In this document: positions 1 to 64,000 of the stretch, piece by piece | How the letters are laid out: the number at the start of each line of letters is the position of its first letter | How positions within the stretch are numbered: position 1 is the stretch's first letter | NCBI GenBank assembly: GCA_002422025.1 | Contig: DISV01000005.1 | Coordinates: 51,617 to 115,616, forward strand | DNA: 64,000 nt | Direction: 5' to 3' | From: Patescibacteria group bacterium UBA6201 | Lineage (GTDB): Bacteria > Patescibacteriota > Minisyncoccia > Phycocordibacterales > UBA918 | The notes under the pieces: model-generated | What the model was told of the DNA's origin: nothing | Databases searched by the model: none | Seen by the model: the letters and a program-made list of their open reading frames with translations, nothing else | Program-made: the position numbers and the translations under genes

Positions 1-570
1 GATAAATTAATCTCACCTTAGCACCATATAAAAGCTTCATTAACATTGCTTTCCAGAACGGCGCACTCTTATTGGCTGCAATCAAAACGAGCAATTTTTT
101 TTCAGTAAAAGGAAGACTTGGAGTAGTCGTTGTTTCAAAATAAATTGGGAAATGCATTGGAATGAAGATAGTATTGTTATGAGCTCGTCTTTTCATCCCG
201 GCGAAGGCCATGGTGTAAGTAAAAGGTTGCGATAGTTGGTGGAAATTTATGTAAAAGCGCGTAGCAATCATGGGTGACTCCTGGCAAAAAAGTAAGAATG
301 GTTTGCCGCCAGCTTTAATTATTTGATTAGTACGCTCATTTGTCAGATGTGATATAAGTAGGACACACTTTTCTTTAAAAGAACTGGGGTCTTTTAAAAA
401 TACATCAGGAGTAATGCATTTAACACCATTAGCCTCGCATTGTTTTACTAGTTCATAGAGAGGCAGCAATGTATGACTAATATAATTAAGTAAATTACGA
501 TCTGAGAGTTTGCTGTCAACAACTTGATTGCCAATGTCAATGACTAAGACTTTATTTGATTTTCTTTGCA
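1..570 (-). CDS. Hypothetical protein, partial (N-terminal ~190 aa; C-terminus lies beyond window start). Possibly a sugar-modifying enzyme in the glycan locus.
   Basis: ATG at rc 568-570 (MQRKSNKVLVIDIGNQ...). The frame stays open to position 1. It lies 8 nt downstream of the GT gene stop on the same strand. It is not in the ORF track because the stop is outside the window. Confidence 0.35.
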
Positions 571-577
571 TGTTTTG

Positions 578-1867
578 TTAATGGTGCCGTCGTCTTTTTG
601 GCAAAAAGGACAGACTAATAATTATTGTATTTTTATATATTAAATATAATTTGGTCGCAAATCTCATCAAAATAGGAAAACTATATAAAAAACGATAAAG
701 TGTTTTGCGGAAAGAGAATTTATCATAAATAGACGTACTGATAACACTAAATGTGGCATTTTGATACTCAAGATATTTTTGTGAAAACAGATTTTCAAAG
801 TATTTTTTCATACTTCGAATACTAAATTCCTCAATTGCTCTTTTGTAAGATAGTGAACCAATTAAATTTCTTTTTTGATTGTTTTCAACTAGGTCGAGTA
901 AAATTTCATTATAGTCTTGTTGAGTTTTTGCAACCTCAACAGTTTTGCCGATTACATCAATGTGACCATTATTTTTTCCATAAATTGAAACTATTGGTAG
1001 CCTGTGAATCATTGCCTCTTGGACAGCTATGCCAAGAGATTCTCCGGCACCTGCACTATGGGAAAAAATGTCCAAAGTATTTAAAAATTTCGAAACTTCA
1101 AAACTATCAAAAACAACTGGCAAGAAATGCACATTAATTCCAAGCCTAGAAGCAAGGTTTTTATATTTATCTGAACCACCTAATACTAAAAAATAAATCT
1201 TTTTATCAGTTATATTTAGTATGTACTTCCATGCATTCATGGCGTGTTCTGAAAAGATGTTGTCATCGTTACGCTGATGAAAGCCAATAACGATGTGCTC
1301 GTTACTTATATTTAAAAGTTTTCTTAAATTCTCGTTAGTTTTTGGTTCCTCCAATCCGTAAAAGCAATAATCACTTTTATTGCTGTTACCTCCGTTTTTT
1401 ATATAGGTCCTTTGTACCCATGGTGAAACAGCAACAGAATATATTAAATTATTACTTACGGTATCTACTGAACCAAATACGTTCCATTCGATAAGAGGTT
1501 TATTGATATGGATAGTTGGAAACTCAGGCCGACCTGACCTAACAGAGAAAATTAAATCTGTTGGGTATTTTTCAAATATTTCAAAAAAATTCGTATTCTT
1601 CCATGCATGATAGCTCTCAGAAATATCTCTGTAACCAACATGAAATTCAACTGGCACCACACCATTTTCCTTCAGCTCTTCCAAGAAACTCAAATCTTGT
1701 GCTGGGAAAGAAGAATCAGAGTATTTATCAAGAATATGGTTACACCAAAAATACCTTACATTAAAAATATCTTTATTTAATACTTTAGACAAAACCATAG
1801 ATTGTCTGTGAGCACCTCCATATGAGAGGCCACCGTAGTTAATAAAAGAAATATTAATTTTATTCAT
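578..1867 (-). CDS. Glycosyltransferase, GT-B fold (GT1/GT4 family)
   Basis: 429 aa. The C-terminal domain has the GT4-type E-x7-E motif (GAGESLGIAVQEAMIHRLPIV). It sits inside the polysaccharide locus. Confidence 0.65.
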   Translation of the reverse strand: MNKINISFINYGGLSYGGAHRQSMVLSKVLNKDIFNVRYFWCNHILDKYSDSSFPAQDLSFLEELKENGVVPVEFHVGYRDISESYHAWKNTNFFEIFEKYPTDLIFSVRSGRPEFPTIHINKPLIEWNVFGSVDTVSNNLIYSVAVSPWVQRTYIKNGGNSNKSDYCFYGLEEPKTNENLRKLLNISNEHIVIGFHQRNDDNIFSEHAMNAWKYILNITDKKIYFLVLGGSDKYKNLASRLGINVHFLPVVFDSFEVSKFLNTLDIFSHSAGAGESLGIAVQEAMIHRLPIVSIYGKNNGHIDVIGKTVEVAKTQQDYNEILLDLVENNQKRNLIGSLSYKRAIEEFSIRSMKKYFENLFSQKYLEYQNATFSVISTSIYDKFSFRKTLYRFLYSFPILMRFATKLYLIYKNTIIISLSFLPKRRRHH

Positions 1868-1870
1868 GAT

Positions 1871-2587
1871 CTAAAGAGTGTCTGCAAAAAAACTATTGAG
1901 GCCATTAAACCCAACTTTTTTGTAATTCTTTGCCTTAAAAAATATATCGTGTTCATTACCTGCATTATCTTCTATACAAATAAGTTTTGGCCGAAAAGTA
2001 TTCCAATCATTACTTGTAAGAACTTCTTGGTCATAGCCTTCCGTATCAATTGTCATGAAGTCAATTTGTTTGACCTCAAATTTCTTTAAAACAGAAGAAA
2101 GTTTAAGTACTTCGATTTTTTTCTCTTCAATAATCTCATGTCCTTCTCGAGATAATTTTTCCGCAGTTTCTTTTGAAAAAGTTGACAGTGTATTTACTTT
2201 GCAAATATAAAAAACAATCTTACCTTCGGTGTTGCTTATGCCAATATTTAAATTAATATCTCTTAATCGACTTTTTTCTAACAAATTAAAGTTATTAATA
2301 TCTGGTTCTATATTGATACCATCCCATCCTTTTTCATAGAACCGCTTTGTATTATTGAGATAATTTGGTTGATTAGCACCGATATCGACATAAAAACCTT
2401 TTTTAGGATAATCTAAAAATCTGTCAATAAATAAATCTTCAGCATATTGGCTATATGACATTTTAGGATGATCCTTGTTCAGAAAAAACTCCTTGTATAC
2501 AAAATAACTTTTTCTTAAATAAATTTTAGTTAAAAAAAGAGTTTTTTTGATACCCCATTTTTTTACTTTTAAAAAAAAATTAATCAT
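1871..2587 (-). CDS. FkbM family methyltransferase (likely sugar O-methyltransferase)
   Basis: 238 aa. Motif FYVDIGANQPNY...KGWDGINIEP is typical of the FkbM SAM-methyltransferase domain. Confidence 0.65.
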   Translation of the reverse strand: MINFFLKVKKWGIKKTLFLTKIYLRKSYFVYKEFFLNKDHPKMSYSQYAEDLFIDRFLDYPKKGFYVDIGANQPNYLNNTKRFYEKGWDGINIEPDINNFNLLEKSRLRDINLNIGISNTEGKIVFYICKVNTLSTFSKETAEKLSREGHEIIEEKKIEVLKLSSVLKKFEVKQIDFMTIDTEGYDQEVLTSNDWNTFRPKLICIEDNAGNEHDIFFKAKNYKKVGFNGLNSFFADTL

Positions 2588-2738
2588 AAAGTATGGTTTA
2601 TGTTACCAATATATCTGCAAATACTATTAGAACACATTCAGATTTGAATTCATTAACTTGCTTCAGATAAAAGGGAGATACATATAATTTTACATTTAAC
2701 GTAAATGAGTAGGTCATCGGCCTACTCATTTGATTGAA

Positions 2739-3935
2739 TTATGTTGATGTGATGAATTCGTTAACCGTCTCTTTTACATACTCACGTTGTTCGCTGGTCA
2801 GTCCTTGGTGACAAGCGAAGACCATTCCACCACGCATAACTTGATCAGTATTTGGGTATGTAGTGGAAGCTAGGCGGTGAGGGATATTCTTGAAAGCTGG
2901 TTGCTTCAGTACATTTCCAGTGAAGATTGGGCGGGTTTGGATACCTTTATTCTCAAGGAAGGTCGCAAACTGCTTGCGATTGAAAGGTGCGTCGTCACGG
3001 ATAATAACAGGGAAGGCTAGCCAATTGGTCTCAGTGTTTTCAGTTTGTCGTGGCAGTATAAAATACTTTTCGTAGCGCTTGAAGAATTCCATAAGTTCAG
3101 CGTAATTTTCTTTTCGAGCTTTACCAAATTCTGGTAACTTCTCTAACTGAACGAGTGCAAAGGCAGCTTGAAGCTCTAATGGCAGGAAATTATAACCAAT
3201 CTCGCTGAAAATGAACTTATTATCGTATTCGATTCCGTCCAATTCTACATTAAAGCGGTTTTCAAGAAGCTCTGAGGCAGCATTTTCTCCAAATAATGAA
3301 GAACGACGTCCCCAACCGCGTAAGACCACTAAACGTTCTGCTAATGCAGCATCATGTACCATAATCATCCCGCCGCCGCCAGCACCGTTAATGATGTGTG
3401 AACCATAAAAGCTGGTGGTAGTGATGTGCGAGTAGCTACCAGTAGGTTTACCTTTATAAAGGCCACCCAAGGTGTCGCAGGAATCCTCAACTAACCATAA
3501 CTTGTGTTTATCGGCAATTTCTCTAAGAACCTCTAAGTTAGGAATGTTTCCAAGAAGAGACGGAATCATTAAAACTTTAGTCTTTGGTCCAATAGCCTTC
3601 TCGACAGCTTCAGGATTGACGATGTAAGTATCTGGGTCGATGTCGACGAAGATTGGTATTAGACCCTTCTGGATTATTGGAGCCACCACGGTACCAAAAG
3701 TCAAAAGAGGAGTAATAACCTCATCTCCTGTTTTTAAATCCATTATCTCAAAAGCCAGCAGGTTGGCAGAGGAGCCTGAATTAACCATTATGCCGTATTG
3801 CTTACCGAATAGTGCAGATACCTTTTTTTCAAAAAGGTCAGCTTTGGGTCCAAGGGCAGTATTACCTTTTAATACTTCAACCACTGCGTTTATTTCTTCT
3901 TCACCATGTACTGATTGAGCGTATGATACTTTCAT
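2739..3935 (-). CDS. ddhC: CDP-6-deoxy-D-xylo-4-hexulose 3-dehydrase (E1), DegT/DnrJ/EryC1 PLP/PMP-dependent family
   Basis: 398 aa. Shows the DegT-family fold (VNSGSSANLL, poly-Gly GAGGGGMIMV). It is divergently adjacent to rfbG and rfbF, the classical ddhABC arrangement. Confidence 0.7.
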   Translation of the reverse strand: MKVSYAQSVHGEEEINAVVEVLKGNTALGPKADLFEKKVSALFGKQYGIMVNSGSSANLLAFEIMDLKTGDEVITPLLTFGTVVAPIIQKGLIPIFVDIDPDTYIVNPEAVEKAIGPKTKVLMIPSLLGNIPNLEVLREIADKHKLWLVEDSCDTLGGLYKGKPTGSYSHITTTSFYGSHIINGAGGGGMIMVHDAALAERLVVLRGWGRRSSLFGENAASELLENRFNVELDGIEYDNKFIFSEIGYNFLPLELQAAFALVQLEKLPEFGKARKENYAELMEFFKRYEKYFILPRQTENTETNWLAFPVIIRDDAPFNRKQFATFLENKGIQTRPIFTGNVLKQPAFKNIPHRLASTTYPNTDQVMRGGMVFACHQGLTSEQREYVKETVNEFITST

Positions 3936-4081
3936 ATGCGTAATAGAGTATAGTATTTAAATCAGCCCAGCAAGCTGAGATGATGTTATAAAGGGGAAAG
4001 AACCTTCCTTCTTAAACAACATATTAATTACCAAACAACAAGATGTGATGTTCGTTGGCGCTCTGTTATCAATACTATTGA

Positions 4082-5188
4082 ATGAATAAATTTTCTATGG
4101 ATACGACTAAATTGGCAAATTTTTATCACGGTAAGACGGTGTTAATAACTGGTCATACTGGTTTTAAAGGTTCTTGGCTATCTCTTGTATTGATTGGTAT
4201 GGGCGCTAAAGTTGTAGGTATCTCTCTTCCTCCAAAGACTTCGAAAGATATCTTTGTAGTAACTGGTCTTGAGTCGCAAGTCTCACATCACGAGTTCGAT
4301 ATACGAGATTTTGAGCAATTGTCTACCTTATTCTCCGCAGAGAAGCCAGACGTCGTCTTTCATCTCGCTGCTCAACCTTTAGTTCGTCAAAGCTATCTAG
4401 AACCTTTGGAGACATTCACCACTAATGTGACCGGAACCGCGAATGTTATGGAAGCCCTTCGTCTTTCACACAGTATTGGGTCAGCTGTAATTATTACGAC
4501 TGACAAGGTCTATGAGAACCGTGAATGGATTTATGGTTATAGAGAAAATGATTCATTAGGTGGACATGATCCGTATAGTGGTAGTAAGGCAGCGGCAGAT
4601 ATTGTTGCAGATTCATATAGAAAATCTTTTTTCTCTCCTGAGAAATATAATGAAACACATAACACACTAGTGGCCACAGCGCGCGCCGGCAACGTCATTG
4701 GTGGGGGAGACTGGTCACAAAACCGCTTAGTACCAGATATTATGCGGGCAGTATTTGAGGGTGATGGAATTGTAACTCTTCGTAATCCTGAGTCTACAAG
4801 ACCTTGGGAGCACGTGCTAGAATCTGTTTCGGGTTATCTCATTTTAGGTATGCGTCTTGGTGAAGGTGATAAAGGGGTGTCTGGCAATTGGAACTTTGGT
4901 CCAAGCTCAGAAGCTTTTATATCGGTAGGAGAGGTGACTAGCAAAACGTTAAATTTTCTTGATAAAGGGACTATGAAGATAGAACGTGACGATACCAAAC
5001 ATGAAGCTAATGAATTAGTCCTTGATGTTACTAAAGCTAACCGTTTGCTCGGTTGGTATTCTAAGTGGAGTATTGATGAAACTCTATTAAAGACAGCTGA
5101 GTGGTATCGGATTACTAATGACGATCCATCATCAGCACTTGCAGTGACTAATCGTCAAATAGAAGAATATTTTTATTTCCAAAAATAA
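4082..5188 (+). CDS. rfbG: CDP-glucose 4,6-dehydratase
   Basis: 368 aa. N-terminus FYHGKTVLITGHTGFKGSWLSLVL is the signature start of RfbG/DdhB, an SDR-family enzyme. Confidence 0.85.
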   Translation: MNKFSMDTTKLANFYHGKTVLITGHTGFKGSWLSLVLIGMGAKVVGISLPPKTSKDIFVVTGLESQVSHHEFDIRDFEQLSTLFSAEKPDVVFHLAAQPLVRQSYLEPLETFTTNVTGTANVMEALRLSHSIGSAVIITTDKVYENREWIYGYRENDSLGGHDPYSGSKAAADIVADSYRKSFFSPEKYNETHNTLVATARAGNVIGGGDWSQNRLVPDIMRAVFEGDGIVTLRNPESTRPWEHVLESVSGYLILGMRLGEGDKGVSGNWNFGPSSEAFISVGEVTSKTLNFLDKGTMKIERDDTKHEANELVLDVTKANRLLGWYSKWSIDETLLKTAEWYRITNDDPSSALAVTNRQIEEYFYFQK

Positions 5189-5192
5189 ACCT

Positions 5193-5966
5193 ATGAAAAT
5201 AGTCATTTTAGCTGGAGGACTTGGTACGCGCATTATGGAGGAAACTAATGTTAGACCTAAACCAATGGTCGAAATTGGTGGAATGCCAATCCTTTGGCAC
5301 ATAATGAAAATTTATTCTCATTATGGATTTAACGACTTTGTAATCTGTCTTGGCTACAAAGGTGAATATATCAAAGAGTGGTTCTCACTCTATAACCTTC
5401 GTCAGAATGATGTAACCTTTGATTTTAGTGCTGGTAGTATGAAGATTCATGATGGTATCAAGGAACCATGGAAGGTGACTTTGGTGAATACTGGTGCCGA
5501 TACGATGACTGGGGGCAGGTTACTCCGACTTAAGGAACTAATTGGAAGTGAGAGATTCATGATGACTTATGGTGATGGGGTAGGTAATGTGGATATTCAA
5601 AAATTACTAGAGCATCATGAAAAGGGCGGAAAGTTGAGTACTGTAACAACTTTTATTCCAGGCGGACGTTTCGGTGTGGTAGAAATAGACGACAGTAATC
5701 AAGTGACGGCTTTTAGTGAAAAGACTGATAATCAAAAGAGAATCAATGCTGGTTTTTTTATTCTTGAACCTAGGGTATTTGATTATTTAAAAGATGGTGA
5801 TGCAACTATTTTTGAGCAAGAACCCCTAAAGACCTTGGCAAATGAAGGGCAGCTAATATCCTATCCACACGAGGGATTTTGGCACCCAATGGATACACTG
5901 AGCGATAAGCATAAACTTGAGGAAATGTGGAGATTAAACCAGGCACCTTGGAAGGTATGGGAATAG
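5193..5966 (+). CDS. rfbF: Glucose-1-phosphate cytidylyltransferase
   Basis: 257 aa. MKIVILAGGLGTRIMEETNVRPKPMVEIGGMPILWHIM matches RfbF/DdhA. It starts 4 nt after rfbG. Confidence 0.85.
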   Translation: MKIVILAGGLGTRIMEETNVRPKPMVEIGGMPILWHIMKIYSHYGFNDFVICLGYKGEYIKEWFSLYNLRQNDVTFDFSAGSMKIHDGIKEPWKVTLVNTGADTMTGGRLLRLKELIGSERFMMTYGDGVGNVDIQKLLEHHEKGGKLSTVTTFIPGGRFGVVEIDDSNQVTAFSEKTDNQKRINAGFFILEPRVFDYLKDGDATIFEQEPLKTLANEGQLISYPHEGFWHPMDTLSDKHKLEEMWRLNQAPWKVWE

Positions 5967-6020
5967 AAGCTTCATCTACACTTTATCTTTACTTGTTATG
6001 GTTGTATTATTTAATTTATA

Positions 6021-6782
6021 ATGGATTATAAAACGTTAGCAAAAGAAGCTCGGATTGCAGTTTTAGGCATGGTGCATAAAGCACAGCTATCGCACATAGC
6101 CTCTAATTTTAGTGTGATAGATATTGCAACGGTTCTCTATGAGAATGTAAATCTTGCAAAAGATAGGGTTGTTTGGTCTGCAGGCTGGAAAGCGGCTACT
6201 GTTTATTACTTTTTAAACAAGAAATCCATCCTATCCGATGAACAACTAGCACAGTTTCCCAACGCTCCATTTTATGGGTTAGCTGAAACGGAAGTTCCCG
6301 GCGTGGAGGTTAATGGCGGATCAATGGGTCACGGACTTTCAGTATCGGTAGGTATGGCTCTTGCTAAGAAACGTTCAAAAGAGGAGGGTATTGTCTACTG
6401 TATTCTCTCGGAAGGTGAACAGAATGAAGGGTCGGTATGGGAGGCTGTAATGATGGCGTACCACCATACTCTAGATAATCTAGTTGCAATTATTGACGTC
6501 AATAAGATTCAAGCTACTGGCTTCACAAAAGACATTCTTAATCTTGAGCCTTTGGAGGATAGGTGGCGCGGTTTTGGATGGGACGTTGTACGTATAGACG
6601 GACATTCTTATGTCGAAATTGAGTCAAGTTTGAAAAAAAGCTCGGGTAAACCGAAAGTTATAATTGCCGACACTATAAAAGGTAAAGGGGTAAGCTTTAT
6701 GGAAGGATTGCTTCTGTATCACTATAAGAGTCTCGATAATGAAACCTATAATAAGGCACTAAGTGAATTACAAAATGACTGA
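6021..6782 (+). CDS. Transketolase, N-terminal (ThDP-binding) subunit of a split transketolase
   Basis: 253 aa. ThDP-binding features (GHGLSVSVGMALAKK; HTLDNLVAIIDVNK). Its 3' end overlaps the next gene. Confidence 0.75.
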   Translation: MDYKTLAKEARIAVLGMVHKAQLSHIASNFSVIDIATVLYENVNLAKDRVVWSAGWKAATVYYFLNKKSILSDEQLAQFPNAPFYGLAETEVPGVEVNGGSMGHGLSVSVGMALAKKRSKEEGIVYCILSEGEQNEGSVWEAVMMAYHHTLDNLVAIIDVNKIQATGFTKDILNLEPLEDRWRGFGWDVVRIDGHSYVEIESSLKKSSGKPKVIIADTIKGKGVSFMEGLLLYHYKSLDNETYNKALSELQND

Positions 6783-7275
6783 AAAACAACCACCACAATT
6801 AAGAAAGGTATTTATAGACACCTTGACGGAGCTTGCTACAAAGGATCCAAAAGTAATTTTGATTATTGCAGATGTAGGATATTCGTATTTTGAATCTTTT
6901 GCTGAGAGATTTCCTAATCAATTTTTAAACGCAGGGGTAGCTGAACAAAACATGATGGGCATGGCAGCTGGTATGGCAAGAGAGGGCTGGAAACCTTATG
7001 TTTATACAATGAGTAATTTCGTCCTGCTTAGACCGTTTGAACAGGTTCGAAATGATATATGTTACGGAAAAGCAAACGTTAAGCTTGTTGCTGTGAAGGG
7101 CAGCACTTCTTATAAATTCTATGGCATGAGCCATAATTTAGTAGAGGGAGAAGAGAAAAATCTACTAAAATTCTTACCGAATTTAAATCATTTTTTCCCC
7201 TTGTCTGATGGGGAACTCAGAAAGCAAATTAATGAAGAGTATTCTCGATTTGGGCCAGCCTATTTTTCTCTGTAG
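6763..7275 (+). CDS. Transketolase, C-terminal (pyrimidine-binding) subunit, short form
   Basis: 170 aa. Pyr domain (FLNAGVAEQNMMGMAAGMAREGWKPYVYTMSNF). GTG start overlaps the upstream subunit. It lacks the usual C-terminal regulatory domain. Confidence 0.65.
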   Translation: MNYKMTEKQPPQLRKVFIDTLTELATKDPKVILIIADVGYSYFESFAERFPNQFLNAGVAEQNMMGMAAGMAREGWKPYVYTMSNFVLLRPFEQVRNDICYGKANVKLVAVKGSTSYKFYGMSHNLVEGEEKNLLKFLPNLNHFFPLSDGELRKQINEEYSRFGPAYFSL

Positions 7276-7287
7276 CCTCTAGTCTAA

Positions 7288-8223
7288 ATGAACAAGCTTA
7301 AAAAAAACAGCGTAGCTATCTTGGGGGTGACTGGATATATTGGACGCGCTCTTTTGAATGAAATCCATAATAATCCTGAATGGGAGGTTGTTGGATATTC
7401 GCGAGATGTTGATGCTGCTATAAATACTTTAGCAAGTTACAACGTGTCCCATGGTGACATCAAAAATTATGAAGAGTTACTAGATAACAAGTACGATGTG
7501 CTTGTTAACGTCACTGGAATCGGTAGCCCGAAAAAATTACATGAAGACCTCGGAGCGGTATTTGCGGTGACGGAAGAGATGGATAGGGTTGTTTTTCAAT
7601 ATTTAGATAAATATCCAGATACTAGAACTTTTAACATCTCATCAGGAGCGGTATATGGTATATCTTCTGGTGATTACGTTGGGCCGAATTCCATAGCCAC
7701 TTTCGCTGTTAATTCGCTCAATTTAAGAGACAGTTATGCTTTAGCAAAGCTTCATAGTGAAGGTAAACATCGTGCAAGAAGTCAATCTTCCATAGTAGAT
7801 TTACGTGTATTTGCTTTTGTGAGTCGATATTTAGATGCCTCTGATTTATTTTTAATTTCTGAGATTGCACATTCTTTGAAGAAGAAAACCTCACTAAAGA
7901 CAAATTCAGTCGATTTGGTGCGTGACTTCACTACGGCGGGCGATCTTGTAGCTGTATTAAAATTTCTGGTGGGCAGAGAACCTGTAAACGATGTTTTTGA
8001 TATGAGGAGTAAAGAACCTCTATCCAAGTTAGAACTTTTACACAAATTAAAAGAGGAGTTGGGATTGACTTTTGAAGTAGAGGAGATGAATGATTCTAGT
8101 CCGACGGGCGTTAAAAATGTGTATGCGCCAACAGAGAGTCGGCTGGAATCACTAGGATACTCACCTCAATACAGCTCGACTGAAAGCGTTATGTCTGAGC
8201 TCAAGGCGTTTCTGACTCTTTGA
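7288..8223 (+). CDS. NAD(P)-dependent epimerase/dehydratase-family (SDR) protein; putative CDP-4-keto-3,6-dideoxyhexose reductase (RfbS/RfbJ-like)
   Basis: 311 aa. Rossmann motif AILGVTGYIGRAL. Its position after the ddh genes suggests the terminal reductase; that specific function is an inference. Confidence 0.5.
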   Translation: MNKLKKNSVAILGVTGYIGRALLNEIHNNPEWEVVGYSRDVDAAINTLASYNVSHGDIKNYEELLDNKYDVLVNVTGIGSPKKLHEDLGAVFAVTEEMDRVVFQYLDKYPDTRTFNISSGAVYGISSGDYVGPNSIATFAVNSLNLRDSYALAKLHSEGKHRARSQSSIVDLRVFAFVSRYLDASDLFLISEIAHSLKKKTSLKTNSVDLVRDFTTAGDLVAVLKFLVGREPVNDVFDMRSKEPLSKLELLHKLKEELGLTFEVEEMNDSSPTGVKNVYAPTESRLESLGYSPQYSSTESVMSELKAFLTL

Positions 8224-9541
8224 TTTTCTTTAGACGTACAATAAGTATGAATGGCAGAGCCAATAAAGTGTAAGAAATAAATGTGGACCATGCAGCACCT
8301 ACGATTCCATATTTTGGTATTAAGTATAGGTTTAGAAGTATATTTAATACGGCGGTAAGAAACGAGGTTACAAAAATCAATACCTTTCGATTCTCCGCAA
8401 TAAGGAAGAAGCGAGTCACTATATCTAGAGAGGCCCAAATTCCTGTCCATACATATATGACGAAGACTGTAGCGCTTGCTGCAAAAGCTGGACCATAGAG
8501 TAATACCATCAATGGTCCAGCCAATAGTGAAGCTGGTAAAGCTACCAGTATTCCTGAAAGTACCATAAACCCTGATAGGATAATTAATCGTTTCTTATAC
8601 TCATGAACACCGACAGATTTTGCGTTGATTATTGCTGGAAAAAGAGACGAGGCTATTATAGCTGGAATGAAAAGCCAGACTTCTGCGATTCTTACCGCTG
8701 CGTCATATAAGCCTACTGCTGAACTGTCTACTAAAGGTTTTAACATTACTTGATCGATGCGAGCATAAATAGTGGAAAATGCGGCAATAAAAATGAAAGG
8801 CCAAGAGTCTTTAAGGAGTTGAATAGCAATAGTTTTGTTAAAACGCCAAGCAAATAGGTTTCCGTAATGTTGAGTTCGAATATGAACGAGCAAGGTAGCA
8901 TATAGTGCTGCCTCCAACAATAAGATCACTCCTATGTACACTACACCTTGACCGAAAAAGATAACTATTAACTTTAAAATGTTTAATGTCAGCGAAACTA
9001 TCAGAGTTATGATGGATGTATATTTCTGAGCCACATCAGCTTGGAATTCATAGCCAATTATGTTGAAAGCGTTAAAGATGAAAGTGCCGGCAAGTGTGAG
9101 TATGACCATACGTGACACGTCATCCTTGGATAATAAAAAAGCAAAGATTATCGTCAGGCTTGTGGCCAGTACTCCAGCAAGCAATTTAAGTACAAAAGCT
9201 GAACCCAGATATTCGTTGCGTTGTTCTGGATATTTAATTAGGTCGCGATAGAGTATGTTGTCTAATCCTAAGGAAGCTATGATAGAAAATAACCCAATAA
9301 AAGAAATAGCATAGCTTAGTTGTCCGTAGTTCTCCGGACCAAGGTAACGGACAAGATAGATGGCTACAAAGAAAGCAATAACTGTATTGATAGTACGAAC
9401 AAAAAGTGCCCACAAAGTGTTGGTTGCGTAGCGCTTAAAACCACTACTGTCCCATCGACCGATTAGTTTCATGTAGATCCAATCAGGCAGGATCTTCTTT
9501 AGTAGATTGTTTAGAAAAATAGTCACGTTATTTGAGGCCAT
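8201..9541 (-). CDS. wzx: Polysaccharide biosynthesis protein / Wzx-like O-unit flippase (MOP superfamily)
   Basis: 446 aa with about 12 predicted TM helices. N-terminal region resembles Wzx ([37 protein letters not shown]). Confidence 0.7.
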
Positions 9542-10463
9542 CTTGGGCTAGGTACCAATTGTAGGTCTCTTTAATACCTTCATGAAGGGCTATTTTGTGT
9601 TTCCAGCCAAGAGAGTGGAGTTTAGAAACATCCAAGAGTTTACGGGGGGTTCCATCCGGCTTTTCAGAGTCCCACACAAGCTCGCCTTTATAACCCACTA
9701 TGTCCCGGACAAGTTCCGCCAACTCCTTGATGGTCACATCTTCACCGGTGCCAACATTAACTATCTCTGAATCATTGTAAGTGTTCATTAAATGAACCGC
9801 TGCGTCGGCTAGGTCATCAACGTGAAGGAACTCGCGCATAGGGCTACCGGTACCCCACATAGATACGGTTGGGGAATTGGTTTCCTTCGCTTCGTGAAAT
9901 TTACGGATGAGGGCAGGGAGGACGTGTGAACTCTCTAAGTCGAAGTTATCGTTTGGACCATAGAGGTTGGTCGGCATTAGGCTAATGAAATTAGTGCCGT
10001 ACTGTTTGTTGTACGATTGGCACATCATTATTCCGGCAATCTTGGCAATGGCGTAGGCTGCGTTTGACGGCTCAAGTGGCCCTGATAGCAAATACTCTTC
10101 TTTAATCGGTTGGGGAGCAAGCTTAGGATAGATACAAGAACTACCTAAAAAACAGAGCTTAGTAACACCACTTTGGTGTGCACCATGAATGATGTTGTTC
10201 TGAATGACGAGGTTCTGGTAGATAAAGTCAGCCGGATGCTCCTTATTGGCAAGAATGCCACCTACTTTGGCGGCAGCGTCAAAAATATATTCGGGTTTTT
10301 CTGTGGCGAAGAATTCTGTAACTGCCTTCTGGTCGAGGAGATTAAGTTCGTCCCGCGTTTTCTTTATGATATTTGTGTAGCCAGCGGATTCAAGTGATCG
10401 CACGATGGCAGAGCCGACCAGTCCGCGGTGTCCGGCCACATAGATTTTCGAAGTCTTTTCCAT
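9528..10463 (-). CDS. fcl: GDP-L-fucose synthase (GDP-4-keto-6-deoxy-D-mannose 3,5-epimerase/4-reductase)
   Basis: 311 aa. [16 protein letters not shown]...[11 protein letters not shown]...YAIAKIAG match Fcl/WcaG. It lies downstream of gmd. Confidence 0.9.
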
Positions 10464-10509
10464 AGTTGTTTAGTAAAAGAGAGTGAGTAAAAAAGTTATT
10501 GTCCTTTCT

Positions 10510-11592
10510 TTATTCTGAATCTGTTCGCACCTCAAAACCACCATCTTTTAAGTGGAGCTCTCGCTTGGCCTCGCTCATATCATGCTCAACCATTTCCTTA
10601 ACCATTTCTTTAAAACCGATACGACGCTTCCAGTTTAATTTTTGTTCAGCGTGACTTGGGTCACCAAGTAGATTCTCTACTTCAGTTGGTCGATAGTACC
10701 GAGGATCAACGGCCACCACCACCTTACCAGTTGACACATCAATGCCTGTTTCGTTTTCACCCTCACCTTCAAAATTAAGCTGGATACCCACTTCCTCAAA
10801 AGCTAACTTACAAAAATCACGCACACTGTATTGTTCACCGGTTGCAAGTATATAATCGTCGGGCAGGTCTTGCTGAAGCATTAGCCACATACCTTCAACA
10901 TAGTCTTTGGCATGACCCCAGTCGCGTAAAGCATTTAGGTTGCCTAAATACACAGTGTTCTGTAGTCCAAGTTTAATGCGACTGACTGCACGAGTGATTT
11001 TTCGAGTTACAAAAGTCTCTCCACGACGAGAGGATTCATGATTGAAAAGAATTCCATTACTTGCGTGTATACCGTACGCCTCACGATAATTAATCGTAAT
11101 CCAGTGAGCATAGAGTTTGGCGACGCCATACGGACTGCGGGGATAGAAGGGGGTATTAAGAGATTGAGGTGCAGGAGCCGCGCCAAACATTTCCGAAGTT
11201 GAGGCCTGATAGAAGCGGGTCTTTTTTTCTAGACCAAGGAGACGAATAGCTTCTAGAATTCTAAGTGTGCCAAGGCCATCAATATCACCCACATACTCAG
11301 GAGTTTCAAAGGAGACCTTCACGTGACTCATGGCACCAAGGTTGTATATTTCGTCAGGCTGCACCTCTTGTATGAGGCGGATAGTGTTGGTGCTGTCACT
11401 TAGGTCACCATAGTGGAGTATAAGCTTTCGATCTTTCATTTCTGGCCCTTGGTACAGGTAATCAATTCGTTCAGTATTGAAGGAACTTGAACGACGAATA
11501 ATTCCGTGTACCTCGTACCCCTTCTCAATCAGTAGCTCAGCAAGGTAGGACCCATCCTGTCCGGTGATTCCAGTAATCAGTGCTTTTTTCAT
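10510..11592 (-). CDS. gmd: GDP-mannose 4,6-dehydratase
   Basis: Track ORF 10510..11679. The conserved Gmd N-terminus [21 protein letters not shown] begins at an internal ATG (rc ~11592). Confidence 0.9.
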
Positions 11593-11728
11593 GTTAGTAG
11601 ACATTATATATGTATATGTCTGGAGAAGTAAAATTTTAATACCTCCATATTTAATATTGGCTTTGGTCAAAAGTGACACTTGCGGTATAGTTTCTCCAAT
11701 ATGAATCCCGTTAGAGTTTAATAGTGTT

Positions 11729-11989
11729 ATGTACTACGTTTATATACTAAAAAGCGAAACTTCAGGACTTTGGTATACTGGCACAACCAATGATTTACGG
11801 AAGCGTTTAAGTCTACATAACAAGAAGCAATCGACTTGGACCAAAGGAGGAGTTCCGTGGACATTGATTTATTACGAAGCGAGTTTATCAAAGGAAGACG
11901 CTTTTGCTCGAGAAATTTACCTCAAGACAGGTATGGGTAAGAGGTACCTCAAGAATAGACTCAAATGCTTCCTAACTCTAACGGGATGA
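11729..11989 (+). CDS. GIY-YIG nuclease superfamily protein (UPF0213/YhbQ-like)
   Basis: 86 aa. [30 protein letters not shown] is a GIY-YIG motif. Confidence 0.7.
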
Positions 11990-14199
11990 AAGACTTACTT
12001 AAATGGGTGATGTACGGGGCGGTGTTTACGGTCCCTTTTGTTTTATTGATAGTTTCTGGGTCCATGTTCTTTCCGTTCATTACGGGAAAAAACTTCGCTT
12101 TTAGAATTTTGGTGGAGATTGGCTTTACTGCTTGGGTGCTTTTGATGTTGATTGATCAGGTGTATCGTCCACGTTTGTCATATATATGGTATGCGATACT
12201 CGGTCTCCTGGGCGTAATGTTTATCGCCAATCTCTTTGGTGAATACTCACCAAAGAGTTTTTGGAGTAATTACGAACGTATGGAAGGTTGGGTGACACTA
12301 CTGCACTTCTCAATGTACTTTGTGGTGCTAGGGTCAGCTTTGACTACTGAAAAGCTATGGAATCGCTTTTTTAATGTTGCTTTGGTAGCGGCGGTAATTA
12401 TGTCTCTGTACGCACTTGGGCAGGTATCTGGCGTGACAGAGGTTAGTCAGGGAGCGAATTGGCGAGTAGACGGACGTCTTGGTAACTCCTCATACCTTGG
12501 TGTTTATATGTTGTTCCATATATTCATAGCGGCCTGGTTGCTCATCCGCACCAAGGCGATTAATCTGAAAATTCTTTATGGTGGATTGATCGCGCTTTTT
12601 GTCTTCATTCTGACGCAGACTGGTACTCGTGGTGCGGTGTATGGCTTGATTGGTGGCAGTATTTTGGCCTTCTTGTACTTGGCTATAATGGCGCCAAAGG
12701 GTGCCGCTATTAAAAAATGGGCTCTAGGCGGATTATTGGTTGTGGTTCTTTTGGTCGGGGGGGTGTGGTCTATTCGCGATACGGAGTTTGTGAAGAACAG
12801 TCCAGTCTTAAGTCGTTTTGCCGGCACGACTTTGTCTGAAGGTAATATTCGCTTCATGGTCTGGCAAATGGCTATAGAAGGAGTGAAGGAAAGGCCGATT
12901 TTGGGCTGGGGACAGGAGAATTTCAGCTATGTGTTTAATAAATATTACAATCCGGCACTTTATGGTGCGGAGCCTTGGTATGACCGTACCCACAATATCT
13001 TTTTCGACTGGCTCATTGCTGGTGGGGTATTGGGGTTGTTTGCTTATCTAGCGATACTTATCAGTAGCTTGTGGTATTCGGTACTGCAACCTTTCTATGT
13101 TCGTCTTAAAAATGGTGTTGATACTCATATACATTTCTCTGTATATGAGCAAGCTCTCATTTTGGGTCTTCTGGCAGCGTATATGTTCCATAACTTGTTT
13201 GTCTTTGACAACCTGGCCAGCTGGATTTTCTACGCGGTAGTATTGGCGCTCATTCATAGTCGAGTCAGTTACGAATGGAAATCTATTTCAAGTATTACCT
13301 TTAGTCAGGCTGTCTGGCACAACGTTGTCTTGCCAAGTGGGGCTGTTGTTCTTTTGCTCACGATTTACTTTGTGAACGTCCCATCAATGTTGGCTGCACA
13401 AAATATTATTGATGCTTATCGGGCCACTGGAGTCTCTCCCAAACTAGAGATGTTTGAAAAGGCTTTTAACCGAGGTGGTTTCGCTGACCAAGAAATATTT
13501 GAACAAACCGCTCAGGTTGGCGGGCAACTCTATAGCAATCCTGCTGCCAGTGAGTCTGATAAGGAGGCTATAGTAAATTTGTTTACTAGGTTGGAAGGGG
13601 AGATGATGGCAAAGAAGCCAAATGACGCACGGCTCTACATTGTCGCTAGCAACTTCTATCGAACGATGGGGGATTTGAATTTGACAATGTCGTCTCTCGA
13701 TAAGGCTGAAAAGCTTTCTCCAAACAAACAAGCAATAAAAGAAGAACAAGGTGTCGTATATATGATGGCGGGACGAAGTGAGGAAGCAATTGAACGTTTT
13801 CAAACCGCCTACGAATTAGATGAAAGAAACGAAAGAGGGAAAGTACGTCTAGCGACCGCATATCTTTTTGCTGACAATCAAGCAGAATTTGAGAAGTTGA
13901 TAAACTTAGAGACCCTACATGAAAATCCCGGCCTTCTATCTGTAGTGATAAACGAACCATTGCTCTTGTCGGTTGCTTATCAGAAGAAAGATTACCCTCT
14001 CTTAGAATTCATTACTAAAGAGAGAATCCAAGTGGCACCATCGGAGCAGGGCCTTCGGACTAATTTGGCAGCTTTGTATTTTGAACAAGGTAAGTATGGT
14101 GATGCTAGAACAGTGATAGAAAAGGCTATTGCAGAAATACCAGCCTTCAAGGCTGAAGGTGAAGCGCTATTAGAAGAAATAGATTCGGCCCAAAACTAG
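11986..14199 (+). CDS. O-antigen ligase (Wzy_C)-like polytopic membrane protein with C-terminal TPR-like region
   Basis: Track ORF 11965..14199. The likely start is MKDLL at 11986, where ATGA overlaps the GIY-YIG stop. Multi-TM N-terminal half carries a Wzy_C-like GTRGAVYGLIGG motif. The C-terminal ~250 aa is soluble and TPR-like. Confidence 0.65.
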   Translation: MKDLLKWVMYGAVFTVPFVLLIVSGSMFFPFITGKNFAFRILVEIGFTAWVLLMLIDQVYRPRLSYIWYAILGLLGVMFIANLFGEYSPKSFWSNYERMEGWVTLLHFSMYFVVLGSALTTEKLWNRFFNVALVAAVIMSLYALGQVSGVTEVSQGANWRVDGRLGNSSYLGVYMLFHIFIAAWLLIRTKAINLKILYGGLIALFVFILTQTGTRGAVYGLIGGSILAFLYLAIMAPKGAAIKKWALGGLLVVVLLVGGVWSIRDTEFVKNSPVLSRFAGTTLSEGNIRFMVWQMAIEGVKERPILGWGQENFSYVFNKYYNPALYGAEPWYDRTHNIFFDWLIAGGVLGLFAYLAILISSLWYSVLQPFYVRLKNGVDTHIHFSVYEQALILGLLAAYMFHNLFVFDNLASWIFYAVVLALIHSRVSYEWKSISSITFSQAVWHNVVLPSGAVVLLLTIYFVNVPSMLAAQNIIDAYRATGVSPKLEMFEKAFNRGGFADQEIFEQTAQVGGQLYSNPAASESDKEAIVNLFTRLEGEMMAKKPNDARLYIVASNFYRTMGDLNLTMSSLDKAEKLSPNKQAIKEEQGVVYMMAGRSEEAIERFQTAYELDERNERGKVRLATAYLFADNQAEFEKLINLETLHENPGLLSVVINEPLLLSVAYQKKDYPLLEFITKERIQVAPSEQGLRTNLAALYFEQGKYGDARTVIEKAIAEIPAFKAEGEALLEEIDSAQN

Positions 14200-14200
14200 T

Positions 14201-15223
14201 ATGCACAGAGATATTAAAGAGAACGTACTCTTGTCACAGTACACGACTTTTGGTATCGGCGGAGAGGCAGAATTTTTTGCAGTTGCGGAAAATGAGGAAG
14301 ACCTAGTCTGGCTTGCAGGCCACGCCTTGGAGCGCGGTCTTCCAGTTAGTATTTTGGGGGGAGGATCAAATCTCTTGGTGGGTGACAGGGGTGTTACGGG
14401 TCTTGTTATTAAAAACGAGATTAAAGGCATTAGTCATGAGGTCCAGGACGAAAATGTTTTGGTAACTGCTGGTGCAGGGGAGGAATGGGATTCTTTTGTT
14501 CTGCACACAGTGAAAGCAGGTTGGTGGGGCCTAGAAAATCTTTCAGCCATTCCTGGTACGGTGGGAGCAACACCAATACAAAATGTTGGCGCGTACGGTG
14601 TTGAGGTAGGGGGGCTGATTAAGGAAGTAAAAGTCTATTCGCTTCGTGAACAGAAATTCTTAGTGATGACTCAAGCGGAATGTTGCTTTGGTTATCGTGA
14701 TTCTATTTTTAAATCAGAGTTGGGCAGGGACTTAGTAGTTGTCAGTGTGACCTATGCTTTACGTGTTACTCCTAACCCACAAATTCACTACAAGGATTTG
14801 GCAGAATATTTTTCCAGTCGAGTAGGACTCCCTTCACAGGAAGAGATTCGAAACGCAGTAATAGAGATTAGATCAAAAAAATTTCCTGACTGGAAACAAC
14901 TTGGTACTGCTGGATCGTTTTTCAAAAACCCTATCATTAGTACGGAGCATTTCAATAAACTCTCAGAGCTATATGCTGGTTTACCAGGGTATCTAACTAC
15001 GGATGGGATGATGAAGGTGTCACTCGGTTGGATATTAGACAAGGTGTGTGACCTACGAGGAGTTCGTGAGGGAAACGTAGGTACGTACGAAAAACAATCT
15101 TTAGTCTTGGTTAATTATGGGGGAGCAACAGAAGTGGAAGTGAGTAATTTTGCAGAGACTATAAAAGACGCAGTGTCAGAGAAGACGAAGATAGAAATTG
15201 AAATGGAACCACAGAGATGGTGA
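14201..15223 (+). CDS. murB: UDP-N-acetylenolpyruvoylglucosamine reductase
   Basis: 340 aa. FAD-binding N-terminus LSQYTTFGIGGEAEFF...ILGGGSNLLV. Confidence 0.85.
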   Translation: MHRDIKENVLLSQYTTFGIGGEAEFFAVAENEEDLVWLAGHALERGLPVSILGGGSNLLVGDRGVTGLVIKNEIKGISHEVQDENVLVTAGAGEEWDSFVLHTVKAGWWGLENLSAIPGTVGATPIQNVGAYGVEVGGLIKEVKVYSLREQKFLVMTQAECCFGYRDSIFKSELGRDLVVVSVTYALRVTPNPQIHYKDLAEYFSSRVGLPSQEEIRNAVIEIRSKKFPDWKQLGTAGSFFKNPIISTEHFNKLSELYAGLPGYLTTDGMMKVSLGWILDKVCDLRGVREGNVGTYEKQSLVLVNYGGATEVEVSNFAETIKDAVSEKTKIEIEMEPQRW

Positions 15224-15240
15224 GGAACGAATAAGCAAAA

Positions 15241-15295
15241 ACAGCGCGACAATTTTATACAAAATTGTCGCGCTGTTTTTATTTTTACAAAAAAA
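15241..15295 (+). terminator. Rho-independent terminator after murB
   Basis: acagcgcgacaatt / aattgtcgcgctgt 14-bp stem followed by a T-run. Confidence 0.7.
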
Positions 15296-15512
15296 TCTAA
15301 TCAAAATGTTTTTTTATTTTTTAAAAAAATAAATTTATGATTTGATAAGTAAAAAATAAAATTTTGACTTATCCCCAACAAAAAAATATTTATGCTGTTA
15401 AAAAATATTTTGTGCGTGATAATTATAGATAAGCAGATATTTTTTCTAAAAACTTTTTAAAAAAATATCGCGGTCGAAGTTTTTTATAAATACAAATTTC
15501 TCATCACACATC

Positions 15513-15674
15513 ATGCCAGCAAAAAAGAAGAAGGCACGTAAGGTAGCAAAGAAAGCTACTAAGAAAGTAGCCAAGAAGAAGACTGCAAAGAAAGCTGCAA
15601 AGAAAGCTACTAAGAAAGTAGCCAAGAAGAAGACTGCAAAGAAAGCTGCGAAGAAGACCGCTCGTCGAAAATAA
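15513..15674 (+). CDS. Small lysine/alanine-rich basic protein (histone H1-like / Hc1-like nucleoid protein), 53 aa
   Basis: MPAKKKKARKVAKKATKKVAKKKTAKKAAKKATKKVAKKKTAKKAAKKTARRK. Not in the ORF track because it is under 60 aa. It has its own AT-rich upstream region and a strong terminator. The antisense 94-aa track ORF (15446..15730) translates to FFAAFF junk. Confidence 0.6.
   Translation: MPAKKKKARKVAKKATKKVAKKKTAKKAAKKATKKVAKKKTAKKAAKKTARRK
15551..15652 (+). repeat. 51-nt perfect tandem duplication (x2) inside the basic-protein gene
   Basis: Unit gaaagctactaagaaagtagccaagaagaagactgcaaagaaagctgc appears at 15551 and again at 15602. It encodes KATKKVAKKKTAKKAAK twice. Confidence 0.85.
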
Positions 15675-15687
15675 TCTCCTAGCTTAG

Positions 15688-15722
15688 AAAACGCCGCACA
15701 CACTGTGCGGCGTTTTCTTTTC
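15688..15722 (+). terminator. Rho-independent terminator
   Basis: cgccgcacacactgtgcggcg hairpin followed by TTTTCTTTT. Confidence 0.75.
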
Positions 15723-15822
15723 ATCCGCATTTACAGGTGTATAAATTACGCAGTCTACGGGACAGTTTCGTGGCAGGTCCGATTTGTGATATGCTGATTT
15801 TCTGCTCAATTATCCTTTCATT

Positions 15823-18336
15823 ATGTCAATTTTAGACCGATTTTTTGGACCCTCCTATACCAAGGAGTTGAAGACGATTAAACCCTTAGTTAACAAGGTA
15901 AATTCTTTAGAAGCCGATCTTTCTACCTTGTCATTAGACGAATTGAAGGAAAAGACTGCAGGCCTGAAGTCCCGCCTTAAGGGTGGTGAGAGTGTTGAGT
16001 CAGTTCTACCAGAGGCTTTTGCTTTGGTTCGGGAATCTGCTAAGCGTACTTTAGGACTTAGACACTACGACGTACAGATTATTGGCGGTACACTTCTACA
16101 TCGCGGAAAGATAACGGAAATGCGTACTGGAGAAGGAAAGACTTTGGTGGGTACTCTACCGGCTTACTTAAATGCCTTGTATGGAGAAGGTGTTCATATC
16201 ATTACTGTTAATGATTATTTGGCACGACGTGATGCTGTTTGGATGGGCCAGGTTTATACGGCACTCGGACTTTCAGTGGGTGTCATCAATCACAACGCTT
16301 CTTATTTATATGACGAGTCACATCAAGAAAGTGATGAACTACGCGACCAAGAAGGTTCTTTCAAGGTTCATTATGAATTCTTGCGTCCTTGTACTAGAAA
16401 GGAAGCTTACTTAGCCGACGTGACTTACGGTACGAATAGTGAATTTGGTTTTGACTACTTGCGCGACAATATTGAATTTGAAGCTGATAAGATTCGTCAA
16501 CGTGGTCACAAGTACGCTATTGTGGATGAGATAGACTCAATCTTGATTGATGAGGCTCGTACTCCGCTTATTATATCCGCACCGGCAGATACGGGAGCTG
16601 ACCTTTATAAGACTTTCTCCAGAGTAGCTGCGCGGTTGGTTTTGGATGAACACTACTTGGTGGATGAGAAGCACAAGAGTGCTACCTTAACTGACGCTGG
16701 AGTGGAGGAAGCAGAGAAGATGTTGGGCCTTGATAATATTTATACTGATAAAGGCATCAAGTATGTACACCATCTAGAAACAGCTGTGCGGGCGAAGGCT
16801 TTATATAACCGTGACAAAGAATACGTAGTGCGTGACGGTGAAGTGGTAATTGTAGACGAATTTACTGGACGTCTTCAGCCGGGACGTCGATGGTCTGATG
16901 GTCTTCATCAGGCTGTAGAAGCTAAAGAAGGAGTTGAGATTCAACGTGAGAGTCGTACTTATGCCTCTATCACTTACCAAAATTACTTCCGCATGTACGA
17001 CAAGCTTTCGGGAATGACAGGGACCGCCCTTACTTCAGCCGAAGAGTTTTATACCGTTTATGGTCTAGAGGTTGTGCCAGTCCCAACTAATACAGAGGTG
17101 GTTCGAATCGACAAGAATGACCTTATCTTCCAGACTGAAAAAGGAAAGTTTGCGGCCATTGCGCGCAAGGTAAAAGAGATAAACTCTACAGGACAGCCAC
17201 TCTTGATTGGTTCAGCCTCAATAGATAAGAATGAGCTCTTGTCTTCCGAACTACATAAAGAAGGCATTAAACACGAAATCTTAAACGCCAAGAATCATGA
17301 GCGGGAAGGAGAGATAATCGCGGAAGCGGGAAGAAAGGGTGCAGTTACCTTAGCTACCAACATGGCTGGTCGCGGTGTCGACATTAAACTTGGTGGTGCT
17401 ACAGCTAGCAAAGATGAAACAGAAGAAGTTAAGAGCTTAGGAGGATTGTTTGTCCTTGGTACTGAGCGTCATGAGGCGCGTCGTATCGACAACCAGCTAC
17501 GTGGACGTTCTGGTCGTCAGGGAGATCCTGGTGAGACACAGTTTTATGTTTCGATGGAGGACTCACTGATGCGAGTCTTTGGTGGAGATCGTATCAAGAG
17601 TTTGATGGGTTCATTTGGGATACCGGAAGATCAGCCGATAGAAAACCGTATACTAAATAAACAGCTTGAGGCTGCCCAGACTCGTATTGAGGGCTTTCAT
17701 TTCGACGCTCGTAAACAAGTTTTGGCTTATGACGATGTTATCAATAAGCAACGACAAGTCATCTATGCACGGCGCAGTCGTTTGCTCCTTGGTGATCAAG
17801 CAGAGGTAAATCAGATGTTGTCTGAGGTGACTGAATTATTGCCAGAAACAGCAGAGATATTAGATAAGAAAAAAATGGAGTTCGGAGAAGCAGCTTGGTC
17901 GGAAATAATCCGCAAACTCTTCCTACAAGTAACGGACATCATTTGGGTGGAGCATTTGGAGGTGATGAATTACACACGCTCTAGCGTGACTCTGCGTGCC
18001 TACGGACAGCGGGACCCATTGATTGAGTACCGAAAGGAGGCGTCCAGGCTCTTTAAAGAGATGCAAGAGAGTACTTTAAGGCGAGTCGCCGAGATACTAC
18101 CTAATGTCCAGCCTGAGGCCATTGCTAAAGAAGAAGAGGAATTAAAACGAGTAGCCAAGGCGGCGCAAGCCATTGGTGACAAGGTTGATAATAAAAAAGG
18201 TCCGCGTAGCAGTGATAAGTCTTACGGACGCAATGACCTCGTCAAGATTACTGACGGCACGAACGTAAAAGAAATGAAATTCAAGAAGGCTGAAGCACTT
18301 CTCGATAGCGGAGAATGGAAGTTGGTGACCAACTAG
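15823..18336 (+). CDS. secA: Preprotein translocase ATPase SecA
   Basis: 837 aa. Unmistakable SecA motifs (GEGKTLV Walker A; DEIDSILIDEARTPLIIS; LAGRGVDIKLGG). Confidence 0.95.
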   Translation: MSILDRFFGPSYTKELKTIKPLVNKVNSLEADLSTLSLDELKEKTAGLKSRLKGGESVESVLPEAFALVRESAKRTLGLRHYDVQIIGGTLLHRGKITEMRTGEGKTLVGTLPAYLNALYGEGVHIITVNDYLARRDAVWMGQVYTALGLSVGVINHNASYLYDESHQESDELRDQEGSFKVHYEFLRPCTRKEAYLADVTYGTNSEFGFDYLRDNIEFEADKIRQRGHKYAIVDEIDSILIDEARTPLIISAPADTGADLYKTFSRVAARLVLDEHYLVDEKHKSATLTDAGVEEAEKMLGLDNIYTDKGIKYVHHLETAVRAKALYNRDKEYVVRDGEVVIVDEFTGRLQPGRRWSDGLHQAVEAKEGVEIQRESRTYASITYQNYFRMYDKLSGMTGTALTSAEEFYTVYGLEVVPVPTNTEVVRIDKNDLIFQTEKGKFAAIARKVKEINSTGQPLLIGSASIDKNELLSSELHKEGIKHEILNAKNHEREGEIIAEAGRKGAVTLATNMAGRGVDIKLGGATASKDETEEVKSLGGLFVLGTERHEARRIDNQLRGRSGRQGDPGETQFYVSMEDSLMRVFGGDRIKSLMGSFGIPEDQPIENRILNKQLEAAQTRIEGFHFDARKQVLAYDDVINKQRQVIYARRSRLLLGDQAEVNQMLSEVTELLPETAEILDKKKMEFGEAAWSEIIRKLFLQVTDIIWVEHLEVMNYTRSSVTLRAYGQRDPLIEYRKEASRLFKEMQESTLRRVAEILPNVQPEAIAKEEEELKRVAKAAQAIGDKVDNKKGPRSSDKSYGRNDLVKITDGTNVKEMKFKKAEALLDSGEWKLVTN

Positions 18337-18383
18337 AAGGTACAAAAATCCCCTGCAGTGCAGGGAATTTTTGTACCTTCTAG
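18333..18383 (+). terminator. Long perfect stem-loop starting at the secA stop codon (terminator/RNA structure)
   Basis: ctagaaggtacaaaaatcccctgcagtgcagggaatttttgtaccttctag forms a ~24-bp stem. It has no clean 3' T-run. Confidence 0.5.
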
Positions 18384-18493
18384 AGTAGTTGTAGTAATCA
18401 GATTTGGGGTTAGTGTTTAATAGTGCTAATTATGGGACAATTATAAAAGATGCGAATCAGTCAAGACCGTATCAGCTAACTTATTGTAAATAT

Positions 18494-18823
18494 ATGAAAC
18501 TCATTCTCCACGTACTCATCGTCGCTTTGGCCCTACTGGTATCTGCTTACATTATTCCAGGTATCGAAGTAGCTAGTGTCTATATAGCCATAATTGCGGC
18601 TTTGATACTTGGTCTACTCAACTTAGTCATAAGACCGATTCTGTTTATTCTAACCCTACCGTTGACCATCATAACCTTCGGACTTTTTGCCTTCGTCTTA
18701 AATGCGCTCATCTTTTGGTTCGCCGCTTCTTTCATCGAGGGCTTTACGGTCACTGGTTTTATACCCGCACTTTTAGGTTCTATCGTGGTATCAATTGCTA
18801 GTGCACTAGCAAGCAAGGAATAG
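18494..18823 (+). CDS. Phage_holin_4_2 / DUF360 family 4-TM membrane protein
   Basis: Track ORF 18404..18823. The conserved family pattern starts at internal MKLILHV (18494): ...PGIEV...NLVIRPILFILTLPLTIITFGLFAFVLNALIFW...GF.V.GF. Confidence 0.75.
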   Translation: MKLILHVLIVALALLVSAYIIPGIEVASVYIAIIAALILGLLNLVIRPILFILTLPLTIITFGLFAFVLNALIFWFAASFIEGFTVTGFIPALLGSIVVSIASALASKE

Positions 18824-18950
18824 AACTTCCAAAAGGTCTTTAGAAAGCGTCCCACGCTTTCTCAACTCCAACTAGCACAACTGCACCACAAGGGCACTTC
18901 TTGTTTCAATGTCGCATTAGATTTCTTAAAGTTCTCGAGTCTGCAGATAT

Positions 18951-18985
18951 AAAAAACACCGCACAGGTTGTGCGGTGTTTTTTAT
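18951..18985. terminator. Bidirectional rho-independent terminator
   Basis: aaaaaacaccgcacaggttgtgcggtgtttttt. It sits between convergent genes. Confidence 0.75.
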
Positions 18986-19002
18986 TTATGCTACGTCACT
19001 AG

Positions 19003-19680
19003 CTAGTTGCCGTCATCCTCATCCTCATCCTCGTCCTCGTCAGACTCAACGCTATCTACATCCTCATCCTCATCCTCGTCCTCGTCAGACTCAACGCTAT
19101 CTACATCTTCCTCCTCATCTTCCGCTACCTGGCTACGTAATTTTTGTAATTGTTCAATAGCTAATTTCAGTAGTGGACTATTGTCACCACGCTCAGCGTC
19201 AATTGTTTGTAGACGTTCGATAATTGCATCAAATAAAGCGGTGCGTTCACCGCTACGCATTTCTCTAGCGGCTTCACTGATCGTATTTCCTGGACCCGAA
19301 TTTAAGGAATCTTCATCGTCGTCATCAGTTGGCTGACCGGCTTTTTCACGAAGTTCTTTAATTCGTTCCTCTGCTTGTCTTCGTAGTTCTTCAAGTTGTT
19401 CTTTGTTTTTGGTACGGAGTTCTTCAACCTCAAGTTTTTGTTGGTCACTTAATTCATTAATAGCATCTTTGCTTTTTTCACGCATCTCATTAATGCGAGC
19501 TCGAGCTTCTTCTATACGTTGTTTAATTTGCTCTTTTTGTTCGCTACTTAGGTTGGAGCCGACAGTATCGGGTATAGTTTGGGCATTGGCAGTTGATACA
19601 AATGCTAATGCAAAAAAAACAGATAATATAAACCCGATTAATATGGTGGTTGGCAGTTTGTGGGCGGCGGTTTTTAACAT
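19003..19680 (-). CDS. Secreted coiled-coil protein with acidic C-terminal repeats (hypothetical)
   Basis: Track ORF 19003..19836. The probable start is MLKTAAHKL at rc 19680, which gives a signal peptide ending ...STANA/QT. It has a long heptad-like central region (EQIKQRIEEARARINEMREKSKD...) and a tail DVDSVESDEDEDEDED x2. Confidence 0.55.
   Translation of the reverse strand: MLKTAAHKLPTTILIGFILSVFFALAFVSTANAQTIPDTVGSNLSSEQKEQIKQRIEEARARINEMREKSKDAINELSDQQKLEVEELRTKNKEQLEELRRQAEERIKELREKAGQPTDDDDEDSLNSGPGNTISEAAREMRSGERTALFDAIIERLQTIDAERGDNSPLLKLAIEQLQKLRSQVAEDEEEDVDSVESDEDEDEDEDVDSVESDEDEDEDEDDGN
19016..19110 (-). repeat. 45-nt tandem repeat (x2 plus partial) encoding DVDSVESDEDEDEDE
   Basis: cctcatcctcatcctcgtcctcgtcagactcaacgctatctacat repeated head-to-tail at 19016 and 19061. 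Confidence 0.8.
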
Positions 19681-19887
19681 GTTGTATATTTTTGGTAAAT
19701 TAAATAAGAATAGAGGCCCGACCCAAACAGGGACGTGCCTCCAATGCGTATATAGTAACCCGTATTTGTCTAGACCGAATTGATGATTGTGGATAGTGGT
19801 TATTTGACCGAAGCTTCTAATGAAGAAATTCGCCATTTGTGTAAGTCATATACAGCTAAGCTAATTTGTGTTATTAATACGGCCACT

Positions 19888-20856
19888 ATGTTTGTAGATG
19901 AAATAACTATAAAAGCCAGCGCTGGTAATGGAGGCGACGGTGTCGCCCGTTGGAGGCAAGAAAAATTTAAACCACTCAGTGGTCCGGCTGGAGGCAATGG
20001 TGGTAGAGGAGGAAGCGTGTATGTTCGCGCTGTTCGTGATTTATCGTTGCTCTCTAAGTACACTGGTTCAAAGGTTTTTAAGGCAAAGGATGGTGAGCAG
20101 GGGCGTAGCCTTAGTCAACACGGCAAGGCATCTGAAGACCTTTATATAGATGTTCCAGTAGGTTCTAGGGTAACTGACCTTGGGCGTGGACGCACTGTAG
20201 AGTTGGAACAAGAAGGACAGACTGAGAAGATATTGGAGGGCGGGCGTGGAGGGCTCGGAAATGAGCATTTTAAGTCCTCAGTTAACCGATCACCCCTTGA
20301 AACAACTAAAGGGAAAAAGGGAGAAGAAGGAGATTTCTTAATTGAGTTAGCCCTCGTGGTGGATGTCGGTTTAATTGGTAAGCCAAATGCTGGAAAATCT
20401 ACTTTACTCAATGCTCTCACCAATGCCCACTCTGCAGTAGGTTCTTATCCCTTTACTACATTAGAGCCACACCTCGGTGATTTGTACGGCTTTGTTTTGG
20501 CTGACATTCCAGGGCTAATTGAGGGAGCGTCAGAAGGTAAAGGGTTGGGTCACAAATTTTTAAAGCATATTTCTAAGACAAAAATGCTCCTGCACCTGGT
20601 CTCCTTAGAAGAAGATGATCCAAAAAATGCATATTATACAATTTTGAAAGAGCTATCTGCCTATGATAAATCTGTAGCAGATAAGGAAACGTGGGTTGTT
20701 TTCACTAAAAAAGACCTTGTTTCTCAACAAAAAATTGACGAGGTATTGAGTAGTATTGACACCCCTCAAAATCGTGTGTTTGTAATATCGACTTTGACCG
20801 CCGAAGGGGTAAAAAACCTGCAAGATTCACTAACTCAGAATCTTAAAAACAAGTAA
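19888..20856 (+). CDS. obg: GTPase Obg/CgtA
   Basis: Track ORF 19780..20856. Obg fold starts at MFVDEITIKASAGNGGDGVARWRQEKF (19888). It has the glycine-rich Obg domain plus G1 (GKPNAGKST) and G3 (DIPGLIEGA). Confidence 0.85.
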   Translation: MFVDEITIKASAGNGGDGVARWRQEKFKPLSGPAGGNGGRGGSVYVRAVRDLSLLSKYTGSKVFKAKDGEQGRSLSQHGKASEDLYIDVPVGSRVTDLGRGRTVELEQEGQTEKILEGGRGGLGNEHFKSSVNRSPLETTKGKKGEEGDFLIELALVVDVGLIGKPNAGKSTLLNALTNAHSAVGSYPFTTLEPHLGDLYGFVLADIPGLIEGASEGKGLGHKFLKHISKTKMLLHLVSLEEDDPKNAYYTILKELSAYDKSVADKETWVVFTKKDLVSQQKIDEVLSSIDTPQNRVFVISTLTAEGVKNLQDSLTQNLKNK

Positions 20857-20963
20857 ATGTTCCAGATTGGTGTACTTACACACATGTATATGTGTGTTTA
20901 GAATTATCTAAACAAACAGGAGAAACAAACTCTTGTAATCGGAAGTACCAAAAGGTAATATAA

Positions 20964-22418
20964 GTGTCAATTATGAGCACTTACAAACCAACTATTGGAA
21001 TCGAAGTCCACGCCGAATTGAACACAAAAAGTAAAATGTTCTGTGCGTGCAAAAATGATCCGCACGCCAGTTTACCCAACACTAATATATGTGCGGTTTG
21101 TCTGGCCCATCCAGGTACACTTCCGCGGGTTAATGCTGAAGCAATTAAAAAAGTGCTGATTCTAGGGCAAGCTATAAAAGGGGAGATTGCTGACTTTAGC
21201 GAGTTCGATCGAAAGCAGTACTTTTACCCGGATATACCAAAGGCCTATCAGCTGAGCCAGTACGCATATCCCTTTGTGAAGGGTGGGGAGTTAGCTGGGG
21301 TGGCAATAACTAGGGTCCACCTAGAGGAAGATACTGCCAGAAGCTCACACACTAATGCAAATGAAAGTAACACTAATGCAAATGGACATAGTGCCGTTGA
21401 TTTCAATAGGGCAGGAGTACCGCTTATGGAACTCGTGACCGAGCCAGTTATACACGATGCAGATACGGCTTCGAACTTCGTTAAGGAACTTCAGCTTATG
21501 CTACGTACACTCGGTATATCTGAAGCTAATATGGAAAAGGGCGAGATGCGAGTAGAGGCCAATATCTCAATTAGTAAAACAGATCAGTTAGGTACTAAGG
21601 TTGAAGTTAAAAACCTCAATTCCTTCAAGGCAATGAGTCAGGCAATAGAGTTTGAGATATCTCGTCAAACCGAGATATTGGATAAAAACGAGGCTGTAAA
21701 ACAGGAAACTCGTGGTTGGGATGAAAATAAATCTCGTACTTTTCTACAAAGATCTAAGGAAAAAGCTGATGAATATCGTTATTTTCCTGACCCTGACATA
21801 CCAAAGTTCGTGATTTCTGAGATTGATATGTTTAGCCGAGATAATTTATCCAATGCTACACGAGATATCCCTGAAAATATAAGGATTAAATACCGAGATA
21901 TCGGCTTAACGGAAAATCAGATAGAGATGTTACTTTTAAATCCTGCGCTACGTAACTTCTTTGAAGTTGGATTTGTTGCTACTTCAGAAGATCGTGGAGC
22001 TGAGTCCACTAGAATGGCAGCAAACTACTTAACTTCAGATGTGGCTGGCCTCTTGTCTGCCAATCCAGAACTAAAATTAGACATGGTTGCTGTACCAGGT
22101 TTTGTAAAACTAGTTTTCATGCTCCAGAAGGGAGAAATAGGCTCACGAGTAGCAAAGGATTTACTACCTCAGGTACTCTTTGAACTAAAGGATCCAGAAA
22201 CTGTAGCCAAGGAACAGGGGTTATTACAGTTATCTTCTACTGATGACTTGATGGGTGTGATTCTGAAGGTTATTGAGAGTAATGAGAAGGTGGTTGCCGA
22301 TTACAAGGCAGGTAAGGAGTCCTCAGTACAATTCTTGGTTGGACAAGCTATGAAGGAAACTAAGGGTTCGGCTAATCCTGCGGTCCTACTTACGTTGTTT
22401 AAGGAGGCTCTAAAATAG
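20964..22418 (+). CDS. gatB: Asp-tRNA(Asn)/Glu-tRNA(Gln) amidotransferase subunit B
   Basis: 484 aa. IGIEVHAELNTKSKMFCACKN...CAVCLAHPGTLP is the GatB N-terminus. The C-terminal GatB/YqeY domain is present. Confidence 0.9.
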   Translation: MSIMSTYKPTIGIEVHAELNTKSKMFCACKNDPHASLPNTNICAVCLAHPGTLPRVNAEAIKKVLILGQAIKGEIADFSEFDRKQYFYPDIPKAYQLSQYAYPFVKGGELAGVAITRVHLEEDTARSSHTNANESNTNANGHSAVDFNRAGVPLMELVTEPVIHDADTASNFVKELQLMLRTLGISEANMEKGEMRVEANISISKTDQLGTKVEVKNLNSFKAMSQAIEFEISRQTEILDKNEAVKQETRGWDENKSRTFLQRSKEKADEYRYFPDPDIPKFVISEIDMFSRDNLSNATRDIPENIRIKYRDIGLTENQIEMLLLNPALRNFFEVGFVATSEDRGAESTRMAANYLTSDVAGLLSANPELKLDMVAVPGFVKLVFMLQKGEIGSRVAKDLLPQVLFELKDPETVAKEQGLLQLSSTDDLMGVILKVIESNEKVVADYKAGKESSVQFLVGQAMKETKGSANPAVLLTLFKEALK

Positions 22419-22466
22419 GTTTAGTTATACACAGGTATTTGAGGTGTTATAGAGCGAACTAGGTCC

Positions 22467-23228
22467 TTGATGTTATATAATTCGGTTATGGAGGAAATCT
22501 CGGTTAACGGAGAAAATTACGTAAAAGCTAGTATCTTAGCCAAGAATTTTGGCTACACTCCGGATTATATCGGACAACTTTGTCGTGCTGGGCAAGTGAA
22601 GTGCACACTTGTTGGACGTAGTTGGTATGTGAATGAAGAGTCGCTTCGAGAACATCGCAAAGGACGTTATCGAAGTAGTTCTGCTAAATCCAAAGAATAC
22701 TTACGTAAGGCAGTAGAAGATCAGTTATTAGTACCGGTTCAGATGCGAACTACTTCAACGGTAAGATATGAACCAGATGAGAAGGAACTTTTTCCGGCAC
22801 TGAATAAAACAGAAGAAACTCATCCTATTGCTTCTGAAGATGATAGTTTAGACTTAAAGGTGGCTATAAATAAGCCTCTATTGGTTGAATCGCTGTCAGA
22901 TAGGCCTGGTGTACCTGTAGCGAGGAAGACTTTAACTAGACATCCTGCACCCGTTTTGCGTACGATTCCTGCTTTACGCCCGATTATAAGCCCCGTACAA
23001 CCCAACTTAACTGCGAAGTCACAAAAAAGTGGCTTCATTCCGAGTCGGGTATCTACAACGGGTACCTTTGCAATATTTTTAGGAATTTTACTAGTTGAGT
23101 CGGTGTTGCTTTTTGGAGTTCTGGGATTAGAGAAGCGCCTCGTTTTGGCCGACAGTAATCAGGCAATGGTTTTGTATGGTTTTGATGCTGATAAGGCACT
23201 TGACTCGATAAAATTCTTCCAAAAATAG
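22467..23228 (+). CDS. Membrane-anchored protein with N-terminal excisionase-type HTH (HTH_17-like) and C-terminal TM helix; hypothetical
   Basis: 253 aa. aa 18-62 (YVKASILAKNFGYTPDYIGQLCRAGQVKCTLVGRSWYVNEESL) fit the HTH_17 pattern. The middle is Pro-rich and the only TM is near the C-terminus (TFAIFLGILLVESVLLFGVLGL). Confidence 0.5.
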   Translation: MMLYNSVMEEISVNGENYVKASILAKNFGYTPDYIGQLCRAGQVKCTLVGRSWYVNEESLREHRKGRYRSSSAKSKEYLRKAVEDQLLVPVQMRTTSTVRYEPDEKELFPALNKTEETHPIASEDDSLDLKVAINKPLLVESLSDRPGVPVARKTLTRHPAPVLRTIPALRPIISPVQPNLTAKSQKSGFIPSRVSTTGTFAIFLGILLVESVLLFGVLGLEKRLVLADSNQAMVLYGFDADKALDSIKFFQK

Positions 23229-23299
23229 CACATCTGCATCTATTTTTGAAAGAATTCAAATATGGAAAATTATCAAAAAATAAACTTAGAAGTCTTCAA

Positions 23300-23330
23300 A
23301 AGATATCCCCATTTTGGGGATATTTTTTAA
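23300..23330 (+). terminator. Rho-independent terminator between the 253-aa gene and the giant gene
   Basis: gatatcccc-atttt-ggggatat followed by TTTTT. Confidence 0.65.
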
Positions 23331-23363
23331 CCAATTTAGTCTGATATTACTATAAAATTACTA

Positions 23364-26300
23364 GTGATGTCAGATAGTACAGAGCCTTCAAACGTAGACA
23401 CTTCAAAGTCGACAAAATTCCTTTCCGTCAAAGAGGCGGCCACTGTCTCTTCTTATACTACTGCTCACGTAACAAGGCTCGCTCAAAAGGGATTAATCAC
23501 AGCTGTGCGTGATGGTCGACAATGGCTGATTGATCCAATTTCTCTCCAAAAATTTGTCTGGGATACAGAAGAAAAAAAGAAAGTAAGAAAGGAACAATTA
23601 CGAAAGGAAAGAGTGGAGGAATTGCATTTATCTAGTACTGGACAAACTCTGGAGGATTCCGATGAGGAGTTTTCAATATTTGATGTTAGAACCGCCGTTG
23701 TTTCCGCCGTCTTCACCACTTGTGTAGCATTGTTGTTTTCTCTGGGGAGTGTTTATGATCAAAATGAACAAATCTTTGCTGGTAGTACGGTGGTGTCAGG
23801 AGTAGAGAGGTTATCCTATGATTTTAAGGATAGAGTGCTTCCTCGAACTCGCGACCTTTCAGCCACCACTCTCTTATCTGCTCCGATTGCAACATATTCA
23901 GGAAAAGTATTGGAATCGTTGTGGTGCGATTTGAAATTACTCTGGTACAAAAATGATAGCTGTGGTGCTCCAGCAATCGAGTACGCTATTCTGCCAATCA
24001 TAAATAACCGTGATGCTGACCCCGAGACTAATGTCACAGTTAACAATACTTACATCACTAATCCTGTAGAGAGAGAAGTCGTAGAGCGAGAAATTGTCCG
24101 TGAAGTTTTTGTCCAAGATGGTCAACTTTCTTTTGCTTCATACATAACTCGTACTGAGTACGACAATCAGGTTGATGCCATAATGCGCTCTATCGAAAAT
24201 ATCGACACGAGCGGAGGTGGTGGAGGTACTAGTAATGTTGCCTCTTTAGAGGATCTTTCTGATGTTGCAGCAATGACTGAAAGTACTGGTGATTTGTTAA
24301 TTTGGACCGGTTCGACCTGGAGTAATATTGCCACCTCTTCTTTGGGGATTTCCGGAGGTAGTGGCGCAGTCGATTCGGTCAATGGTCAGACTGGTGTAGT
24401 GGTACTCGATACTGGGGATGTTTCGGAAAATGGCAATCTATACTTCACCAACGCTCGCGCTCGCGAATCCCTTTCATCATCTGCCACCGGTCTTTCGTAC
24501 GCAACTTCAACCGGTGTTTTTAGCTTAACAGCCGGATACACCATTCCACTCACTGCCTCAACGACTGAATGGAGTAATACTACTAACCTCGTCACTGCCG
24601 GCAGCGCTTCTTGGGACGCTGCTGCAGCTAGTACCACCGCTCTTACTCCTAGCTACCTCCGTGGTCTCTTTTCTAACTCTGCCACCGGCCTCACCTATGA
24701 CTCTGGCACTGGCGCGACTTCACTCACATCTGGCTACACTATCCCACTTTTAGCTTCAACTACTGAGTGGGTTACTGCGTATGGGTGGGGGGATCACTCA
24801 CTGCAAAACTACATCCAGCAAAACGACAACGTAGTATTTGGTAATGCCACTACCACTAGCCTGGTGGTTAGTAACAACATCACAACTTCCTTAAACGATG
24901 GTTGTGTGGAAGTTGCTGGTGGCATACTTACCTCTACCGGTTCTAACTGTGGGATTGGTAGTGGGGGAATCACTAGCCTAAATGGCCTCACTACATCTTC
25001 TCAGTCGTTTGCCACTTCCACCTCAGGAGGTCTTGATCTCAGTATCACTTCTAGTAGTGGTGTACACACTTTCACTGCAGGTCTTTCAGCCGGCTACACC
25101 ATCCCACTTTCAGCTTCCACCACCGAGTGGGCCAACACTCGCAATATCGTCAACGCCTCTTCAACCCTCTGGGACACTGCATACAGCTGGGGAGATCACA
25201 GTACCGCCGGCTACCTAACAACCATCGCTTCTTCCACCATTCGCAACATGTTCTCTAACACTGCCACTGGTCTCACTTATGACTCTGGTACTGGCATCAC
25301 TTCATTGACAGCCGGCTATACTATCCCACTTACTGCCTCAACAACTGAGTGGTCAACCACATACGGATGGGGAGATCACAGTATCGCTGGCTACTTAACC
25401 GAAGTCGCCACTACCACCGTACGTAGCATGTTCTCAACTGGTACTGGTCTTTCATATTCAACTACCACTGGAGAGTTTATCAACACCGGTGTCCTTTCGC
25501 TCGGTGGACTAACCGGTGCTGTGGCTACCTCATCTCTCCATGTCTCCACCTCTACATATGCCTTTACGTCCGGTACCTCATCAATCGCTCTTTCACTCGA
25601 TGGATTTAATTCAACAGACTATCTAACGCTATCCGCTTGGTATGCCACCACCACCGACGCTCTTGATGAAGGTCTAAACAATCTATATTTCACCAACGCT
25701 CGCGCTCGTGAATCACTTTCATCATCTGCCACCGGTCTTTCATACGCAACTTCAACCGGTGCTTTTAGCTTAACGGCCGGCTATACCATTCCACTCACTG
25801 CCTCTACGACTGAATGGAGTAACACTGCTAACCTCGTCACTGCTGGCAGTGCCTCTTGGGACGCTGCTGCAGCTAGTACCACTGCTCTCACTCCAGCATA
25901 TCTGCGTGGTCTCTTTTCAAACTCTGCAACCGGTCTTACTTATGACTCTGGTACTGGCGCGACTTCACTTACAGCTGGCTACACTATCCCACTCACAGCT
26001 TCAACGACTGAGTGGGCTACTGCGTATGGGTGGGGGGATCACAGTGCGGTGGGATATCTCGTCTCTGGTGATATCGACACTTCCTCCGAACTACTCACAA
26101 TTGTTTCAGACGAAACCGGCACTGGCTCATTAGTGTTCAACGCTTCGCCAACTTTCACTGGCAACACCACTTTGGCAAATGCCTCTACCACCAACCTCAC
26201 CGTTTCAGGTAACAGCTATCTCGGTACGGTTGCCTCCGGTACCTGGAACGGTACCGACATCGACATCTCTGACTACACCAATCTCTCAGTCACTGCCACT

Positions 26301-29300
26301 GGCCTCTCCCTGTCCGGTGATGCTGTAGCACTCACTGCCGGCTATATTATCCCACTTTCAGCTTCAACAACTGAGTGGTCAACCGCGTATGGGTGGGGAG
26401 ATCACAGTATCGCTGGTTACTTAACCAACATTACTGGTGAATCACTCGAAGACCTGACTGATGTTGCCACAATGACCAAGTCTACTGGTGATCTTCTTTC
26501 ATGGAATGGTTCAAGTTGGACGAATGTGGCTACGTCATCTCTTGGCTTCAATGACCACGACAGTGTCACTCTTGCTGGTGAAAATTATCTATCACTAGCA
26601 ACTCAACAAATCACGGCCAACGCCATCAACCCAGATAACCTAGCATCCGCCGACTTCGGTGACTTCACCTGCAACGGTACTACTTGTTCGTTTGATACTG
26701 ACTCTGTCAGTGACAACGAGATTGATTACACAACAGTCACTCTCAATGACCTAACTTTCGATGTAGGCAACGTTTCGAAGACCGAGTTTGGTTACCTAGA
26801 TGGAGTCACTTCTGCTATACAAACGCAACTTGATTCAAAACTTTCAACTACCACTGCTGCCTCAACTTACTTAACAATCAACAATAATTTATCTGACCTT
26901 GCCTCCACCACTGTGGCCCGCACTAATCTCGGACTTGGTACCGTTGCTCTACTTAACAGTATTGATATCTCTGATAATACCAATCTCTCTGTATCAGCGA
27001 CCGGCCTCTCCCTGTCCGGTGATGCTGTGGCACTCACTGCCGGCTACACCATCCCACTTTCAGCCTCAACCACTGAGTGGTCAACTGCATACGGATGGGG
27101 AGACCACAGTATCGCTGGCTATCTAACCAATATTACTGGTGAATCCTTCTACGACTTAGTTGACACTCAAAGTTCATACACTGCCAACCGTGTTTTATAT
27201 CAAGGCGGAGGAGGTGTGACTGACTCAGCCAACCTCACCTTCGACGGTTCACTCTTCAGTGTGATTGGTACCGCTTCATCTACAAATCTTTTTACTACCA
27301 ATGCCACTACCACCAATATCACTGCTTCAGGTCACGCTACTCTTGCTACAGCATCATCTACTAACTTCACTGTCTCAGGTAACTCATATATAGGTACGGT
27401 TCTTGGTGGTGCATGGCAGGGAAGCGCAATCGGTGTGCAGTATGGCGGTACCGGAGCAAGTACATTCACTGCCGGAGAAATTCTTGTAGGCAACGGTACT
27501 GGAGCCATCACTTCAACCTCAACCGCCAACCTCAAGGCCACTCTTGGACTTAACAATGTAGAAAACACTGCACTCTCTACTTGGGCTGGTTCATCTAACA
27601 TTACTACCCTTGGTACTATCGTTTCTGGTGTTTGGAATGGAACTACTATAGATGTAGCTCATGGCGGCACCGGAGCTACTACTCTCACCGGTCTCCTTTT
27701 AGGTAATGGCACTGGTGCATTCACTGCTACCACCACATTATCTTCTTCTTATATAGAAGATGCTTATGTTCTCAATACTGGCGACTCTATCTCTGGTAAC
27801 CTAACTTTCTCTGGATTAGCCGCTAATATTGTTCTAGGTTCTAACTGGCTTTCAGGCGATGGAGGAGACGAGGGGCTGTTTGTTGATAGTGTCGGTAAAG
27901 TCGGTATCGGGACGGCTTCTCCCACCGCAGCATTATCAATTACTAATGATGGAACATCTGATCTTGATGTCTTGCTTGATAACGGCACAGTTCAAGGAGT
28001 ATTTGAGTTACAATCAAACAGTGTTGCAAGGTTGGGTACCATAACGAATCATTCATTCGAATTCGTAACCAATAACTCTACTCGTTTTAAGGTAACTAAT
28101 GCCGGGAATATTGGTATAGGCTCCACCTCTCCATCATCTAAACTCACTGTTCAAGGTGACACCTGGATTGGTGGAAACATTACTGCCACTGGCACTTTAA
28201 ATATCACTGATCACTCTACTCTAACTACTGCCTCCACCACCAACCTCACTGTCTCAGGTAACAGCTATCTCGGTACAGTTGCCTCCGGTACCTGGAATGG
28301 TACCGACATCGACATTAGCGACTACACCAACCTCTCTGTATCAGCGACCGGCCTTGAACTTTCGGGTGATGCTATTGCACTCACAGCTGGCTACACTATC
28401 CCACTCACTGCTTCAACTACTGCCTGGAACACAGCCTATAGTTGGGGTGACCACAGCATAGCTGGATATCTAACCAATATTACTGGTGAATCACTTGAAG
28501 ACCTGACCGACGTAGCAGCAATGACTAAGTCTACCGGTGACCTTCTTTCATGGAATGGTTCAAGTTGGACGAATGTAGCGACTTCAAGCTTAGGGATTAC
28601 TGGCACTTCCGACGGCGTCGCTTCTTCAAGTGTGGCGTTTTCGGTCCACAAGAATGGGACGAACCAGACAGTGACAGCAAATACATTTACCTTGCTCACT
28701 TGGTCCACCGAAGTCTTCGACACCAACAACAACTTCGACCTCACCACTGAACGCTTCACGCCAACGGTGGCGGGGAAGTATATTGCGACCGTTGCGTCGT
28801 TTTGTAATGACAGTACAACAAATTGCCAAGTAGCAATATATAAAAATGGTGTCTTGTACTCAAAAAATGTGAATGTTGATCCGAATAATACAGGATCTAT
28901 GGTAACTACTATTGTAGACATGAACGGTACCACTGATTATCTAGAAGCCTATGGATATGATGGTGGAGGAACTACTATCTCCGGCGCTGCAGAGGTCACC
29001 TACTTCTCCGGCGCCCTCATTGCTCCAGCTAACGGCCTCGCCGGCGGTTGGTCTAACGACGGCACGCAGTCATACCTCGCCGACTACACCGACCTCGTAG
29101 CTATCGGTACTTCTACTGCCGCCGCAAAGCTCGATGTGTGGGGAAGTGCTGGTTCAACTGACATACTCGGAATTTCTTCAAGTACTGGTTCACGACTCCT
29201 CACTGTGACAAGTAACGGTAATGTGGGGATTGGAACCACCACTCCTTCGTCGAAACTCTCCGTCTACGGTGACGTTCTGCTCGAAGGCTCAAGCCGTTAT

Positions 29301-32300
29301 CTAAACTTCGGTAGTACTGCAGGTACATCAGGCTACGGTATTCGCGACAACGCCGGAACCATAGAGTTTAAAAACTCTGGTGGCTCTTGGACCGGTATTG
29401 GCACGGGCACTGGCAGTACTGGTTCTAGTAGTGTGGCGTTTTCGGTACATAAGAATAGCACTGCGCAGACGGTGACTTCAGCTACTGTCACGCTTCTTAC
29501 TTGGTCTACCGAACTCTTCGACACCAACAACAACTTCGACCTCACCACTGAACGCTTCACGCCAACGGTGGCAGGGAAATATACAGTTACACTTTCAGCT
29601 TTTTGTGATAATGGTACAACAGGTTGTGCGGTCTACATCTATAAAAATAACGTACTTGTAAACCAAGGCTATACTGGGTCAAACGTTGCTACCGGTGTTG
29701 CAGCTGTTACGGCCATTATAGATATGAACGGTACGACGGATTATCTAGAAGCTTATGTATTTAATAATAATGGTACTACCATTAATGGTGGTAAACATGT
29801 CACCTACTTCTCCGGCGCCCTCATTGCTCCAGCTAACGGCCTCGCCGGCGGTTGGTCTAACGACGGCACGCAGTCATACCTCGCTGACTACACCGACCTC
29901 GTTGCTATCGGTACCACTACCGCAGCCGCTAAGCTTGATGTCTGGGGAAGTGCTGGTTCAACTGACATCCTTGGTATTTCATCCTCAACAGGTTCACGTT
30001 TGTTGACACTCACTAGTGGAGGCAACCTCGGTCTCGGCACTACTACTCCGTCATCTAAACTCTCCATCCAAGGAACTGGTAATCTCCTCTCACTCTTCGA
30101 CACTGCCGGCAACTCTATCTTCAATATTGCTTCTGCCACTACATCTACCTCTACTCTAGCTACCAACCTCGCAATCACCGGCAACCTCTCACTTTCTGGT
30201 TCACTCTACGATAGTACTAGCTCTGCTGGTTCTTCAGGTATGGTGTTACAAAGTACTGGTAGTGGAACTCAATGGGTAGCCACTTCATCACTTGGTATTA
30301 CTGGTGGTACTGATGGTGTCGCTTCTTCAAGTGTGGCGTTTAGTGTGCATAAGAATGGAACAAATCAGACTGTGACAAGCAATGTAGAAACTTTGGTGAC
30401 TTGGTCCACAGAAGATTTTGACACAAATAACAACTTCGACCTCTCAACAGAACGTTTTACTCCTACTATTGCAGGTAAATATATAGTCACAGTCGCTGTA
30501 CGGTGCGATTCGGCGACCACCTTTTGTCAGGCACGTCTGAGAAAGAACGGAAGTGGTATATCAACTCGATATGAATATACAGCCGGAGGTGGCACTCCAC
30601 CTACTACAGTTACAGCTACTGTGGATATGAATGGTACGACGGATTACTTGGATGTTATGGCGACAAATAGTGGGGGAACCACAATAAACGGTGGTGCGGA
30701 ATACACATACTTCTCCGGCGCCCTCATCGCTCCAGCTAACGGCCTCGCCGGCGGTTGGTCAAATGACGGTACTCAGTCATACCTCGCCGACTATACCGAC
30801 CTCGTTGCCATCGGTACCACTACCGCTACTGCTAAACTCGACATCTGGGGAAGTGCTGGTTCAACTGACATTCTTGGTATCTCATCCAGTACTGGTTCAC
30901 GACTTCTCACAGTGACGAGTAACGGTAATTTGGGAATTGGAACCTCTTCACCAACATACAAACTTGATGTAGCTGGAGGATATATAAACGTAGATGGTAA
31001 CAGTGGTGGATATAAAATAAGTGGTAACACCATTCTTCAAGCTTCGAGTACTAACTTCAGTACCTTGGTTGGTAATGGAGCTGGTACAGTACTGCAAGCC
31101 ACCGGTCTATACAACACCGCTGTTGGTTATCAGTCATTAAATGTAGCGACTTCTTCTACTTACAACACCGCTGTCGGTTATCAATCGCTCTTCTCTGATA
31201 CTTCTGGTGGTAGCAACACAGCTACTGGTTACAAGGCTTTGTACTCAAACACCACTGGTGGTTTTAACACCGCACTGGGACGAGAATCTCTCTATTCCAA
31301 CACCACTGGTGTCGCCAACACTGCTTATGGTTACAAATCTCTCTATTCCAACACCACTGGTAGTTACAACGTGGCTAGTGCGTATCAAGCTCTACAGTCC
31401 AACACCACTGGTAGTTACAACATGGCCTTGGGACGTCAGGCTCTCTACTCCAACACCTCTGGACAAGGTAATACCGCGGTAGGGTTTAGAACTGGTTACG
31501 GTGACGGGTCTACATTAAATCAACAATCAGTAGTGGATGAGTACATAACATTGATTGGTTATCAGGCTTCTCGTGATGCTTCAGTGGCTTCGACCACCTC
31601 TCTCACTAACAGCGTTGCGATTGGTTACAACGCTAGATTCTTAGCTAGCAACCAAGTAGTGCTCGGTAATGATTCGGTTACTTCCACTTTGTTGAAAGGT
31701 AATGTCAGTATCGGTACCACCACCAACGCTGTAGCTGGTGGCACAGCAGCCTTCTTAAACATTGATCGTTCAAGTGCGGGGGCGTTCGCCGTGGGTACAT
31801 ATATAAATCTCACTACAAGTGCTTCTCATTTTGGTTTTGCTAACCCTAACGGTTTGGTTGGTACTATTAACACTTCTGCTTCCGCCACCACCTACAACAC
31901 CACTTCCGACCGTCGTACCAAGGAAAATATTACCGAAACCGTACTCGGACTCGATGCCTTAATGCAGCTACCAATACGTGACTTCTCATTCATTAAAGAT
32001 ACTACCCACGCTACAACCTCCGGCTTCATCGCGCAGGAGTTATATGAAATATTCCCTTGGGCAGTCTCAACCAACGGTGACAATGGTATTGACCCACTTA
32101 CCGGCACCAGTACTCCTTGGTCAGTGGACTATGGTCGAGTGACTCCACTCATTGCTCGGGCAGTACAGGAATTGAATTTGAAACTAGAAGATTTGGCCAC
32201 CACTAGCTTGTATGCCGATTTGGAAGCTGATTCATTTACTAAGAGTTTCTTCGATAAACTCATCGCTTGGTTTGCTGACGCTACCAATGGTATTGAGAAC

Positions 32301-32726
32301 TTCTTTGCGAATCGGGTAAGCACTAAGGAGTTATGTGTTGGGGACGGCAGTGGGGCGGAGACCTGTATCACTAAGAGTCAACTAGATTCGCTATTACAAA
32401 GTGCGGCGGTAGGTAGTTCAAACAGTGGGGGAGAAGGAGGTGGTTCTTCCACTCCAGAACCCCTTCCTCCAGTAGACACCACTACTCCTGAACCAACCAC
32501 TAACGATACTGCTGCAACTACGACTACAGACGTAACTACCGACACTACCACAACTACAGACGGAACCACAGACACACCATCACCCGACAATGGAACGATA
32601 ACCGACACTGAACCAGTTCCAGAACCTACGCCTGAACCAGCTCCCGATCCAGAACCAGAGTCAGCTCCGGAACCGGCGCCAGAACCTACTCCAGAACCTA
32701 CTCCAACCCCAGCTCCAACGGAATAA
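23364..32726 (+). CDS. Giant (3120 aa) membrane-anchored repetitive surface fibre: N-terminal cytoplasmic HTH_17-like domain, one TM helix, repetitive ectodomain, tail-fibre-like module with C-terminal S74 intramolecular chaperone domain, Pro/Thr/Glu-rich tail
   Basis: It is a single uninterrupted 9363-nt ORF. The frame-1 GTG is at 23364 and the ATG at 23367. The HTH is LSVKEAATVSSYTTAHVTRLAQKGLITAVRDGRQWLIDPISL. The TM is AVVSAVFTTCVALLFSLGSVY (~aa 109-129). Repeats and the C-terminal module are listed separately. Confidence 0.85.
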   Translation: MMSDSTEPSNVDTSKSTKFLSVKEAATVSSYTTAHVTRLAQKGLITAVRDGRQWLIDPISLQKFVWDTEEKKKVRKEQLRKERVEELHLSSTGQTLEDSDEEFSIFDVRTAVVSAVFTTCVALLFSLGSVYDQNEQIFAGSTVVSGVERLSYDFKDRVLPRTRDLSATTLLSAPIATYSGKVLESLWCDLKLLWYKNDSCGAPAIEYAILPIINNRDADPETNVTVNNTYITNPVEREVVEREIVREVFVQDGQLSFASYITRTEYDNQVDAIMRSIENIDTSGGGGGTSNVASLEDLSDVAAMTESTGDLLIWTGSTWSNIATSSLGISGGSGAVDSVNGQTGVVVLDTGDVSENGNLYFTNARARESLSSSATGLSYATSTGVFSLTAGYTIPLTASTTEWSNTTNLVTAGSASWDAAAASTTALTPSYLRGLFSNSATGLTYDSGTGATSLTSGYTIPLLASTTEWVTAYGWGDHSLQNYIQQNDNVVFGNATTTSLVVSNNITTSLNDGCVEVAGGILTSTGSNCGIGSGGITSLNGLTTSSQSFATSTSGGLDLSITSSSGVHTFTAGLSAGYTIPLSASTTEWANTRNIVNASSTLWDTAYSWGDHSTAGYLTTIASSTIRNMFSNTATGLTYDSGTGITSLTAGYTIPLTASTTEWSTTYGWGDHSIAGYLTEVATTTVRSMFSTGTGLSYSTTTGEFINTGVLSLGGLTGAVATSSLHVSTSTYAFTSGTSSIALSLDGFNSTDYLTLSAWYATTTDALDEGLNNLYFTNARARESLSSSATGLSYATSTGAFSLTAGYTIPLTASTTEWSNTANLVTAGSASWDAAAASTTALTPAYLRGLFSNSATGLTYDSGTGATSLTAGYTIPLTASTTEWATAYGWGDHSAVGYLVSGDIDTSSELLTIVSDETGTGSLVFNASPTFTGNTTLANASTTNLTVSGNSYLGTVASGTWNGTDIDISDYTNLSVTATGLSLSGDAVALTAGYIIPLSASTTEWSTAYGWGDHSIAGYLTNITGESLEDLTDVATMTKSTGDLLSWNGSSWTNVATSSLGFNDHDSVTLAGENYLSLATQQITANAINPDNLASADFGDFTCNGTTCSFDTDSVSDNEIDYTTVTLNDLTFDVGNVSKTEFGYLDGVTSAIQTQLDSKLSTTTAASTYLTINNNLSDLASTTVARTNLGLGTVALLNSIDISDNTNLSVSATGLSLSGDAVALTAGYTIPLSASTTEWSTAYGWGDHSIAGYLTNITGESFYDLVDTQSSYTANRVLYQGGGGVTDSANLTFDGSLFSVIGTASSTNLFTTNATTTNITASGHATLATASSTNFTVSGNSYIGTVLGGAWQGSAIGVQYGGTGASTFTAGEILVGNGTGAITSTSTANLKATLGLNNVENTALSTWAGSSNITTLGTIVSGVWNGTTIDVAHGGTGATTLTGLLLGNGTGAFTATTTLSSSYIEDAYVLNTGDSISGNLTFSGLAANIVLGSNWLSGDGGDEGLFVDSVGKVGIGTASPTAALSITNDGTSDLDVLLDNGTVQGVFELQSNSVARLGTITNHSFEFVTNNSTRFKVTNAGNIGIGSTSPSSKLTVQGDTWIGGNITATGTLNITDHSTLTTASTTNLTVSGNSYLGTVASGTWNGTDIDISDYTNLSVSATGLELSGDAIALTAGYTIPLTASTTAWNTAYSWGDHSIAGYLTNITGESLEDLTDVAAMTKSTGDLLSWNGSSWTNVATSSLGITGTSDGVASSSVAFSVHKNGTNQTVTANTFTLLTWSTEVFDTNNNFDLTTERFTPTVAGKYIATVASFCNDSTTNCQVAIYKNGVLYSKNVNVDPNNTGSMVTTIVDMNGTTDYLEAYGYDGGGTTISGAAEVTYFSGALIAPANGLAGGWSNDGTQSYLADYTDLVAIGTSTAAAKLDVWGSAGSTDILGISSSTGSRLLTVTSNGNVGIGTTTPSSKLSVYGDVLLEGSSRYLNFGSTAGTSGYGIRDNAGTIEFKNSGGSWTGIGTGTGSTGSSSVAFSVHKNSTAQTVTSATVTLLTWSTELFDTNNNFDLTTERFTPTVAGKYTVTLSAFCDNGTTGCAVYIYKNNVLVNQGYTGSNVATGVAAVTAIIDMNGTTDYLEAYVFNNNGTTINGGKHVTYFSGALIAPANGLAGGWSNDGTQSYLADYTDLVAIGTTTAAAKLDVWGSAGSTDILGISSSTGSRLLTLTSGGNLGLGTTTPSSKLSIQGTGNLLSLFDTAGNSIFNIASATTSTSTLATNLAITGNLSLSGSLYDSTSSAGSSGMVLQSTGSGTQWVATSSLGITGGTDGVASSSVAFSVHKNGTNQTVTSNVETLVTWSTEDFDTNNNFDLSTERFTPTIAGKYIVTVAVRCDSATTFCQARLRKNGSGISTRYEYTAGGGTPPTTVTATVDMNGTTDYLDVMATNSGGTTINGGAEYTYFSGALIAPANGLAGGWSNDGTQSYLADYTDLVAIGTTTATAKLDIWGSAGSTDILGISSSTGSRLLTVTSNGNLGIGTSSPTYKLDVAGGYINVDGNSGGYKISGNTILQASSTNFSTLVGNGAGTVLQATGLYNTAVGYQSLNVATSSTYNTAVGYQSLFSDTSGGSNTATGYKALYSNTTGGFNTALGRESLYSNTTGVANTAYGYKSLYSNTTGSYNVASAYQALQSNTTGSYNMALGRQALYSNTSGQGNTAVGFRTGYGDGSTLNQQSVVDEYITLIGYQASRDASVASTTSLTNSVAIGYNARFLASNQVVLGNDSVTSTLLKGNVSIGTTTNAVAGGTAAFLNIDRSSAGAFAVGTYINLTTSASHFGFANPNGLVGTINTSASATTYNTTSDRRTKENITETVLGLDALMQLPIRDFSFIKDTTHATTSGFIAQELYEIFPWAVSTNGDNGIDPLTGTSTPWSVDYGRVTPLIARAVQELNLKLEDLATTSLYADLEADSFTKSFFDKLIAWFADATNGIENFFANRVSTKELCVGDGSGAETCITKSQLDSLLQSAAVGSSNSGGEGGGSSTPEPLPPVDTTTPEPTTNDTAATTTTDVTTDTTTTTDGTTDTPSPDNGTITDTEPVPEPTPEPAPDPEPESAPEPAPEPTPEPTPTPAPTE
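24436..28600 (+). repeat. Intragenic array of ~10 copies of a 40-65-aa motif (..SATGLTYDSGTGATSLTAGYTIPLTASTTEW.TAYGWGDHS..)
   Basis: The DNA motif ggctacac(c/t)atcccact(c/t) recurs near 24533, 24732, 25093, 25313, 25775, 25975, 26340, 27043 and 28385. It includes a ~370-nt segment duplicated at ~90% nt identity (24436-24800 vs 25680-26045). There are also three copies of a ~100-aa module GTWNGTDIDISDYTNLSV.ATGL.LSGDA.ALTAGY.IPL.ASTT.W.TAY.WGDHSIAGYLTNITGES (26230, 26960, 28280). Confidence 0.85.
28585..30965 (+). repeat. Three tandem ~810-900-nt (~270-300 aa) intragenic repeat units
   Basis: Each unit starts SLGITG.SDGVASSSVAFSVHKNGTNQTVT (28585, ~29395, 30291). Each contains ..FDTNNNFDLTTERFTPTVAGKY..DMNGTTDYLEAY..YFSGALIAPANGLAGGWSNDGTQSYLADYTDLVAIGT and ends ..SNGN(V/L)GIGTTTPSSKLSV. 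Several 100-nt blocks are almost identical at the nt level (e.g. 29010-29110, 29815-29915, 30720-30820). Confidence 0.85.
31110..31480 (+). repeat. Tandem 48-51-nt repeats encoding ~8 copies of a 16-17-aa N-T-A-x-G-Y-x-(S/A)-L-Y-S-N-T-T-G motif (tail-fibre / YadA-head-like beta-solenoid repeat)
   Basis: YNTAVGYQSLNVATSST / YNTAVGYQSLFSDTSGGS / NTATGYKALYSNTTGGF / NTALGRESLYSNTTGVA / NTAYGYKSLYSNTTGSY / NVASAYQALQSNTTGSY / NMALGRQALYSNTSGQG. Confidence 0.8.
31900..32200 (+). other. Peptidase S74 / C-terminal intramolecular chaperone (auto-cleaving) domain of phage tail-fibre / tail-spike type
   Basis: TSDRRTKENITETVLGLDALMQLPIRDFSFIKD....SGFIAQELYEIFPWAVS....VDYGRVTPLIARAVQELNLKLEDL. This matches the SD(R/K)xxKxNI...LxxLxxLxV..Y.yk......hiGfIAQEv..v.P consensus of endosialidase / T5 L-shaped-fibre chaperone domains. 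Confidence 0.7.
32430..32723 (+). repeat. Low-complexity Pro/Thr/Glu/Ala-rich C-terminal tail (TPEP/PEPT repeats)
   Basis: ...TPEPLPPVDTTTPEPTTNDTAATTTTDVTTDTTTTTDGTTDT...EPVPEPTPEPAPDPEPESAPEPAPEPTPEPTPTPAPTE*. Confidence 0.8.
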
Positions 32727-32748
32727 TCGTTAGTGTATAATTGCTTTT

Positions 32749-33306
32749 ATGGAACTAGATAAGGCGATAGAGGCATTGCTTTTTTATAAAGCTGAGCCAA
32801 TAAAAAAGGCGGTTTTAATGAAAACTTTAGAAGTGGGGGAGGGGGAGCTTGTCGCTGCCTTGGAAGTGCTCAAAGAGCGCTTGCAAGGTGGTGCAACGAC
32901 ACTCATCACTACTGAAGAGGACGTGTCTTTAGTAGTCGGTCCACAATTTGACGATTTGGTCGAGAGTATTCGTAAAGACGAAATGAAGCGTGGTATTGGT
33001 CGGGCCGGTGCCGAGACCTTGGCCATAGTGATGTATCGCGGTCCAATTGGTCGCGTTGAGATTGATCGTATTCGTGGTGTTAACTCTTCATATATATTAC
33101 GTAACCTGGAGATGCGTGGGTTGGTGGAGAGGCGAGTAGGTAAGAGGCAGAACGAATTCGTCATTACAACTGAGCTACTTCGTCATTTGGGGATACGAGA
33201 AAAAACTGAAATGCCAGATTATGCTAAGGTACTAGACGCGCTTGAAGCCTTCGAAAACAGTGCATTTCCAAACGACGAATCTCTGCGTCAGACTGCAGAA
33301 AAATAA
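32749..33306 (+). CDS. scpB: Segregation and condensation protein B
   Basis: 185 aa. Two winged-helix repeats (IEALLFYKAEPI...; ETLAIVMYRGPIGRVEIDRIRGVNSSYILRNLEMRGLV). Confidence 0.85.
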   Translation: MELDKAIEALLFYKAEPIKKAVLMKTLEVGEGELVAALEVLKERLQGGATTLITTEEDVSLVVGPQFDDLVESIRKDEMKRGIGRAGAETLAIVMYRGPIGRVEIDRIRGVNSSYILRNLEMRGLVERRVGKRQNEFVITTELLRHLGIREKTEMPDYAKVLDALEAFENSAFPNDESLRQTAEK

Positions 33307-33530
33307 GTTTAACGTATATTGAATACGTCGCACTTATTTTTCCTTGTCTGACTTGACCTTCATTCATTTTCAAAAGCACCAAGAAGAGGATATTATTGAA
33401 AACGACGAATCTCTGCGTCAGGCTACGGAAAATTAATCTCAATGTATGAGATATACGCCTCGTTTAATTTTCCTTACCTTCCTTGACCTTTATTCGTTTT
33501 GAAAATCACCACAGAGGAAGTATAAAAAAT
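33271..33530 (+). repeat. 128/132-bp tandem duplication spanning the last 36 nt of scpB and the downstream terminator-like hairpin
   Basis: Unit 1 is 33271-33398 and unit 2 is 33399-33530. Both begin aacgacgaatctctgcgtcag(a/g)ct(g/a)c(a/g)gaaaa(a/t)taa. Both contain an A-run/hairpin/T-run element, then ttccttg.cttgacctt.attc.ttttcaaaa.cacca.agagga. Confidence 0.8.
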
Positions 33531-33556
33531 GAATCTCCAAATTAGACTCAATAAAA

Positions 33557-34705
33557 ATGACTGATTTAGAAAACAACAAAATTAAAGAAGAGAGTCTGGA
33601 GGGACAGGACTTGTCTTTCGCGCTGGCCTCAGGAGCTAAAACCTCAAATATGCCAGTGCGCCGACAACTGGCTATTGTCGCACTACTCCTTATCGGGGTT
33701 TTTGGATTTGGTGCCAGTGCGTTATGGTTGGGTGGTGACGGAGGCGGTAATGATAATCAGGCGGCTTCGTTATCAGAATCAGTGGTGTCGGGAGAGGACA
33801 AAACTGATACTGAACGAATTAGTTTTGATGACCTAGAACTCTTGGCACAAGGGGCCATTGTCATAGATGTAAGCAGTGGTCGGGTACTTTACCAAAAAGC
33901 TCCAGATGAGTCATTGCCACTGGCGAGTATTACCAAACTAATGACGGCCCTGGTCGCTAGTGAGGTAGTGGAAGATGGTGCTGTCATCTCGGTAACTACA
34001 TCGGCGCTCAATCAGTCGGGGGACAGTGGGCTCGGGGAGGGTGAGCAATTTTCATATAAAAACCTATCTGACCTTATGCTCCTTATTTCCTCTAATGACG
34101 GAGCTTACGCTTTGTCGGCTTACGTCGGTGGCTCGCTTGACCAAAACTCACCGGAGGTTGCTTTCGTGAAGGCGATGAATGTGCGAGCCAAAGAACTAGG
34201 TCTCTCACAAACCTCGTTTCGTAATCCGACTGGACTAGACATATCTCCAACTGAAGCCGGAGCATACGGCAGTGCACGTGATGTAGCAAAGCTAATGGAA
34301 TATATCTTAAAAAATTCGCCTGAACTTCTCGAAGTAACCACTTATATTGATACTGCGGTTTATAATGAAGCCGGTATCTTTCATCAGGCTGATAACACTA
34401 ATTACGTTGTTGATGCTATTCCTCACACTATTGCTTCAAAGACTGGCTACACCACCCTCGCTGGAGGGAATCTGGTGGTGGCTTTCGATGCTGGTCTGAA
34501 TCGTCCGGTCATTGCGGTGGTGCTCGGCTCCACGCACCAGGGACGATTTTCCGATATATTAAAATTAGTGGAAGCAGCGAAGACTGAAATTTTAAACAAG
34601 GAAGTCAAAGCAAAGGATAATTTAAGAATGGGTAATCAGTCGTCTTTATATCAATGGGTTTTAGGTGCTTTAATAAATCGGTCAATTGATCAGCTCAACT
34701 CTTAA
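33557..34705 (+). CDS. dacA: D-alanyl-D-alanine carboxypeptidase (peptidase S11, PBP5/6-like)
   Basis: 382 aa with an N-terminal TM helix. Has SxxK (ASITK), SxN (SSNDGA) and KTG (KTGYT) motifs. Confidence 0.75.
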   Translation: MTDLENNKIKEESLEGQDLSFALASGAKTSNMPVRRQLAIVALLLIGVFGFGASALWLGGDGGGNDNQAASLSESVVSGEDKTDTERISFDDLELLAQGAIVIDVSSGRVLYQKAPDESLPLASITKLMTALVASEVVEDGAVISVTTSALNQSGDSGLGEGEQFSYKNLSDLMLLISSNDGAYALSAYVGGSLDQNSPEVAFVKAMNVRAKELGLSQTSFRNPTGLDISPTEAGAYGSARDVAKLMEYILKNSPELLEVTTYIDTAVYNEAGIFHQADNTNYVVDAIPHTIASKTGYTTLAGGNLVVAFDAGLNRPVIAVVLGSTHQGRFSDILKLVEAAKTEILNKEVKAKDNLRMGNQSSLYQWVLGALINRSIDQLNS

Positions 34706-34714
34706 CATCTCTAT

Positions 34715-35788
34715 ATGGAACTTACCCTCATTAAAGTATTTATACCAACCGCATTAGCATTCTTGATTGGCGTATTAACGACTCCGCTTATTACGCATTA
34801 TTTATATAAGTATCAAGCATGGAAGAAAAAATCTGGCAAAGGTAACGGTTATGGTGGGGGAGGGACGCCACTTTTTGACGCTCTGCATAAAGAACGTGAT
34901 ACCAACACCCCAAGGCTCGGCGGTATTGTTATTTGGTCTAGCGTGTTTTTAACGGTATTACTATTGGCCGTATTTGAATTTCTTTTTCCTGATTCTGTTT
35001 TCGGTAAGCTTAATTTTCTTTCACGGTCCCAGACATGGCTACCACTTCTGGCCCTAGCAGTGGGTGCTGTGGTTGGTTTTGCTGATGACGTACTCACTAT
35101 TCAAGGCCGAGGCAAACATTTTGCGGGCGGACTACCACTGTCACAAAGACTTATGGTGGTGACCGTTACCGCGTTTCTTTCTGCTTGGTGGTTTTTCGAT
35201 AAGCTAGAGGTGGACAGTGTTTCCATGCTCGGTTTTGGAGACGTCACTCTTGGCATTTGGTTCATTCCTTTCTTTGTGTTTGTGGCTATCTGCGTTTATT
35301 CGTCGAGTGTTATCGACGGTATCGACGGTCTAGCTGGTGGAGTGTTTATGTTTATCTTTACGGCCTATGCGGGCATCGCTTTGTGGCAAAACCAAATAGA
35401 CATCGCTGCACTTTCAGCAACTATCGTCGGTGGCATCTTGGCTTTCTTATGGTTTAACATTCCACCAGCTCGTTTCTATATGTCCGAAACGGGGGTGATG
35501 GCTCTCACGATGTCGCTCACTATCATTGCCTTCATGACGGACACCTTGGGGGAAGGGGAAGGAGTGTCGCTCTTGCCAGTGGTTGGTTTTTTACTGGTGG
35601 CTACTGTAGTGGCTAATACATTACAAATAGTTTCCAAGAAATTCTTTGGGCGAAGATTGCTTAAGATTGCGCCACTGCATCACCATTTCGAAGCCGAAGG
35701 ATGGCCACAGTATAAAGTGACTATGCGTTACTGGGTGCTCGGCTTTGTGTTAGCGATTATCGGAATGATATTAGCGATTGGAATATAA
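34715..35788 (+). CDS. mraY: Phospho-N-acetylmuramoyl-pentapeptide transferase
   Basis: 357 aa polytopic membrane protein. Has the MraY motifs DGIDGLAGG and PLHHHFE. Confidence 0.85.
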   Translation: MELTLIKVFIPTALAFLIGVLTTPLITHYLYKYQAWKKKSGKGNGYGGGGTPLFDALHKERDTNTPRLGGIVIWSSVFLTVLLLAVFEFLFPDSVFGKLNFLSRSQTWLPLLALAVGAVVGFADDVLTIQGRGKHFAGGLPLSQRLMVVTVTAFLSAWWFFDKLEVDSVSMLGFGDVTLGIWFIPFFVFVAICVYSSSVIDGIDGLAGGVFMFIFTAYAGIALWQNQIDIAALSATIVGGILAFLWFNIPPARFYMSETGVMALTMSLTIIAFMTDTLGEGEGVSLLPVVGFLLVATVVANTLQIVSKKFFGRRLLKIAPLHHHFEAEGWPQYKVTMRYWVLGFVLAIIGMILAIGI

Positions 35789-36905
35789 TCTTCATATGGT
35801 AGCTCCTAAGTCAGTTGACAGAATATTGCTCGGTATTGTGCTTACTCTGGTAGCTGGCGGTTTTTTTATTTTTTCCTCTGCTTCATTGGGACTTTTGGTG
35901 GATGGTAGTGTGAAATTTTCTTCTGTCGCCTTCAATCAAATAGTGTTAGGAATTGGTGGGGGAATGGTGGCGATGTTTATCATGAGTCGTATCTACTACC
36001 GGACTTGGCGACGTTTTGCTTTTTATATTTTCCTTTTGGCTATCGGTTCATCATTCTTGGTCTTCGTGCCAGGACTAGGTCTCGAACACGGAGGGGCTCG
36101 GCGTTGGATAGATGTGGCGGGTTTTTCCTTTCAACCAGCCGAATTCTTAAAGATTGCCTTTGTTATATATGTGGCAACTTGGTTTTCTGCTATTAAAAAA
36201 GGCAGTAATAATTTTTGGCAAAGCACTGCACCTTTTATTGCTAGCGTGTTTGTGGTCGGAGTTGTAATGTTGCTTCAAAAGGACACTGATACTTTTCTAA
36301 TTATGGTGACCGCTGGTACTACGATGTTCTTCGTTCAAAGCGGTAAGTGGCGCGAGATTCTAGTGATGGGTTTGGTTATGATAGCGCTGGTCGGAAGTCT
36401 CGCTTTCGTGCACGATTATGTTAAAAATCGACTACTAGCATTCGTTAATTCTGATTATGATCCGCAAGGGGCTGGCTACCAGGTGAAGCAATCTTTGATA
36501 GCGGTTGGCTCCGGCGGAGTGTGGGGAAGGGGATTTGGTCAAAGTGTACAGAAATTTGAGTATCTACCTGAACCAATCGGAGACTCGATTTTTGCTGTCT
36601 ACGCGGAGGAGTTTGGTTTCGTTGGGGCCTTTATCCTCATCATGCTCTTTGCTGGATTTGTTTTTCGTGGCTATCGACTCGCGACCCATGCACCTGACGA
36701 CTTCGGAATGCTTCTGGTAGTCGGCTTAGTCACAATGATTGTCCTTCAGGCTTTTTTACATATAGCAGCGATGGTGAAATTTGCTCCGATGCTCGGACTG
36801 CCGCTGCCTTTCATTAGTCATGGCGGAACGGCTATGTTGATGACCTTGGCAGCGGTAGGGGTTATTTTGAATGTCTCTAAATACCAAAAGAACTTCAAGC
36901 GTTAG
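35778..36905 (+). CDS. ftsW: SEDS-family peptidoglycan glycosyltransferase FtsW/RodA
   Basis: 375 aa, ~10 TM. SEDS signatures (QPAEFLKIAF; GGTAMLMTLAAVGVILNVS). It lies in an mraY-ftsW-murG context. Confidence 0.8.
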   Translation: MEYNLHMVAPKSVDRILLGIVLTLVAGGFFIFSSASLGLLVDGSVKFSSVAFNQIVLGIGGGMVAMFIMSRIYYRTWRRFAFYIFLLAIGSSFLVFVPGLGLEHGGARRWIDVAGFSFQPAEFLKIAFVIYVATWFSAIKKGSNNFWQSTAPFIASVFVVGVVMLLQKDTDTFLIMVTAGTTMFFVQSGKWREILVMGLVMIALVGSLAFVHDYVKNRLLAFVNSDYDPQGAGYQVKQSLIAVGSGGVWGRGFGQSVQKFEYLPEPIGDSIFAVYAEEFGFVGAFILIMLFAGFVFRGYRLATHAPDDFGMLLVVGLVTMIVLQAFLHIAAMVKFAPMLGLPLPFISHGGTAMLMTLAAVGVILNVSKYQKNFKR

Positions 36906-37100
36906 TGATTTGTTATATTGAATACGTAGAGGCGTAGCCTAGGGTAGGCCGTGTTATTATGGAAAGGTTAAATTCTTTATGAGTCCCGTTAGAAATAGCG
37001 GACACGTTATAATACATGAAGCACAATTGGTCGAATCAAATTATTAAAATTTATCTAGCGATGTGGACAGTTCACACGTCCGCGTCCTATTTCTAACGGG

Positions 37101-38222
37101 ATGAGAATAGTACTAGTAGGCGGTGGAACTGGCGGACACTTTTACCCGTTAATGGCGGTTGCAGAAGCTGTGCGCGAGCGTGACCAGGGGGAGGGAAGAG
37201 AGACCGAGCTTTTTTATATGGGTCCAGATGCATATAGCGTCGAATCCCTAAGTGCTCTCAATATTAAACTCGTACGTTGTCCGGCTGGCAAGAAACGCAA
37301 TTATTTTTCACTCTTGAATTATTTGGATGGTTTCAAAACTCTCTATGGAGTGATGGTGGCTTTTGTAAAATTATTGAAACTCTATCCCGATGTTGTTTTT
37401 AGTAAGGGTGGATATACGAGTGTGCCGATTACTATTGCTGCGTCACTCTTACGTATCCCAGTCGTGATTCATGAGTCAGACGCTGTTCCGGGGCGCGCTA
37501 ATAAGCTGGCTGCGCGCTTTGCTCGCATTATTGGTATTGCTCATGCAGAAGTCGCCGATTTCTTCCCAAAGGAAAAGGTGATTAATGTGGGAATGCCAAT
37601 TCGGCGCGCCTTTATGCAACCAATCAATAATCCACACGCCGTGCTTGGTATAAGTAAGGATCGGCCAGTCATCCTAGTGACTGGAGGATCGAGTGGCGCA
37701 GAACGATTAAATAACTTTGTTCTAGCTGCCTTATCAAAACTTCTTGCCACTTACACCGTCGTGCATCAAGTAGGGGATAATAACGTACAAAAGGTCTCTT
37801 CAGCCGCCACATCGTTGTTCACTGATCAATCAGCCTTATCCCACTATTATTTGTTTGGACATTTACCACAGGAAAAATTTGCAGCGGCTTTTCAGGCAGC
37901 TGATTTAATCGTGACACGAGCGGGTAGTACCACATTGTTCGAAATCGCTTTAAATAAAAAGCCAGCCATCTTGGTTCCGATACCAGAGGAGATAAGTCGT
38001 GATCAGCGCAGTAATGCCTATGCTTATGCTCGTATCACTGGCGCCACAGTCCTCGAGGAGCATAATCTTAGTGATGATATTTTAGTGGCTGAGATAAACA
38101 GAATATTGGGAGACCGCGAGTCCTATGAAAGAATGGTGGAGGGAACCAAGGCTTTGACATCGGACCAGGCGGCGTATAAGCTGGCTGATATATTGATCGA
38201 AATCGGACACTCACACGAGTAA
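37101..38222 (+). CDS. murG: UDP-GlcNAc:undecaprenyl-PP-MurNAc-pentapeptide GlcNAc transferase
   Basis: 373 aa. N-terminus MRIVLVGGGTGGHFYPLMAVAEAV. C-terminal GT28 domain present. Confidence 0.9.
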   Translation: MRIVLVGGGTGGHFYPLMAVAEAVRERDQGEGRETELFYMGPDAYSVESLSALNIKLVRCPAGKKRNYFSLLNYLDGFKTLYGVMVAFVKLLKLYPDVVFSKGGYTSVPITIAASLLRIPVVIHESDAVPGRANKLAARFARIIGIAHAEVADFFPKEKVINVGMPIRRAFMQPINNPHAVLGISKDRPVILVTGGSSGAERLNNFVLAALSKLLATYTVVHQVGDNNVQKVSSAATSLFTDQSALSHYYLFGHLPQEKFAAAFQAADLIVTRAGSTTLFEIALNKKPAILVPIPEEISRDQRSNAYAYARITGATVLEEHNLSDDILVAEINRILGDRESYERMVEGTKALTSDQAAYKLADILIEIGHSHE

Positions 38223-38379
38223 AATCGCCAAAATGTGCGACCTTCTTGCTCGGCGTAATTTATTCTCCACGCACCGTATAGCCGATACGGCTTGGTCGTA
38301 TAAATTACGCCGAGCAGCGAATCTCATCCCATTTTGACAATTTTCTGATTTGCTGACCATACTGTAAGATAAATTTAAA

Positions 38380-39846
38380 ATGAACACTGAACTAAAAAAA
38401 GTTGTAACCCGTTTTGCTCCGTCTCCGACGGGGTTCTTACACATTGGGGGAGTAAGGACCGCTCTTTTTGCTTACTTGTACGCCAGAAAAATGGGAGGCA
38501 CTTTTATCTTGCGCATCGAAGATACTGATAAGCAGCGCGAGGTGGAAGGTTCAATTCAGCACATAATGGATTCATTGCGGTGGCTAAATATTGAGTGGGA
38601 CTACGGCCCAGACAAACCAGGGTCTTTTGGTTCTTGTATCCAGTCAGAGCGTCTAGACAGCTACCAAAAGTACGCCAAACAACTGATCGATAAGGGATTA
38701 GCATACCCTGACCCGTATACTAAGGAAGAAGTAGAAAAATTTCGTCAAGATGCTGAGGCGCAAAAAAAGCCATTCCTATTTCGTAATTACCGCCCAGAGA
38801 CTTTTGATGTGTGGGATGGGACACGGCCACTTAGGCTTAAGGTGCCAGAAGTCAAACGGTATGTGTGGCAAGACGCAGTGCGAGGTCAGCTTGAGGCCGG
38901 TGAAGAAATGCTCGACGATATTATCTTAATTAAATCAGATGGTTATCCGACTTATAACTTTGCGCACATTATCGACGACTTAGAAATGGGAGTGACTCAC
39001 ATCATGCGTGCGGATGAGTTCATTGCTAGTCAACCAAAGTTTCTATCTATCTATGATGCTCTAGAAATTCCATATCCAGTCTTCGTTTCACTGCCTCCGA
39101 TTCTGCGAGATGATCGCACGAAGAAGCTCGGTAAGCGCGATGGTGCGAAAGACATTTTGGATTATAAAGTGGAAGGGTTCTTGCCAGAAGCAATGTTTAA
39201 CTTTTTAGCACTGATAGGTTGGAATCCAGGTACTGAGCAAGAACTATTTACAAAAGAAGAATTGATTCAAGCCTTTGATTTAGAGCGTATCCAAAAGTCA
39301 GGTGGTGCTTTCAACGAAGAAAAACTCAAATGGCTCAATAAGGAACATCTAAATCTTTTGAGTACATCTGAGTATGAAAAACTAGTCAGAGCGGCTATTC
39401 CAAAGGCAGTGACGGAGTCTCCATCGTTTGATGAGAATCGTCTCGGAAAACTCATTCCAGTTATTCGCGAGCGCACTCATATAATGTCAGATGTGACGAC
39501 TGCTTTTGAAGCAGGGGAGTACAGCTTTGTTTTTACGGACCCAGATGTTTCCTTGGATACATTACGTTTTAAGAAAGACCCAGAGGTTGCTTCTGCTGCG
39601 CCTCGTCTCCAACATTTAACTGAACTGTTAACAAATGCTGACTTTTCTTCACCTGAAAGTATTAAGGCAGCGGTGTGGGATTATGCTTCAATGGAGGGCA
39701 GGGGAGAGGTGTTGTGGCCGATGCGGGTAGCTCTAACTGGCCTTGAACGTTCCCCAGATCCTTTCACCGTGGCCTACATTATTGGTCAAACTGACACTTT
39801 GCGACGACTCCAGACAGTCTATGATAAGATCGGTCACGTTATTTAG
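38380..39846 (+). CDS. gltX: Glutamyl-tRNA synthetase
   Basis: 488 aa. RFAPSPTGFLHIGGVRTALFAYLYAR (HIGH region) and KLGKRDG (KMSKS-like). Confidence 0.9.
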   Translation: MNTELKKVVTRFAPSPTGFLHIGGVRTALFAYLYARKMGGTFILRIEDTDKQREVEGSIQHIMDSLRWLNIEWDYGPDKPGSFGSCIQSERLDSYQKYAKQLIDKGLAYPDPYTKEEVEKFRQDAEAQKKPFLFRNYRPETFDVWDGTRPLRLKVPEVKRYVWQDAVRGQLEAGEEMLDDIILIKSDGYPTYNFAHIIDDLEMGVTHIMRADEFIASQPKFLSIYDALEIPYPVFVSLPPILRDDRTKKLGKRDGAKDILDYKVEGFLPEAMFNFLALIGWNPGTEQELFTKEELIQAFDLERIQKSGGAFNEEKLKWLNKEHLNLLSTSEYEKLVRAAIPKAVTESPSFDENRLGKLIPVIRERTHIMSDVTTAFEAGEYSFVFTDPDVSLDTLRFKKDPEVASAAPRLQHLTELLTNADFSSPESIKAAVWDYASMEGRGEVLWPMRVALTGLERSPDPFTVAYIIGQTDTLRRLQTVYDKIGHVI

Positions 39847-40193
39847 AGAGCTAAAGCTCTCTAAATAACGTGACCTCAGACTGACCCTTCTAGATAAAGA
39901 ATCGGCTCCGCCGATACATGCCTTTATGTTGCCTTACTCCACGAATAAAATTCGCTGAATGAGGCAACATCTAGTAAGAACACCCTCTAGGTCCATTGGC
40001 CTAGAGGGACCAGGTGTTCTTGCTAGCTAAGGAATTGCCCACCGGCAAGTTCATAATTTCATGTTACGAGCATACGGAGGCTGAGGCCTCCGTATGCTCG
40101 TAACATAGCTAGTAAAAACGTTTTTTTTGTTATTTTCTTAATTCTCAGCACAAAAAATTAGAGTAATTAATCAACATCTAGTAAAATAGTAGG

Positions 40194-41510
40194 GTGATAG
40201 TAGCCAAACCCCTCAAATATTTTGTAGCTTTTATAATCGGTGCTCTTATTTTGCCCGGGCTATTCTTTATGATGCCGACCGTCAATGCGCAAACTGAAAC
40301 TGAGCGCTTACAGGCAGAGATTAAGGAAAGAAACGCTAGGCTTTCAGAGATTGAAAAGGAGATTGCTGGTTACGAAGCTGAACTACAGAAAGTTGGTGCA
40401 GAAAAGAGTACTCTCCAGAGTGCCATCAATCAATTGGAATTAGAGCGGAAGAAAATCCAGGCTGATATTACTTACACTCAAAATAAAATAGACAATACTG
40501 ATCTTGAGATAAACAAATTGTCCTTGGAGATAGGTGATACTAGTGACAGTATTGGCAAGACTGCGGCAGCGGTAGGGGAGATTCTTCGTACAGTGGATCA
40601 AAATGATAGTGAGTCATTGATTGAACTTTTTCTTCGAAACGAGAATCTGTCTGAATTTTGGAATGAAGTCGCGAGCTTAGAGAGCGTGCGAACCGTAATG
40701 AATGACCGAGTCTATGAGTTGACTGTGCTCAAAAGTTCTCTCGAAGGGAAAGTGGGAGAAGAGACAATGAAGCGCAGCGAACTAATGTCTTTAAAAAACC
40801 AATATTCTGGGCAGCAAGAAATTTTGGATAGTAACCGTAGACAAAAGAGTGATCTCCTAACTGCCACTAAGAACGAAGAGGCAGAATATCAAAAGATTTT
40901 GAGTGATAAAAAGGCGGCTCGTGATAAGTTGATAAAAGAAGTTCAATCTATTGAGTCTGAGCTCCAGTTTATGTTGGATCCCAACTCTATTCCGGTTAAA
41001 GGCAGTTCCGTCTTTCAGTGGCCACTTGAAAACATTGTGATCACTCAGTACTTTGGTTACACCAAATTTGCTCTTCAGAACCAAGGTGTCTACAAAAACA
41101 ATATGCATAATGGAATTGACCTCGGTGCCCCGACCGGTACTAAGATCTTTGCGCCACTTGGTGGAACGGTACGCATGACCGCCAATACCGACTTGGTACC
41201 AGGTTGTTATTCTTGGGGACAATGGGCTTTGGTGGACCACCCAAATGGTCTTTCTACGCTCTATGCTCACATGAGCAACACTTCAGTCTCTCCCGGACAA
41301 AAATTGAATACAGGGGACCTGATTGGCTTTGTGGGAGCTACTGGCTATGCTACCGGCCCCCATCTTCACTTTACCGTTTACGCCAGTGCAGCGGTTGAAA
41401 TTAAGAGCTTCAATCAATTCAAGGCGGTTACAGGCTGTGGAGCAGCCCTTTCACCATTCTCTGCGGTCGAAGGTTATCTAAACCCTATAGACTACCTGCC
41501 AGCATCATAG
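40194..41510 (+). CDS. M23 family metallo-endopeptidase with N-terminal coiled coil (EnvC/LytM-like murein hydrolase)
   Basis: 438 aa. Signal/TM, ~230-aa coiled coil, then an M23 domain (HNGIDLGAPTGTKIFAPLGGTV...LYAHMSN...GPHLHFTVY). Confidence 0.8.
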   Translation: MIVAKPLKYFVAFIIGALILPGLFFMMPTVNAQTETERLQAEIKERNARLSEIEKEIAGYEAELQKVGAEKSTLQSAINQLELERKKIQADITYTQNKIDNTDLEINKLSLEIGDTSDSIGKTAAAVGEILRTVDQNDSESLIELFLRNENLSEFWNEVASLESVRTVMNDRVYELTVLKSSLEGKVGEETMKRSELMSLKNQYSGQQEILDSNRRQKSDLLTATKNEEAEYQKILSDKKAARDKLIKEVQSIESELQFMLDPNSIPVKGSSVFQWPLENIVITQYFGYTKFALQNQGVYKNNMHNGIDLGAPTGTKIFAPLGGTVRMTANTDLVPGCYSWGQWALVDHPNGLSTLYAHMSNTSVSPGQKLNTGDLIGFVGATGYATGPHLHFTVYASAAVEIKSFNQFKAVTGCGAALSPFSAVEGYLNPIDYLPAS

Positions 41511-41685
41511 AAAAACTGACTAATAGCCCCATTTTGCTTAGTTTGTAAGAAATACTCATCTTATACGTCATCGGACCAAGGTGAGTATATTTACGAAGTA
41601 TTAGTGGTATTAGTCTCACTTGGGGGCATTGGGGCCTAACATGCAACTCTGACAAGAGTTCACAAGAAACGAATAGGAAGCGGAA

Positions 41686-41865
41686 ATGAAAGATGATGTG
41701 GGGACACCAATCGTGAAATCTTCTAATGAGCCTGTTGCGGAAAATCACGACTCCATTCAACTTACAGTTTGGTCATACTTGGGTTTCTTTCTACTCTGTC
41801 TGGTCGTTCTTACGGTCGACAAATGGTATGGGCCAGTTTCAGGTTTGATCTACAGCCAATTCTAA
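41686..41865 (+). CDS. Candidate small membrane protein (59 aa), hypothetical
   Basis: MKDDVGTPIVKSSNEPVAENHDSIQLTVWSYLGFFLLCLVVLTVDKWYGPVSGLIYSQF. It is preceded by GGAAGCGGAAatg and followed 30 nt later by a GC hairpin plus TTTTATT (41895-41925). It is below the ORF-track size cutoff. Confidence 0.3.
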   Translation: MKDDVGTPIVKSSNEPVAENHDSIQLTVWSYLGFFLLCLVVLTVDKWYGPVSGLIYSQF

Positions 41866-42180
41866 ACTCGTCAACAGAACCACAGTGAAGCATCACGTCG
41901 GCCATTCGGGCCGGCGTTTTATTGTCGCTTCTCTAACATATCTGCATCCTTGGCTTCCAGATTAATTAATGTATCTACAAAAAGTTGTCCCACTTCATTA
42001 TTTAGGATACTTGATAAGGACACCCCTACTTCCACACCCTCATGAAGACAGGAGTAGGGAAGTCAGACACTTTTTCATTCTGAGATTTCCATTTTAAATT
42101 TTCATGGCTCCCCTACCGCTCAGCAGGGGAGAGGGCTGGCTACCCCACATCTGTTTAAAAATTTTTACAAACTGATTAAG

Positions 42181-42224
42181 AACATGCGCATAATTTTTTC
42201 AGAAGAAAAAATTATGCGCATGTT
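42181..42224. other. 44-bp perfect palindrome (20-bp arms) resembling the XerC-binding half of dif; candidate recombination site or strong stem-loop
   Basis: aacATGCGCATAATtttttc-agaa-gaaaaaATTATGCGCATgtt. The arm core TGCGCATAAT is identical to the XerC arm of E. coli dif (GGTGCGCATAAT). It lies 214 nt upstream of a Xer-family recombinase gene. Confidence 0.35.
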
Positions 42225-42437
42225 GGAGTAGGGGACATAAATTAAACAAAACTGAACAATCAAATCCAAATTAAGCACCTGTGGATAACTTTGCTGGCTG
42301 TGGTGTAATATTGCTAGTATTATTCTCTTTACGTACATTGTACGAATAATACAGTATTGATATTCCTACATATATTACTCACTTCCGGGCTCTGTGCCCT
42401 ACACTAACCTACTCTTATTTAAGTTAAAATTTAATGT

Positions 42438-43424
42438 ATGCGATTACGTAAGAGCGATGACCCGATCACTTACTATCTAGTCCCCTTTCTAGAATATTGT
42501 GAAATTGAAAAAGGCCTTTCTGATAATACTCAAAGAAATTACGAACAATACCTTAAGTTGTTCATACATTGGCTTAATGTCGCCAATTTGAATGATTTAA
42601 AGCCTCATGAGATAACCCCGGAGCATATTTGGGATTATCGACTGTTTTTATCACGCAAATACAAAAGTCGCCGTAATTTGCCCCTGTCCAAGAAATCTCA
42701 GAACTACTACTTAATAGCCCTACGCTCACTACTCGATTTTTTTGCCGAAAAGGACCTAGAGTCACTACCGTCAGCCAAAATTAAGCTTGCCAAACAAAAA
42801 GATGACCATACGGTCGCGTTCTTGGATGTTAATGACATAGAAAAGATGGTTAAGGTACCTAATGTCAGTAAGCCAGGTGGTTTACGCGACCGAGCCATTA
42901 TGGAATTATTTTTTTCGTCTGGTTTGCGTATCGCAGAGCTTTGCAAACTCGATCTTGATCAGATGTCGATGCTAAAAGATAATGATGAAACTCGTACGTA
43001 TGAGTTGTCAGTCGTTGGAAAAGGTCGGCATGTTCGCACAATATTTATCTCACCCCGAGCAGCTGGCTGGCTCCGTGAATACATAAAAACAAGACGTGAC
43101 GTCTGGAAGCCTCTTTTTATCAATTATCGAACCCGTCCAAATCCTAATGGTATTGAGACTGAAAGACGTCTCACTCCCCGTTCGATTCAAAGTATGATAG
43201 CTAAGTCGGCGATTATGGCCGGGTTATCAAAAAAAGTCACTCCACACACCCTTCGCCACACCTTTGCTACCGATCTTTTATCCCGTGGTGCTGACTTGCG
43301 TAGCGTCCAGGAGCTTTTAGGTCACCAAAACGTCTCCACGACTCAGATATATACTCACGTCACCAACAAACAGTTACGGGACATCCACGAGCGTTTCCAT
43401 GGTGGTAATGAGAATAAAAAATAA
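42438..43424 (+). CDS. xerC: Tyrosine site-specific recombinase, XerC/XerD family
   Basis: 328 aa. N-terminal SAM-like core-binding domain and C-terminal catalytic domain with R..HxxR..Y (LRHTFATDLLSRGADLRSVQELLGHQNVSTTQIYTHV). Confidence 0.8.
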   Translation: MRLRKSDDPITYYLVPFLEYCEIEKGLSDNTQRNYEQYLKLFIHWLNVANLNDLKPHEITPEHIWDYRLFLSRKYKSRRNLPLSKKSQNYYLIALRSLLDFFAEKDLESLPSAKIKLAKQKDDHTVAFLDVNDIEKMVKVPNVSKPGGLRDRAIMELFFSSGLRIAELCKLDLDQMSMLKDNDETRTYELSVVGKGRHVRTIFISPRAAGWLREYIKTRRDVWKPLFINYRTRPNPNGIETERRLTPRSIQSMIAKSAIMAGLSKKVTPHTLRHTFATDLLSRGADLRSVQELLGHQNVSTTQIYTHVTNKQLRDIHERFHGGNENKK

Positions 43425-43427
43425 AAT

Positions 43428-43457
43428 AAAAACTCCCTACGGGAGTTTTTATTTTGA
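43428..43457 (+). terminator. Rho-independent terminator after xerC
   Basis: aaaactccctacgggagtttttatttt. Confidence 0.75.
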
Positions 43458-43480
43458 ATTAAATTTAGTTAAGGACAGTA

Positions 43481-43594
43481 TTAGCCTTCGCAACTTACGC
43501 AAGTTGATTCACCGGCAAAATGAACGCGAGGTTTAGCGGATGCTCCGCCTTCAACTGCTGGTAAGTTAAAATCAAATTCGTTGTTGTTTTGCAT
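43481..43594 (-). CDS. Candidate 37-aa Cys-containing peptide, hypothetical
   Basis: MQNNNEFDFNLPAVEGGASAKPRVHFAGESTCVSCEG. It is downstream of the 295-aa secreted-protein gene and has no convincing SD. Very tentative. Confidence 0.2.
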   Translation of the reverse strand: MQNNNEFDFNLPAVEGGASAKPRVHFAGESTCVSCEG

Positions 43595-43833
43595 GTCTAC
43601 TATTTTAGCATTTTCACCCCAGACCTAGGTGTGCATAACTCATCTTCGGTAGCTGTGGCTCAAAATAAAGATTTATTTTACCTTCCTACCCTACCAAACT
43701 TGACTTATTAAACTTTCGTGTTATTAGCTTCAGGTCAGAAATTTACCGTATTAGAAAAACGCGGACCTTCGGCCCACGCTTTTCTTTGAGTCATAATTTC
43801 TATCGTTCTGTCGTACTAGTTAATAATTATTGT

Positions 43834-44721
43834 TTACGGAGTCATGGTCAAGCTTCTACGGATTTGGTCGAAGATAGCAATAAGGTCGTCACGATTAAAT
43901 TCAGTGACTGTTCCCTCTTCGTAGTTCTCTAGTACGGTGTAGTGGATGAAGTAGCGGACTGCGAGGCAAGGGTTACTGCCTGGGATAGCGTAGACCATCT
44001 CCTCGTAACGATTGCCTGCACCAGCGTCGCTAGTGGTAGCAAATGAATAGAGTTGTCCGTTGTCGGTCACTGTTGATGTGGCGGCACCTTCAGGTACGAA
44101 GAGCGAGGCCGAACAAGTGGTTATATCAGGCATGGTTTCAATCGCCACGAATGAGTCAGCGCTCAAGTTGGTTCCGGTAGCCATAGATTCAGGAATAGTG
44201 AATCTGACTCCTTCAATCTCTACCCCATCGCCGAGATCATTGTAGGTGTACTCTTCGTCCAAAATAAAATCATTTGGATACTGAACGGTTAGATTAAGTT
44301 CTGTGTCGGTAAATGTTTTTTGGTTGGCCACACCTGGGTTGTTGATGGCGAACTCGGCACTTCTTCGAGAACCAATAGTTAATACATAAGTGCCAGGATT
44401 AATAACCGCTGGTACTGTATAAGAGTATGAACCAGTGTTTGGCACATCATATACGCGATCAATCACACTAACTGAGGCTCCTTGAGATTCAAGACTTGTG
44501 TCTATTAAAAATATTTGGGTCTTTGTGTTTGAATCAAGGTTGGTCCAACGTAAAGTATAAGTTTCCCCAGCGGACAGTGTGTCGGCCGCTGTTGGGTAAG
44601 TAATTGCACCTGGGTCTTCATCAGCCTCCTTACTACTAAATGGTGGTAGGCCTAGGAAGGCCAACATAGCTACGATGACAATAATAACGGCTAAAACTGC
44701 TGCGGCGATTATAGGTTTCAT
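43834..44721 (-). CDS. Secreted/membrane-anchored hypothetical protein
   Basis: 295 aa. N-terminal hydrophobic anchor MKPIIAAAVLAVIIVIVAMLAFLGL, then a Thr/Ser-rich beta-type ectodomain. No recognisable family. Confidence 0.45.
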   Translation of the reverse strand: MKPIIAAAVLAVIIVIVAMLAFLGLPPFSSKEADEDPGAITYPTAADTLSAGETYTLRWTNLDSNTKTQIFLIDTSLESQGASVSVIDRVYDVPNTGSYSYTVPAVINPGTYVLTIGSRRSAEFAINNPGVANQKTFTDTELNLTVQYPNDFILDEEYTYNDLGDGVEIEGVRFTIPESMATGTNLSADSFVAIETMPDITTCSASLFVPEGAATSTVTDNGQLYSFATTSDAGAGNRYEEMVYAIPGSNPCLAVRYFIHYTVLENYEEGTVTEFNRDDLIAIFDQIRRSLTMTP

Positions 44722-44750
44722 ATATGGACTAAGGCTAGACTAACAATTTC

Positions 44751-45569
44751 TCAAAGCATTACCCCACCCAAGAGTTCTTGAATAATTTGATCATAGTCGG
44801 GACGGTGCAAAGTGAGCAAAATGGAGCGGGTACTTCCCTGTCCTAGGCGAGATTCGATTTCGGTGTGTTCTCTTATATAGTACGCAAGTTTATGAGGAAT
44901 AATTTCATCTTGAGAAAGAATTGTAAGGCTTTGGTTGAAGTGAGCACGAAGATCTTCTTTTAGTCTTGTGTAGTGGGTGCAGCCGAGGATGACAGTGTCG
45001 AAAGGATGTTTTGCTCTCTCATCCGTTATGGTCTCTATCGCTCTCTCCAGAGCCTCAGTACTATCTCCGCTTTCTATTAAAGGGACCAGTCTGGGTGTGG
45101 CGACTGAATAGAGTTTAATCTCGCGTGTTGAGCGATTATGAAGCTCCAGAGCGTACTTTCCTGACTCGACAGTACGCTTAGTGGCAATGAGGAGAGTATT
45201 AGTACTGCCTTGATCGATTACTGCTTCCACGGTCGGGATAACGACGCCAAGAATACGTCGGTCAGGATAATTGTCTTTAAGGAACCCGTCTTGAAGCCGA
45301 CGTAGTGTTTCAGAGGATGCAGTGTTGCAGGCAATAATGACGAGTAGACAACCTTTCTTGAATAGTTCCTCTACACCAGTCTTGGTGTAGGTAAATATTT
45401 CCTCCTCGGTCTTATCACCAAGCGGTAGGTTGGCCGTGTCGCCATAAAAAACATAGTCGTATTGTGGCAGTTCTTTAGTTACAGCTTTTAAAATAGTCAG
45501 GCCACCAAGACCAGAATCGAAGAAACCGATCTTTCCTTCCTTATGCACATCTAGAGTTCTGTCATTCAT
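44751..45569 (-). CDS. murI: Glutamate racemase
   Basis: 272 aa. IGFFDSGLGGLTIL, IACNTAS and GCTHY motifs. Confidence 0.85.
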   Translation of the reverse strand: MNDRTLDVHKEGKIGFFDSGLGGLTILKAVTKELPQYDYVFYGDTANLPLGDKTEEEIFTYTKTGVEELFKKGCLLVIIACNTASSETLRRLQDGFLKDNYPDRRILGVVIPTVEAVIDQGSTNTLLIATKRTVESGKYALELHNRSTREIKLYSVATPRLVPLIESGDSTEALERAIETITDERAKHPFDTVILGCTHYTRLKEDLRAHFNQSLTILSQDEIIPHKLAYYIREHTEIESRLGQGSTRSILLTLHRPDYDQIIQELLGGVML

Positions 45570-45656
45570 AAATACAGTATAATAGGTTTAGAAGTAGCAT
45601 TATAAACACGGCTATGTTAATTAACTAGCTGCCTAACTAAAAGGTTTAAATTTATT

Positions 45657-46046
45657 ATGGACTTTATAGACAAAATTCTACGTGCCCACGGTGCAATGGT
45701 GGGTCGGATGCTTATCGGTTTACTATTCGTGTTTTCAGGAATAGGAATCGTGTTGAATGGAGTGGATGGATTTGTGGCGATGATAGAGACCCGTGGTTTA
45801 CCGATGGCTTCCCTACTCGCTTGGGTAGTGGTTCTTATAAAAATCGTTGCCGGTGGCGCACTAATGTTGGGTTACAAGACCAAGGAGGCTACTTTAGCAC
45901 TCTTGGTTTTCACTATTCTTGCAACCGTCCTCTACCATATGAATTTGGACGATATTAACTTGTTTAAGAACTTGGCAATTGTGGGTGGGTTGTTGTATGT
46001 GTATATCTATGGCCCAGGACCAGGCTGGAAATTAAAGACTTCCTAA
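45657..46046 (+). CDS. DoxX family membrane protein
   Basis: 129 aa, 4 TM. GRMLIGLLFVFSGIGIV pattern typical of DoxX. Confidence 0.6.
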   Translation: MDFIDKILRAHGAMVGRMLIGLLFVFSGIGIVLNGVDGFVAMIETRGLPMASLLAWVVVLIKIVAGGALMLGYKTKEATLALLVFTILATVLYHMNLDDINLFKNLAIVGGLLYVYIYGPGPGWKLKTS

Positions 46047-46201
46047 AAAACTTTCTTAAAATCGGCACATACGCACCAGTTTCAGAATTTTCCTCGGTCG
46101 TCGTAGATGGACCTACGCTTCTCTCGTAAAATTCTTCCAACTGGCACGTCTGCACACGATTTGAAAAAAGTCTGGACGAGAAGAAAATTGTACACCATAA
46201 A

Positions 46202-46233
46202 CAAAAGGCCGCCCTTACGGGCGGCCTTTTGTT
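46202..46233. terminator. Bidirectional rho-independent terminator
   Basis: aaaaggccgcccttacgggcggccttttgttt between convergent genes. Confidence 0.8.
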
Positions 46234-46241
46234 TATGGTGT

Positions 46242-46508
46242 TTAACCATTGTATGCGACAGTATTTCCCCAGCAAGACCGGGAAGCATTCCATGGCTGTG
46301 TACCCTGCTTCTCATAGAGAATTCGGGCATAAGCTAGGTTGTCGTGTATGTTTTCAAGATCGAGACCAAGCTTTAAAGCTGTGGACTCGTGATAGCGTTT
46401 ATTGATTTGCATTACGCCGGTGTCGGCGGAATCAACTTTTCCTCTTAGGACTGATCCATCAGATAGGTCGTGGCGGAACATTGATTCACAACGTGCTACC
46501 TGGACCAT
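46242..46508 (-). CDS. Transglycosylase-like (SLT/Rpf-type lysozyme-like) domain protein; start uncertain
   Basis: 88 aa from the first ATG. VARCESMF....GVMQIN...H...ALKLGLD fits the catalytic CES...G(L/V)(M/F)QI core of transglycosylase-like domains. The frame is open for 60 more codons upstream (to 46688) and encodes a signal-like segment LGLILSTFLTAVIAVSGAAS, but that extension has no ATG/GTG/TTG. Confidence 0.45.
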   Translation of the reverse strand: MVQVARCESMFRHDLSDGSVLRGKVDSADTGVMQINKRYHESTALKLGLDLENIHDNLAYARILYEKQGTQPWNASRSCWGNTVAYNG

Positions 46509-47001
46509 GACTGGAATGTCCTTAAAGTACTCGCGGACGATACCTTCGGTATCGGAAATGGCTACTTTCTCCGCTACAACCGTCTCTTCGGTAATCTGGC
46601 CATAAGCAATCGGTGTTGTACTGATCGAAGCTGCTCCAGAGACCGCAATGACGGCCGTCAGAAATGTGGATAAAATAAGCCCGAGGTCTTAGTTTTTAAT
46701 AGCCCGCGCAAAGGGCTGAAAATTGCGAATTACTTTGTCGAACTTCGCGAAGTATGGCTCACTGTACACTTGTACCATTCGCCATACTTCACTTTGTTCT
46801 CCTTGTACTTCATCAATTTTCAGCCCTTTGAACTTTTGAAGGCCTGGCCACGAGAGTTTTAAGGCTCCGTACCAAAAAAACAGCCGTAGCTGTTTACCCG
46901 CATACAATAGCATAAAATGCACCCAAAATCAAATTATGCAACGAGTTACATTTTTGTAAATAGTAAAAAACCCTTATTTTGAGCCATTTATATAATATAA
47001 G

Positions 47002-47029
47002 AGGGTGCGGGTAGACAGGCCCGCACCCT
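47002..47029. terminator. Hairpin terminator downstream of the 67-aa gene
   Basis: agggtgcggg-tagacagg-cccgcaccct flanked by AT-rich runs. Confidence 0.55.
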
Positions 47030-47086
47030 ATTTGTTGCCCTCAAACCACTAGACACAATGAGATCATTACCCGGAACTCTTTCGAC

Positions 47087-47290
47087 TCATCCGCGAGTCT
47101 CTTCGGGTGGACAATCTGGCGTATGGTGTGTTTTTAGGGTTTGAAACCGGCGGAAAGACCCATTTCGTAGTGTCTGTACCGTCATTTCATATTGATCGCC
47201 AGGAAAAATGAAGCCACTGCAGTGGTCACAGATATGCACCATATGAGCATATCTAACTTCTTGACGAAGTGTTCGATAACTATAGGCCAT
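47087..47290 (-). CDS. Small Cys/His-rich protein, hypothetical (possible zinc-binding)
   Basis: 67 aa. HICDHCSGF...HHTPDCPPEE. It is co-directional and downstream of the ROK kinase gene, and is followed by a hairpin. Confidence 0.4.
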   Translation of the reverse strand: MAYSYRTLRQEVRYAHMVHICDHCSGFIFPGDQYEMTVQTLRNGSFRRFQTLKTHHTPDCPPEETRG

Positions 47291-47336
47291 GTTTCACCTC
47301 CTCTGGCTATCCTAGCACAAATCTATAGTTTGGACT

Positions 47337-48176
47337 TTAATCAGTCTGTCCCAAGAGGGCCATTGCGCCATAAAGTCCGCTGTCGTCCTTTAGTTTGGCA
47401 ACCTTTAGCTCTGGGACTGCGATGTCATCAGCTAAAACTAGTTCTGTATGACGTCTGATATTATCGAGCGGTATGGCAGGGTCCCCAGTAATCATTGATC
47501 CTCCAAGTACTATAGTGTCTGGTGACCAGTAGTAGATGGTGTTGCGTAGACCGTGTGCCAAGTAATTGGCCAACTGGTCCCAAATGGCGTCGTCTTGCGG
47601 AATGTCGTATGGCTTAGCACCAGTTCTCTCTTCGATAGCTGCGCCGGAGACTAGGTTCTCTAGGGTTGGTAAAATGTCGTCCCCCAAGATGGTGCGGTCT
47701 ATGTCGAGTATTTGTTTTCCTGGTTCGAAACCTAGGTGGTAGCTGTCAATTTTGCCGTTTTCTATTTTGGCTCCGCCCACTCCGGTTGAAATCGTGTGGT
47801 AGACCATAATGTCCGTACTCTTTCCTGCACCAAAATGAGCTTCACCTAAACCGGCGAGTGCCGCGTCGTTTTCAAGGCACACTTTGGTATTTAGTCTCTT
47901 GGCTAAAGTTTCGGCTAGTGGTTCCTCCATCCATTTTGAGAGTACATCATCGTGTGCGATGTATGTACGGTCTTCGCTCAGCATTCCTCGGACCGCGCCA
48001 CAGGCACCACGGATATTTGTTTTGGCAAGACTCTCAGCTGCCTCTACAATTTTTTCAATTCCTTCCTTAAAGTTGATTGGTGTTTTGAATTTAATCGGTT
48101 TTTCAAACGATTTCAAATCCTCCGAAACTGCTACTCTAGTATTTGTGCCACCAATGTCAAAAAGAATATAACTCAT
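47337..48176 (-). CDS. ROK/BadF-type sugar kinase (glucokinase-like)
   Basis: 279 aa. N-terminal ILFDIGGTNTRVAV actin-fold ATPase motif. No ROK Cys-zinc motif, so it is a glucokinase-like subtype. Confidence 0.7.
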   Translation of the reverse strand: MSYILFDIGGTNTRVAVSEDLKSFEKPIKFKTPINFKEGIEKIVEAAESLAKTNIRGACGAVRGMLSEDRTYIAHDDVLSKWMEEPLAETLAKRLNTKVCLENDAALAGLGEAHFGAGKSTDIMVYHTISTGVGGAKIENGKIDSYHLGFEPGKQILDIDRTILGDDILPTLENLVSGAAIEERTGAKPYDIPQDDAIWDQLANYLAHGLRNTIYYWSPDTIVLGGSMITGDPAIPLDNIRRHTELVLADDIAVPELKVAKLKDDSGLYGAMALLGQTD

Positions 48177-48278
48177 GTTTAATTTTCAGTTGCTAGCTCT
48201 TAGGTTTTAGCATGTTAATCATAACACTTAACATACTTGAAACATTACGGTCACACTCACTCATCATTAAGTCTATTC

Positions 48279-49235
48279 CTATTCAACTATAGGACTTATT
48301 TCTTGGCCAAAGATATTGCTAATGTCCTTGCAATAACTCTCGATGTTATCTTTAAAGTATGGTGGATGGGCACGCTGAATTTGACCGATAAAGTGGTAGC
48401 AAGTAGCAAGAGCAGCGGCAAGGCCAGGTAACTCGGTAGTCAGACTACCTCCAACGGTTTCTTTGTTGGTGAGGGTTAATTCAATTTTTCTTCCCTCTTC
48501 ACCCCAGCCCAGCTCCTCCATGCCAACATAAATAAAAAGTTCACGCTCGTCAGGCACAATGGTCTTGGCGTGCTTGATCTCCTCTGGAGTAAAAAAGCGA
48601 GGTGAAAGTTTGGTGCCAAACAGCTCATCAAACTTAGTGCGGAGCATAGGTGCGATTAGGGTTATGTTTGGTGGCAGGACAAAAGTGAAACCATTAAAGT
48701 GCGCCAAATCTACCCCGACTTTATTGTTGGACTCAATATGTGAAAGTATTGCATGTGGGTCCTCCTTAGTCTTTGCGAGTATCATCGATATATAGGTAGA
48801 GGTGTTATAGGTGTATGGTTCGCGGTTCCGAGGAAAGACCCGGACGTGCTCCTTCTCCATAAAACTCCCAGCCGGCGCGTCTGTGTTATTTGTGAAAAGT
48901 ATTGATGGTATCTGGAGTTCTTCTAAACGCTTAGCAATATTAACCGAGTGCTTACTCCCCGAAGCTGAGATTAAAACTGCGCCATCTATCTCCCCCGCTC
49001 TTTCTATTACCTCTTCAAAATTAGTCTCATTAGCAAATACAGCATCCGTATCGCGAAAGATGATTCGTCCAGTAGATTCAGCATTTCCGCTTCCGATGAC
49101 CAATGGTCTTTTGAAAGAAACCTCTACCTCCGGAAGGGTAGCAGTTGAAAGCATTAATAGGGCGCCATCCACTACCACATCCAAGTCTGGAATATTATCC
49201 AGACTAAATTCTTTTAGGGTATCAAGCGGTGACAT
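48279..49235 (-). CDS. SIS-domain protein; putative bifunctional phosphoglucose/phosphomannose isomerase (archaeal-type PGI/PMI)
   Basis: 318 aa. Two SIS-like segments (LVIGSGNAESTGRII; AVLISASGSKHSVNIAKRLEELQIPSILFTNN). Adjacent to the sugar kinase. Confidence 0.5.
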   Translation of the reverse strand: MSPLDTLKEFSLDNIPDLDVVVDGALLMLSTATLPEVEVSFKRPLVIGSGNAESTGRIIFRDTDAVFANETNFEEVIERAGEIDGAVLISASGSKHSVNIAKRLEELQIPSILFTNNTDAPAGSFMEKEHVRVFPRNREPYTYNTSTYISMILAKTKEDPHAILSHIESNNKVGVDLAHFNGFTFVLPPNITLIAPMLRTKFDELFGTKLSPRFFTPEEIKHAKTIVPDERELFIYVGMEELGWGEEGRKIELTLTNKETVGGSLTTELPGLAAALATCYHFIGQIQRAHPPYFKDNIESYCKDISNIFGQEISPIVE

Positions 49236-49238
49236 AAT

Positions 49239-49979
49239 TCAGGTACTTAGGTCCTTGGTTGTCAGTATAGATTTTTTCAGACGTTTTTTATTTGGACGCA
49301 AGTTACATGTCTTAGACAATTTGTCGATAATGTATTCTTCAGCTTCGTCTACAGAGTCTACGATATGGAAGATATCGAGATCAATCTCGTCAATAGTCTC
49401 ATATTTATTTACCAATTCCTTCTCCATCCATGAGACGAGGGGTTTCCAAAATGCTTGGCCGTATAAGAGTACTGGTACAGCAGTGATTTTTTTTGTTTGA
49501 ATCAGAGTGATGATTTCAAATAATTCGTCCAGCGTTCCAAAGCCTCCAGGGAAATAGACATAGACCTCAGAAGCGTACGCCAGCATAACCTTGCGAGAGA
49601 AGAAGTGGTCAAAGGAGAGAGACTCAGTGGTATACGGGTTGAGGCGCTGCTCCATCGGTAGGCGAATATTGAGACCAACTGAAGTACCTCCAGCCTTAAA
49701 GGCTCCGACGTTGCTGGCCTCCATGATCCCTCCGCCACCACCCGTTACGATGGTGAGGCCGAGTTCGGATAGGCGGGATGCTAACCCCTCGGCCTCATTG
49801 TAGTACTTGTCCCCTGGATGGGTGCGGGCACTTCCCCAGAAGGTAGCGGAAGGCCCAAGCTTTTTAAGCAAATTAAAGCCATTAACAAACTCAGACATTA
49901 TGCTGAATATGCGCCAGCTCTGGTCCTCCGGACGAAGTAGTTCACTAGTCAATCGACAAGTGAGTGGTTCTTCTGACAT
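49239..49979 (-). CDS. LOG family protein (TIGR00730 Rossmann-fold nucleotide-binding; cytokinin riboside 5'-monophosphate phosphoribohydrolase-like)
   Basis: Track ORF 49239..50039. The likely start is MSEEPL. Motifs TGGGGGIMEASN and PGGFGTLDELFEIITLIQTKK. Confidence 0.8.
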   Translation of the reverse strand: MSEEPLTCRLTSELLRPEDQSWRIFSIMSEFVNGFNLLKKLGPSATFWGSARTHPGDKYYNEAEGLASRLSELGLTIVTGGGGGIMEASNVGAFKAGGTSVGLNIRLPMEQRLNPYTTESLSFDHFFSRKVMLAYASEVYVYFPGGFGTLDELFEIITLIQTKKITAVPVLLYGQAFWKPLVSWMEKELVNKYETIDEIDLDIFHIVDSVDEAEEYIIDKLSKTCNLRPNKKRLKKSILTTKDLST

Positions 49980-50157
49980 TTTGGTCTTTTTTTTATCTCT
50001 TCCGTTACCAGACAAGTTTAAAATCAGATCATTGAACATTACTATCAGTATAAGGTGTCAGTTGCTAGTTGTCAGTCACCAGTTGTTAGTAGCTGGTTCG
50101 TTCGCGTTTGATTAATTCGAGGTAAATGCTTCTGTGCCATCGCCTCTAAATATGTAA

Positions 50158-50754
50158 CTAAACTTTCCAAGGAATATCGAATTGTTCAAACTCTGGTAGG
50201 AGTTTTTTATCGTACAGGAGTCTCGAAGTAACTTCGGCGTGTGATAAGGCGCCGGTCAAGGCATTGTGTGGCATTGGTTCGCTTGGAATACCACAGTAGT
50301 TTAAGATGGCGTCTAGATCGAGGTTGCTGCGACGATGCTGTGTGTCCACTGGCGCTTTCTCCCCCCTCTTTACTATGTGCATATAGGCCAAGGTGTGGGT
50401 GTCGATGGTGCGGTGTGCGAGGTCCCATGATAACTTGGCGCGCTCTGCTGCGCTTTGGAGGAAGTCGCGATCAAAGGACGGATTCTGTCCGGTGATAGTT
50501 CGGTTACTGAGGTGTTGGCTCCACTCTAGAAATTCAGTGACCAGCTCCGCTTCGCTTTTCTTACTCACATCTTTAGCTTGTTCCTCTGTAAAGCCGTTAA
50601 TAGTTAAAGATTCTTCGCTTATGTGTGCCCCATCCCAGATTCGGCACTCACCATAAAACCGACGCGTCGGGTTTTCTAGATCTAAGGCACCAATCGATAG
50701 AATTGAACACTTTTCGGGGTGGAGGCCACTGGTTTCAACGTCAACAATCAACAT
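50158..50754 (-). CDS. DEDDh 3'-5' exonuclease (DnaQ/epsilon-like)
   Basis: 198 aa. Exo I MLIVDVETSGL, Exo II FNGFTF-type motif, Exo III H..D near the C-terminus. Confidence 0.75.
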   Translation of the reverse strand: MLIVDVETSGLHPEKCSILSIGALDLENPTRRFYGECRIWDGAHISEESLTINGFTEEQAKDVSKKSEAELVTEFLEWSQHLSNRTITGQNPSFDRDFLQSAAERAKLSWDLAHRTIDTHTLAYMHIVKRGEKAPVDTQHRRSNLDLDAILNYCGIPSEPMPHNALTGALSHAEVTSRLLYDKKLLPEFEQFDIPWKV

Positions 50755-50757
50755 AAT

Positions 50758-51528
50758 TTATTCTATATCAATTTCTACCCCCATTTCGACATCTGTAGCA
50801 CTTTTTACACGAGTGAATCGCAGTGCTCCACCACGGTCCATATAGATTAGTTCCAACTCTTCAGGAGTAACTTTAGTAAGTTTGTAATACATAACCTCGG
50901 ATGCTCCGATGTCAGTAGCAATCTTTAGGTAAGCAGTATTTGCTTCTAGTGAAAAAGGTGTCTCAACATCAGAATCCATTGTGAAGATCAACCAACTACC
51001 AACTGTATCGTCACTACCTTCGTATGAGTCAGTTACTGTTCCGTCGGCTTTGAATTCACGTGTGAACTTATCGTCATCAACGCTCTGCCACTCACCCTCT
51101 ATAGTCTTTGCAGCTTCGAGAATTAAGTTTGTCTCTTCGACATCACCTTCGCCCATATCACCGAAGTTGTATGGAGCGTTATTTGCGTCAAATGGCTGAG
51201 TACAGCTGGTAGTGATACCGGTGCGAGAATTAGTGATAGTTACTTTTTCACCTGCGAAAGTGTATGTATAGTCCCCACTCTCATATATATAAGAATCAGA
51301 ACCGGCTAATCGCACCGCAGTGCGAGTAATTATTCCGTCTACTACGATATCGACGCGTGAGAAGTCAGGACTAAATTCAGCTGAGAAGTATGAATTGTCC
51401 GCGCACATAAAGGAGATGCCGTCTCCTGTCATCGGAACACTATTGTCATCCATGGTCTTTGTGTAGACGACATAGCCGGCGATGGCTAACACTACCAACA
51501 TCACGCCGAGGAAAAGTTTAGTTGACAT
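50758..51528 (-). CDS. Membrane-anchored hypothetical protein; N-terminal domain possibly MliC-like (lysozyme inhibitor fold)
   Basis: 256 aa. N-terminal TM, then C..YF.AEF...SRVDIV.DG...RTAVRLAGSDSYIYESGDYTYTFAGEKVTIT......TTSC, a two-Cys pattern reminiscent of MliC/PliC. The C-terminal domain is acidic. Confidence 0.4.
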   Translation of the reverse strand: MSTKLFLGVMLVVLAIAGYVVYTKTMDDNSVPMTGDGISFMCADNSYFSAEFSPDFSRVDIVVDGIITRTAVRLAGSDSYIYESGDYTYTFAGEKVTITNSRTGITTSCTQPFDANNAPYNFGDMGEGDVEETNLILEAAKTIEGEWQSVDDDKFTREFKADGTVTDSYEGSDDTVGSWLIFTMDSDVETPFSLEANTAYLKIATDIGASEVMYYKLTKVTPEELELIYMDRGGALRFTRVKSATDVEMGVEIDIE

Positions 51529-51587
51529 AAAATAGATTGAGTTGTTTTGTTAAACTTAAATCTATTGTACTCTTGCCGTCTTGAATA

Positions 51588-51628
51588 TAAAAGCCCCACA
51601 ACCTTGTGGTTGTGGGGCCCTTTTTTGT
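51588..51628. terminator. Bidirectional rho-independent terminator
   Basis: aaaagccccacaaccttgtggttgtggggcccttttttg. Confidence 0.8.
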
Positions 51629-51636
51629 CTTGGCGA

Positions 51637-51849
51637 TCACGTGAAGTACTTAATCGCGATGAGGATGATGGCGATGACTAGGCCGCCAATCAGCTTAAGT
51701 ATTGGTGTCCAGTTGCTGGTCTGTTCAGTCGAGGGGTCGGTGTAGTCGTCCAGGGAGTATTCATTTCTGGGAATCCCTCTGGCAGCTTTTTCTATATTGT
51801 TCTCCATAGTCCTTTCTCCAGTTGCATACCGATGCCATTCTGCCACCAA
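51637..51849 (-). CDS. Small C-terminally anchored membrane protein, hypothetical
   Basis: 70 aa (or 56 aa from MENNIEK). Single C-terminal TM ILKLIGGLVIAIILIAIKYF. Confidence 0.35.
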   Translation of the reverse strand: MVAEWHRYATGERTMENNIEKAARGIPRNEYSLDDYTDPSTEQTSNWTPILKLIGGLVIAIILIAIKYFT

Positions 51850-52254
51850 TTATATCCCTTTGCAATTAGCGGCGGGGCGGAGCCCGGCCGCCTCCGCCTC
51901 CTCTTTGGTTTTAAAGGTAATCATATTGGCTTCAGATATTCGTTTAGCTCCCGCGCAATGCGGTAGATGATAGACCTCCCCATTACGGGAGGCGACGTAG
52001 TAGGTGGATAAGGTTCCTGTGGTGGGTGCGGTAGATGCGGAATTTGTCCTTTCCTCCCCCTTTACCCCGTTACCTATCTCTAGAGCAGCGGGAGCAACCG
52101 CTTCTTGCACCACCTGCTCCACTGATTGTCTACCTAACCCAAAGGCGGTTAAAGCCACTAGTACCAATAGGATTGATGAAAAGACCTGGGGCTCGGCAAG
52201 GTAGACCTTGACCCGCACACCCACTTCTCTGATGTTTTGCTGAAGATTTTGCAT
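51850..52254 (-). CDS. Membrane-anchored protein with C-terminal Ada-like zinc-binding motif (YHxPxC...RPxxxC)
   Basis: 134 aa. TM at aa 25-45. C-terminus YVASRNGEVYHLPHCAGAKRISEANMITFKTKEEAEAAGLRPAANC resembles the Ada N-terminal metal-binding-domain-like fold. Its start abuts the stop of the previous small gene. Confidence 0.45.
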   Translation of the reverse strand: MQNLQQNIREVGVRVKVYLAEPQVFSSILLVLVALTAFGLGRQSVEQVVQEAVAPAALEIGNGVKGEERTNSASTAPTTGTLSTYYVASRNGEVYHLPHCAGAKRISEANMITFKTKEEAEAAGLRPAANCKGI

Positions 52255-52429
52255 ACTCTAGCCGTTTAATTATGGATAAGTACAGTTCCTAGCTCTATAA
52301 GTGACAAGATACGGCAAAACTGAAGCCTCAGAGAAACGGGTGTGGGGGTTGATTTTTTCTCTTATTTCTTGTAGGATAGCGCTCATTGCATTGGGTTTTA
52401 TCGCCCACCAATTATATCAATAAGACAGT

Positions 52430-52705
52430 ATGGCAACTAAAAAATCAGCTGGTACAGCTAAAAACCTGCGCGACTCCCAACCAAAATATTTGGGGGTTAA
52501 GCGTGGGGACGGCCAAGCCGTGAATGTAGGACAGGTTATTGTGCGTCAGCGCGGTACTAAAATTGAACCCGGAAAGAATGTTAAGGCTGGTCGCGACCAT
52601 ACTATTTTTGCTATGAAGGATGGAAAGGTCTCTTTCCGTGAGTCCCGCAAGGTTCGCTTTGATGGACAAGTAGTAACCAAAAAGACTGTTGACGTCCTCG
52701 CCTAA
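52430..52705 (+). CDS. rpmA: 50S ribosomal protein L27
   Basis: 91 aa. ...[41 protein letters not shown]. Confidence 0.9.
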
Positions 52706-52728
52706 CTTTTATGATCAAGAGGAAATAA

Positions 52729-52764
52729 GAAAAGGCGCGCCAACGGCGCGCCTTTTCTTATTTT
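52729..52764 (+). terminator. Rho-independent terminator after rpmA
   Basis: aaaaggcgcgccaacggcgcgccttttcttatttt. Confidence 0.8.
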
Positions 52765-52799
52765 GTCCTGTCTAAGTACTAAGTGCCAAGCGCTAAGTA

Positions 52800-53519
52800 C
52801 TATTTACTAACAATCACAATTGATTCAATCACTACAGGTGTTACAGGAATGTCTCTAGCCTTAGTTTCTACTTGTCCGATAGTATCCACGATGTCCATTC
52901 CCTTGGATACACGACCAAATACAGGGTGTTTGGAAGACAGTGGTGGCTTATTGAAATCTAGGCCAGTGTTGTCGACTAGGTTAATAAACCATTGACTGCC
53001 ACCAGAATTTGGCTGACCAGTGTTGGCCATAGCAATAGTGCCTCGGGTATTGCTGAGAAGTTCCCCTTCGACAAATTCGTCAGCGACATTTTCCTCTGGA
53101 CCACCAGTACCATAAATTGACTCATCACTTCCCTTTGAGTTGGGGTCACCACCTTGAATCATGAAGCCTTCAATGACACGGTGAAATTTTGTCTGGTCGT
53201 AAAAGCCTGACTCGGCTAGTTTAATGAAGTTGCTGGTAGTAATCGGCATCTGATCTTCAAAAAGTTCTAGTTCGATTACACCCATATTGGTAGTGATAAC
53301 AGCTGTTCTATTCATATCATTAGTGATTACTGGATTATTAACTTTTTGTTCTTCGGCGGTTAGTGGCCCTGATACTTCTTCATTACTAGAGAGGTCGAGC
53401 TCCCCAGTGTTCGTCCCGGTAGTGGACTGCCAGTAGATTAAAAGTCCTAAGACAAGGGCAGACGCAACTATAGTGATAATTATCAAATTCAATCCTTTCA
53501 ATCCTTTCAATCCTTTCAT
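52800..53519 (-). CDS. ppiB: Peptidyl-prolyl cis-trans isomerase, cyclophilin type, membrane-anchored
   Basis: 239 aa. FHRVIEGFMIQGGDP, GTIAMANTG, SQWFINL, HPVFGRV. N-terminal TM anchor. Confidence 0.85.
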   Translation of the reverse strand: MKGLKGLKGLNLIIITIVASALVLGLLIYWQSTTGTNTGELDLSSNEEVSGPLTAEEQKVNNPVITNDMNRTAVITTNMGVIELELFEDQMPITTSNFIKLAESGFYDQTKFHRVIEGFMIQGGDPNSKGSDESIYGTGGPEENVADEFVEGELLSNTRGTIAMANTGQPNSGGSQWFINLVDNTGLDFNKPPLSSKHPVFGRVSKGMDIVDTIGQVETKARDIPVTPVVIESIVIVSK

Positions 53520-53563
53520 ATTTTAATTTTAGGTTAAAGTCTCAAGGCCTGTACTAATTACAC

Positions 53564-53998
53564 TCACTCAATATTAATTTTAAAAGTCGCGCGATTCTCT
53601 CCTTGGACCAATTCGACCTCATGTTCTCCTGTGGTCTTGATCGGAGTGGCTATCTTGATCATACTTTTCTCAACCACTATTCCTTGCTCCAAGGCGGCAG
53701 CAACTACCCCTTCCGGTTTGATAGCTGCAAAAAGGTGCCCCTTATCGTTCTTGTGGTTTTTAAGAACCAAGGTAGATTCCGACAAGGCCTTCTTAGCTGC
53801 AAAAAATCTTTCCGCAGCTACGCTTTGTTTGACGCCTTTTTCAACTTGAATCTGTTCGATTTGTTTAAGGTTATCCTTTGTTGCTGGTTTGGCCCATCCT
53901 TTAGGGATTAGCTTATTTTGACCAAAGCCATCGGGCACATTGACTACTTCATGCTTACGGCCGATCTTGGCCACATCTTGTAACAGAATGACTTTCAT
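53564..53998 (-). CDS. rplI: 50S ribosomal protein L9
   Basis: 144 aa. MKVILLQDVAKIGRKHEVVNVPDGFGQNKLIPKGWA. Confidence 0.85.
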   Translation of the reverse strand: MKVILLQDVAKIGRKHEVVNVPDGFGQNKLIPKGWAKPATKDNLKQIEQIQVEKGVKQSVAAERFFAAKKALSESTLVLKNHKNDKGHLFAAIKPEGVVAAALEQGIVVEKSMIKIATPIKTTGEHEVELVQGENRATFKINIE

Positions 53999-54149
53999 GC
54001 CGTTAGAGATAGGAAACCCTCAGGTTTCCGTTACTTAGGTAGCTGATAACACTTCGACCGTCTTTTGAAATAAGGGTCTGTAAGAACACACTTAGGTCAA
54101 CTCCATCATCTCTAACGGTATTCATAGGCCTCCTAATATACCTTAAATC

Positions 54150-55463
54150 TTACAACCTGACACCTAATACTTCTCCAATGGTTTTGTCGCCCCCTAGCCA
54201 CTTCAAAGCCGCTTCCATTTGCTTGTCCTCACCAGCCATCATTTCTTGTGGGGTTCGAGGAATGTAGACATTTGGTTCGAGACCTCCTTCTGAGAAAGAT
54301 ATTCCTTCTGGAGTGAGCCATCTTGCTATGGTGACTTTAAGGGCACTCTTGTCGGGTAGGCTAACTAATTCCTGTACTGAGCCCTTACCAAAGGTAGTGT
54401 CACCGATGGTAGTGGCGATATTGTGTTCCGAAAGAGCACCAGCCAAAATCTCTGAAGCAGACGCCGATCCGCCATCAATCAACACAACGAAGTTGTCTGG
54501 ATTCAAATTAAATATCCTCTGTCCTTGGGTGCGGTAAACGTCTTCCTCTTTACCTTCACCGTAGTGTTCGCGCACTACAACTTTGCCGGCTGGTAGGAAG
54601 TAACCAGCGATAGCCACAGCGCTTTCAAGGAAGCCACCAGGATTACCACGCAAATCTAGAATGAGGTTAGTTTTTCCACTTTGTTCAAATGCGACTATCG
54701 CTTCACGCATCTTTGATTCGGAGATACCGTTAAAGCTGTATAGTTTGATAATAAAGGTGTCATTTTTTTCCTCAGTATCTAGTGTTGGAATATTTATAAC
54801 CTGACGGACAATCTTTTTCTCAAGTAGTTCGGTTTCACCTTCGCGATAGACCATTAATGTGACTTCGGTCCCGGCTTCACCACGGATTAGGCGCACTGCC
54901 TCATCTACATTCATACGATCAGTTGAGGTGTCATCAATCCGTGTAATTACGTCGCCAGTCTGGATACCAGCAGCAAGGGCTGGAGATTCAGGTAACGGGG
55001 CGATAATAGTAATTAGGCCTTCACGGAGTCCAACCTCCATTCCAACACCGCTAAAATTACCAGAGATATCTTCTGCAAAATAAGAAGCGTCTTCAGGTGG
55101 CATGTAGACGGTATATGGGTCACCGTAACTGTCTACCATTCCTGCGATGGCTCCGCGTAGTCGGTCAGTTTGGTTAGGAGTACTGGTCGAGGAAGTGGTA
55201 ACAAACTTCTCATCTAAGAGATTCCAGACGCGCCAAAATTCACCGAGATCTGCCTCATCATCGGGCTTTTCTTTAGGATAGAGAAAACTGAATATACTGG
55301 CCTCAAGGGGTGATCCCTCCCCCATTCCACCTTGTCCGAACTGCACTCCTGAAAAAAAGGCAGCTACAGCCAACATGGCAGCTAATCCAACTCCTAATAG
55401 CTTTCCGTTATTCTTGGGATTCTTAGTTGTCTGTTCATTTTGCATGGGGCTATTATCGCACAC
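54150..55463 (-). CDS. ctpA: S41 family C-terminal processing peptidase (CtpA/Prc-like) with PDZ domain
   Basis: 437 aa. N-terminal TM. PDZ (GIQTGDVITRIDD). S41 core (LILDLRGNPGGFLESAV; Ser-Lys dyad context). Confidence 0.85.
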   Translation of the reverse strand: MCDNSPMQNEQTTKNPKNNGKLLGVGLAAMLAVAAFFSGVQFGQGGMGEGSPLEASIFSFLYPKEKPDDEADLGEFWRVWNLLDEKFVTTSSTSTPNQTDRLRGAIAGMVDSYGDPYTVYMPPEDASYFAEDISGNFSGVGMEVGLREGLITIIAPLPESPALAAGIQTGDVITRIDDTSTDRMNVDEAVRLIRGEAGTEVTLMVYREGETELLEKKIVRQVINIPTLDTEEKNDTFIIKLYSFNGISESKMREAIVAFEQSGKTNLILDLRGNPGGFLESAVAIAGYFLPAGKVVVREHYGEGKEEDVYRTQGQRIFNLNPDNFVVLIDGGSASASEILAGALSEHNIATTIGDTTFGKGSVQELVSLPDKSALKVTIARWLTPEGISFSEGGLEPNVYIPRTPQEMMAGEDKQMEAALKWLGGDKTIGEVLGVRL

Positions 55464-55556
55464 CGTTTTCTATATCGGAAATGGTAAAAATAGTTTTGTC
55501 CTCTTACTTATAAACTCCATCTATTAACGTTTCTGCTAGTCTTATATTCTGTTAGA

Positions 55557-57011
55557 ATGGTCCTAATGTTACGTTTATTCAAACGCCCGTCCATTCGTGA
55601 ACCAATTTTTCTCTATAACACCGCCACGCGGAAAAAAGAGGAATTCACTTCACTTAAGAAGGGTTGGGTCACAATGTATAGTTGTGGGCCGACAGTTTAT
55701 GATCATATCCATATTGGCAACCTACGCGCCTATCTCTTACCTGATCTTTTGACGCGACTCTTTCTTTATAATGGTTACCGAGTTAACTCGACTATCAACT
55801 TCACTGATTTTGGTCACCTGACCGATGACGCCGACGCGGGCGAGGATAAGATGATGAAAGGTATGAAGCGTGAGGGTTATGAGATCACGCTAGACAATAT
55901 GCGCGTGTTTGCTGAACCATACATTGAATCGTTCAAAGAAGATAATCTGATGTTCGGTAATCGCCCCCCTACCCAATACTCTCGTGCTAGCGATTATGTG
56001 AAGGAACAAATCGCGCTAATAAGGACACTTGAAGAAAAAGGTTACGCCTACCGTACGAAAGACGGACTCTACTTCGATATTTCTAAGTTCCCCTCATATG
56101 GGAAGCTCGGTAATGTTGATATTGAGAAAATGAAGGCTGGCGCACGAGTCGAGGTCAATAAAGAAAAACATCATCCAGCTGACTTTGCACTTTGGAAGCT
56201 CGCTGACCTTGGTTGGGAGAGTCGTTGGGGAAAAGGTTTTCCTGGCTGGCACATCGAGTGCACGGCGATGGCTTTTGCCACTCTTGGTAAGCAGATTGAC
56301 GTTCATACTGGTGGTGAGGACTTGCAGTACACGCATCATAACGGTGAGATAGCTCAAGCTGAGGCAGTGACTGGTAAGGAGTATGTCGGCTATTGGCTCC
56401 ATAACGCTCATATTACGATTGATAATATGAAGATTGCTAAGTCACTGGGTAATGGAATACGCCTCAAACACTTGGCTGACCGCGGGTTTTCCCCTACTGT
56501 CTATCGTTACTGGTTATTACAGAGTCATTATCGATCTGGTGCTAATTTCACCTGGGAGGCTATGTCAGCCTCAAAGAACGCTTTGACTCGTCTGTATCGG
56601 CTGGTTTATGAAGAGTTGGTGGAATTACGCCCAGGAATGGTTAATGAGGATTATGAGCGACGGTTCTTACAAGCTCTCTCGGATGATCTCGATACCCCAC
56701 GTGCCCTCTCTATACTCTGGGAATTAGCAAAAGATACTAGTGTGCCACCAAAAGAAAAACTTGCGACCATTCATGCTTTTGATTCCCTGCTCGCTATTGG
56801 ACTATCTAAAACACCAGACGAAGGACGTCATGTACTCGGAGTGGTGGAAGTGGAGGATGTGCCAGCTATAGTGCGGGAGCAAAATGCTCGTCGTGAAGAG
56901 GCCCGTGCGATTAAAGACTTTACTCTCGCTGACCAACTCCGTGAAGAAATCAGAAAAAATGGCTACGAAGTGAAGGATACTCCAGAAGGACCCCAGTTAA
57001 CTAAGGTGTAG
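55557..57011 (+). CDS. cysS: Cysteinyl-tRNA synthetase
   Basis: 484 aa. [19 protein letters not shown] (HIGH) and KIAKSLGN (KMSKS). Confidence 0.9.
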
Positions 57012-57136
57012 AAATGAGTAATCGGGGTTCAGAAACGGCTGCCTAGAGGGCGCCGTTTATAGCTATCCCCACTATCCACTTAGTCCACAATCTCCTCTCT
57101 TAAACGTCAATCGACAGTCGGTGCTAAAATAGACAA

Positions 57137-58513
57137 ATGGTTGATCTAAATAAAAGTTTGCGCGTCCCCCCACATAACGTTGAGGCTGAGCGGGCACTCC
57201 TTGGTGCTGTCATACTAAAGCCAGAAACTATCCACGATGTGTCCGCTATCGTTTATCCAGAAAGTTTTTACGCCGACAAACATCGGGAAATCTTTCGTGC
57301 CATTTTTGAAATCTTCGCTAAAGGCGATCCTATCGATTTACTGTCTGTATCAACTCGACTTAAACATAATGGTCAGATAGAGAGAGTTGGTGGGGCTGCA
57401 TACTTAACCGAACTAATCGAAACTGTGCCGGCCGCTGGTAATGCTATCTACTACGCCACTGAGGTCCAGAACAAAGCGAGCTTGCGTGGACTCATTCATG
57501 CTGGCGACGATATTGCAGAACTCGGCTACTCTAACCCAGACAACATAGACGCAACCTTGGACCAAGCAGAAAAGAAAGTTTATGAAGTTACCAACCAGAC
57601 AACACTTCAAAAATTCATCACCATTAGTTCAGCATTGACCGAAGCTTGGGAGCGCTTCGAACACTTGAGTGAAAACCATGATGATATTCGTGGTGTACCG
57701 ACTGGTTTTGCGGGGATAGATAATCTTTTAGCCGGTCTCCAGAAGTCTGACCTTGTCATTTTGGCTGCCCGCCCGTCTATGGGTAAGACTACTTTCGCTC
57801 TAGATCTCGCGCGTAACGCTGCTGTTAAATATAAAAAGTCAGTCGGTATCTTTTCACTCGAAATGAGTTCTCAGCAGCTCGTCGACCGTATGCTCGCCTC
57901 TGAGGCGGGTGTGGACTCTTGGAAGCTTCGTACCGGTAAGCTCAAGAGCGATCAGGAATTCGAAGCGGTGCAGGCGGCAATGACACGCCTCTCTGAAGCG
58001 TCTATTCACATCGACGATCAGCCTGGTACTAATATCTTGAAGATGCGTTCTTCTGCCAGACGTCTTCATCACGAGCATGGTCTCGATTTGCTGATTGTCG
58101 ACTACCTCCAGCTGATGTCTCCTACTAACACCAAGGCTTCAGACTCAATGACACAACAAGTGACCGAAATATCACGTTCCTTGAAGATTCTCGCGCGCGA
58201 ACTCGATGTGCCGGTCCTGGCACTCTCTCAGTTGTCTCGTGCGGTTGAGCAGCGTGGCGGACGGCCGCGACTTTCCGACCTTCGTGACTCCGGTTCTATT
58301 GAGCAAGACGCCGACGTCGTGATGTTTATCCACCGTGAGGATAAACTTAATAAAGAATCTGATCGGCCAAATATCGCTGAGATATTGGTGGAGAAGCACC
58401 GTAACGGTCCGGTGGGAATGGCTGAGCTCTACTTCGACGAGAAGCATGTACGCTTCCTTGATATCGACAAACAACACTCTAATGCCGTGATGGCATCAAC
58501 TGAAGACTTTTAA
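57137..58513 (+). CDS. dnaB: Replicative DNA helicase DnaB
   Basis: 458 aa. N-terminal DnaB domain (PHNVEAERALLGAVIL). RecA-like core with Walker A (ARPSMGKTTFAL). Confidence 0.9.
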   Translation: MVDLNKSLRVPPHNVEAERALLGAVILKPETIHDVSAIVYPESFYADKHREIFRAIFEIFAKGDPIDLLSVSTRLKHNGQIERVGGAAYLTELIETVPAAGNAIYYATEVQNKASLRGLIHAGDDIAELGYSNPDNIDATLDQAEKKVYEVTNQTTLQKFITISSALTEAWERFEHLSENHDDIRGVPTGFAGIDNLLAGLQKSDLVILAARPSMGKTTFALDLARNAAVKYKKSVGIFSLEMSSQQLVDRMLASEAGVDSWKLRTGKLKSDQEFEAVQAAMTRLSEASIHIDDQPGTNILKMRSSARRLHHEHGLDLLIVDYLQLMSPTNTKASDSMTQQVTEISRSLKILARELDVPVLALSQLSRAVEQRGGRPRLSDLRDSGSIEQDADVVMFIHREDKLNKESDRPNIAEILVEKHRNGPVGMAELYFDEKHVRFLDIDKQHSNAVMASTEDF

Positions 58514-58541
58514 TAAACTAGTTTAACTAGTTAAACTTTGT

Positions 58542-59159
58542 ATGAATCCTCTCGATCAACTTATTGCTTATTTTGAAAACTTTCCCGGCATCGGTGCGCG
58601 CCAAGCTCGGCGCTTTGCTTTTCATATTCTCACGATGACTCCGGAGGAGACCAAAGAGTTTTCCACGCTTGTTAGTGGGCTTCAAGATAGTGTCACTGAG
58701 TGCGCTTCCTGTCGCCGCTTTTTTGCAAAAAACGATGGCCATAGTGACATCTGCGAACTCTGTGCTAGTCCTTCTCGTGACAACTCAAAACTATTGGTAG
58801 TCGAGCGTGACACTGATATTCGCTCAATCGAACGCTCCGGTGTTTACAGTGGTCTATACTTTGTACTCGGTGGCACTGTTCCTCTCCTTGAGTCACGGGA
58901 GAATAAAAAACTTCGTGGCGGTGGATTTAAACGTATCATTGAAGCCAGGCTCGGTGCCGGCTTGAGTGAAGTGATACTAGGCTTTTCTGTCAATCCTGAC
59001 GGTGAAAATACTGGTCGTTTCGTCGAATCTATTATTCGTGAGATTGAAGGATCGGATAAGATAAAGGTTTCTCACTTAGGCCGTGGCCTTTCCACTGGGA
59101 GTGAGCTTGAATACGCTGACCCCGAGACTCTCAAGAATGCCTTGCAAAATCGGTATTAA
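58542..59159 (+). CDS. recR: Recombination protein RecR
   Basis: 205 aa. LIAYFENFPGIGARQARRFAFHIL; C4 zinc finger (CASCRRF...CELC); Toprim. Confidence 0.9.
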   Translation: MNPLDQLIAYFENFPGIGARQARRFAFHILTMTPEETKEFSTLVSGLQDSVTECASCRRFFAKNDGHSDICELCASPSRDNSKLLVVERDTDIRSIERSGVYSGLYFVLGGTVPLLESRENKKLRGGGFKRIIEARLGAGLSEVILGFSVNPDGENTGRFVESIIREIEGSDKIKVSHLGRGLSTGSELEYADPETLKNALQNRY

Positions 59160-59219
59160 TGTGTTATATTTACAAGCAGACAGGGAGACTATCATCATGA
59201 ACTAAGAAAGGAATTTCTT

Positions 59220-59429
59220 TTGATGAAAAAGTCTTACGAACTACCACAAAAACAATATGCCTTTCTCCAGTCGGTGAAATCCCAACTGGGTTGGGTCACT
59301 CACTCCATAGTGTCACAGGCACTGTGTAGCGAAGGTCCGATATTCCGCTCCCTCCTTCGTTTCGAAGGAGAAGAGAAAATCATTCAGGATCTCGCCAATC
59401 AACACAATGTGTCAGTCATTTTCGAATGA
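59220..59429 (+). CDS. Hypothetical small protein
   Basis: 69 aa. It is followed by a hairpin (gccgctgatt...aatcggcggc) and a T-run at ~59432-59475. No family recognised. Confidence 0.35.
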   Translation: MMKKSYELPQKQYAFLQSVKSQLGWVTHSIVSQALCSEGPIFRSLLRFEGEEKIIQDLANQHNVSVIFE

Positions 59430-59574
59430 CTGCACCCCAGGCCGCTGATTCCACAAGAATCGGCGGCTTTTTATTATTTTCACTTAAGCTAAATTGAACT
59501 TAAAGCCAAGTTAAAATAACTTTAAATAAAATAATGGAGAATGATGAACACGCCGTGTCCATCATTGTAGTTAA

Positions 59575-59617
59575 AAAACAAAAACTCCCGTAAGGGAGTT
59601 TTTGTTTAATTTTTTCA
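59575..59617. terminator. Rho-independent terminator downstream of rplU
   Basis: aaaaactcccgtaagggagtttttgtttaatttttt. Confidence 0.8.
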
Positions 59618-59624
59618 GGAAAAA

Positions 59625-59969
59625 CTAGATTTTAGTGATTTCAACGCGTGAATACTTCTGTCGATGTCCAATCTTTCGGTCACGGTTACTCTTAGCTTTG
59701 TAACGGACGATGGTGATCTTCTTACCTTTCTTAAGTCCTAGGTAGGTGGCGGTAACTGAAGCACCGTCGATGTATGGAGTACCGATAGTGGCAGCCTTAC
59801 CATCATCAGAGAGTACAACTTTATCAAAAGTAACTTTGTCGCCTTCAGCGTAGTCGCCCAAAAGCTCGACATCAATGATGTCGCCAGCAGAAACGGCGTA
59901 TTGCTTACCTCCAGTTTCAATAACTGCGAAGTCCGCACCAAGCTCCTTTTTAGTCACTTTCTTAGGCAT
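59625..59969 (-). CDS. rplU: 50S ribosomal protein L21
   Basis: 114 aa. FAVIETGGKQYAVSAGDII...KKGKKITIVRYKAKSNRDRKIGHRQKYSRVEITKI. Confidence 0.85.
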   Translation of the reverse strand: MPKKVTKKELGADFAVIETGGKQYAVSAGDIIDVELLGDYAEGDKVTFDKVVLSDDGKAATIGTPYIDGASVTATYLGLKKGKKITIVRYKAKSNRDRKIGHRQKYSRVEITKI

Positions 59970-59996
59970 AGTGGCGATATCCTACCTCAAAGATGG

Positions 59997-60305
59997 TCAT
60001 TTTGCAATACTAGCCTCACCCTTCAGGCGCCTAGCCATAATTAGCCGAACCAGGCCTATTACTAACCCTATAAATGCGGCCCCTACCCCAATAGGCAAGG
60101 TAAACAAAGCAAACCAACCTGCTACAGACATAAAGTATAGTAATTCCCCTAAATCAGCACCTGCTAGTACACAGGGGTTGGTAAACCCTTCGTGTAATTC
60201 ACAGCCTAAAACATTGGCAACCGTCCCGGCTATCAGTAAAGAAATGATGGGAGATATGGCAAAAAGTATCCCGCCATAAATTAAAAATTTGACTAGCTTT
60301 TTCAT
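59997..60305 (-). CDS. Small 3-TM membrane protein, hypothetical
   Basis: 102 aa. Hydrophobic throughout. Pair of Cys in an extracytoplasmic loop (GCELHEGFTNPC). Confidence 0.4.
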   Translation of the reverse strand: MKKLVKFLIYGGILFAISPIISLLIAGTVANVLGCELHEGFTNPCVLAGADLGELLYFMSVAGWFALFTLPIGVGAAFIGLVIGLVRLIMARRLKGEASIAK

Positions 60306-60329
60306 AGAGTGCTTTTAAGTTTTCTATAT

Positions 60330-61382
60330 TTAGTCGTCTTCTCCCTTGGTTGGTTTGTCGAGCGTCATTACCTCCACTCCACCAACTTCACCCGTAATGC
60401 GGGTAACGTCCTTGTCCATCTTGGCAAGTTCTTTGTAGCCGGCGTTGTAGTGGTTGACTGTAGTGGCGAGTGTATTTCCTAACTTTTGGTAATAGTCTTC
60501 ATATTTACCGATATGAATACCGAGCTTCTCGACATTCTTGATGATGTCCTTAGCTTTTTCCTCAATCTCCAAGGCCTTAAGTCCTTGGAGTACGGTTTGG
60601 AGGTAGGCTAAAAATGAGGTCGGTGAGACGATAATGACTTTGTACTTTCCGGCCGCACGCTGAATCAGGTTCTCTTCCCCACCAGTAATGTGGTTTGAAA
60701 GTAGGTCGTAATAAACACCCTCAGACGGAATAAACATAAAGGCAAAGTCAGTGGTCTTTTCTGTCGGGCGCACATACTTGGCGGTCTCAGTAATACGATT
60801 TTTAAGGTCGTTAATGAAAAGCTTCTCCAGCGCCGCACGTTCAGCTGGATCATGAGCTTCCACCAAACGGTTATAGTTTTCGAGCGAGAACTTAGAATCG
60901 ATAGGTATCACTTTATCTTTTACAAAGACTGCCGCGTCCACTATCTCACCGTTTTCAAATGCATATTGCATTTGAAAACTCCCTGGTGGCAGGACGTTTT
61001 GCAGTACGGTCTCAAGATAATATTCGCCAAGGATGCCACGCTGTTTAGGATTTTTTAGTACATCCTGGAGTTGGCGGAGCTGTTCAGCAAAACCCACCAC
61101 TTGGCGGTTAGTCTCACCAAGCTTGGTGAGGCCTTCAGTGACTTCACGAACGATTTTGTTTGATTCGCCGAGCTGAGTCTTAACCGATTCTTGAATAGCG
61201 CGGTTTCCCTCACCGAGTCGACGGTCCATCGTATCGCGCAAGGTCTCCATCTGCTGTTGGATAAACAAAAGTCCGTCTCGGCCATCGGTTTTGTCTTCGA
61301 CCTTTCTAAAGAAAGTGGCGTAGATTTGGATTAGTAAAACAGCCGCTAAGACCACTACTACAATGATTTGAATCGCTTCCAT
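60330..61382 (-). CDS. rmuC: DNA recombination protein RmuC
   Basis: 350 aa. N-terminal TM, coiled coil, RmuC core (FAFMFIPSEGVYYDLL). Confidence 0.8.
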   Translation of the reverse strand: MEAIQIIVVVVLAAVLLIQIYATFFRKVEDKTDGRDGLLFIQQQMETLRDTMDRRLGEGNRAIQESVKTQLGESNKIVREVTEGLTKLGETNRQVVGFAEQLRQLQDVLKNPKQRGILGEYYLETVLQNVLPPGSFQMQYAFENGEIVDAAVFVKDKVIPIDSKFSLENYNRLVEAHDPAERAALEKLFINDLKNRITETAKYVRPTEKTTDFAFMFIPSEGVYYDLLSNHITGGEENLIQRAAGKYKVIIVSPTSFLAYLQTVLQGLKALEIEEKAKDIIKNVEKLGIHIGKYEDYYQKLGNTLATTVNHYNAGYKELAKMDKDVTRITGEVGGVEVMTLDKPTKGEDD

Positions 61383-61449
61383 AAGGGGTATTTTAACACG
61401 TTCAATTCCCGCTTCTCCCCCGTAGGTTTGGTGTTATAATCAACACATT

Positions 61450-61905
61450 ATGTCATTACATTCCGATATCAAGGGCGAACTTAAGGAGGCGATGAAAGCT
61501 AAGGACGAAGTGCGACTTCGTACTGTCCGCAGTATGATGACGGCTTTTACCAATGAGTTAGTAGCCTCTGGTAAGAAGCCACAAGATGAACTAGATGACG
61601 CCGGTGCGCTCTCTGTGATTAAACGTCTAGCTAAGCAGCGCAAGGAGTCCATTGTGCAATTTGAAGCCGCTGGCCGAAACGAGTTGGCTGAACCAGAGAA
61701 ACTTGAGCTCGTGGTACTTGAAGGCTACCTTCCCCAAATGATGAGCCAGGAAGAAATCGAACCGATAGCTAAAGCGAAGCTCGCAGAAATGGGTATTACT
61801 GATAAGTCTAAAATGGGTGTTGCTATTGGAGTGGTCATGAAAGAATTAGCTGGCAAGGCTGATGGAGGTGATGTGAAGGTGGTGGTGGAGCGTTTGTTGG
61901 CGTAG
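61450..61905 (+). CDS. GatB/YqeY domain-containing protein
   Basis: 151 aa. IKGELKEAMKAKDEVRLRTVRSMM...LELVVLEGYLPQ typical of YqeY. Confidence 0.8.
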   Translation: MSLHSDIKGELKEAMKAKDEVRLRTVRSMMTAFTNELVASGKKPQDELDDAGALSVIKRLAKQRKESIVQFEAAGRNELAEPEKLELVVLEGYLPQMMSQEEIEPIAKAKLAEMGITDKSKMGVAIGVVMKELAGKADGGDVKVVVERLLA

Positions 61906-61916
61906 GTTTTTAAATG

Positions 61917-61957
61917 CAAAATGCCGCGGACACCTTAGTGTCCGCGGCATTTTGAGT
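61917..61957. terminator. Bidirectional rho-independent terminator
   Basis: aaaatgccgcggacaccttagtgtccgcggcatttt. Confidence 0.8.
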
Positions 61958-61963
61958 TGATAC

Positions 61964-62194
61964 TCAATGGTAGGCTTGTTTGCTGTCTCTCACGCCTTCA
62001 GCTTGAGCCAATGCGTCTGCGGCGGTGATTTCACCTTTTTCAAGTCGTCGACGAATTTGGGCAAAGTCTCCTGAAGTTGATGTCTCAGAGTCATTGGCCC
62101 CCATCGCGTGTACCTGAGCTTCTATGGCCGCAAGTGCAGCCATAGCCTCGTTTATGTTGTTACCTTTTGGTTGTTGTATTGTTTCAAAACCCAT
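61964..62194 (-). CDS. Hypothetical small protein
   Basis: 76 aa, Ala-rich helical (MAALAAIEAQVHAMG...). It ends at the shared terminator. No family recognised. Confidence 0.3.
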   Translation of the reverse strand: MGFETIQQPKGNNINEAMAALAAIEAQVHAMGANDSETSTSGDFAQIRRRLEKGEITAADALAQAEGVRDSKQAYH

Positions 62195-62243
62195 ATGAAC
62201 AGTCTAACATAGTGTATTTTATAAATTTGCAAAACTAGGTATT

Positions 62244-62477
62244 TTGTTGTATAAAGAAAGCAGAGAGGAGAAAGCGACGATGGATGATAAACGTCTCGAG
62301 TACCTAATGCGTCAACTGCGCGGAAAAATCCGTGCCGGGTGTTCTGGCACTTATCGCCACTTCGTGACACAGGTGTTAAATGAAGCTGGAGAGTACAATC
62401 TCCGACTTCGTGTACGTTACGCTATGGCTATGCGCAGGATGATTGCCACAGAGATGAATTCGGCGGGAACATACTAG
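62244..62477 (+). CDS. Hypothetical small basic protein
   Basis: 77 aa (possibly starting at MDDKRLEYLM). Arg-rich. Confidence 0.3.
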   Translation: MLYKESREEKATMDDKRLEYLMRQLRGKIRAGCSGTYRHFVTQVLNEAGEYNLRLRVRYAMAMRRMIATEMNSAGTY

Positions 62478-62515
62478 TTCCCGCCTTTCCATTCTTTAGC
62501 AAGAAAGGAGCAGCT

Positions 62516-63064
62516 ATGTCGTTCATTGATATGGTCTCATATCGTCGGGCTTGCAAGGGCGCTGAAGAAGGTGTCGATTATGTGACACTAATGGAAGCAA
62601 TCTTTCGGATCTATGAAATGTGGCTCAAAGATAAAGACGAAAGGAAAAAGATTGACTTCCATTCGTACTTTGGCCTAACTACACTTGAACTTGGTATTGA
62701 AGATTTGTTCGAAGCCAAGAAGTACCGGAAAGCTTTTGCTGCGTACTTTCAGCCACGCGCCTTAATGAAACAGGCTGCGCTTCGCGAATTTAAACAAAGA
62801 ATTCCTGTCAAAGTACCGGAGAACAATGTTGAGTTCGCGAACTCGATGCGGGTCCGGATACGAATCAATGAAGCTGTGTCGCTTGAGTTTGAGGCGACTA
62901 GATATCATGGTCCGCTTAGTTGGCGGCACGTAGACGAGTGCTTCAAGGTGATTCGCTTCGGTGAAGGAATTATCTCTGATGAAGATCGTCATCATGCACG
63001 CAAGCAGGCGCTCCAGGTATTAAATAGTGTCCGGGAGCGAACGAACAAAAAGAGTACAAAGTAA
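62516..63064 (+). CDS. Hypothetical protein
   Basis: 182 aa, soluble. No motif recognised. Confidence 0.4.
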   Translation: MSFIDMVSYRRACKGAEEGVDYVTLMEAIFRIYEMWLKDKDERKKIDFHSYFGLTTLELGIEDLFEAKKYRKAFAAYFQPRALMKQAALREFKQRIPVKVPENNVEFANSMRVRIRINEAVSLEFEATRYHGPLSWRHVDECFKVIRFGEGIISDEDRHHARKQALQVLNSVRERTNKKSTK

Positions 63065-63251
63065 AAACGTCCGTCCATTCCTCGGGCTCACGCCCGGGGC
63101 ATTGGCGGACAGAACCGGGCGTTTTTTCTAGAATAGGAACATCCTCCGGATGTACAGCGGTAGCGAAGTACTGGCTGTTGCTAGTTCCGCTATCGTCGGC
63201 GATTCATCCCCGAGCTTATGCTCGGGGCATTCTCGCCGTGCGCTAGTAAAA

Positions 63252-63282
63252 GCGGGAAATGTATTTTGTTCCCGCTTTTTGT
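63252..63282. terminator. Hairpin terminator at the truB 3' end (bidirectional)
   Basis: gcgggaa-atgtattttg-ttcccgc followed by TTTTT. An A-run on the other side serves the minus strand. Confidence 0.65.
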
Positions 63283-63286
63283 ATAT

Positions 63287-63988
63287 CTAAACTGCTTCTG
63301 CGTCTTCGATTTTATAATCTCCTATTTTGGTGCGACGAAGAGATTCTAGTCTGGCTGGATATCCAAAATGACGTCCTAGTTCTTCTCCTAATGAGCGGAT
63401 GTATGTGCCACTGCCCACATGGAAACGTACTTTAATTAATACAGTTTTAGTTTTGTTATCATATATAATATCGAGAAGTTCGGCTTCATAGACCTTCATT
63501 TCACGGATGGGAAGTTCAGCCTCACTTATCATTTTCCCCACCCGCGCTGCTGCGCGGGCCTTTTTATAAAACGGCACACCATTTTGCTTGATAGCTGAAT
63601 AGGCGGAGACTGGGAGAGTTAGGGTGCCGACCATTGAAGCCAAGGCCGCAGAAACTATATCTCTAGAAAAAGTTTCCGCCGCTTCCTTGTCTGTAACTTC
63701 CCTCTCTTCTAATACCCTGCCATCCTTGTCCCCACTTTCTGTCTTCTGACCGATTAATATTTCAGTTATATATTCCTTGTCGAGTTTCGTGAGTTCAGTG
63801 AGACTTTTTGTACCTTCAGCGATTCCAATAATCATTAACCCAGACGCCAAAGGATCCAGGGTCCCAGCATGACCCATTTTTTTAATATTTAACTTTCGGC
63901 GTAATCGGCGAATAACATCAAAAGACGATATTCCAACTGGTTTATCGACTAATAGTATGTGTGGGGATGTGGGTATGTTCATCATCAC
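63287..63988 (-). CDS. truB: tRNA pseudouridine(55) synthase
   Basis: 233 aa. LLVDKPVGISSFDVIRRLRRKLNIKKMGHAGTLDPLASGLMIIGI (catalytic Asp in GTLDP). Confidence 0.85.
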   Translation of the reverse strand: MMMNIPTSPHILLVDKPVGISSFDVIRRLRRKLNIKKMGHAGTLDPLASGLMIIGIAEGTKSLTELTKLDKEYITEILIGQKTESGDKDGRVLEEREVTDKEAAETFSRDIVSAALASMVGTLTLPVSAYSAIKQNGVPFYKKARAAARVGKMISEAELPIREMKVYEAELLDIIYDNKTKTVLIKVRFHVGSGTYIRSLGEELGRHFGYPARLESLRRTKIGDYKIEDAEAV

Positions 63989-64000
63989 GGTACACGATAA

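Follow-up and report, generated by a model that had tools for sequence, protein, structure and literature searches.

The yersiniose A pathway of Yersinia pseudotuberculosis comprises DdhA, DdhB, DdhC (E1), DdhD (E3), YerE and YerF, of which YerE adds a pyruvate-derived two-carbon unit to CDP-4-keto-3,6-dideoxyglucose and YerF reduces the product (PMC9306805). His-type 3-deoxygenation also works without an Fe-S cluster, as in the GDP-4-keto-6-deoxymannose 3-dehydratase ColD, and a CDP-specific 3-dehydratase lacking Fe-S has yet to be characterised, according to the review cited here (PMC8987622). Split transketolases have been suggested to branch keto sugars, as a proposal only, and neither a ketone nor a nucleotide sugar is a demonstrated acceptor for any transketolase (PMC12247030). 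We describe here a locus in a 64,000-nucleotide stretch of a Patescibacterial genome (the window) and consider the balance tipped slightly towards its making a C4-branched CDP-3,6-dideoxyhexose by the logic of yersiniose biosynthesis, with two non-canonical enzymes. If so, a carbon-branched rare sugar is built by an enzyme type not previously demonstrated in this role.

Six genes, for the RfbH-like protein, RfbG, RfbF, the two transketolase-like halves (TK-N and TK-C) and a short-chain reductase (SDR), are confirmed at the positions in Table 1, the first on the minus strand and the others in one plus-strand run (4082-8223). A preliminary description had listed the same six, with rfbF ahead of rfbG; the order is the reverse. 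It had also proposed translational coupling from rfbF onwards, and the operon is indeed tight, with spacers of 4 nt (rfbG-rfbF) and 12 nt (TK-C-SDR), but the rfbF-TK-N gap is 54 nt and only the transketolase halves are coupled, through an 8-nt overlap (TK-C ATG at 6775, TK-N TGA at 6780-6782). On the minus strand, the GT4-type glycosyltransferase gene shares an operon with those for the RfbH-like protein and the FkbM methyltransferase, which may be an accessory tailoring enzyme. The Wzx flippase gene, convergent with the SDR gene and overlapping it by 23 nt, identifies this as a surface-glycan locus of the Wzx/Wzy type, with the six-gene cassette as its nucleotide-sugar module.

Table 1. Features of the locus, with window coordinates and profile matches.
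Feature	Position	Strand	Profile match
GT4-type glycosyltransferase, accessory	578..1867	-	Pfam Glycos_transf_1 1.6e-10
FkbM-family SAM methyltransferase, 3' of RfbH-like gene	1871..2587	-	Methyltransf_21 8e-23; TIGR01444
RfbH/E1-like DegT-family protein, 398 aa	2739..3935	-	Pfam DegT 5.9e-81; NCBIfam best RfbH, 359 bits (cut-off 423)
CDP-glucose 4,6-dehydratase (RfbG/DdhB)	4082..5188	+	TIGR02622 equivalog, 445 bits (cut-off 278)
Glucose-1-phosphate cytidylyltransferase (RfbF/DdhA)	5193..5966	+	TIGR02623 equivalog, 372 bits (cut-off 300)
Transketolase-like ThDP enzyme, PP-domain half (TK-N), 253 aa	6021..6782	+	Pfam Transketolase_N 3.5e-26
Transketolase-like ThDP enzyme, Pyr-domain half (TK-C), 166 aa	6763/6775..7275	+	Pfam Transket_pyr only, 7e-23
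Extended SDR reductase, 311 aa	7288..8223	+	Pfam Epimerase 1.5e-16
Wzx-type flippase	8201..9541	-	Pfam Polysacc_synt 2.2e-32
Wzy_C-TPR protein	11965-14199		

Against PDB entries, the RfbH-like protein scores 262-265 bits with E1 (3BB8/3BCX) and 171 bits with ColD. In the alignment with E1, it has His180 at the position of E1 His220 and no PLP lysine, and so is not the generic aminotransferase that had been named as an objection to the earlier reading. Three of the four cysteines of the [2Fe-2S] site in E1 are missing from it (wgrrsslfgenaasellenrf against wgrdc--ycapgcdntckkrf in E1), and it contains two cysteines in total, C153 and C375. Among its 150 nearest cluster representatives the catalytic His is present in at least 148, with a gap at that column in the other two, and the Fe-S cysteines are missing in 81. 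A Cys-less His-type protein occurs in every related Patescibacterial locus, as also in a Nitrosopelagicus locus with a YerE-like enzyme, and the His-type DegT proteins of the sister loci are 75-90% identical. On these sequence features it should be an Fe-S-less variant of the PMP-dependent 3-dehydratases, ColD-like in action. The E3 partner (DdhD/AscD), already reported as missing from the window, is probably absent because an E1-like protein without the Fe-S site needs none, and it is unlikely that E3 is simply encoded elsewhere in the genome. A search of all reading frames of the window revealed neither an E3-like CX4CX2C...C ferredoxin motif nor an FNR-like motif.

TK-N finds its best PDB match in the split transketolase 6YAK (163 bits), and the alignment places its H25, A54, W56, L87, E131, N161 and H234 at E. 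coli H26, a Lys, H66, H100, D155, N185 and H261, while R10, E57, K108, Y116, H120 and S165 of TK-C correspond to R358, E411, H461, D469, H473 and R520. The cofactor-activating Glu, the Mg-binding Asn and the counterparts of His26, His261 and His473 are thus kept, and those of His66, His100, His461, Asp469 and Arg520 have become Trp, Leu, Lys, Tyr and Ser, with loss of two of the three phosphate-binding residues and of the aldose-binding Asp. No Transketolase_C domain (domain III) was found by Pfam in TK-C, whose alignment with the 341-aa chain 6YAJ spans residues 36-190 of that chain; since all 120 homologues listed (430 have E <= 1e-10) measure 158-197 aa, the truncation is a family trait, and a dN/dS of about 0.08 against locus L004 indicates purifying selection on the gene. 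With the defining sugar-phosphate residues missing, the pair is, as judged from sequence, not a pentose-phosphate enzyme, an identity that, with no second full glycan pathway calling for a transketolase, the preliminary description had held to be fatal to its proposal. Cofactor binding by TK-N could be altered, since Trp occupies the His66 position, which binds the ThDP diphosphate, and the GDG motif has Glu for its Asp. Leu for the donor-hydroxyl-binding His100 hints at pyruvate as donor, use of which is promoted by H102L in Geobacillus stearothermophilus transketolase (PMC11997939). The family is found beside nucleotide-sugar 4,6-dehydratases and DegT enzymes, and the set RfbF-RfbG-(His-type DegT)-TKN-TKC recurs independently in Lachnospiraceae, Oscillospiraceae, Wallbacteria, Sedimentisphaerales, Schleiferiaceae, Cyanobium and Proteobacteria; homologues also lie in sugar cassettes of phage genomes, and four short-clade members (L006-L009, from Staskawiczbacteria and relatives) sit among housekeeping genes outside glycan loci. 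In Prochlorococcus, locus L072 has an RfbF homologue immediately ahead of a transketolase pair, and no RfbG homologue was detected there.

The SDR has a GxxGxxG motif from G13 and a Ser-Tyr-Lys triad (S119, Y150, K154), belongs to a family of 76 members and is modelled by AlphaFold2 with a pLDDT of 94. Its best PDB match in both sequence and fold is the Campylobacter jejuni CDP-6-fructose reductase (8V4G/8V4H; TM 0.79-0.84), and the NCBIfam search gave nothing beyond weak ArnA-like and UDP-xylose-synthase-like matches. In all ten contexts inspected its gene is part of a CDP-glucose cassette and lies directly 3' of that for a ThDP enzyme. That partner is a transketolase pair in three (the window, L001; L004; L088) and an acetolactate-synthase-type enzyme in seven (L086, L087, L089-L093), whose PDB identity comes from one of the seven, L087 (JanthE 8RPH 362 bits, PpYerE 5AHK 271, acetolactate synthases at most 247). 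Near-orthologous loci hold an aminotransferase and the YerE-like enzyme where the window has the pair: in L092 the gene order is identical, and RfbH, RfbG, RfbF, Fcl and Gmd are 90, 77, 81, 82 and 75% identical, respectively. The SDR of L004, the closest pair-bearing relative, is only 45% identical to that of the window, and the module has therefore been shuffled. The analogy with YerE and YerF drawn in the preliminary description gains support from this exchange and from the constant position of the reductase, proposed from its context to be a YerF-like reductase of the branch carbonyl.

In the pathway we favour, RfbF and RfbG, whose profile scores are at equivalog level, would make CDP-glucose and from it CDP-4-keto-6-deoxyglucose. 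The E1-like protein would remove the C3 hydroxyl, most likely as ColD does, through dehydration and hydrolysis of a PMP-sugar adduct, with PMP regenerated from glutamate and no E3 reductase needed. A TK-N/TK-C heterodimer, which retains the catalytic His residues and is assigned the branching role because YerE-like enzymes take its place in the cassette, would then transfer two carbons from ThDP to the C4 keto group of CDP-4-keto-3,6-dideoxyglucose; the product would be a tertiary alcohol that carries an acyl branch. Two-carbon transfer had been foreseen with glycolaldehyde as the unit; the transfer itself is supported, but the Leu in place of His100 means that the unit need not be glycolaldehyde, and makes pyruvate, giving an acetyl branch, a candidate donor in preference to a hydroxylated ketol. 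The SDR would reduce the new side-chain ketone, as YerF does, and glycosyltransferases, the FkbM methyltransferase, Wzx and Wzy would install the sugar.

An ordinary unbranched CDP-3,6-dideoxyhexose, with the SDR as a C4 ketoreductase of the abequose/paratose synthase type and the pair serving the glycan otherwise (by supplying, for example, a non-sugar precursor or a substituent of two carbons, acyl or ketol), is unlikely, if worth keeping in mind. The triad and extended nucleotide-sugar fold of the SDR are common to C4 ketoreductases, and next to the dehydratase in L004 and L093 are an additional SDR and an RmlC-like epimerase, genes typical of the ascarylose route, so that an unbranched sugar of the ascarylose type is a second possible fate of the 4-keto-3,6-dideoxy intermediate. 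Yet the SDR has no NCBIfam matches but the weak ArnA-like and UDP-xylose-synthase-like ones, it follows the ThDP enzyme in every context, including YerE-like ones known to branch CDP-4-keto-3,6-dideoxyglucose, and the YerE-like loci would be left without a YerF-type reductase. Rather improbable is an E1-like protein that is an incomplete 3-deoxygenase, with the pair acting on CDP-4-keto-6-deoxyglucose, an enamine or another intermediate to give a branched 6-deoxy sugar: L088 combines a long-form pair, RfbG, RfbF and the SDR with no intact DegT gene called, and a characterised CDP-specific precedent is wanting, but ColD does the chemistry, the DegT protein is well conserved across sister loci, and it occurs together with YerE-like enzymes, which are known to act on the 3,6-dideoxy-4-keto sugar (PMC9306805). 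Very doubtful is a CDP-alditol or CDP-ketose route like that to C. jejuni CDP-6-glucitol, in which a transketolase-made ketose phosphate is activated by a cytidylyltransferase and the resulting CDP-ketose reduced by the SDR; it would suit the resemblance of the SDR to the NADP-dependent, CDP-glucitol-making 8V4G/8V4H and the Prochlorococcus arrangement, but RfbF and RfbG exceed the cut-offs for CDP-glucose enzymes, the pair has lost phosphate- and aldose-binding residues, the His-type 3-dehydratase is conserved alongside, and the YerE-like replacements make no ketose phosphate. That the halves are a housekeeping pentose-phosphate transketolase in the glycan locus by chance is scarcely credible, despite the match to a genuine split transketolase (6YAK/6YAJ) and the short pairs among housekeeping genes, given the five substitutions and missing domain III, the tight placement between rfbF and SDR, the exchange for a YerE-like enzyme and the phage-borne sugar cassettes.

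The branched-sugar reading sets the locus beside several known systems. Classical transketolase, the split Carboxydothermus hydrogenoformans enzyme (6YAK/6YAJ) included, has the PP and Pyr domains in common with the pair, which differs in its missing C-terminal domain and replaced active-site residues. The Streptomycete split transketolases resemble it in having two genes, a sugar-tailoring cluster and a proposed ketone acceptor (PMC12247030, section 2.3), but are secondary-metabolite enzymes of actinomycetes (13 reported, all from Streptomycetes, none characterised in vitro), whereas the window's pair, compared with them by description, belongs to a surface-glycan locus and has no domain III and extra active-site substitutions. 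ColD shares with the RfbH-like protein a His for the PLP Lys, freedom from Fe-S and, most likely, independence of a reductase partner, although the RfbH-like protein is nearer E1 in sequence (262 against 171 bits) and sits in a CDP-glucose rather than a GDP-mannose context. Yersiniose A biosynthesis offers the same succession of cytidylyltransferase, CDP-glucose 4,6-dehydratase, His-type PMP 3-dehydratase, ThDP enzyme and reductase (PMC9306805), the last likened to YerF by context, but with an E1 that has its [2Fe-2S] cysteines and an E3, and with an acetolactate-synthase-fold flavoprotein in place of a split, truncated transketolase fold. The YerE-like loci of Patescibacteria and Nitrosopelagicus, whose ThDP enzymes (compare 8RPH and 5AHK) are unrelated in fold to the pair, carry partners for donor supply that have no counterpart in the window (either a class I/II aminotransferase or a 255-aa protein together with DJ-1/PfpI and HAD proteins), yet they place the enzyme in the same slot, between rfbF and an SDR of the same family, and share with the window the Fe-S-less dehydratase and the flanking Wzx, Fcl and Gmd genes.

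All six genes that the preliminary description had claimed for this locus were found in their places by profile matches, and they form two divergent sets (table below), a minus-strand gene for an RfbH-like protein (RfbH or DdhC being the Yersinia 3-dehydratase E1) and five plus-strand genes encoding RfbG (DdhB), RfbF (DdhA), the N and C halves of a split transketolase (TK-N and TK-C) and an extended SDR, a putative YerF-like reductase. The order is rfbG then rfbF, not the reverse as first described, and the claimed translational coupling holds for TK-N and TK-C, where the ATG of the latter overlaps the stop of the former by 8 nt, but not for the other junctions, which are spacers of 4, 54 and 12 nt. 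A promoter and terminator scan of positions 2500-8600 returned counts equal to the shuffled expectation. Beyond these genes the locus runs on through Wzx, GDP-fucose synthase, GDP-mannose dehydratase, a Wzy_C-TPR protein, MurB and SecA, and the first 8 kb of the window have a G+C of 0.33-0.40, compared with 0.41-0.49 for the remainder. Between the GDP-mannose dehydratase and Wzy_C-TPR genes lies an 86-aa ORF that may be the remnant of a mobile endonuclease inside the glycan locus, its counterpart in the identical contig L001 matching a GIY-YIG nuclease domain. Elsewhere in the window, a 3120-aa ORF with C1q and Peptidase_S74 (endosialidase intramolecular chaperone) domains near its C terminus resembles a tail-fibre-like or surface fibre protein of giant size, in a stretch whose G+C (0.48-0.49) is above that of the glycan locus.

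Positions of the genes and other features discussed, in the window and in related loci (L numbers)
Feature	Sequence	Position	Strand	Profile match
RfbH-like DegT-family protein, 398 aa	window	2739-3935	-	best NCBIfam match RfbH, 359 bits, below the 423 cut-off
rfbG, CDP-glucose 4,6-dehydratase	window	4082-5188	+	TIGR02622, 445 bits (cut-off 278)
rfbF, glucose-1-phosphate cytidylyltransferase	window	5193-5966	+	TIGR02623, 372 bits (cut-off 300)
TK-N	window	6021-6782	+	Transketolase_N
TK-C	window	start ATG 6775	+	Transket_pyr
Extended SDR	window	7288-8223	+	
86-aa ORF	window	11729-11989	+	
3120-aa ORF	window	23364-32726	+	C1q, Peptidase_S74
TK-C relative	L094	7001-7477		
TK-C relative	L095	7001-7501		
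TK-C relative	L096	7998-8504		
Cupin and further SDR	L004	5335-5940 and 4451-5338		dTDP_sugar_isom (cupin)
Cupin and further SDR	L093	118-762		dTDP_sugar_isom (cupin)
YerE-like enzyme and neighbours	L089	4256-7999		
YerE-like enzyme and neighbours	L090	4221-7999		
Short pair among housekeeping genes	L009	9154-10504		

The RfbH-like protein is nearer to Yersinia E1 (3BB8/3BCX, 262-265 bits) than to ColD (171 bits), and its His180 aligns with E1 His220 (Y. pseudotuberculosis), a position held by Lys in aminotransferases; with this His and no PLP-Lys there, it is E1-like, as had been anticipated, and not a generic DegT aminotransferase. Three of the four [2Fe-2S] ligands are nevertheless missing, because WGRRSSLFGENAASELLENRF replaces the WGRDCYCAPGCDNTCKKRF of E1 in the alignment and the protein has two Cys in total; of the E1 motif C193-X57-C251-X1-C253-X7-C261, only the counterpart of C193 (C153) is kept. 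Among its best 150 cluster representatives at 50% identity, the catalytic His is present in 148 (the column is a gap in the other two) and the Fe-S cysteines are absent in 81, including about the 20 closest to the window protein, so the Fe-S-less state is a clade trait and not an accident. A Cys-less, His-type dehydratase is, moreover, common to the inspected cassettes that contain the SDR family, whether of the transketolase or the YerE-like kind. No ferredoxin-type or FNR-type motif of E3 (DdhD/AscD, the reductase partner of E1) occurs in any frame of the 64-kb window, in agreement with the absence of ddhD/ascD noted earlier, and no E3-like gene was seen in the related loci inspected. E1 and SpnQ require an Fe-S cluster and a reductase; ColD works without either, its intermediate being hydrolysed and PMP regenerated from glutamate (PMC8987622). 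By analogy, the RfbH-like protein probably acts as ColD does, on a CDP substrate, which would account for the missing E3-like gene. A clade of Fe-S-free E1-like dehydratases, large and as yet uncharacterised, is indicated by the locus; such dehydratases would yield CDP-3,6-dideoxy sugars with no need of a dedicated reductase. As a separate observation, P0253 (813 aa), a canonical E1 homologue related to the window protein, has an insertion of ~400 residues inside its Fe-S motif, which reads DWGRDC, the insertion ending VAVHN, then CWCATGVSNTCGKRF; since it starts after Cys and ends in His-Asn before Cys, it has the hallmarks of an intein that interrupts the cluster-binding site.

The best solved relative of the transketolase pair is the split transketolase of C. 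hydrogenoformans (163 bits for the N half, 96 bits for the C half). TK-C aligns solely to residues 36-190 of its 341-aa chain (6YAJ) and ends where the Pyr domain ends, so domain III is missing. This truncation is a real feature of the family, because the short form is family-wide (158-197 aa in all of the best 120 of 430 relatives with E <= 1e-10), the gene is identical on independent assemblies, and its dN/dS against the related locus L004 is ~0.08, a value that TK-C alone yielded, dS being saturated for the other five of the six genes. A pseudogene or an assembly artefact was rejected on the strength of this family-wide short form, the identical assemblies and purifying selection. In alignments, the residues corresponding to E. 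coli His26, His261, Glu411 (cofactor), His473, Asn185 (Mg-binding) and Arg358 are kept (H25, H234, E57, H120, N161 and R10), the last of them one of the residues that bind the sugar phosphate or aldose. Changes affect the cofactor site, at Asp155 of the GDG motif (Glu131) and diphosphate-binding His66 (Trp56), and the substrate site, at the sugar-phosphate and aldose binding residues His461 (Lys108), Arg520 (Ser165) and Asp469 (Tyr116) and at His100, which binds the donor C1-OH (Leu87). Nearly every member of the wider family, drawn from 80 genomes, has lost His461 and Asp469 (an Asp at the latter position is kept only in L046), while loss of His66 and His100 marks a short clade in Patescibacteria. 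This clade is monophyletic in a neighbour-joining tree of TK-N sequences, in which the sole canonical reference fragment is the outgroup; a single reference of this kind gives no basis for placing the family against housekeeping transketolases, and we relied on the residue signature for that. The earlier suggestion of a transketolase outside the pentose-phosphate pathway is sustained by the absent domain III and by the substitution of all five counterparts of His66, His100, His461, Asp469 and Arg520. At the His100 position, the H102L change was made in G. stearothermophilus transketolase to shift donor preference from hydroxypyruvate to pyruvate (PMC11997939).

In the yersiniose pathway, YerE adds a pyruvate-derived two-carbon unit to CDP-4-keto-3,6-dideoxyglucose and YerF then reduces the product (PMC9306805). 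The SDR of the window, with a Ser119-Tyr150-Lys154 triad and a structure model of pLDDT 94, belongs to a family of 76 members and lies immediately after a ThDP enzyme, in a cassette with RfbG and RfbF, in all 10 independent contexts inspected. That enzyme is a transketolase pair in three (the window with L001, L004 and L088) and, in the other seven (L086, L087 and L089-L093), an acetolactate-synthase-fold protein of ~600 aa (TPP_enzyme_N/M/C), which in L087 matches the YerE-like JanthE (8RPH, 362 bits) and PpYerE (5AHK, 271 bits) above any acetolactate synthase. L092 is nearly orthologous to the window by its identities (RfbH 90%, RfbG 77%, RfbF 81%, Wzx 65%, Fcl 82%, Gmd 75%) and unchanged gene order, and exactly at the position of TK-N and TK-C it has an aminotransferase and a YerE-like enzyme. 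This exchange of non-homologous enzymes at a conserved position is the best evidence here that the pair would do the job of YerE, and together with the constant position of the SDR it lends comparative support to the YerE/YerF analogy drawn in the preliminary description.

This swap above all, with the residue signature and the operon structure, weakens each of four other readings. The best placed of them, though unlikely, is that the SDR is a plain C4 reductase and the transketolase does something else. It is less probable again that the E1-like protein does not complete 3-deoxygenation. Little credence can be given to a CDP-ketose/alditol route, as for CDP-glucitol; the solved structure nearest to the SDR is a C. 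jejuni reductase acting on CDP-6-fructose. A housekeeping role for the pair has hardly any probability left, being rejected on residue signature and genomic context.

In the proposed branching pathway, RfbF would make CDP-glucose and RfbG CDP-4-keto-6-deoxyglucose (both equivalog-level profile matches), from which the Fe-S-less E1-like protein would produce CDP-4-keto-3,6-dideoxyglucose by the ColD route. TK-N/TK-C would then convert a 2-oxoacid or ketol donor into a ThDP-bound two-carbon carbanion and add this to the C4 ketone, and the SDR would reduce the branch carbonyl. A pyruvate donor would lead to a yersiniose-like product with a 1-hydroxyethyl branch, and a hydroxylated donor to one with a 1,2-dihydroxyethyl branch. 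Beyond the gene identities, all these functions are predictions from sequence and context. Two further variations were seen among the related cassettes. In L089 and L090 the neighbours of the YerE-like enzyme are not the aminotransferase but an unannotated 255-aa protein, a DJ-1/PfpI-family protein and a HAD phosphatase, which suggests another way of supplying the donor and, with it, another branch. In L004 and L093 an RmlC-like cupin and a further SDR lie beside the Fe-S-less dehydratase, where the window has an FkbM methyltransferase and a glycosyltransferase; this gene set suggests that an ascarylose-type branch (5-epimerase and reductase) also leaves from the shared intermediate, and that modules are exchanged rapidly in the locus.

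Two-gene transketolases adjoin NDP-keto-sugar enzymes in the window, in at least 12 RfbF-linked and at least 10 PglF-linked loci, and in several phage loci. The arrangement RfbF-RfbG-(His-type DegT)-TKN-TKC with a full-length C half occurs in Lachnospiraceae, Oscillospiraceae, Wallbacteria, Sedimentisphaerales, Schleiferiaceae, Cyanobium and Proteobacteria, and the one dehydratase checked directly (Lachnospiraceae, L027) has the canonical CxC...C motif. In Saccharibacteria the short pair is surrounded by genes for a PglC-like transferase, a Lys-type DegT aminotransferase and a PglF-like 4,6-dehydratase. The common denominator of the sugar-cassette pairs is an NDP-4-keto-6-deoxy sugar; more speculatively, the Lys-type aminotransferase may act on the branch carbonyl, a tailoring mentioned in the literature (PMC9306805). 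The closest relatives of TK-C, at 60-70% identity, are found on contigs of much the same length (36-42 kb), and IMG/VR accounts for 14 of these (L096-L109). Three contigs were examined, two with 66-68% identity and one IMG/VR viral contig with 57%, and in each the pair adjoins a Polysacc_synt_2 dehydratase and a Lys-type DegT protein. L096 has genes for an exonuclease, an Erf/Rad52-like single-strand-annealing protein and an endolysin, as well as a sugar cassette of TK-N, short TK-C, Polysacc_synt_2 4,6-dehydratase, Lys-type DegT, GATase, methyltransferases and a glycosyltransferase. From these contigs and their contents, phages appear to carry the short transketolase as an auxiliary sugar-modification gene; a GenBank phage search with TK-N gave distant matches only, in unannotated or bacterial-looking records. 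A third context, of the long form, combines radical-SAM enzymes, a GT9 glycosyltransferase, methyltransferases and an RmlD-like protein (Geobacter and others). It recurs as a conserved cluster in L053, L061, L070, L074, L085 and about 20 other loci (Geobacter, Nitrospirota, Planctomycetes, Omnitrophota), with three or four radical-SAM proteins (one B12-binding), a heptosyltransferase-like GT9 protein, SAM and TylF-like methyltransferases and an RmlD-like reductase, and looks like an uncharacterised glycan-tailoring system. Caution is called for by four short pairs (L006-L009, Staskawiczbacteria and relatives), with a 186-aa C half and Trp/Leu substitutions as in the window, that lie not in a glycan locus but among housekeeping genes (cupredoxin, Fur, superoxide dismutase, ribonucleotide reductase).

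It is quite possible, and we tentatively propose, that short split transketolases (PP and Pyr domains only, Trp/Leu at His66/His100) are a new ThDP-dependent class for C-branching of nucleotide sugars, functionally interchangeable with YerE and used by Patescibacteria, and by ~40-kb phages with related sugar cassettes, for tertiary-alcohol branched deoxysugars, fed here by an Fe-S- and E3-independent, CDP-specific 3-dehydratase. If so, CPR surfaces would display yersiniose-like or new branched 3,6-dideoxyhexoses, and genome-reduced CPR bacteria would seem to devote resources to a surface-sugar chemistry that is elaborate and rapidly exchanged. Antigenicity and antibiotic activity are both influenced by carbon-branched deoxysugars. 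The replacement of a YerE-like enzyme by a minimal transketolase in otherwise orthologous cassettes is a natural experiment, and the candidate is small (253 + 166 aa); if confirmed, it would offer biocatalysis a compact scaffold for chiral tertiary alcohols. The literature searched gave nothing relevant on a transketolase with rfbF/G/H or O-antigen gene clusters, and no description of a truncated, YerE-interchangeable version in Patescibacteria surface-glycan loci and phages. A review, through which the in-silico survey of Krug et al. 2024 (doi 10.1002/anie.202403535) is cited here, attributes two-carbon branches of deoxysugars to ThDP enzymes of acetolactate-synthase (YerE) or keto-acid-dehydrogenase type, and presents split transketolases for keto-sugar branching as a proposal, its activity never shown, for two Streptomyces antibiotics (miharamycin and amipurimycin), with 13 such genes reported, all in Streptomycetes (PMC12247030).

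The miharamycin and amipurimycin transketolases are the nearest published idea, the window likewise having a two-gene transketolase beside NDP-keto-sugar enzymes. Transketolase proper (EC 2.2.1.1) has three domains (PP, Pyr and C-terminal), whereas the pair lacks the third and fails at most substrate-binding residues. ColD shares with the RfbH-like protein the catalytic His and the want of Fe-S ligands and reductase partner, but serves in a GDP-4-keto-6-deoxymannose/colitose setting, while the window gene divergently adjoins CDP-glucose genes and is closer to E1 in sequence. The yersiniose pathway follows the working logic proposed for the window module, yet does so with a YerE of acetolactate-synthase fold (FAD), an Fe-S site in E1, and E3, all of which the module lacks.

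What the first reader, a model, noticed from the sequence alone, without database searches (positions are those of the whole stretch)
22467..23600. The small upstream protein and the giant fibre share a paralogous HTH + single-TM N-terminal module
Aa 18-62 of the 253-aa protein (YVKASILAKNFGYTPDYIGQLCRAGQVKCTLVGRSWYVNEESL) align with aa 19-63 of the giant protein (FLSVKEAATVSSYTTAHVTRLAQKGLITAVRDGRQWLIDPISL). The shared pattern is K.(A/S)......Y(T)...(I/V)..L...G.......GR.W.....SL, and both carry a Gly-Arg-x-Trp 'wing'. Both are membrane-anchored with the HTH predicted to be cytoplasmic. The small protein is essentially 'HTH + Pro-rich linker + C-terminal TM' with almost no ectodomain. The two genes are adjacent but separated by an intrinsic terminator (23300-23330). 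The small protein could be a regulator or anti-regulator partner of the giant one, or a decoy. The pair looks like a small membrane-tethered transcription-factor family.
Basis: seen in the sequence. Interest (0 to 1): 0.7.

Follow-up and report, generated by a model that had tools for sequence, protein, structure and literature searches.

The report
Membrane-tethered HTH pair with giant fibre
Two neighbouring genes of an ultrasmall (Patescibacteria) bacterium carry related DNA-binding-type domains anchored in the membrane; this pair sits next to, or is fused to, a giant phage-tail-fibre-like surface protein across the whole lineage and may link the cell surface to gene control.

Summary
The small protein and the giant protein begin with homologous winged-helix domains. 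The pairwise score is marginal (BLASTP E=0.004), but the family profile comparison is decisive (99.7%, E=1.6e-25). Both are divergent HTH_17/excisionase-type domains; their models best match Pukovnik Xis and BldC. Each is followed by one transmembrane helix. Only the HTH is homologous: the helices sit at different positions.

The pair is not local. In 76 of 80 related genomes the order is obg, gatB, A (small), B (second HTH-TM protein). B is usually about 250 aa and is followed directly by a separate secreted giant protein. In this window's clade B is fused to the fibre. Other relatives carry HTH-HTH-TM-giant fusions.

Two cis elements were found:
- A dyad (23341-23373) flanks the giant gene's -10 box and covers its start codon. 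Its sequence tracks B's HTH class.
- A TTATNCACA-like box lies 51 nt upstream of both -10 boxes.

My best reading is membrane-tethered autoregulators coupled to a surface fibre. DNA binding is inferred, not shown. This is a new variant of transmembrane transcription regulators and has not been characterised.

The parts
22425..22433 (+). Upstream box TTATACACA of the small gene (A). It starts 51 nt before the -10 hexamer.
   Evidence: The same motif class sits at -60..-80 from the ATG in 17/80 A promoters and 43/76 B promoters, against 0.03 expected per 110 nt.
22476..22481 (+). -10 hexamer TATAAT of gene A, 6 nt before ATG 22488 with no Shine-Dalgarno sequence (leaderless-type promoter).
   Evidence: A TATAAT/TATACT box lies 5-14 nt before the ATG in nearly all 80 loci.
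22488..23228 (+). Gene A: 246-aa bitopic protein (the ORF opens at TTG 22467). Its parts are a winged HTH, a disordered linker with a conserved Y..D...L.P motif, a TM helix and a 33-aa outer tail.
   Evidence: 107 homologues of 240-390 aa were found, none with a Pfam domain on record. Invariant residues are Y18 A25 Y30 D33 Y34 G36 Q37 L38 C39 R40 G50 R51 W53 V55 Y101 P110.
22494..22667 (+). Winged-helix (HTH_17/excisionase-type) domain of A, aa 10-67 in 253-aa numbering.
   Evidence: AlphaFold pLDDT is above 90 with beta-beta-alpha-alpha-beta-beta-alpha order. The top Foldseek hit is Pukovnik Xis 4j2n (probability 1.00, rmsd 1.6 A), then BldC. Pfam HTH_17 scores E=0.036 here and matches 13/20 family members.
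23055..23126 (+). Transmembrane helix of A (aa 197-220).
   Evidence: Hydropathy and the AlphaFold helix. A TM helix is present in 78 of 80 family members.
23298..23328 (+). Intrinsic-terminator hairpin after A. Its 5' arm contains the conserved box ATATCCCCA (23303-23311), which starts 51 nt before the giant gene's -10 hexamer.
   Evidence: (I3: 14-nt arms, 93% complementary). The TATCC[C/A]CA box is conserved in all 7 close relatives; the hairpin is present only in WIN and L001.
23341..23373 (.). Dyad element. Half-sites are CTGATATTACTA (23341-23352, + strand) and CTGACATCACTA (23362-23373, - strand). They flank the -10 hexamer TAAAAT (23354-23359), and the right half covers ATG 23367. It is a candidate operator; the alternative is an RNA hairpin.
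   Evidence: (the only zero-mismatch pair in 64 kb).
23367..32726 (+). Giant gene (the ORF opens at GTG 23364; 3120 aa). It is a B-type HTH-helix-TM head fused to a tail-fibre-like ectodomain.
23421..23531 (+). Winged-helix (HTH_17) domain of the giant protein, aa 20-56.
   Evidence: Pfam HTH_17 E=9.4e-5 and TIGR01764 E=3.8e-5, both below the curated cut-offs. AlphaFold pLDDT 96-98. Foldseek top hits are Pukovnik Xis (rmsd 1.4 A) and BldC, then MerR-family proteins.
23535..23645 (+). Long basic helix aa 58-94 between the HTH and the TM; a likely oligomerisation helix.
   Evidence: AlphaFold pLDDT above 95. The EK..R.E.LR.ER..E pattern is conserved in the B family.
23685..23747 (+). Transmembrane helix of the giant protein (aa 108-128).
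   Evidence: The median TM start in the B family is aa 106.
30336..30728 (+). C1q-like head domain, the best of at least two copies.
   Evidence: Pfam C1q E=7.7e-9, 36.3 bits against a cut-off of 23.7.
31905..32066 (+). Peptidase_S74 intramolecular-chaperone domain with the SDRRTKENI motif. It marks a trimeric, self-cleaving fibre C-terminus.
   Evidence: Pfam 40.7 bits against a cut-off of 22. The motif was located. PHROG tail-fibre families match at up to E=5.5e-21.

Best explanation
What the genes are:
- The two genes are the local copies of a lineage-wide pair of bitopic membrane proteins, here called A and B. Each starts with a cytoplasmic excisionase/MerR-type winged helix (divergent HTH_17).
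- In most relatives the cassette is obg, gatB, A, B, C. B is about 250 aa (HTH, long basic helix, TM, small ectodomain). C is a separately secreted giant fibre whose gene starts 4-10 nt after B's stop.
- In the window's clade B's HTH-helix-TM head is fused in frame to the fibre. B's own ectodomain and the fibre's signal peptide and N-domain have been lost.
- The product is therefore a tail-fibre-like, probably trimeric, surface fibre. It has C1q-like heads and an S74 self-cleaving C-terminal chaperone. It is anchored by an N-terminal TM helix and carries an HTH in the cytoplasm.

How it most likely works (inferred):
- The B-type HTH oligomerises through the long helix, possibly together with A's HTH.
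- It binds the dyad that flanks the -10 hexamer and covers the transcription and translation start of its own gene. This would repress the fibre gene from the membrane.
- Binding probably acts in cis. The HTH is the first part made, and co-translational membrane insertion keeps the gene nearby.
- A has its own leaderless-type promoter and a nearly invariant HTH, so it is a conserved partner. Either it pairs with B, or it reads the conserved TTATNCACA-like box placed at the same distance (51 nt) upstream of both -10 hexamers.
- The state of the fibre outside the cell could modulate this control.

Shown here: homology, fold, topology bias, synteny, fusions, the dyad and the box.
Inferred: DNA binding, autoregulation, A-B partnership and signalling.

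The confidence of 0.5 is for the whole mechanism. The descriptive part (a paralogous membrane-anchored HTH_17 pair in a conserved cassette with the fibre) I hold at about 0.9.
For: Homology and fold:
- Profile-profile E=1.6e-25.
- HTH_17 is matched by 32/35 B members and 13/20 A members.
- Both models hit Xis and BldC first, with rmsd 1.4-1.6 A.
- A long helix follows B's HTH, as in MerR-type dimers.

Synteny:
- 540 genomic loci encode an A relative. In the 80 fetched, obg-gatB-A-second HTH gene occurs in 76, and three of the four exceptions end at a contig edge.
- In 11 of 14 loci inspected, a 1494 to >2860-aa ORF starts right after B.

Fusions:
- B is continuous with fibre sequence in the window and in L001, L006, L008, L017, L045, L054 and L071.
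- The window fibre shares modules with unfused C proteins (36-63% identity). It lacks their signal peptide and INYQGKL N-domain, and it lacks B's FSDxV ectodomain.
- Of 143 newly returned representatives among the 150 best, 13 are 600 aa or longer (up to 7214 aa). Nine of these have two tandem HTHs before the TM.

Cis elements:
- The dyad half-sites are unique in the window.
- Dyad symmetry of at least 13/18 positions occurs in 24/77 loci against 11/770 shuffles.
- Half-site classes follow B's recognition-helix classes.
- Operator distance correlates with B-HTH distance (r=0.53). The correlation stays at 0.43 after controlling for gatB or for A-HTH distance.
- Among close relatives, only the box and the dyad are conserved in the A-B spacer.
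- The box-to-(-10) distance is fixed at 39-41 nt in 34/43 B promoters and at about 50 nt in the window clade and in A promoters. The difference is one helical turn.
Against: - No DNA-binding data exist.
- Both window HTHs score below the Pfam and NCBIfam curated cut-offs.
- The arms (13-19 nt) are long for an operator half-site. As sense-strand RNA the region folds better than the antisense strand (mean difference 1.3 kcal/mol, 49 loci against 27, p=0.0014; window -16.2 against -6.8 kcal/mol). That pattern favours an RNA hairpin. In the window, one of the two G-T mismatches is needed to create the ATG itself.
- The operator/HTH correlation could reflect physical linkage of adjacent sequence or transfer of the whole cassette.
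- Only about a third of loci show a strong ungapped dyad.
- A 1:1 fusion of a repressor to a structural protein is unusual.
- MerR-like folds can also bind proteins (CbpM and DafA appear among the fold hits).
- Box-like motifs also precede a few other genes.
Confidence: 0.5

Rival explanations
1. Structural anchor only. The HTH-TM heads are membrane anchors or assembly platforms for the giant fibre. In this reading the winged helices bind a cytoplasmic protein (or each other) rather than DNA, as the RodZ HTH binds MreB or as CbpM/DafA bind chaperones.
For: - B is recurrently fused 1:1 to the fibre.
- When fused, B's ectodomain and C's N-domain are lost together, as expected if those two parts normally dock.
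- CbpM and DafA are among the fold matches.
- The neighbourhood is cell-envelope and division genes: ScpB, an S11 carboxypeptidase, an MraY-like transferase and FtsW.
Against: - It does not explain the dyad on B's own promoter, or why the dyad tracks B's HTH class.
- It does not explain the phased box.
- The closest folds, Xis and BldC, are DNA binders.
- Anchoring and regulation are not mutually exclusive.
Confidence: 0.2
2. The dyad acts as an RNA hairpin, not an operator. In transcripts reading through from A it sequesters the start codon of B or the giant gene. It would then control translation or processing, and the HTH proteins would have other targets or none.
For: - Sense-strand folds are more stable than antisense folds (49 loci against 27, p=0.0014).
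- The window hairpin is -16.2 kcal/mol, z=-4.35, with both mismatches forming G-U pairs.
- The arms covary between clades.
- The genome lacks Shine-Dalgarno sites, so start-site structure would matter.
Against: - The TATAAT-like hexamer at the dyad centre is held at a fixed distance from the upstream box (34/43 loci). That marks it as a real -10 element, so transcripts from it lack the left arm.
- In the window a terminator lies between A and the dyad.
- Half-site positions G-A..T..CT.TA are conserved across clades.
- One of the two window G-T mismatches is needed for the ATG.
Confidence: 0.2
3. Chromosome-to-membrane tether. The HTHs bind chromosomal sites and hold DNA at the membrane, as RacA or Noc do, for segregation or division rather than gene regulation.
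For: - RacA-DNA is among the fold hits (probability 0.72).
- scpB and ftsW lie just downstream.
- A's HTH is almost invariant across the lineage.
Against: - The half-site pair occurs only once in 64 kb.
- Coupling to a giant surface fibre is not expected for a segregation factor.
- scpB is not detectably conserved next to the cassette in the other loci.
Confidence: 0.07
4. Chance resemblance, or hydrophobic signal-anchor segments mistaken for an HTH.
For: The pairwise BLASTP score is only E=0.004, and both Pfam scores are below the gathering threshold.
Against: - Profile-profile E=1.6e-25.
- Reciprocal HMM hits in 70/72 and 80/81 members.
- Both models show confident winged-helix folds with the same top PDB match.
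- The segments are hydrophilic and lie upstream of the separate TM helices.
Confidence: 0.01

Closest known systems
Transmembrane transcription regulators (ToxR/TcpP, CadC; surveyed in PMC10269533)
   Same: A cytoplasmic N-terminal DNA-binding-type domain, one TM helix and an outer domain in a single polypeptide. Two such proteins are encoded side by side, as ToxR and TcpP act together. Single-pass architecture is the commonest type in that survey.
   Different: The DNA-binding domain here is HTH_17/excisionase-type, not OmpR/PhoB-type. The outer part is either tiny (A) or a giant tail-fibre-like protein. No regulation has been shown. The text search of that paper found no mention of HTH_17, PF12728 or Patescibacteria.
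Excisionase/BldC-type small DNA-binding proteins (Pukovnik Xis 4j2n, BldC 6ama, RdfS 8dgl; Pfam HTH_17, TIGR01764)
   Same: Same winged-helix fold (rmsd 1.4-1.6 A over about 45 residues) and the same best Pfam and NCBIfam family.
   Different: Those are small soluble proteins. From my own knowledge, they bind direct repeats or AT-rich DNA cooperatively. Here the domain is the head of a membrane protein, and the candidate site is an inverted repeat.
MerR-family regulators (SoxR, CueR, MtaN, BmrR)
   Same: A winged HTH followed directly by a long helix; they appear among the fold matches.
   Different: No effector domain (a TM helix takes its place) and no Pfam MerR hit. The dyad is centred on the -10 hexamer rather than within a 19-20-bp spacer between -35 and -10.
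MYRF (eukaryotic membrane-bound transcription factor with a phage-derived S74/ICA domain)
   Same: One polypeptide combines a DNA-binding-type domain, a TM helix and a Peptidase_S74 intramolecular-chaperone domain that implies trimerisation.
   Different: In MYRF the S74 domain lies between the DNA-binding domain and the TM, so cleavage frees the factor (my own knowledge). Here the TM (aa 108-128) separates the HTH from an S74 domain about 2700 residues away on the outside. Cleavage would trim the fibre tip and would not release the HTH.
Phage tail fibres and endosialidase-type fibres with a C-terminal intramolecular chaperone
   Same: The giant's C-terminus matches Peptidase_S74 and PHROG tail-fibre families.
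   Different: It is chromosomal, in a conserved housekeeping context across the lineage, and it is membrane-anchored by an HTH-TM head.
RodZ (HTH + TM bitopic morphogenesis protein)
   Same: A cytoplasmic HTH, a linker, one TM helix and a small outer domain; the HTH is used at the membrane.
   Different: From my own knowledge, the RodZ HTH is XRE-type and binds MreB. No such Pfam hits occur here.

Membership tests
Pfam HTH_17 (PF12728) / TIGR01764 excisionase-family DNA-binding domain | Sequence score at or above the curated cut-off | tested here: inconclusive
   The window proteins are below the cut-offs: A 14.8 bits and giant 23.0 bits against 27; TIGR01764 24.0 against 28.8. It is still the best family for both. 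It is matched by 32/35 B members (best E=1.2e-9) and 13/20 A members, and about a third of B homologues carry a precomputed PF12728 hit.
Pfam HTH_17 (PF12728) / TIGR01764 excisionase-family DNA-binding domain | Winged-helix fold: strand, two helices, beta-hairpin wing | tested here: met
   AlphaFold pLDDT above 90 for both domains. The top Foldseek match for both is Pukovnik Xis 4j2n_C (probability 1.00, TM-score to target 0.68, rmsd 1.4-1.6 A), then BldC and RdfS.
Pfam HTH_17 (PF12728) / TIGR01764 excisionase-family DNA-binding domain | Binds DNA | not testable with these tools
   Only indirect evidence: a dyad on the gene's own promoter that tracks the HTH class.
Transmembrane transcription regulators (one-component, membrane-bound) | A DNA-binding-type domain and at least one TM helix in the same protein, with the domain cytoplasmic | tested here: met
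   HTH plus a single TM helix in both proteins. Positive-inside bias across both families.
Transmembrane transcription regulators (one-component, membrane-bound) | Regulates transcription by binding promoter DNA while in the membrane | not testable with these tools
   A candidate operator at 23341-23373 and a shared box. There is no binding or expression data.
ToxR-like receptor family | OmpR/PhoB-type winged-helix DNA-binding domain | tested here: not met
   No Trans_reg_C hit; the best family is HTH_17.
MerR family | MerR-type HTH profile match and a C-terminal effector-binding domain | tested here: not met
   No Pfam MerR or MerR_1 hit. The long helix is followed by a TM helix, not an effector domain.
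MerR family | Operator dyad inside an over-long spacer between -35 and -10 | tested here: not met
   The dyad is centred on the -10 hexamer. No -10-like hexamer lies at the offset expected if the upstream box were a -35 element.
MYRF-like self-releasing membrane transcription factors | S74/ICA domain on the same side as the DNA-binding domain and N-terminal to the TM, so that cleavage releases it | tested here: not met
   The order is HTH (aa 20-56), TM (aa 108-128), S74 (aa 2848-2901).
Tail-fibre-like proteins with a Peptidase_S74 intramolecular chaperone (the giant's ectodomain) | S74 profile match above the cut-off, with the Ser-Asp-x-Arg-x-Lys site | tested here: met
   40.7 bits against 22. 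SDRRTKENI lies at aa 2847 in ATG numbering. PHROG tail-fibre families match at up to E=5.5e-21. Self-cleavage itself cannot be tested here.
RodZ | XRE-type HTH (HTH_25) and a DUF4115 outer domain | tested here: not met
   No such Pfam hits in either family.

The most novel reading that the evidence does not exclude
A surface fibre with a built-in gene switch. In these host-dependent ultrasmall bacteria, a giant trimeric adhesin fibre is wired through a single TM helix to a cytoplasmic Xis/MerR-like HTH that sits on the promoter of its own gene. A second, invariant membrane-tethered HTH (A) reads a DnaA-box-like element phased one or more helical turns upstream. Together they would form a two-protein, membrane-bound circuit that reports fibre assembly or host contact directly to transcription. 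It would also be a bacterial counterpart, arrived at independently, of linking a phage-fibre domain to a membrane-bound transcription factor.
Probability: 0.25. Interest if true: 0.85.

Novelty: new variant of a known kind. Interest (0 to 1): 0.65.

Why it matters
Patescibacteria have very few recognisable regulators, and how they sense or hold on to hosts is largely unknown.

This work identifies a gene pair conserved across a whole class-level lineage: 540 species-level genomes carry it, always after obg-gatB. The pair is tied by adjacency and by repeated gene fusion to the largest surface protein of the cell. If the HTH heads do bind the dyad and the box, this would be a compact route from the cell surface to transcription in organisms that cannot yet be grown. 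It would also be a new domain type among membrane-bound transcription regulators.

The candidate sites and the HTH classes that go with them give short, concrete sequences. They can be tested in vitro or in a heterologous host without culturing the organism.

Tried and rejected
- **PDB sequence search.** A profile of the A family gave only noise (E>1). Fold comparison was needed.
- **Homologue search with the giant's first 300 aa alone.** It found 2 proteins. An alignment of B genes from the fetched loci was needed to reach the family.
- **RNA genes.** Rfam at gathering thresholds and ARAGORN found nothing in the window.
- **Defence and phage libraries.** There was no meaningful hit for the HTH heads. 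The one PADLOC hit (mad1, E=0.0019) is another small HTH. No PHROG matched.
- **Long A-B spacers.** I asked whether the 300-600-nt spacers seen in 35 loci hide a conserved small ORF or a conserved sequence. They do not.
- **The TTATNCACA-like box as a -35 element.** Rejected. -10-like hexamers do not peak 22-25 nt after the box start; they peak at 39-41 or 49-51 nt.
- **The box as a DnaA-box cluster or origin.** The strict pattern is only mildly over-represented in the window: 6 matches against 2.5 expected, and 6 of 100 shuffles reach 6.
- **Further dyad half-sites in the window (a regulon).** None beyond the pair itself.
- **The same palindrome upstream of A.** None.
- **Tool limits.** The repeat finder did not report the dyad because it has no exact 6-mer seed. 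The terminator scanner missed the hairpin because the stem extends into the T-run.
- **Literature searches.** They found no description of this family. HigX of Caulobacter is a LytTR-type protein and is not related.

Full report
**1. What is at the coordinates**

The window carries two + strand ORFs: 22467..23228 (253 aa) and 23364..32726 (3120 aa). They follow obg and gatB. They precede scpB, an S11 D-Ala-D-Ala carboxypeptidase, an MraY-like transferase and ftsW. Best hits are to MAGs labelled Kaiserbacteria, Nomurabacteria, Paceibacteria or Parcubacteria, so this is a Patescibacteria (CPR) genome. The family-conserved start of the small gene is ATG 22488, since M8 is invariant. The giant most likely starts at ATG 23367, which is the start a public gene call uses.

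**2.

That is marginal on its own.
- I built family alignments from 80 related loci. hhalign of the small-protein family (A) against the second family (B) gave probability 99.7% and E=1.6e-25 over 56 columns.
- The A HMM hits 70/72 B N-termini, and the B HMM hits 80/81 A N-termini. The window's own two proteins score E=1.4e-6 and E=1.8e-19.
- There is no third copy in the window.

**3. What the shared domain is**

- Both proteins have Pfam HTH_17 as their best family: E=0.036 for A and E=9.4e-5 for the giant. The giant also matches TIGR01764 'excisionase family'. All scores are below the curated cut-offs.
- At family level, 32/35 B members and 13/20 A members match HTH_17.
- AlphaFold models give a confident winged helix in both (pLDDT above 90): A aa 10-67 and giant aa 20-56.
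- Foldseek against the PDB puts mycobacteriophage Pukovnik Xis first for both (probability 1.00, rmsd 1.4-1.6 A). BldC and RdfS follow for both. For the giant, the MerR-family proteins SoxR, CueR, MtaN and RacA also appear.
- A sequence-only PDB search found nothing.
- The GR-x-W motif sits in the wing.

**4. Membrane anchoring**

- A has one TM helix at aa 197-220, followed by a 33-aa tail modelled as a hairpin plus a helix.
- The giant has a long, confident helix at aa 58-94 and then a TM helix at aa 108-128.
- Across the families, K+R is enriched before the TM relative to after it: 2.28 against 0.81 for A and 2.93 against 0.61 for B. This fits a cytoplasmic HTH.
- The window giant's own TM flanks are acidic, so its topology rests on the family pattern and on the lack of a signal peptide.
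- Only the HTH is homologous. The TM helices are at non-equivalent positions.

**5. The pair is a conserved cassette, and the giant's head is a fusion**

- A scan of one genome per species found 540 loci encoding an A relative.
- In the 80 loci fetched, obg-gatB-A is followed by a second HTH gene in 76. Three of the four exceptions end at a contig edge.
- In most loci B is 230-290 aa. Its parts are the HTH, a basic helix, a TM at about aa 100-125, and an ectodomain ending in a conserved FSDxVxV motif.
- In 11 of 14 loci inspected, an ORF of 1494 to more than 2860 aa starts 4-10 nt after B's stop. It has a Sec-type signal peptide and a conserved 'INYQGKL' N-domain.
- In the window and in L001, L006, L008, L017, L045, L054 and L071, the B head runs straight into fibre sequence.
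- The window fibre shares many modules with the unfused giants (36-63% identity). It lacks their signal peptide and N-domain, and it lacks B's FSDxV ectodomain. Loss of both parts on fusion is what one expects if they normally dock. This is an inference.
- L002, L003 and L009 keep A and a short B, and also have a third HTH fused to the giant.
- A full phmmer search of 1.84 billion representatives found 708 relatives of the head. Of the 143 newly returned among the 150 best, 13 are 600 aa or longer (up to 7214 aa). Nine of these have two tandem HTHs before the TM. This is a Rosetta-stone argument that two such HTHs work together.

**6. The fibre**

- Pfam finds C1q-like domains and a Peptidase_S74 intramolecular chaperone at aa 2848-2901, both above their cut-offs.
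- The SDRRTKENI site is present.
- The C-terminus matches phage tail-fibre families at up to E=5.5e-21.
- The S74 domain is outside the cell, about 2700 residues from the TM. Self-cleavage cannot release the HTH, so this is not a MYRF-like design.

**7. Upstream regions**

General promoter features:
- The genome almost lacks Shine-Dalgarno sites (3 of 47 genes).
- Many first genes have a -10-like hexamer ending 6-10 nt before the ATG. This is a leaderless-type arrangement.
- Gene A shows it in nearly all loci.

The dyad upstream of B:
- An inverted repeat is centred on a TATAAT-like hexamer.
- In the window the half-sites are CTGATATTACTA (23341-23352) and CTGACATCACTA (23362-23373, - strand). 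They flank TAAAAT (23354-23359) and cover ATG 23367. They are the only zero-mismatch pair in 64 kb.
- At least 13 of 18 symmetric positions match in 24/77 loci, against 11/770 shuffles.
- Half-site classes follow B's recognition-helix classes.
- Half-site distance correlates with B-HTH distance (r=0.53). The partial correlation is 0.43 given gatB or given A-HTH. Correlation with A-HTH is weaker (partial 0.21-0.25).

The shared box:
- Among seven close relatives, only this dyad and a TATCC[C/A]CA box are conserved in the A-B spacer.
- The box belongs to the TTATNCACA class and resembles a DnaA box. It lies at -60..-80 from B's ATG in 43/76 loci, against 0.03 expected, and it is present in 17/80 A promoters.
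- Its distance to the -10 hexamer is fixed at 39-41 nt in 34/43 B promoters and at 49-51 nt in most A promoters.
- In the window both promoters have the box exactly 51 nt before the -10 hexamer (22425 to 22476; 23303 to 23354).
- The two spacing classes differ by one helical turn.
- The box is not a -35 element. Similar motifs precede a few other genes.

The terminator:
It is confined to the window and L001, and it is built around the box.

**8. Operator or RNA hairpin?**

For an RNA hairpin:
- The window dyad folds at -16.2 kcal/mol (z=-4.35), with both mismatches as G-U pairs.
- Across loci the sense strand folds better than the antisense strand: 49 against 27, p=0.0014, though the loci are not independent.

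Against it:
- The central hexamer is phased with the box. It therefore looks like a true -10 element, and its transcripts would lack the left arm.
- One of the window's two G-T mismatches creates the ATG.
- A terminator precedes the dyad in the window.

I weight the operator reading higher, but the question is open. Mapping 5' ends would settle it.

**9. Mechanism**

- Most likely, A and B are membrane-tethered HTH proteins functionally and physically coupled to the giant fibre.
- B, or the fused head, would sit on the dyad of its own promoter and limit fibre-gene expression from the membrane. This would probably act in cis during co-translational insertion.
- A is a conserved partner. It would act either by pairing with B or by reading the box.
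- Steps shown: homology, fold, TM, synteny, fusion, cis elements and their covariation.
- Steps inferred: DNA binding, repression, partnership, and any signal from the fibre.
- Rivals are a purely structural anchor, an RNA-level role for the dyad, and a chromosome tether.

**10. Comparison with known systems, and novelty**

- The design works like a single-pass transmembrane transcription regulator. These are widespread, and single-pass forms are the commonest (PMC10269533).
- It fails the ToxR-family test (not an OmpR-type domain), the MerR tests and the MYRF test.
- Searches of the literature library found no description of this family or cassette.
- NCBI and JGI call the members 'hypothetical', 'helix-turn-helix domain-containing' or 'excisionase family DNA binding protein'.
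- I rate it a new variant of a known kind. It is of real interest to people working on Patescibacteria and on membrane-bound regulators, but no function has been demonstrated.

Noticed in passing
window, genome-wide (e.g. 32733-32741 before scpB, 61435-61440, 49239..50039 start): Only 3 of 47 genes have a Shine-Dalgarno-like motif. Many operon-first genes have a TATAAT/TATACT-like hexamer ending 6-10 nt before the ATG. This suggests mostly leaderless or SD-independent initiation in this genome.
   Followed up: partly
window 22425-22433 and 23303-23311; L001-L080 upstream of the A and B genes: A DnaA-box-like motif (TTATNCACA class) is held at fixed, helically phased distances (about 40 or about 50 nt) upstream of -10 hexamers. 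What binds it is unknown: DnaA, the invariant A HTH, or a general promoter factor.
   Followed up: partly
window ~42170-42290, - strand: A perfect TTATCCACA box is followed about 47 nt later by an ATG that opens only an 8-codon ORF. That ORF runs into a long palindrome (CATGCGCATAATTTTTT...AAAAAATTATGCGCATG). It looks like a small RNA or a terminator-bearing unit in a 0.9-kb gene-free gap. There is no Rfam hit.
   Followed up: no
L002 ~12520, L003 ~9660-, L009 ~12368: These close relatives have three HTH paralogues: A, a short stand-alone B (156-200 aa), a ~175-aa ORF, and then a third HTH fused to the giant. The window's single fusion may therefore have arisen by loss or recombination between tandem heads.
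   Followed up: partly
35 of the fetched loci, between the A and B genes (e.g. L015 10940-11365, L016 11051-11507): The A-B spacers are 300-600 nt long and non-coding, with no conserved ORF or sequence. Some hold repeated palindromic units of a REP/MITE-like kind (GGATCGCTTCG...GCGAAGCAATCCAGA).
   Followed up: partly
proteins P0187 (366 aa) and P0232 (274 aa): These are soluble proteins made of five tandem copies of the same HTH, with no TM helix. The domain therefore also occurs as arrays.
   Followed up: no
L011, L015, L019, L022, L032, L038, L062, L063, L070, L072, L078, downstream of B: The unfused giant proteins share a conserved N-domain after the signal peptide (INYQGKL...LFSVMLGS...VDFNQTLYLGV...PRK.LG.VPAAF) and a C-terminal CVDGVCLTADDLRALL motif before a Pro/Glu/Thr-rich tail. 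Neither was checked against any domain library here.
   Followed up: no
window 22467..23228, aa 95-115 of the small protein: A short conserved motif (Y101..D104...L.P110) lies in the otherwise variable, disordered cytoplasmic linker of the A family. It may be a docking site for a partner.
   Followed up: no
window 18404..18823: A holin-like 4-TM protein (Pfam Phage_holin_4_2, E=6e-31) is encoded two genes upstream of obg.
   Followed up: no

Follow-up and report, generated by a model that had tools for sequence, protein, structure and literature searches.

The window, the whole stretch of 64,000 nucleotides that was analyzed, carries a giant gene that is probably a slowly reshuffled mosaic of mostly old, diverged modules with patchy gene conversion rather than a system for fast length switching. 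Its product would be a single-pass membrane-anchored, phage-tail-fibre-like surface fibre, with anchoring and topology as predicted (Table 1). The gene offers a substrate for recombination, and its modules turn over slowly. The frequent expansion and contraction by RecA foreseen in the initial annotation is not supported: just two perfectly identical tracts are longer than 35 nt.

Table 1. Features of the giant gene and its upstream flank (positions in the window)
Feature	Position	Strand	Remarks
Hairpin ATATCCCC-loop-GGGGATAT, then T-run	23303-23328	+	3' of upstream gene; read directly from sequence
Giant gene	23364-32726	+	3120 aa, one intact ORF, 9,363 nt, start GTG 23364
HTH_17-like domain, N-terminal	23418-23561	+	aa 19-66; Pfam E 1.2e-4, 22.7 bits (below the Pfam cut-off of 27 bits)
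Signal-anchor TM helix (predicted)	23685-23756	+	aa ~108-131; Kyte-Doolittle scan
Stalk, nine dispersed GY(T/I)IPL(T/S)ASTTEW motifs	24468-28523	+	repeat-family and motif searches
364-nt (121-codon) duplication, copy A	24434-24797	+	two GYTIPL motifs inside
364-nt duplication, copy B	25679-26042	+	1,245 nt 3' of copy A
GTWNGTDIDISDYTNLSV module, full copy 1	26180-26537	+	83% nt vs copy 3, 358 nt
GTWNGTDIDISDYTNLSV module, partial copy	26961-27145	+	62 aa, 81-86% nt
GTWNGTDIDISDYTNLSV module, full copy 3	28229-28586	+	83% nt vs copy 1, 358 nt
Unit 1: C1q/TNF-fold knob (first ~135 aa) + beta-helix spacer, GNVGIGTTTPSSKL capping loops	28623-29423	+	
Exact match, 58 nt	28714-28771 = 29515-29572	+	left conserved flank of the knob's variable core
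Exact match, 86 nt	28995-29080 = 29799-29884	+	right conserved flank; best gene-conversion candidate
Unit 2: C1q knob + longer spacer	29424-30323	+	Pfam, unit alignment
Exact match, 100 nt, to unit A3 of L001 (11239-11338)	29941-30040	+	inter-lineage mosaic tract
Unit 3: C1q knob + spacer	30324-31100	+	Pfam
Eight 51-nt / 17-aa repeats, NTAxGYxSLYSNTTGxx	31113-31520	+	
Peptidase_S74 intramolecular chaperone	31905-32066	+	SDxxxK motif, S2848...K2853
Pro/Thr/Glu-rich low-complexity C-terminal tail	32421-32723	+	30-nt + 12-nt micro-repeats

Use of the ATG at 23367 instead of the GTG yields the 3119-aa database protein P0001. The neighbors of the gene are SecA, Obg, GatB, ScpB, DacA, MraY, FtsW, and MurG, and the order SecA / holin-like / Obg / GatB / small HTH-TM protein / giant gene is found in eight other Patescibacteria genomes, where the syntenic counterparts differ in ectodomain content and range from ~2,900 to >5,000 aa in length. 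With housekeeping neighbors, a matching GC3 (0.41; neighbors 0.35-0.43), and shared synteny, it is a native chromosomal gene at a locus conserved across Paceibacteria. The gene probably has its own promoter, as judged by the hairpin and T-run after the upstream gene; this hairpin is not in the list of the consensus scan.

The N-terminus is common to 700 representative proteins, and its HTH_17-like domain—presumed to be cytoplasmic—is kept in positional orthologues (alignment of five). The predicted anchor helix is the sole hydrophobic segment of the protein. In the stalk, the motif GY(T/I)IPL(T/S/L)ASTT(E/A)W occurs nine times (starts 24534, 24732, 25092, 25314, 25779, 25977, 26340, 27042, and 28389), with a degenerate tenth GYTIPL copy near aa 700. 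The spacing is irregular (66-449 aa), so the motifs are dispersed and form no regular tandem array. The predicted model of this region has a pLDDT of 36. The segment of ~370 nt described as duplicated is present as such, with 91.0% nucleotide identity over 365 columns and 95% at the amino acid level, and the three ~100-aa modules comprise two full copies and a partial one.

The knob units follow each other with periods of 801 and 900 nt. Unit 1 matches Pfam C1q across positions 1-127 of 127, and unit 3 is the knob above the Pfam C1q cut-off when the whole protein is scanned. The AF2 model of unit 1 has a pLDDT of 73, with residues 1-135 at ~82-97 save one lower loop, and its best Foldseek matches are C1QL2 (4qpy, TM 0.78) and the central spike knob of phage phi812 (9eul). 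At least 450 relatives of the knob module, 38-52% identical, occur in IMG/VR viral contigs. The three tandem units with near-identical stretches of ~100 nt can be recognized as units with two exact tracts; whole units are 61-68% identical in nucleotides and 63-69% in amino acids (core 71-78%). The identity along the units is a mosaic, the 86- and 58-nt exact tracts lying beside segments of 24-40% identity. A crossover in the 86-nt tract would gain or lose exactly 804 nt (268 codons). The distal array has the period and the eight copies expected, with a mean pairwise nucleotide identity of just 55% (range 33-76%), and is an old structural repeat. The Peptidase_S74 domain scores 40.7 bits, above the Pfam cut-off of 22 bits; if it cleaves, the C-terminal tail would leave together with the chaperone.

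Intragenic nucleotide-level repeats cover 46% of the 9.36-kb gene as judged by self-blastn. All offsets of the 26 direct HSPs at E<1e-5 are multiples of 3. The similarity is, as anticipated, nucleotide-level, and it is in frame. The equivalent search in the 54.6 kb of the window outside the gene yields one HSP; the repeat layers far exceed chance. That they encode the ectodomain of a fibre is supported, its exposure being predicted. All layers of the nested repeats in the initial annotation exist; the description as highly identical, with near-identical DNA across hundreds of nucleotides, is overstated. Repeats of at least 80% identity make up 19.5% of the gene and those of at least 90% make up 8.7%—one 364-nt pair at 91%—and all exact matches other than those of 86 and 58 nt are 35 nt or shorter.

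Recent duplication is not borne out either. The youngest repeat pair, the 364-nt one, has a dS of 0.335 (95% CI 0.22-0.52) and a dN/dS of 0.10; of its 35 differences, 27 fall on the third position of a codon. The other layers feature a pS of 0.4-0.8, close to saturation: dS is 0.9-1.2 for the GTWNGTDIDISDYTNLSV modules and 0.97-1.6 for the C1q units (dN/dS 0.18-0.31). With an overall dN/dS of 0.1-0.3, the repeat copies are under purifying selection. The orthologue-level dS to L001 is 0.60.

L001 is the sole close relative compared and is non-syntenic, the "orthology" of its units being assigned by similarity. It (P0002/L001) has four C1q units versus three and about three GYTIPL motifs versus nine. 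Unit 1 is nearest to its unit A2 (82% nucleotide identity) and unit 2 to A3 (76%), compared with 74% between units 1 and 2 and 69% between units 1 and 3. Since units 1 and 2 are closer to units of the other genome than to their own neighbors, the knob duplication predates the lineage split; wholesale concerted evolution was rejected on the same nearest neighbors. The nearest neighbor changes from segment to segment. Between units 1 and 2, the two tracts that flank the core have a pS of 0-0.08, with pS and pN of the core both ~0.6, and the units agree at 29 consecutive polymorphic sites (permutation, global p ~0.0025). When the test is restricted to silent sites, this signal loses global significance (p 0.22; pairwise 0.025). 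For unit 2 and A3, the permutation test gives p<0.0005 with all sites and 0.0015 with silent sites. In the right flank of ~100 nt, the three units of the giant gene are mutual nearest neighbors (86-94% nucleotide identity). Gene conversion is visible solely in the short conserved knob flanks; of the conversion proposed, statistical evidence for at least one intragenic tract remains. Across the two genomes, each of the seven units has a lowered synonymous divergence in the right flank (mean pS 0.22-0.26), and hence, constraint at the nucleotide or codon level, not conversion, could explain part of this identity.

A working contingency device of the Periscope type, in which RecA-mediated unequal crossing-over frequently resizes and reshuffles the fibre within populations, is unlikely. 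It would fit the in-frame offsets of all 26 repeats, the conversion signal between units 1 and 2, and the module counts that vary among relatives; moreover, both long exact tracts exceed the minimum for RecA-dependent exchange in E. coli, which is roughly 25-30 bp. The tandem units, however, remain below the at least 80% identity of the Periscope screen, repeats with an identity of 90% or more span just 8.7% of the gene, dS runs from 0.34 to >1, the units retained separate identities through the lineage split, and variant alleles were not found in any collection searched—although identical repeats of Periscope proteins do cause length variation (PMC8201768). Improbable as well are purely structural relics, i.e., ancient duplications held alike by protein constraint and codon preference with no later recombination. 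The low dN/dS and near-saturated synonymous divergence of most layers, the lowered right-flank pS in both genomes, and the coding of the most conserved peptides by most identical tracts agree with such relics, whereas the run of 29 sites, the mutual nearest neighbors found in the right flanks but not in the cores, and the 100-nt exact tract common with a genome whose S74 region is 83.5% identical do not, and a single tree cannot yield a nearest neighbor that shifts along the unit.

Repeats produced by chimeric or collapsed assembly are very improbable: the genome comes from a metagenome assembly and giant ORFs are fragmented at related loci (e.g., L024, L016, and L031), but the ORF is unbroken with all repeats in frame, the copies (61-91% identical, exact tracts of at most 86 nt) are unambiguous to assemble, the identical protein P0001 is recorded from a 370-kb contig, and the independent assembly L001 has the same module types. 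Short-read assembly may have merged truly identical tandem copies, and present identity and copy number are possibly underestimated. That the gene belongs to a prophage, is a tail-fibre gene acquired by recent transfer, or is diversified by a programmed system (DGR, shufflon) is largely refuted and hardly credible, as the S74 domain, the abundance of knob relatives in viral contigs, and a tyrosine recombinase in the window (42438-43424) stand against the housekeeping neighbors and position kept in eight genomes, the GC3 equal to that of the neighbors, no reverse-transcriptase match in the 39 ORFs scanned (a set that leaves out ~14 ORFs with 120 aa or more), mismatches that are chiefly third-position C/T transitions and not adenine-specific, and no meaningful inverted repeats within or around the gene.

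In the preferred reading of a slowly reshuffled mosaic, a Paceibacteria-type Patescibacteria bacterium would carry a membrane-anchored, probably trimeric fibre built from phage-tail-fibre-type modules: the GYTIPL stalk, three in-line C1q/TNF knobs with beta-helix spacers, a 17-aa solenoid, and a putatively self-cleaving S74 trimerization chaperone. The nested repeats would be paralogous modules that in-frame segmental duplications generated at widely differing times. The GYTIPL and 17-aa repeats would be ancient, the C1q units would be of intermediate age and predate the divergence from the closest relative known, and the 121-codon duplication would be the youngest, at about half the age of that divergence. 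Purifying selection would preserve each copy, and the variable knob cores would be kept distinct, presumably via differing binding specificity. Homologous recombination may be patchy, with short conversion tracts homogenizing the conserved knob-core flanks within the gene and at least one tract that was either swapped with a different lineage or kept by both. As in the tail-fibre genes of phages, the number and order of modules would thereby change slowly, in a mosaic birth-and-death process. Since the genome is that of an environmental Patescibacteria bacterium, antigenic variation is the wrong concept; receptor specificity and phage avoidance appear more apt, and the fibre would serve to bind host cells.

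Periscope proteins (SasG, Rib/alpha C, and Sgo_0707; Whelan et al. 2021, PMC8201768) are likewise surface proteins with a stalk of repeated modules, whose in-frame DNA repeats could alter length via recombination. Periscope repeats lie in tandem with an identity of at least 80% (often ~100%), and strains differ in how many they carry (PMC8201768), whereas the tandem units of the giant fibre are 63-78% identical, its more similar copies are dispersed, and strain variation is not documented. In Neisseria pilE/pilS and Mycoplasma genitalium MgpB/C-MgPar (PMC2169797), recombination tracts end in conserved flanks, and the variable C1q cores similarly lie between the 58- and 86-nt identical tracts. 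Here, however, the "cassettes" are all expressed within one protein, the window contains no silent donor cassettes, and no evidence of ongoing exchange as in these adhesins was found for the gene.

In Bacillus BclA, a trimeric C1q/TNF jelly-roll is borne by a repetitive stalk of variable length on the surface of the cell or spore. The BclA stalk is collagen-like (GXX), and there is a single knob at the C-terminus; the giant fibre is without collagen repeats and has three internal knobs and an S74 chaperone end. With S74 phage tail fibres and tailspikes (K1F endosialidase, T5 L-shaped fibre), it has the S74 domain in common, and further a knob module found in hundreds of viral contigs, a central-spike knob among the best fold matches, and the segment-by-segment evolution of mosaic tail-fibre genes. 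In contrast to these, it has no phage or prophage context, a predicted cell-membrane anchor, a conserved housekeeping locus, and 3-5x the length of typical phage fibres.

The mosaic adhesive trimer (MAT) fibres of Bdellovibrio bacteriovorus (Bd2133, Bd3182, and Bd2439; Caulton et al. 2024, PMC10769870), with Bd2133 a characterized trimer (PMC10769870), are also cell-encoded, phage-tail-fibre-like, and mosaic. The spacer sequence matches Bd2133 (8ond, E 1.9e-5), including beta-helix spacers with GN(L/V)G(I/L)GTxxPxxKL capping loops; TNF/C1q-type adhesive domains and a C-terminal S74 chaperone with SDxxxK are common to the family, and Bdellovibrio, too, is an organism living on other cells. MATs are proteins of ~1,000 aa with a signal peptide, a beta-rich N-terminal domain of ~130 aa that is conserved, and a single tip domain, and belong to a diderm predator, whereas the giant fibre belongs to the Patescibacteria envelope and features 3,120 aa, an HTH-like start with a TM anchor, three in-line knobs inside the fibre, and the long GYTIPL stalk.

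The giant gene consists of a single uninterrupted reading frame that carries all of the repeat layers. Nucleotide self-comparison yields 26 direct self-matches at E<1e-5 within it, all with offsets that are multiples of three, and these cover 46% of the gene, whereas the remaining 54.6 kb of the window hold one self-match only—an intergenic 130-nt tandem repeat. The gene's repeats thus exist where they had been stated to lie and are far above chance, and the initial annotation, which had placed them in layers inside one gene, is confirmed at the nucleotide level and in frame. Its description of these repeats as highly identical over hundreds of nucleotides is overstated: repeats that reach 90% identity make up only 8.7% of the gene, and the longest exact matches measure 86 and 58 nt, with all others at 35 nt or less. 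The individual layers fare differently in this respect. The duplication of approximately 370 nt at approximately 90% identity is borne out; the eight-copy array of short repeats is present but strongly diverged; the motif repeats are found as copies of the GYTIPL motif, although irregularly spaced; and two of the three proposed modules of approximately 100 aa are full copies of GTWNGTDIDISDYTNLSV, while the third is merely partial. The three tandem units are likewise present and contain the 86-nt and 58-nt exact tracts but are far less alike as wholes, since these tracts adjoin segments at 24-40% identity.

Positions, identities, and divergence of the features (window coordinates unless L001, the locus of the nearest relative, is named; A2 and A3 are C1q units of its giant protein)
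Feature	Position	Identity or description	Divergence and selection
Surface-glycan cluster upstream of the SecA-giant gene block	578-14199	GC lower, 0.33-0.40; glycosyltransferases, DegT aminotransferase, GDP-mannose dehydratase, epimerases, Wzx-like flippase, Wzy_C/TPR O-antigen-ligase-like protein	
Short in-frame-looking tandem array	15546-15650	51-nt period, Lys/Ala-rich, upstream of SecA	
Short in-frame-looking tandem array	19014-19110	45-nt period, in minus-strand ORF 19003-19836 without Pfam match	
253-aa protein	22467-23228 (+)	TM helix near C-terminus	
Giant gene	23364-32726 (+)	3120 aa	
HTH-like domain, basic coil, TM helix	23364-23800	aligns across five positional orthologues	
364-nt duplication	24434-24797, 25679-26042	91% nt, 95% aa	dS 0.335 (bootstrap 0.22-0.52), dN/dS 0.10
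GYTIPL motifs		nine, spacing 66-449 aa	pS 0.43-0.83 (copies outside two recent pairs)
GTWNGTDIDISDYTNLSV (GTWNG) modules		two full copies, 83% nt over 358 nt; one further partial copy	dS 0.9-1.2, dN/dS 0.14-0.25
Antisense ORF in giant gene	28436-28933	165 aa, taken as spurious	
Three tandem C1q units	starts 28623, 29424, 30324	61-68% nt overall	dS 0.97-1.6, dN/dS 0.18-0.31
Left flank		units 1 and 2, 97% to each other	
Variable core, unit 1		A2-like, 79%, versus 59% to unit 2	
Variable core, unit 2		nearest A2, 64%	
Right flank		units 1-3 mutual nearest neighbours, 86-94%	
Distal stalk, unit 1		nearest unit 3, 78%	
Distal stalk, unit 2		97% identical to A3	
Right-flank block	28995-29080	encodes ALIAPANGLAGGW; unusually GC-rich	mean pS 0.22-0.26
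Exact match in distal stalk, unit 2	29941-30040; L001 11239-11338 (A3)	100 nt	
Eight 51-nt repeats		mean identity 55%	
Intergenic 130-nt tandem repeat	33270-33511	1.9 copies, 77% matches, between ScpB and carboxypeptidase genes	
Hairpin adjoining this repeat	33298-33342	20 nt	
XerC/D-type tyrosine recombinase	42438-43424 (+)	no link to repeats found	
RmuC, recombination-associated	60330-61382 (-)	no link to repeats found	
Overlapping ORFs of the L001 gene	L001 7111-8031, 8001-13760	306 aa (matches residues 197-379 of window protein), 1919 aa	

No duplication is recent in a population sense, contrary to one of the two alternatives that the near identity of the copies had been taken to imply. 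The youngest pair is the 364-nt duplication, the other layers lie at dS or pS values of 0.43-1.6, and, for scale, the region of the C-terminal S74 chaperone has a dS of 0.60 against its counterpart in P0002, the giant protein of L001. The dN/dS between repeat copies, proposed as a check, was determined for the 364-nt pair, the modules, and the C1q units and ranges from 0.10 to 0.31. Purifying selection maintains all copies. In the 364-nt pair, third codon positions hold 27 of the 35 differences. Positive selection is not claimed for the knob cores, where both pS and pN have reached saturation near 0.6.

P0002 is 1919 aa long as called, and an upstream ORF of 306 aa is part of the same gene; the split may stem from a frameshift or an assembly error, or could possibly be real. 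In this protein the C1q units number four and the GYTIPL motifs about three, and its gene lies in a different genomic context, between MurJ and LepA. Over a core of 215 codons, unit 1 is nearest to A2 (82% nt, pS 0.41) and unit 2 to A3 (76%, pS 0.42), compared with 74%, 69%, and 67% among the units within the giant gene. Because units 1 and 2 are nearer to A2 and A3 than to each other, the units appear to be older than the split from L001 and not to have been homogenised as wholes—an argument from orthology drawn on one close homologue. The searches turned up no conspecific sequences, and differences in module number were seen only between genera and between species.

Locally, the relationships are different. 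Between units 1 and 2, synonymous divergence falls to 0-0.08 in the two flanks, as opposed to about 0.6 elsewhere. In a Sawyer-type permutation test for conversion, the run shared by units 1 and 2 comprises 29 polymorphic sites with a global p of about 0.0025, weakening to a pairwise p of 0.025 and a global p of 0.22 when only silent sites are considered. The run shared by unit 2 and A3 comprises 45 sites (p<0.0005; silent sites p = 0.0015). The 100-nt exact match between unit 2 and A3 occurs in two genomes whose S74 regions are only 83.5% identical, and suggests inter-lineage recombination within the gene family. A contribution other than conversion has to be weighed for the right-flank block, in which each of the seven units from the two genomes shows a lowered pS compared with about 0.6. 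For this reason, nucleotide or codon constraint may add to the identity of the right flank, and the drop is not accounted for in full by conversion inside a single genome. A recombination substrate and patchy conversion in the flanks are thus supported, in partial agreement with the proposed reading, but neither homogenisation of whole units nor the predicted frequent variation is.

Each tandem unit opens with a domain that matches the Pfam C1q profile (PF00386) end to end. Within the whole protein, unit 3 passes the 23.7-bit cut-off with 36.3 bits; scored separately, units 1, 2, and 3 reach 16.9, 21.4, and 23.9 bits, each over profile positions 1-127 of 127, so that units 1 and 2 alone fall under the cut-off. 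The monomeric AF2 model of unit 1 is resolved at a pLDDT of about 82-97 for residues 1-135, apart from one lower loop, and features the ten-strand jelly roll of the C1q/TNF superfamily. Foldseek returns 152 PDB matches at E<=0.001 for this model, of which the best 50 are almost all C1q/TNF-superfamily chains, with C1QL2 (4qpy) first at a TM of 0.78; a further top match is the central-spike knob from a staphylococcal phage. In viral contigs of IMG/VR (including L115-L194), relatives of the knob module (FDTNNNF ... DMNGTTDY) number at least 450, at 38-52% identity, and the module hence appears to be a common phage domain of receptor-binding type. The spacers align with Bd2133 (8ond) on the GNVGIGTTTPSSKL beta-helix capping loops (phmmer E 1.9e-5). 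At the C-terminus, a Peptidase_S74 domain (PF13884; aa 2848-2901, profile 1-57 of 58) scores 40.7 bits against a cut-off of 22 bits and contains the Ser-Lys dyad S2848-D-R-R-T-K2853, in agreement with the SDxxxK motif (PMC10769870). For the GYTIPL stalk, neither a PDB relative by sequence search nor a Pfam family was found, and the AF2 model of a double repeat is unusable at a pLDDT of 36. The protein is best read as a membrane-anchored, tail-fibre-like fibre with three different knobs, which is presumably trimeric. We infer trimerisation, S74 cleavage, topology, and a host-binding role from the protein families involved.

The N-terminus features a domain resembling HTH_17 (aa 19-66; 22.7 bits, under the 27-bit cut-off), followed by a basic coil and the sole hydrophobic segment of the protein at aa ~108-131. 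This arrangement is kept in the five positional orthologues (among them L011, L016, L021, and L024 from other genomes), whose ectodomains share almost nothing. At least 700 representative proteins are defined by it: HTH-TM proteins of ~250 aa for the most part, and a few giants. The HTH-coil-TM combination resembles a membrane-tethered transcription factor. The 253-aa protein is kept at the same position in the syntenic genomes and carries an HTH-like N-terminus with a weak HTH_17 match, 28% identical to that of the giant protein (E 0.006). Instead of a passive adhesin, the giant fibre could be a membrane-tethered one-component sensor, which we consider improbable. The presumed cytoplasmic HTH-like domain, single TM, and modular ectodomain of 3,000 aa would then act as a device of the ToxR/CadC kind, signalling contact with a host cell straight to DNA or to a partner, for which the small HTH-TM protein encoded directly upstream would be a candidate. 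The C1q layout of conserved flanks and variable cores would act as an exchange system, in which binding cores could swap among units, lineages, and phage receptor-binding proteins.

For the tail-fibre-like fibre, the data fit modular birth-and-death evolution with patchy exchange, as has long been recognised in the tail-fibre genes of phages. In-frame segmental duplications would have built the stalk and multiplied the knobs, selection would hold the knob cores different, homologous recombination would leave short conversion tracts where the sequence is conserved, and segments would now and then become common to separate lineages. By crossing over between the 86-nt tracts, the gene would gain or lose exactly 804 nt, that is, one knob unit; the substrate for the predicted length change therefore exists, though it is small. 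An exact look-up returned no recorded variants of the window protein or of its database counterpart P0001, a cluster look-up added no further members, and the conserved 30-nt block had 0 exact matches when metagenome contigs were scanned at the DNA level. A protein-guided metagenome scan yielded 80 loci at 62% identity or less, apart from a fragment of 47 residues at 85% (L069), with no population variants among them.

Diversification by a diversity-generating retroelement (DGR) is rejected: there is no reverse transcriptase among the 39 ORFs of the window that were scanned (about 14 others, of 120 aa or more, fall outside this set), and the mismatches between repeat copies are mostly C/T transitions at third codon positions instead of adenine-specific. 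A shufflon or invertible segment is likewise rejected, as only three weak inverted pairs occur (18-23 nt, 78-89% complementary) and none brackets a module. An assembly artefact is rejected, since the ORF is intact and in frame, a 370-kb contig is recorded with the same protein, and these modules recur in the independent assembly of L001.

The giant gene is preceded by SecA, a holin-like membrane protein, Obg, GatB, and the 253-aa protein and followed by ScpB, D-Ala-D-Ala carboxypeptidase, MraY, FtsW, MurG, and GltX. Eight further Patescibacteria genomes, which bear the labels Paceibacterota, Nomurabacteria, or Minisyncoccia, show the same order from SecA to the giant gene, with SecA identities of 58-76%. 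The giant genes at this position encode about 2,900 to >5,000 aa, several being broken by frameshifts, and have completely different ectodomain content—no GYTIPL motifs and 0-1 C1q units. Given the housekeeping neighbours and the recurring order, the giant gene is native and at a conserved position; a prophage or genomic island is rejected on this context, the synteny, and a GC3 equal to that of the neighbours.

Patescibacteria rely on other cells, and we know of no established mechanism of host recognition and attachment for most of them. A Paceibacteria-type genome here maintains, at a fixed position among housekeeping genes, a giant fibre made of the parts with which phages bind bacteria, namely knobs of C1q type, beta-helix spacers, and an S74 chaperone. 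With such phage-type binding parts, and three different knobs on one stalk, the fibre is a concrete candidate for a host-recognition organelle. For genes of this type, slow modular duplication, conversion limited to conserved flanks, and occasional inter-lineage exchange would be expected, and no fast on/off switching of length. This bears on their use as strain markers, on the trust placed in their assemblies, and on host-range prediction from knob cores.

The literature searched holds nothing specific on a Patescibacteria fibre of this type; giant membrane proteins of CPR predators are covered by general statements only (PMC8080830). The Periscope screen selects tandem repeats of >50 aa at >=80% identity (PMC8201768). 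The tandem C1q units, in contrast, are 63-69% identical in amino acids as wholes and 71-78% in the core, and the copies at 85% or above (95% and 85% aa) are dispersed instead of tandem. A parallel, in an unrelated, epibiotic lineage, is to the Bdellovibrio 'mosaic adhesive trimer' (MAT) fibres, of which Bd2133 is a solved member and which predatory bacteria use on prey (PMC10769870). The likeness lies in the beta-helix segments bearing conserved capping loops. All 21 MATs start with a signal peptide and a conserved beta-rich N-terminal domain of ~130 aa (PMC10769870), a domain compared here by its description, whereas the giant protein starts with the HTH_17-like domain, coil, and TM and has no signal-peptide-like start. 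For MAT fibres, the terminus is one variable tip for adhesion or else S74; the giant protein has an S74 end, and its C1q domains, which are of adhesive type, are three in number and internal. It is best classed with the MAT-like, tail-fibre-like surface fibres, with its gene at a locus conserved in Patescibacteria; the unusual HTH-TM anchor and the three in-line C1q knobs would be new to that kind.
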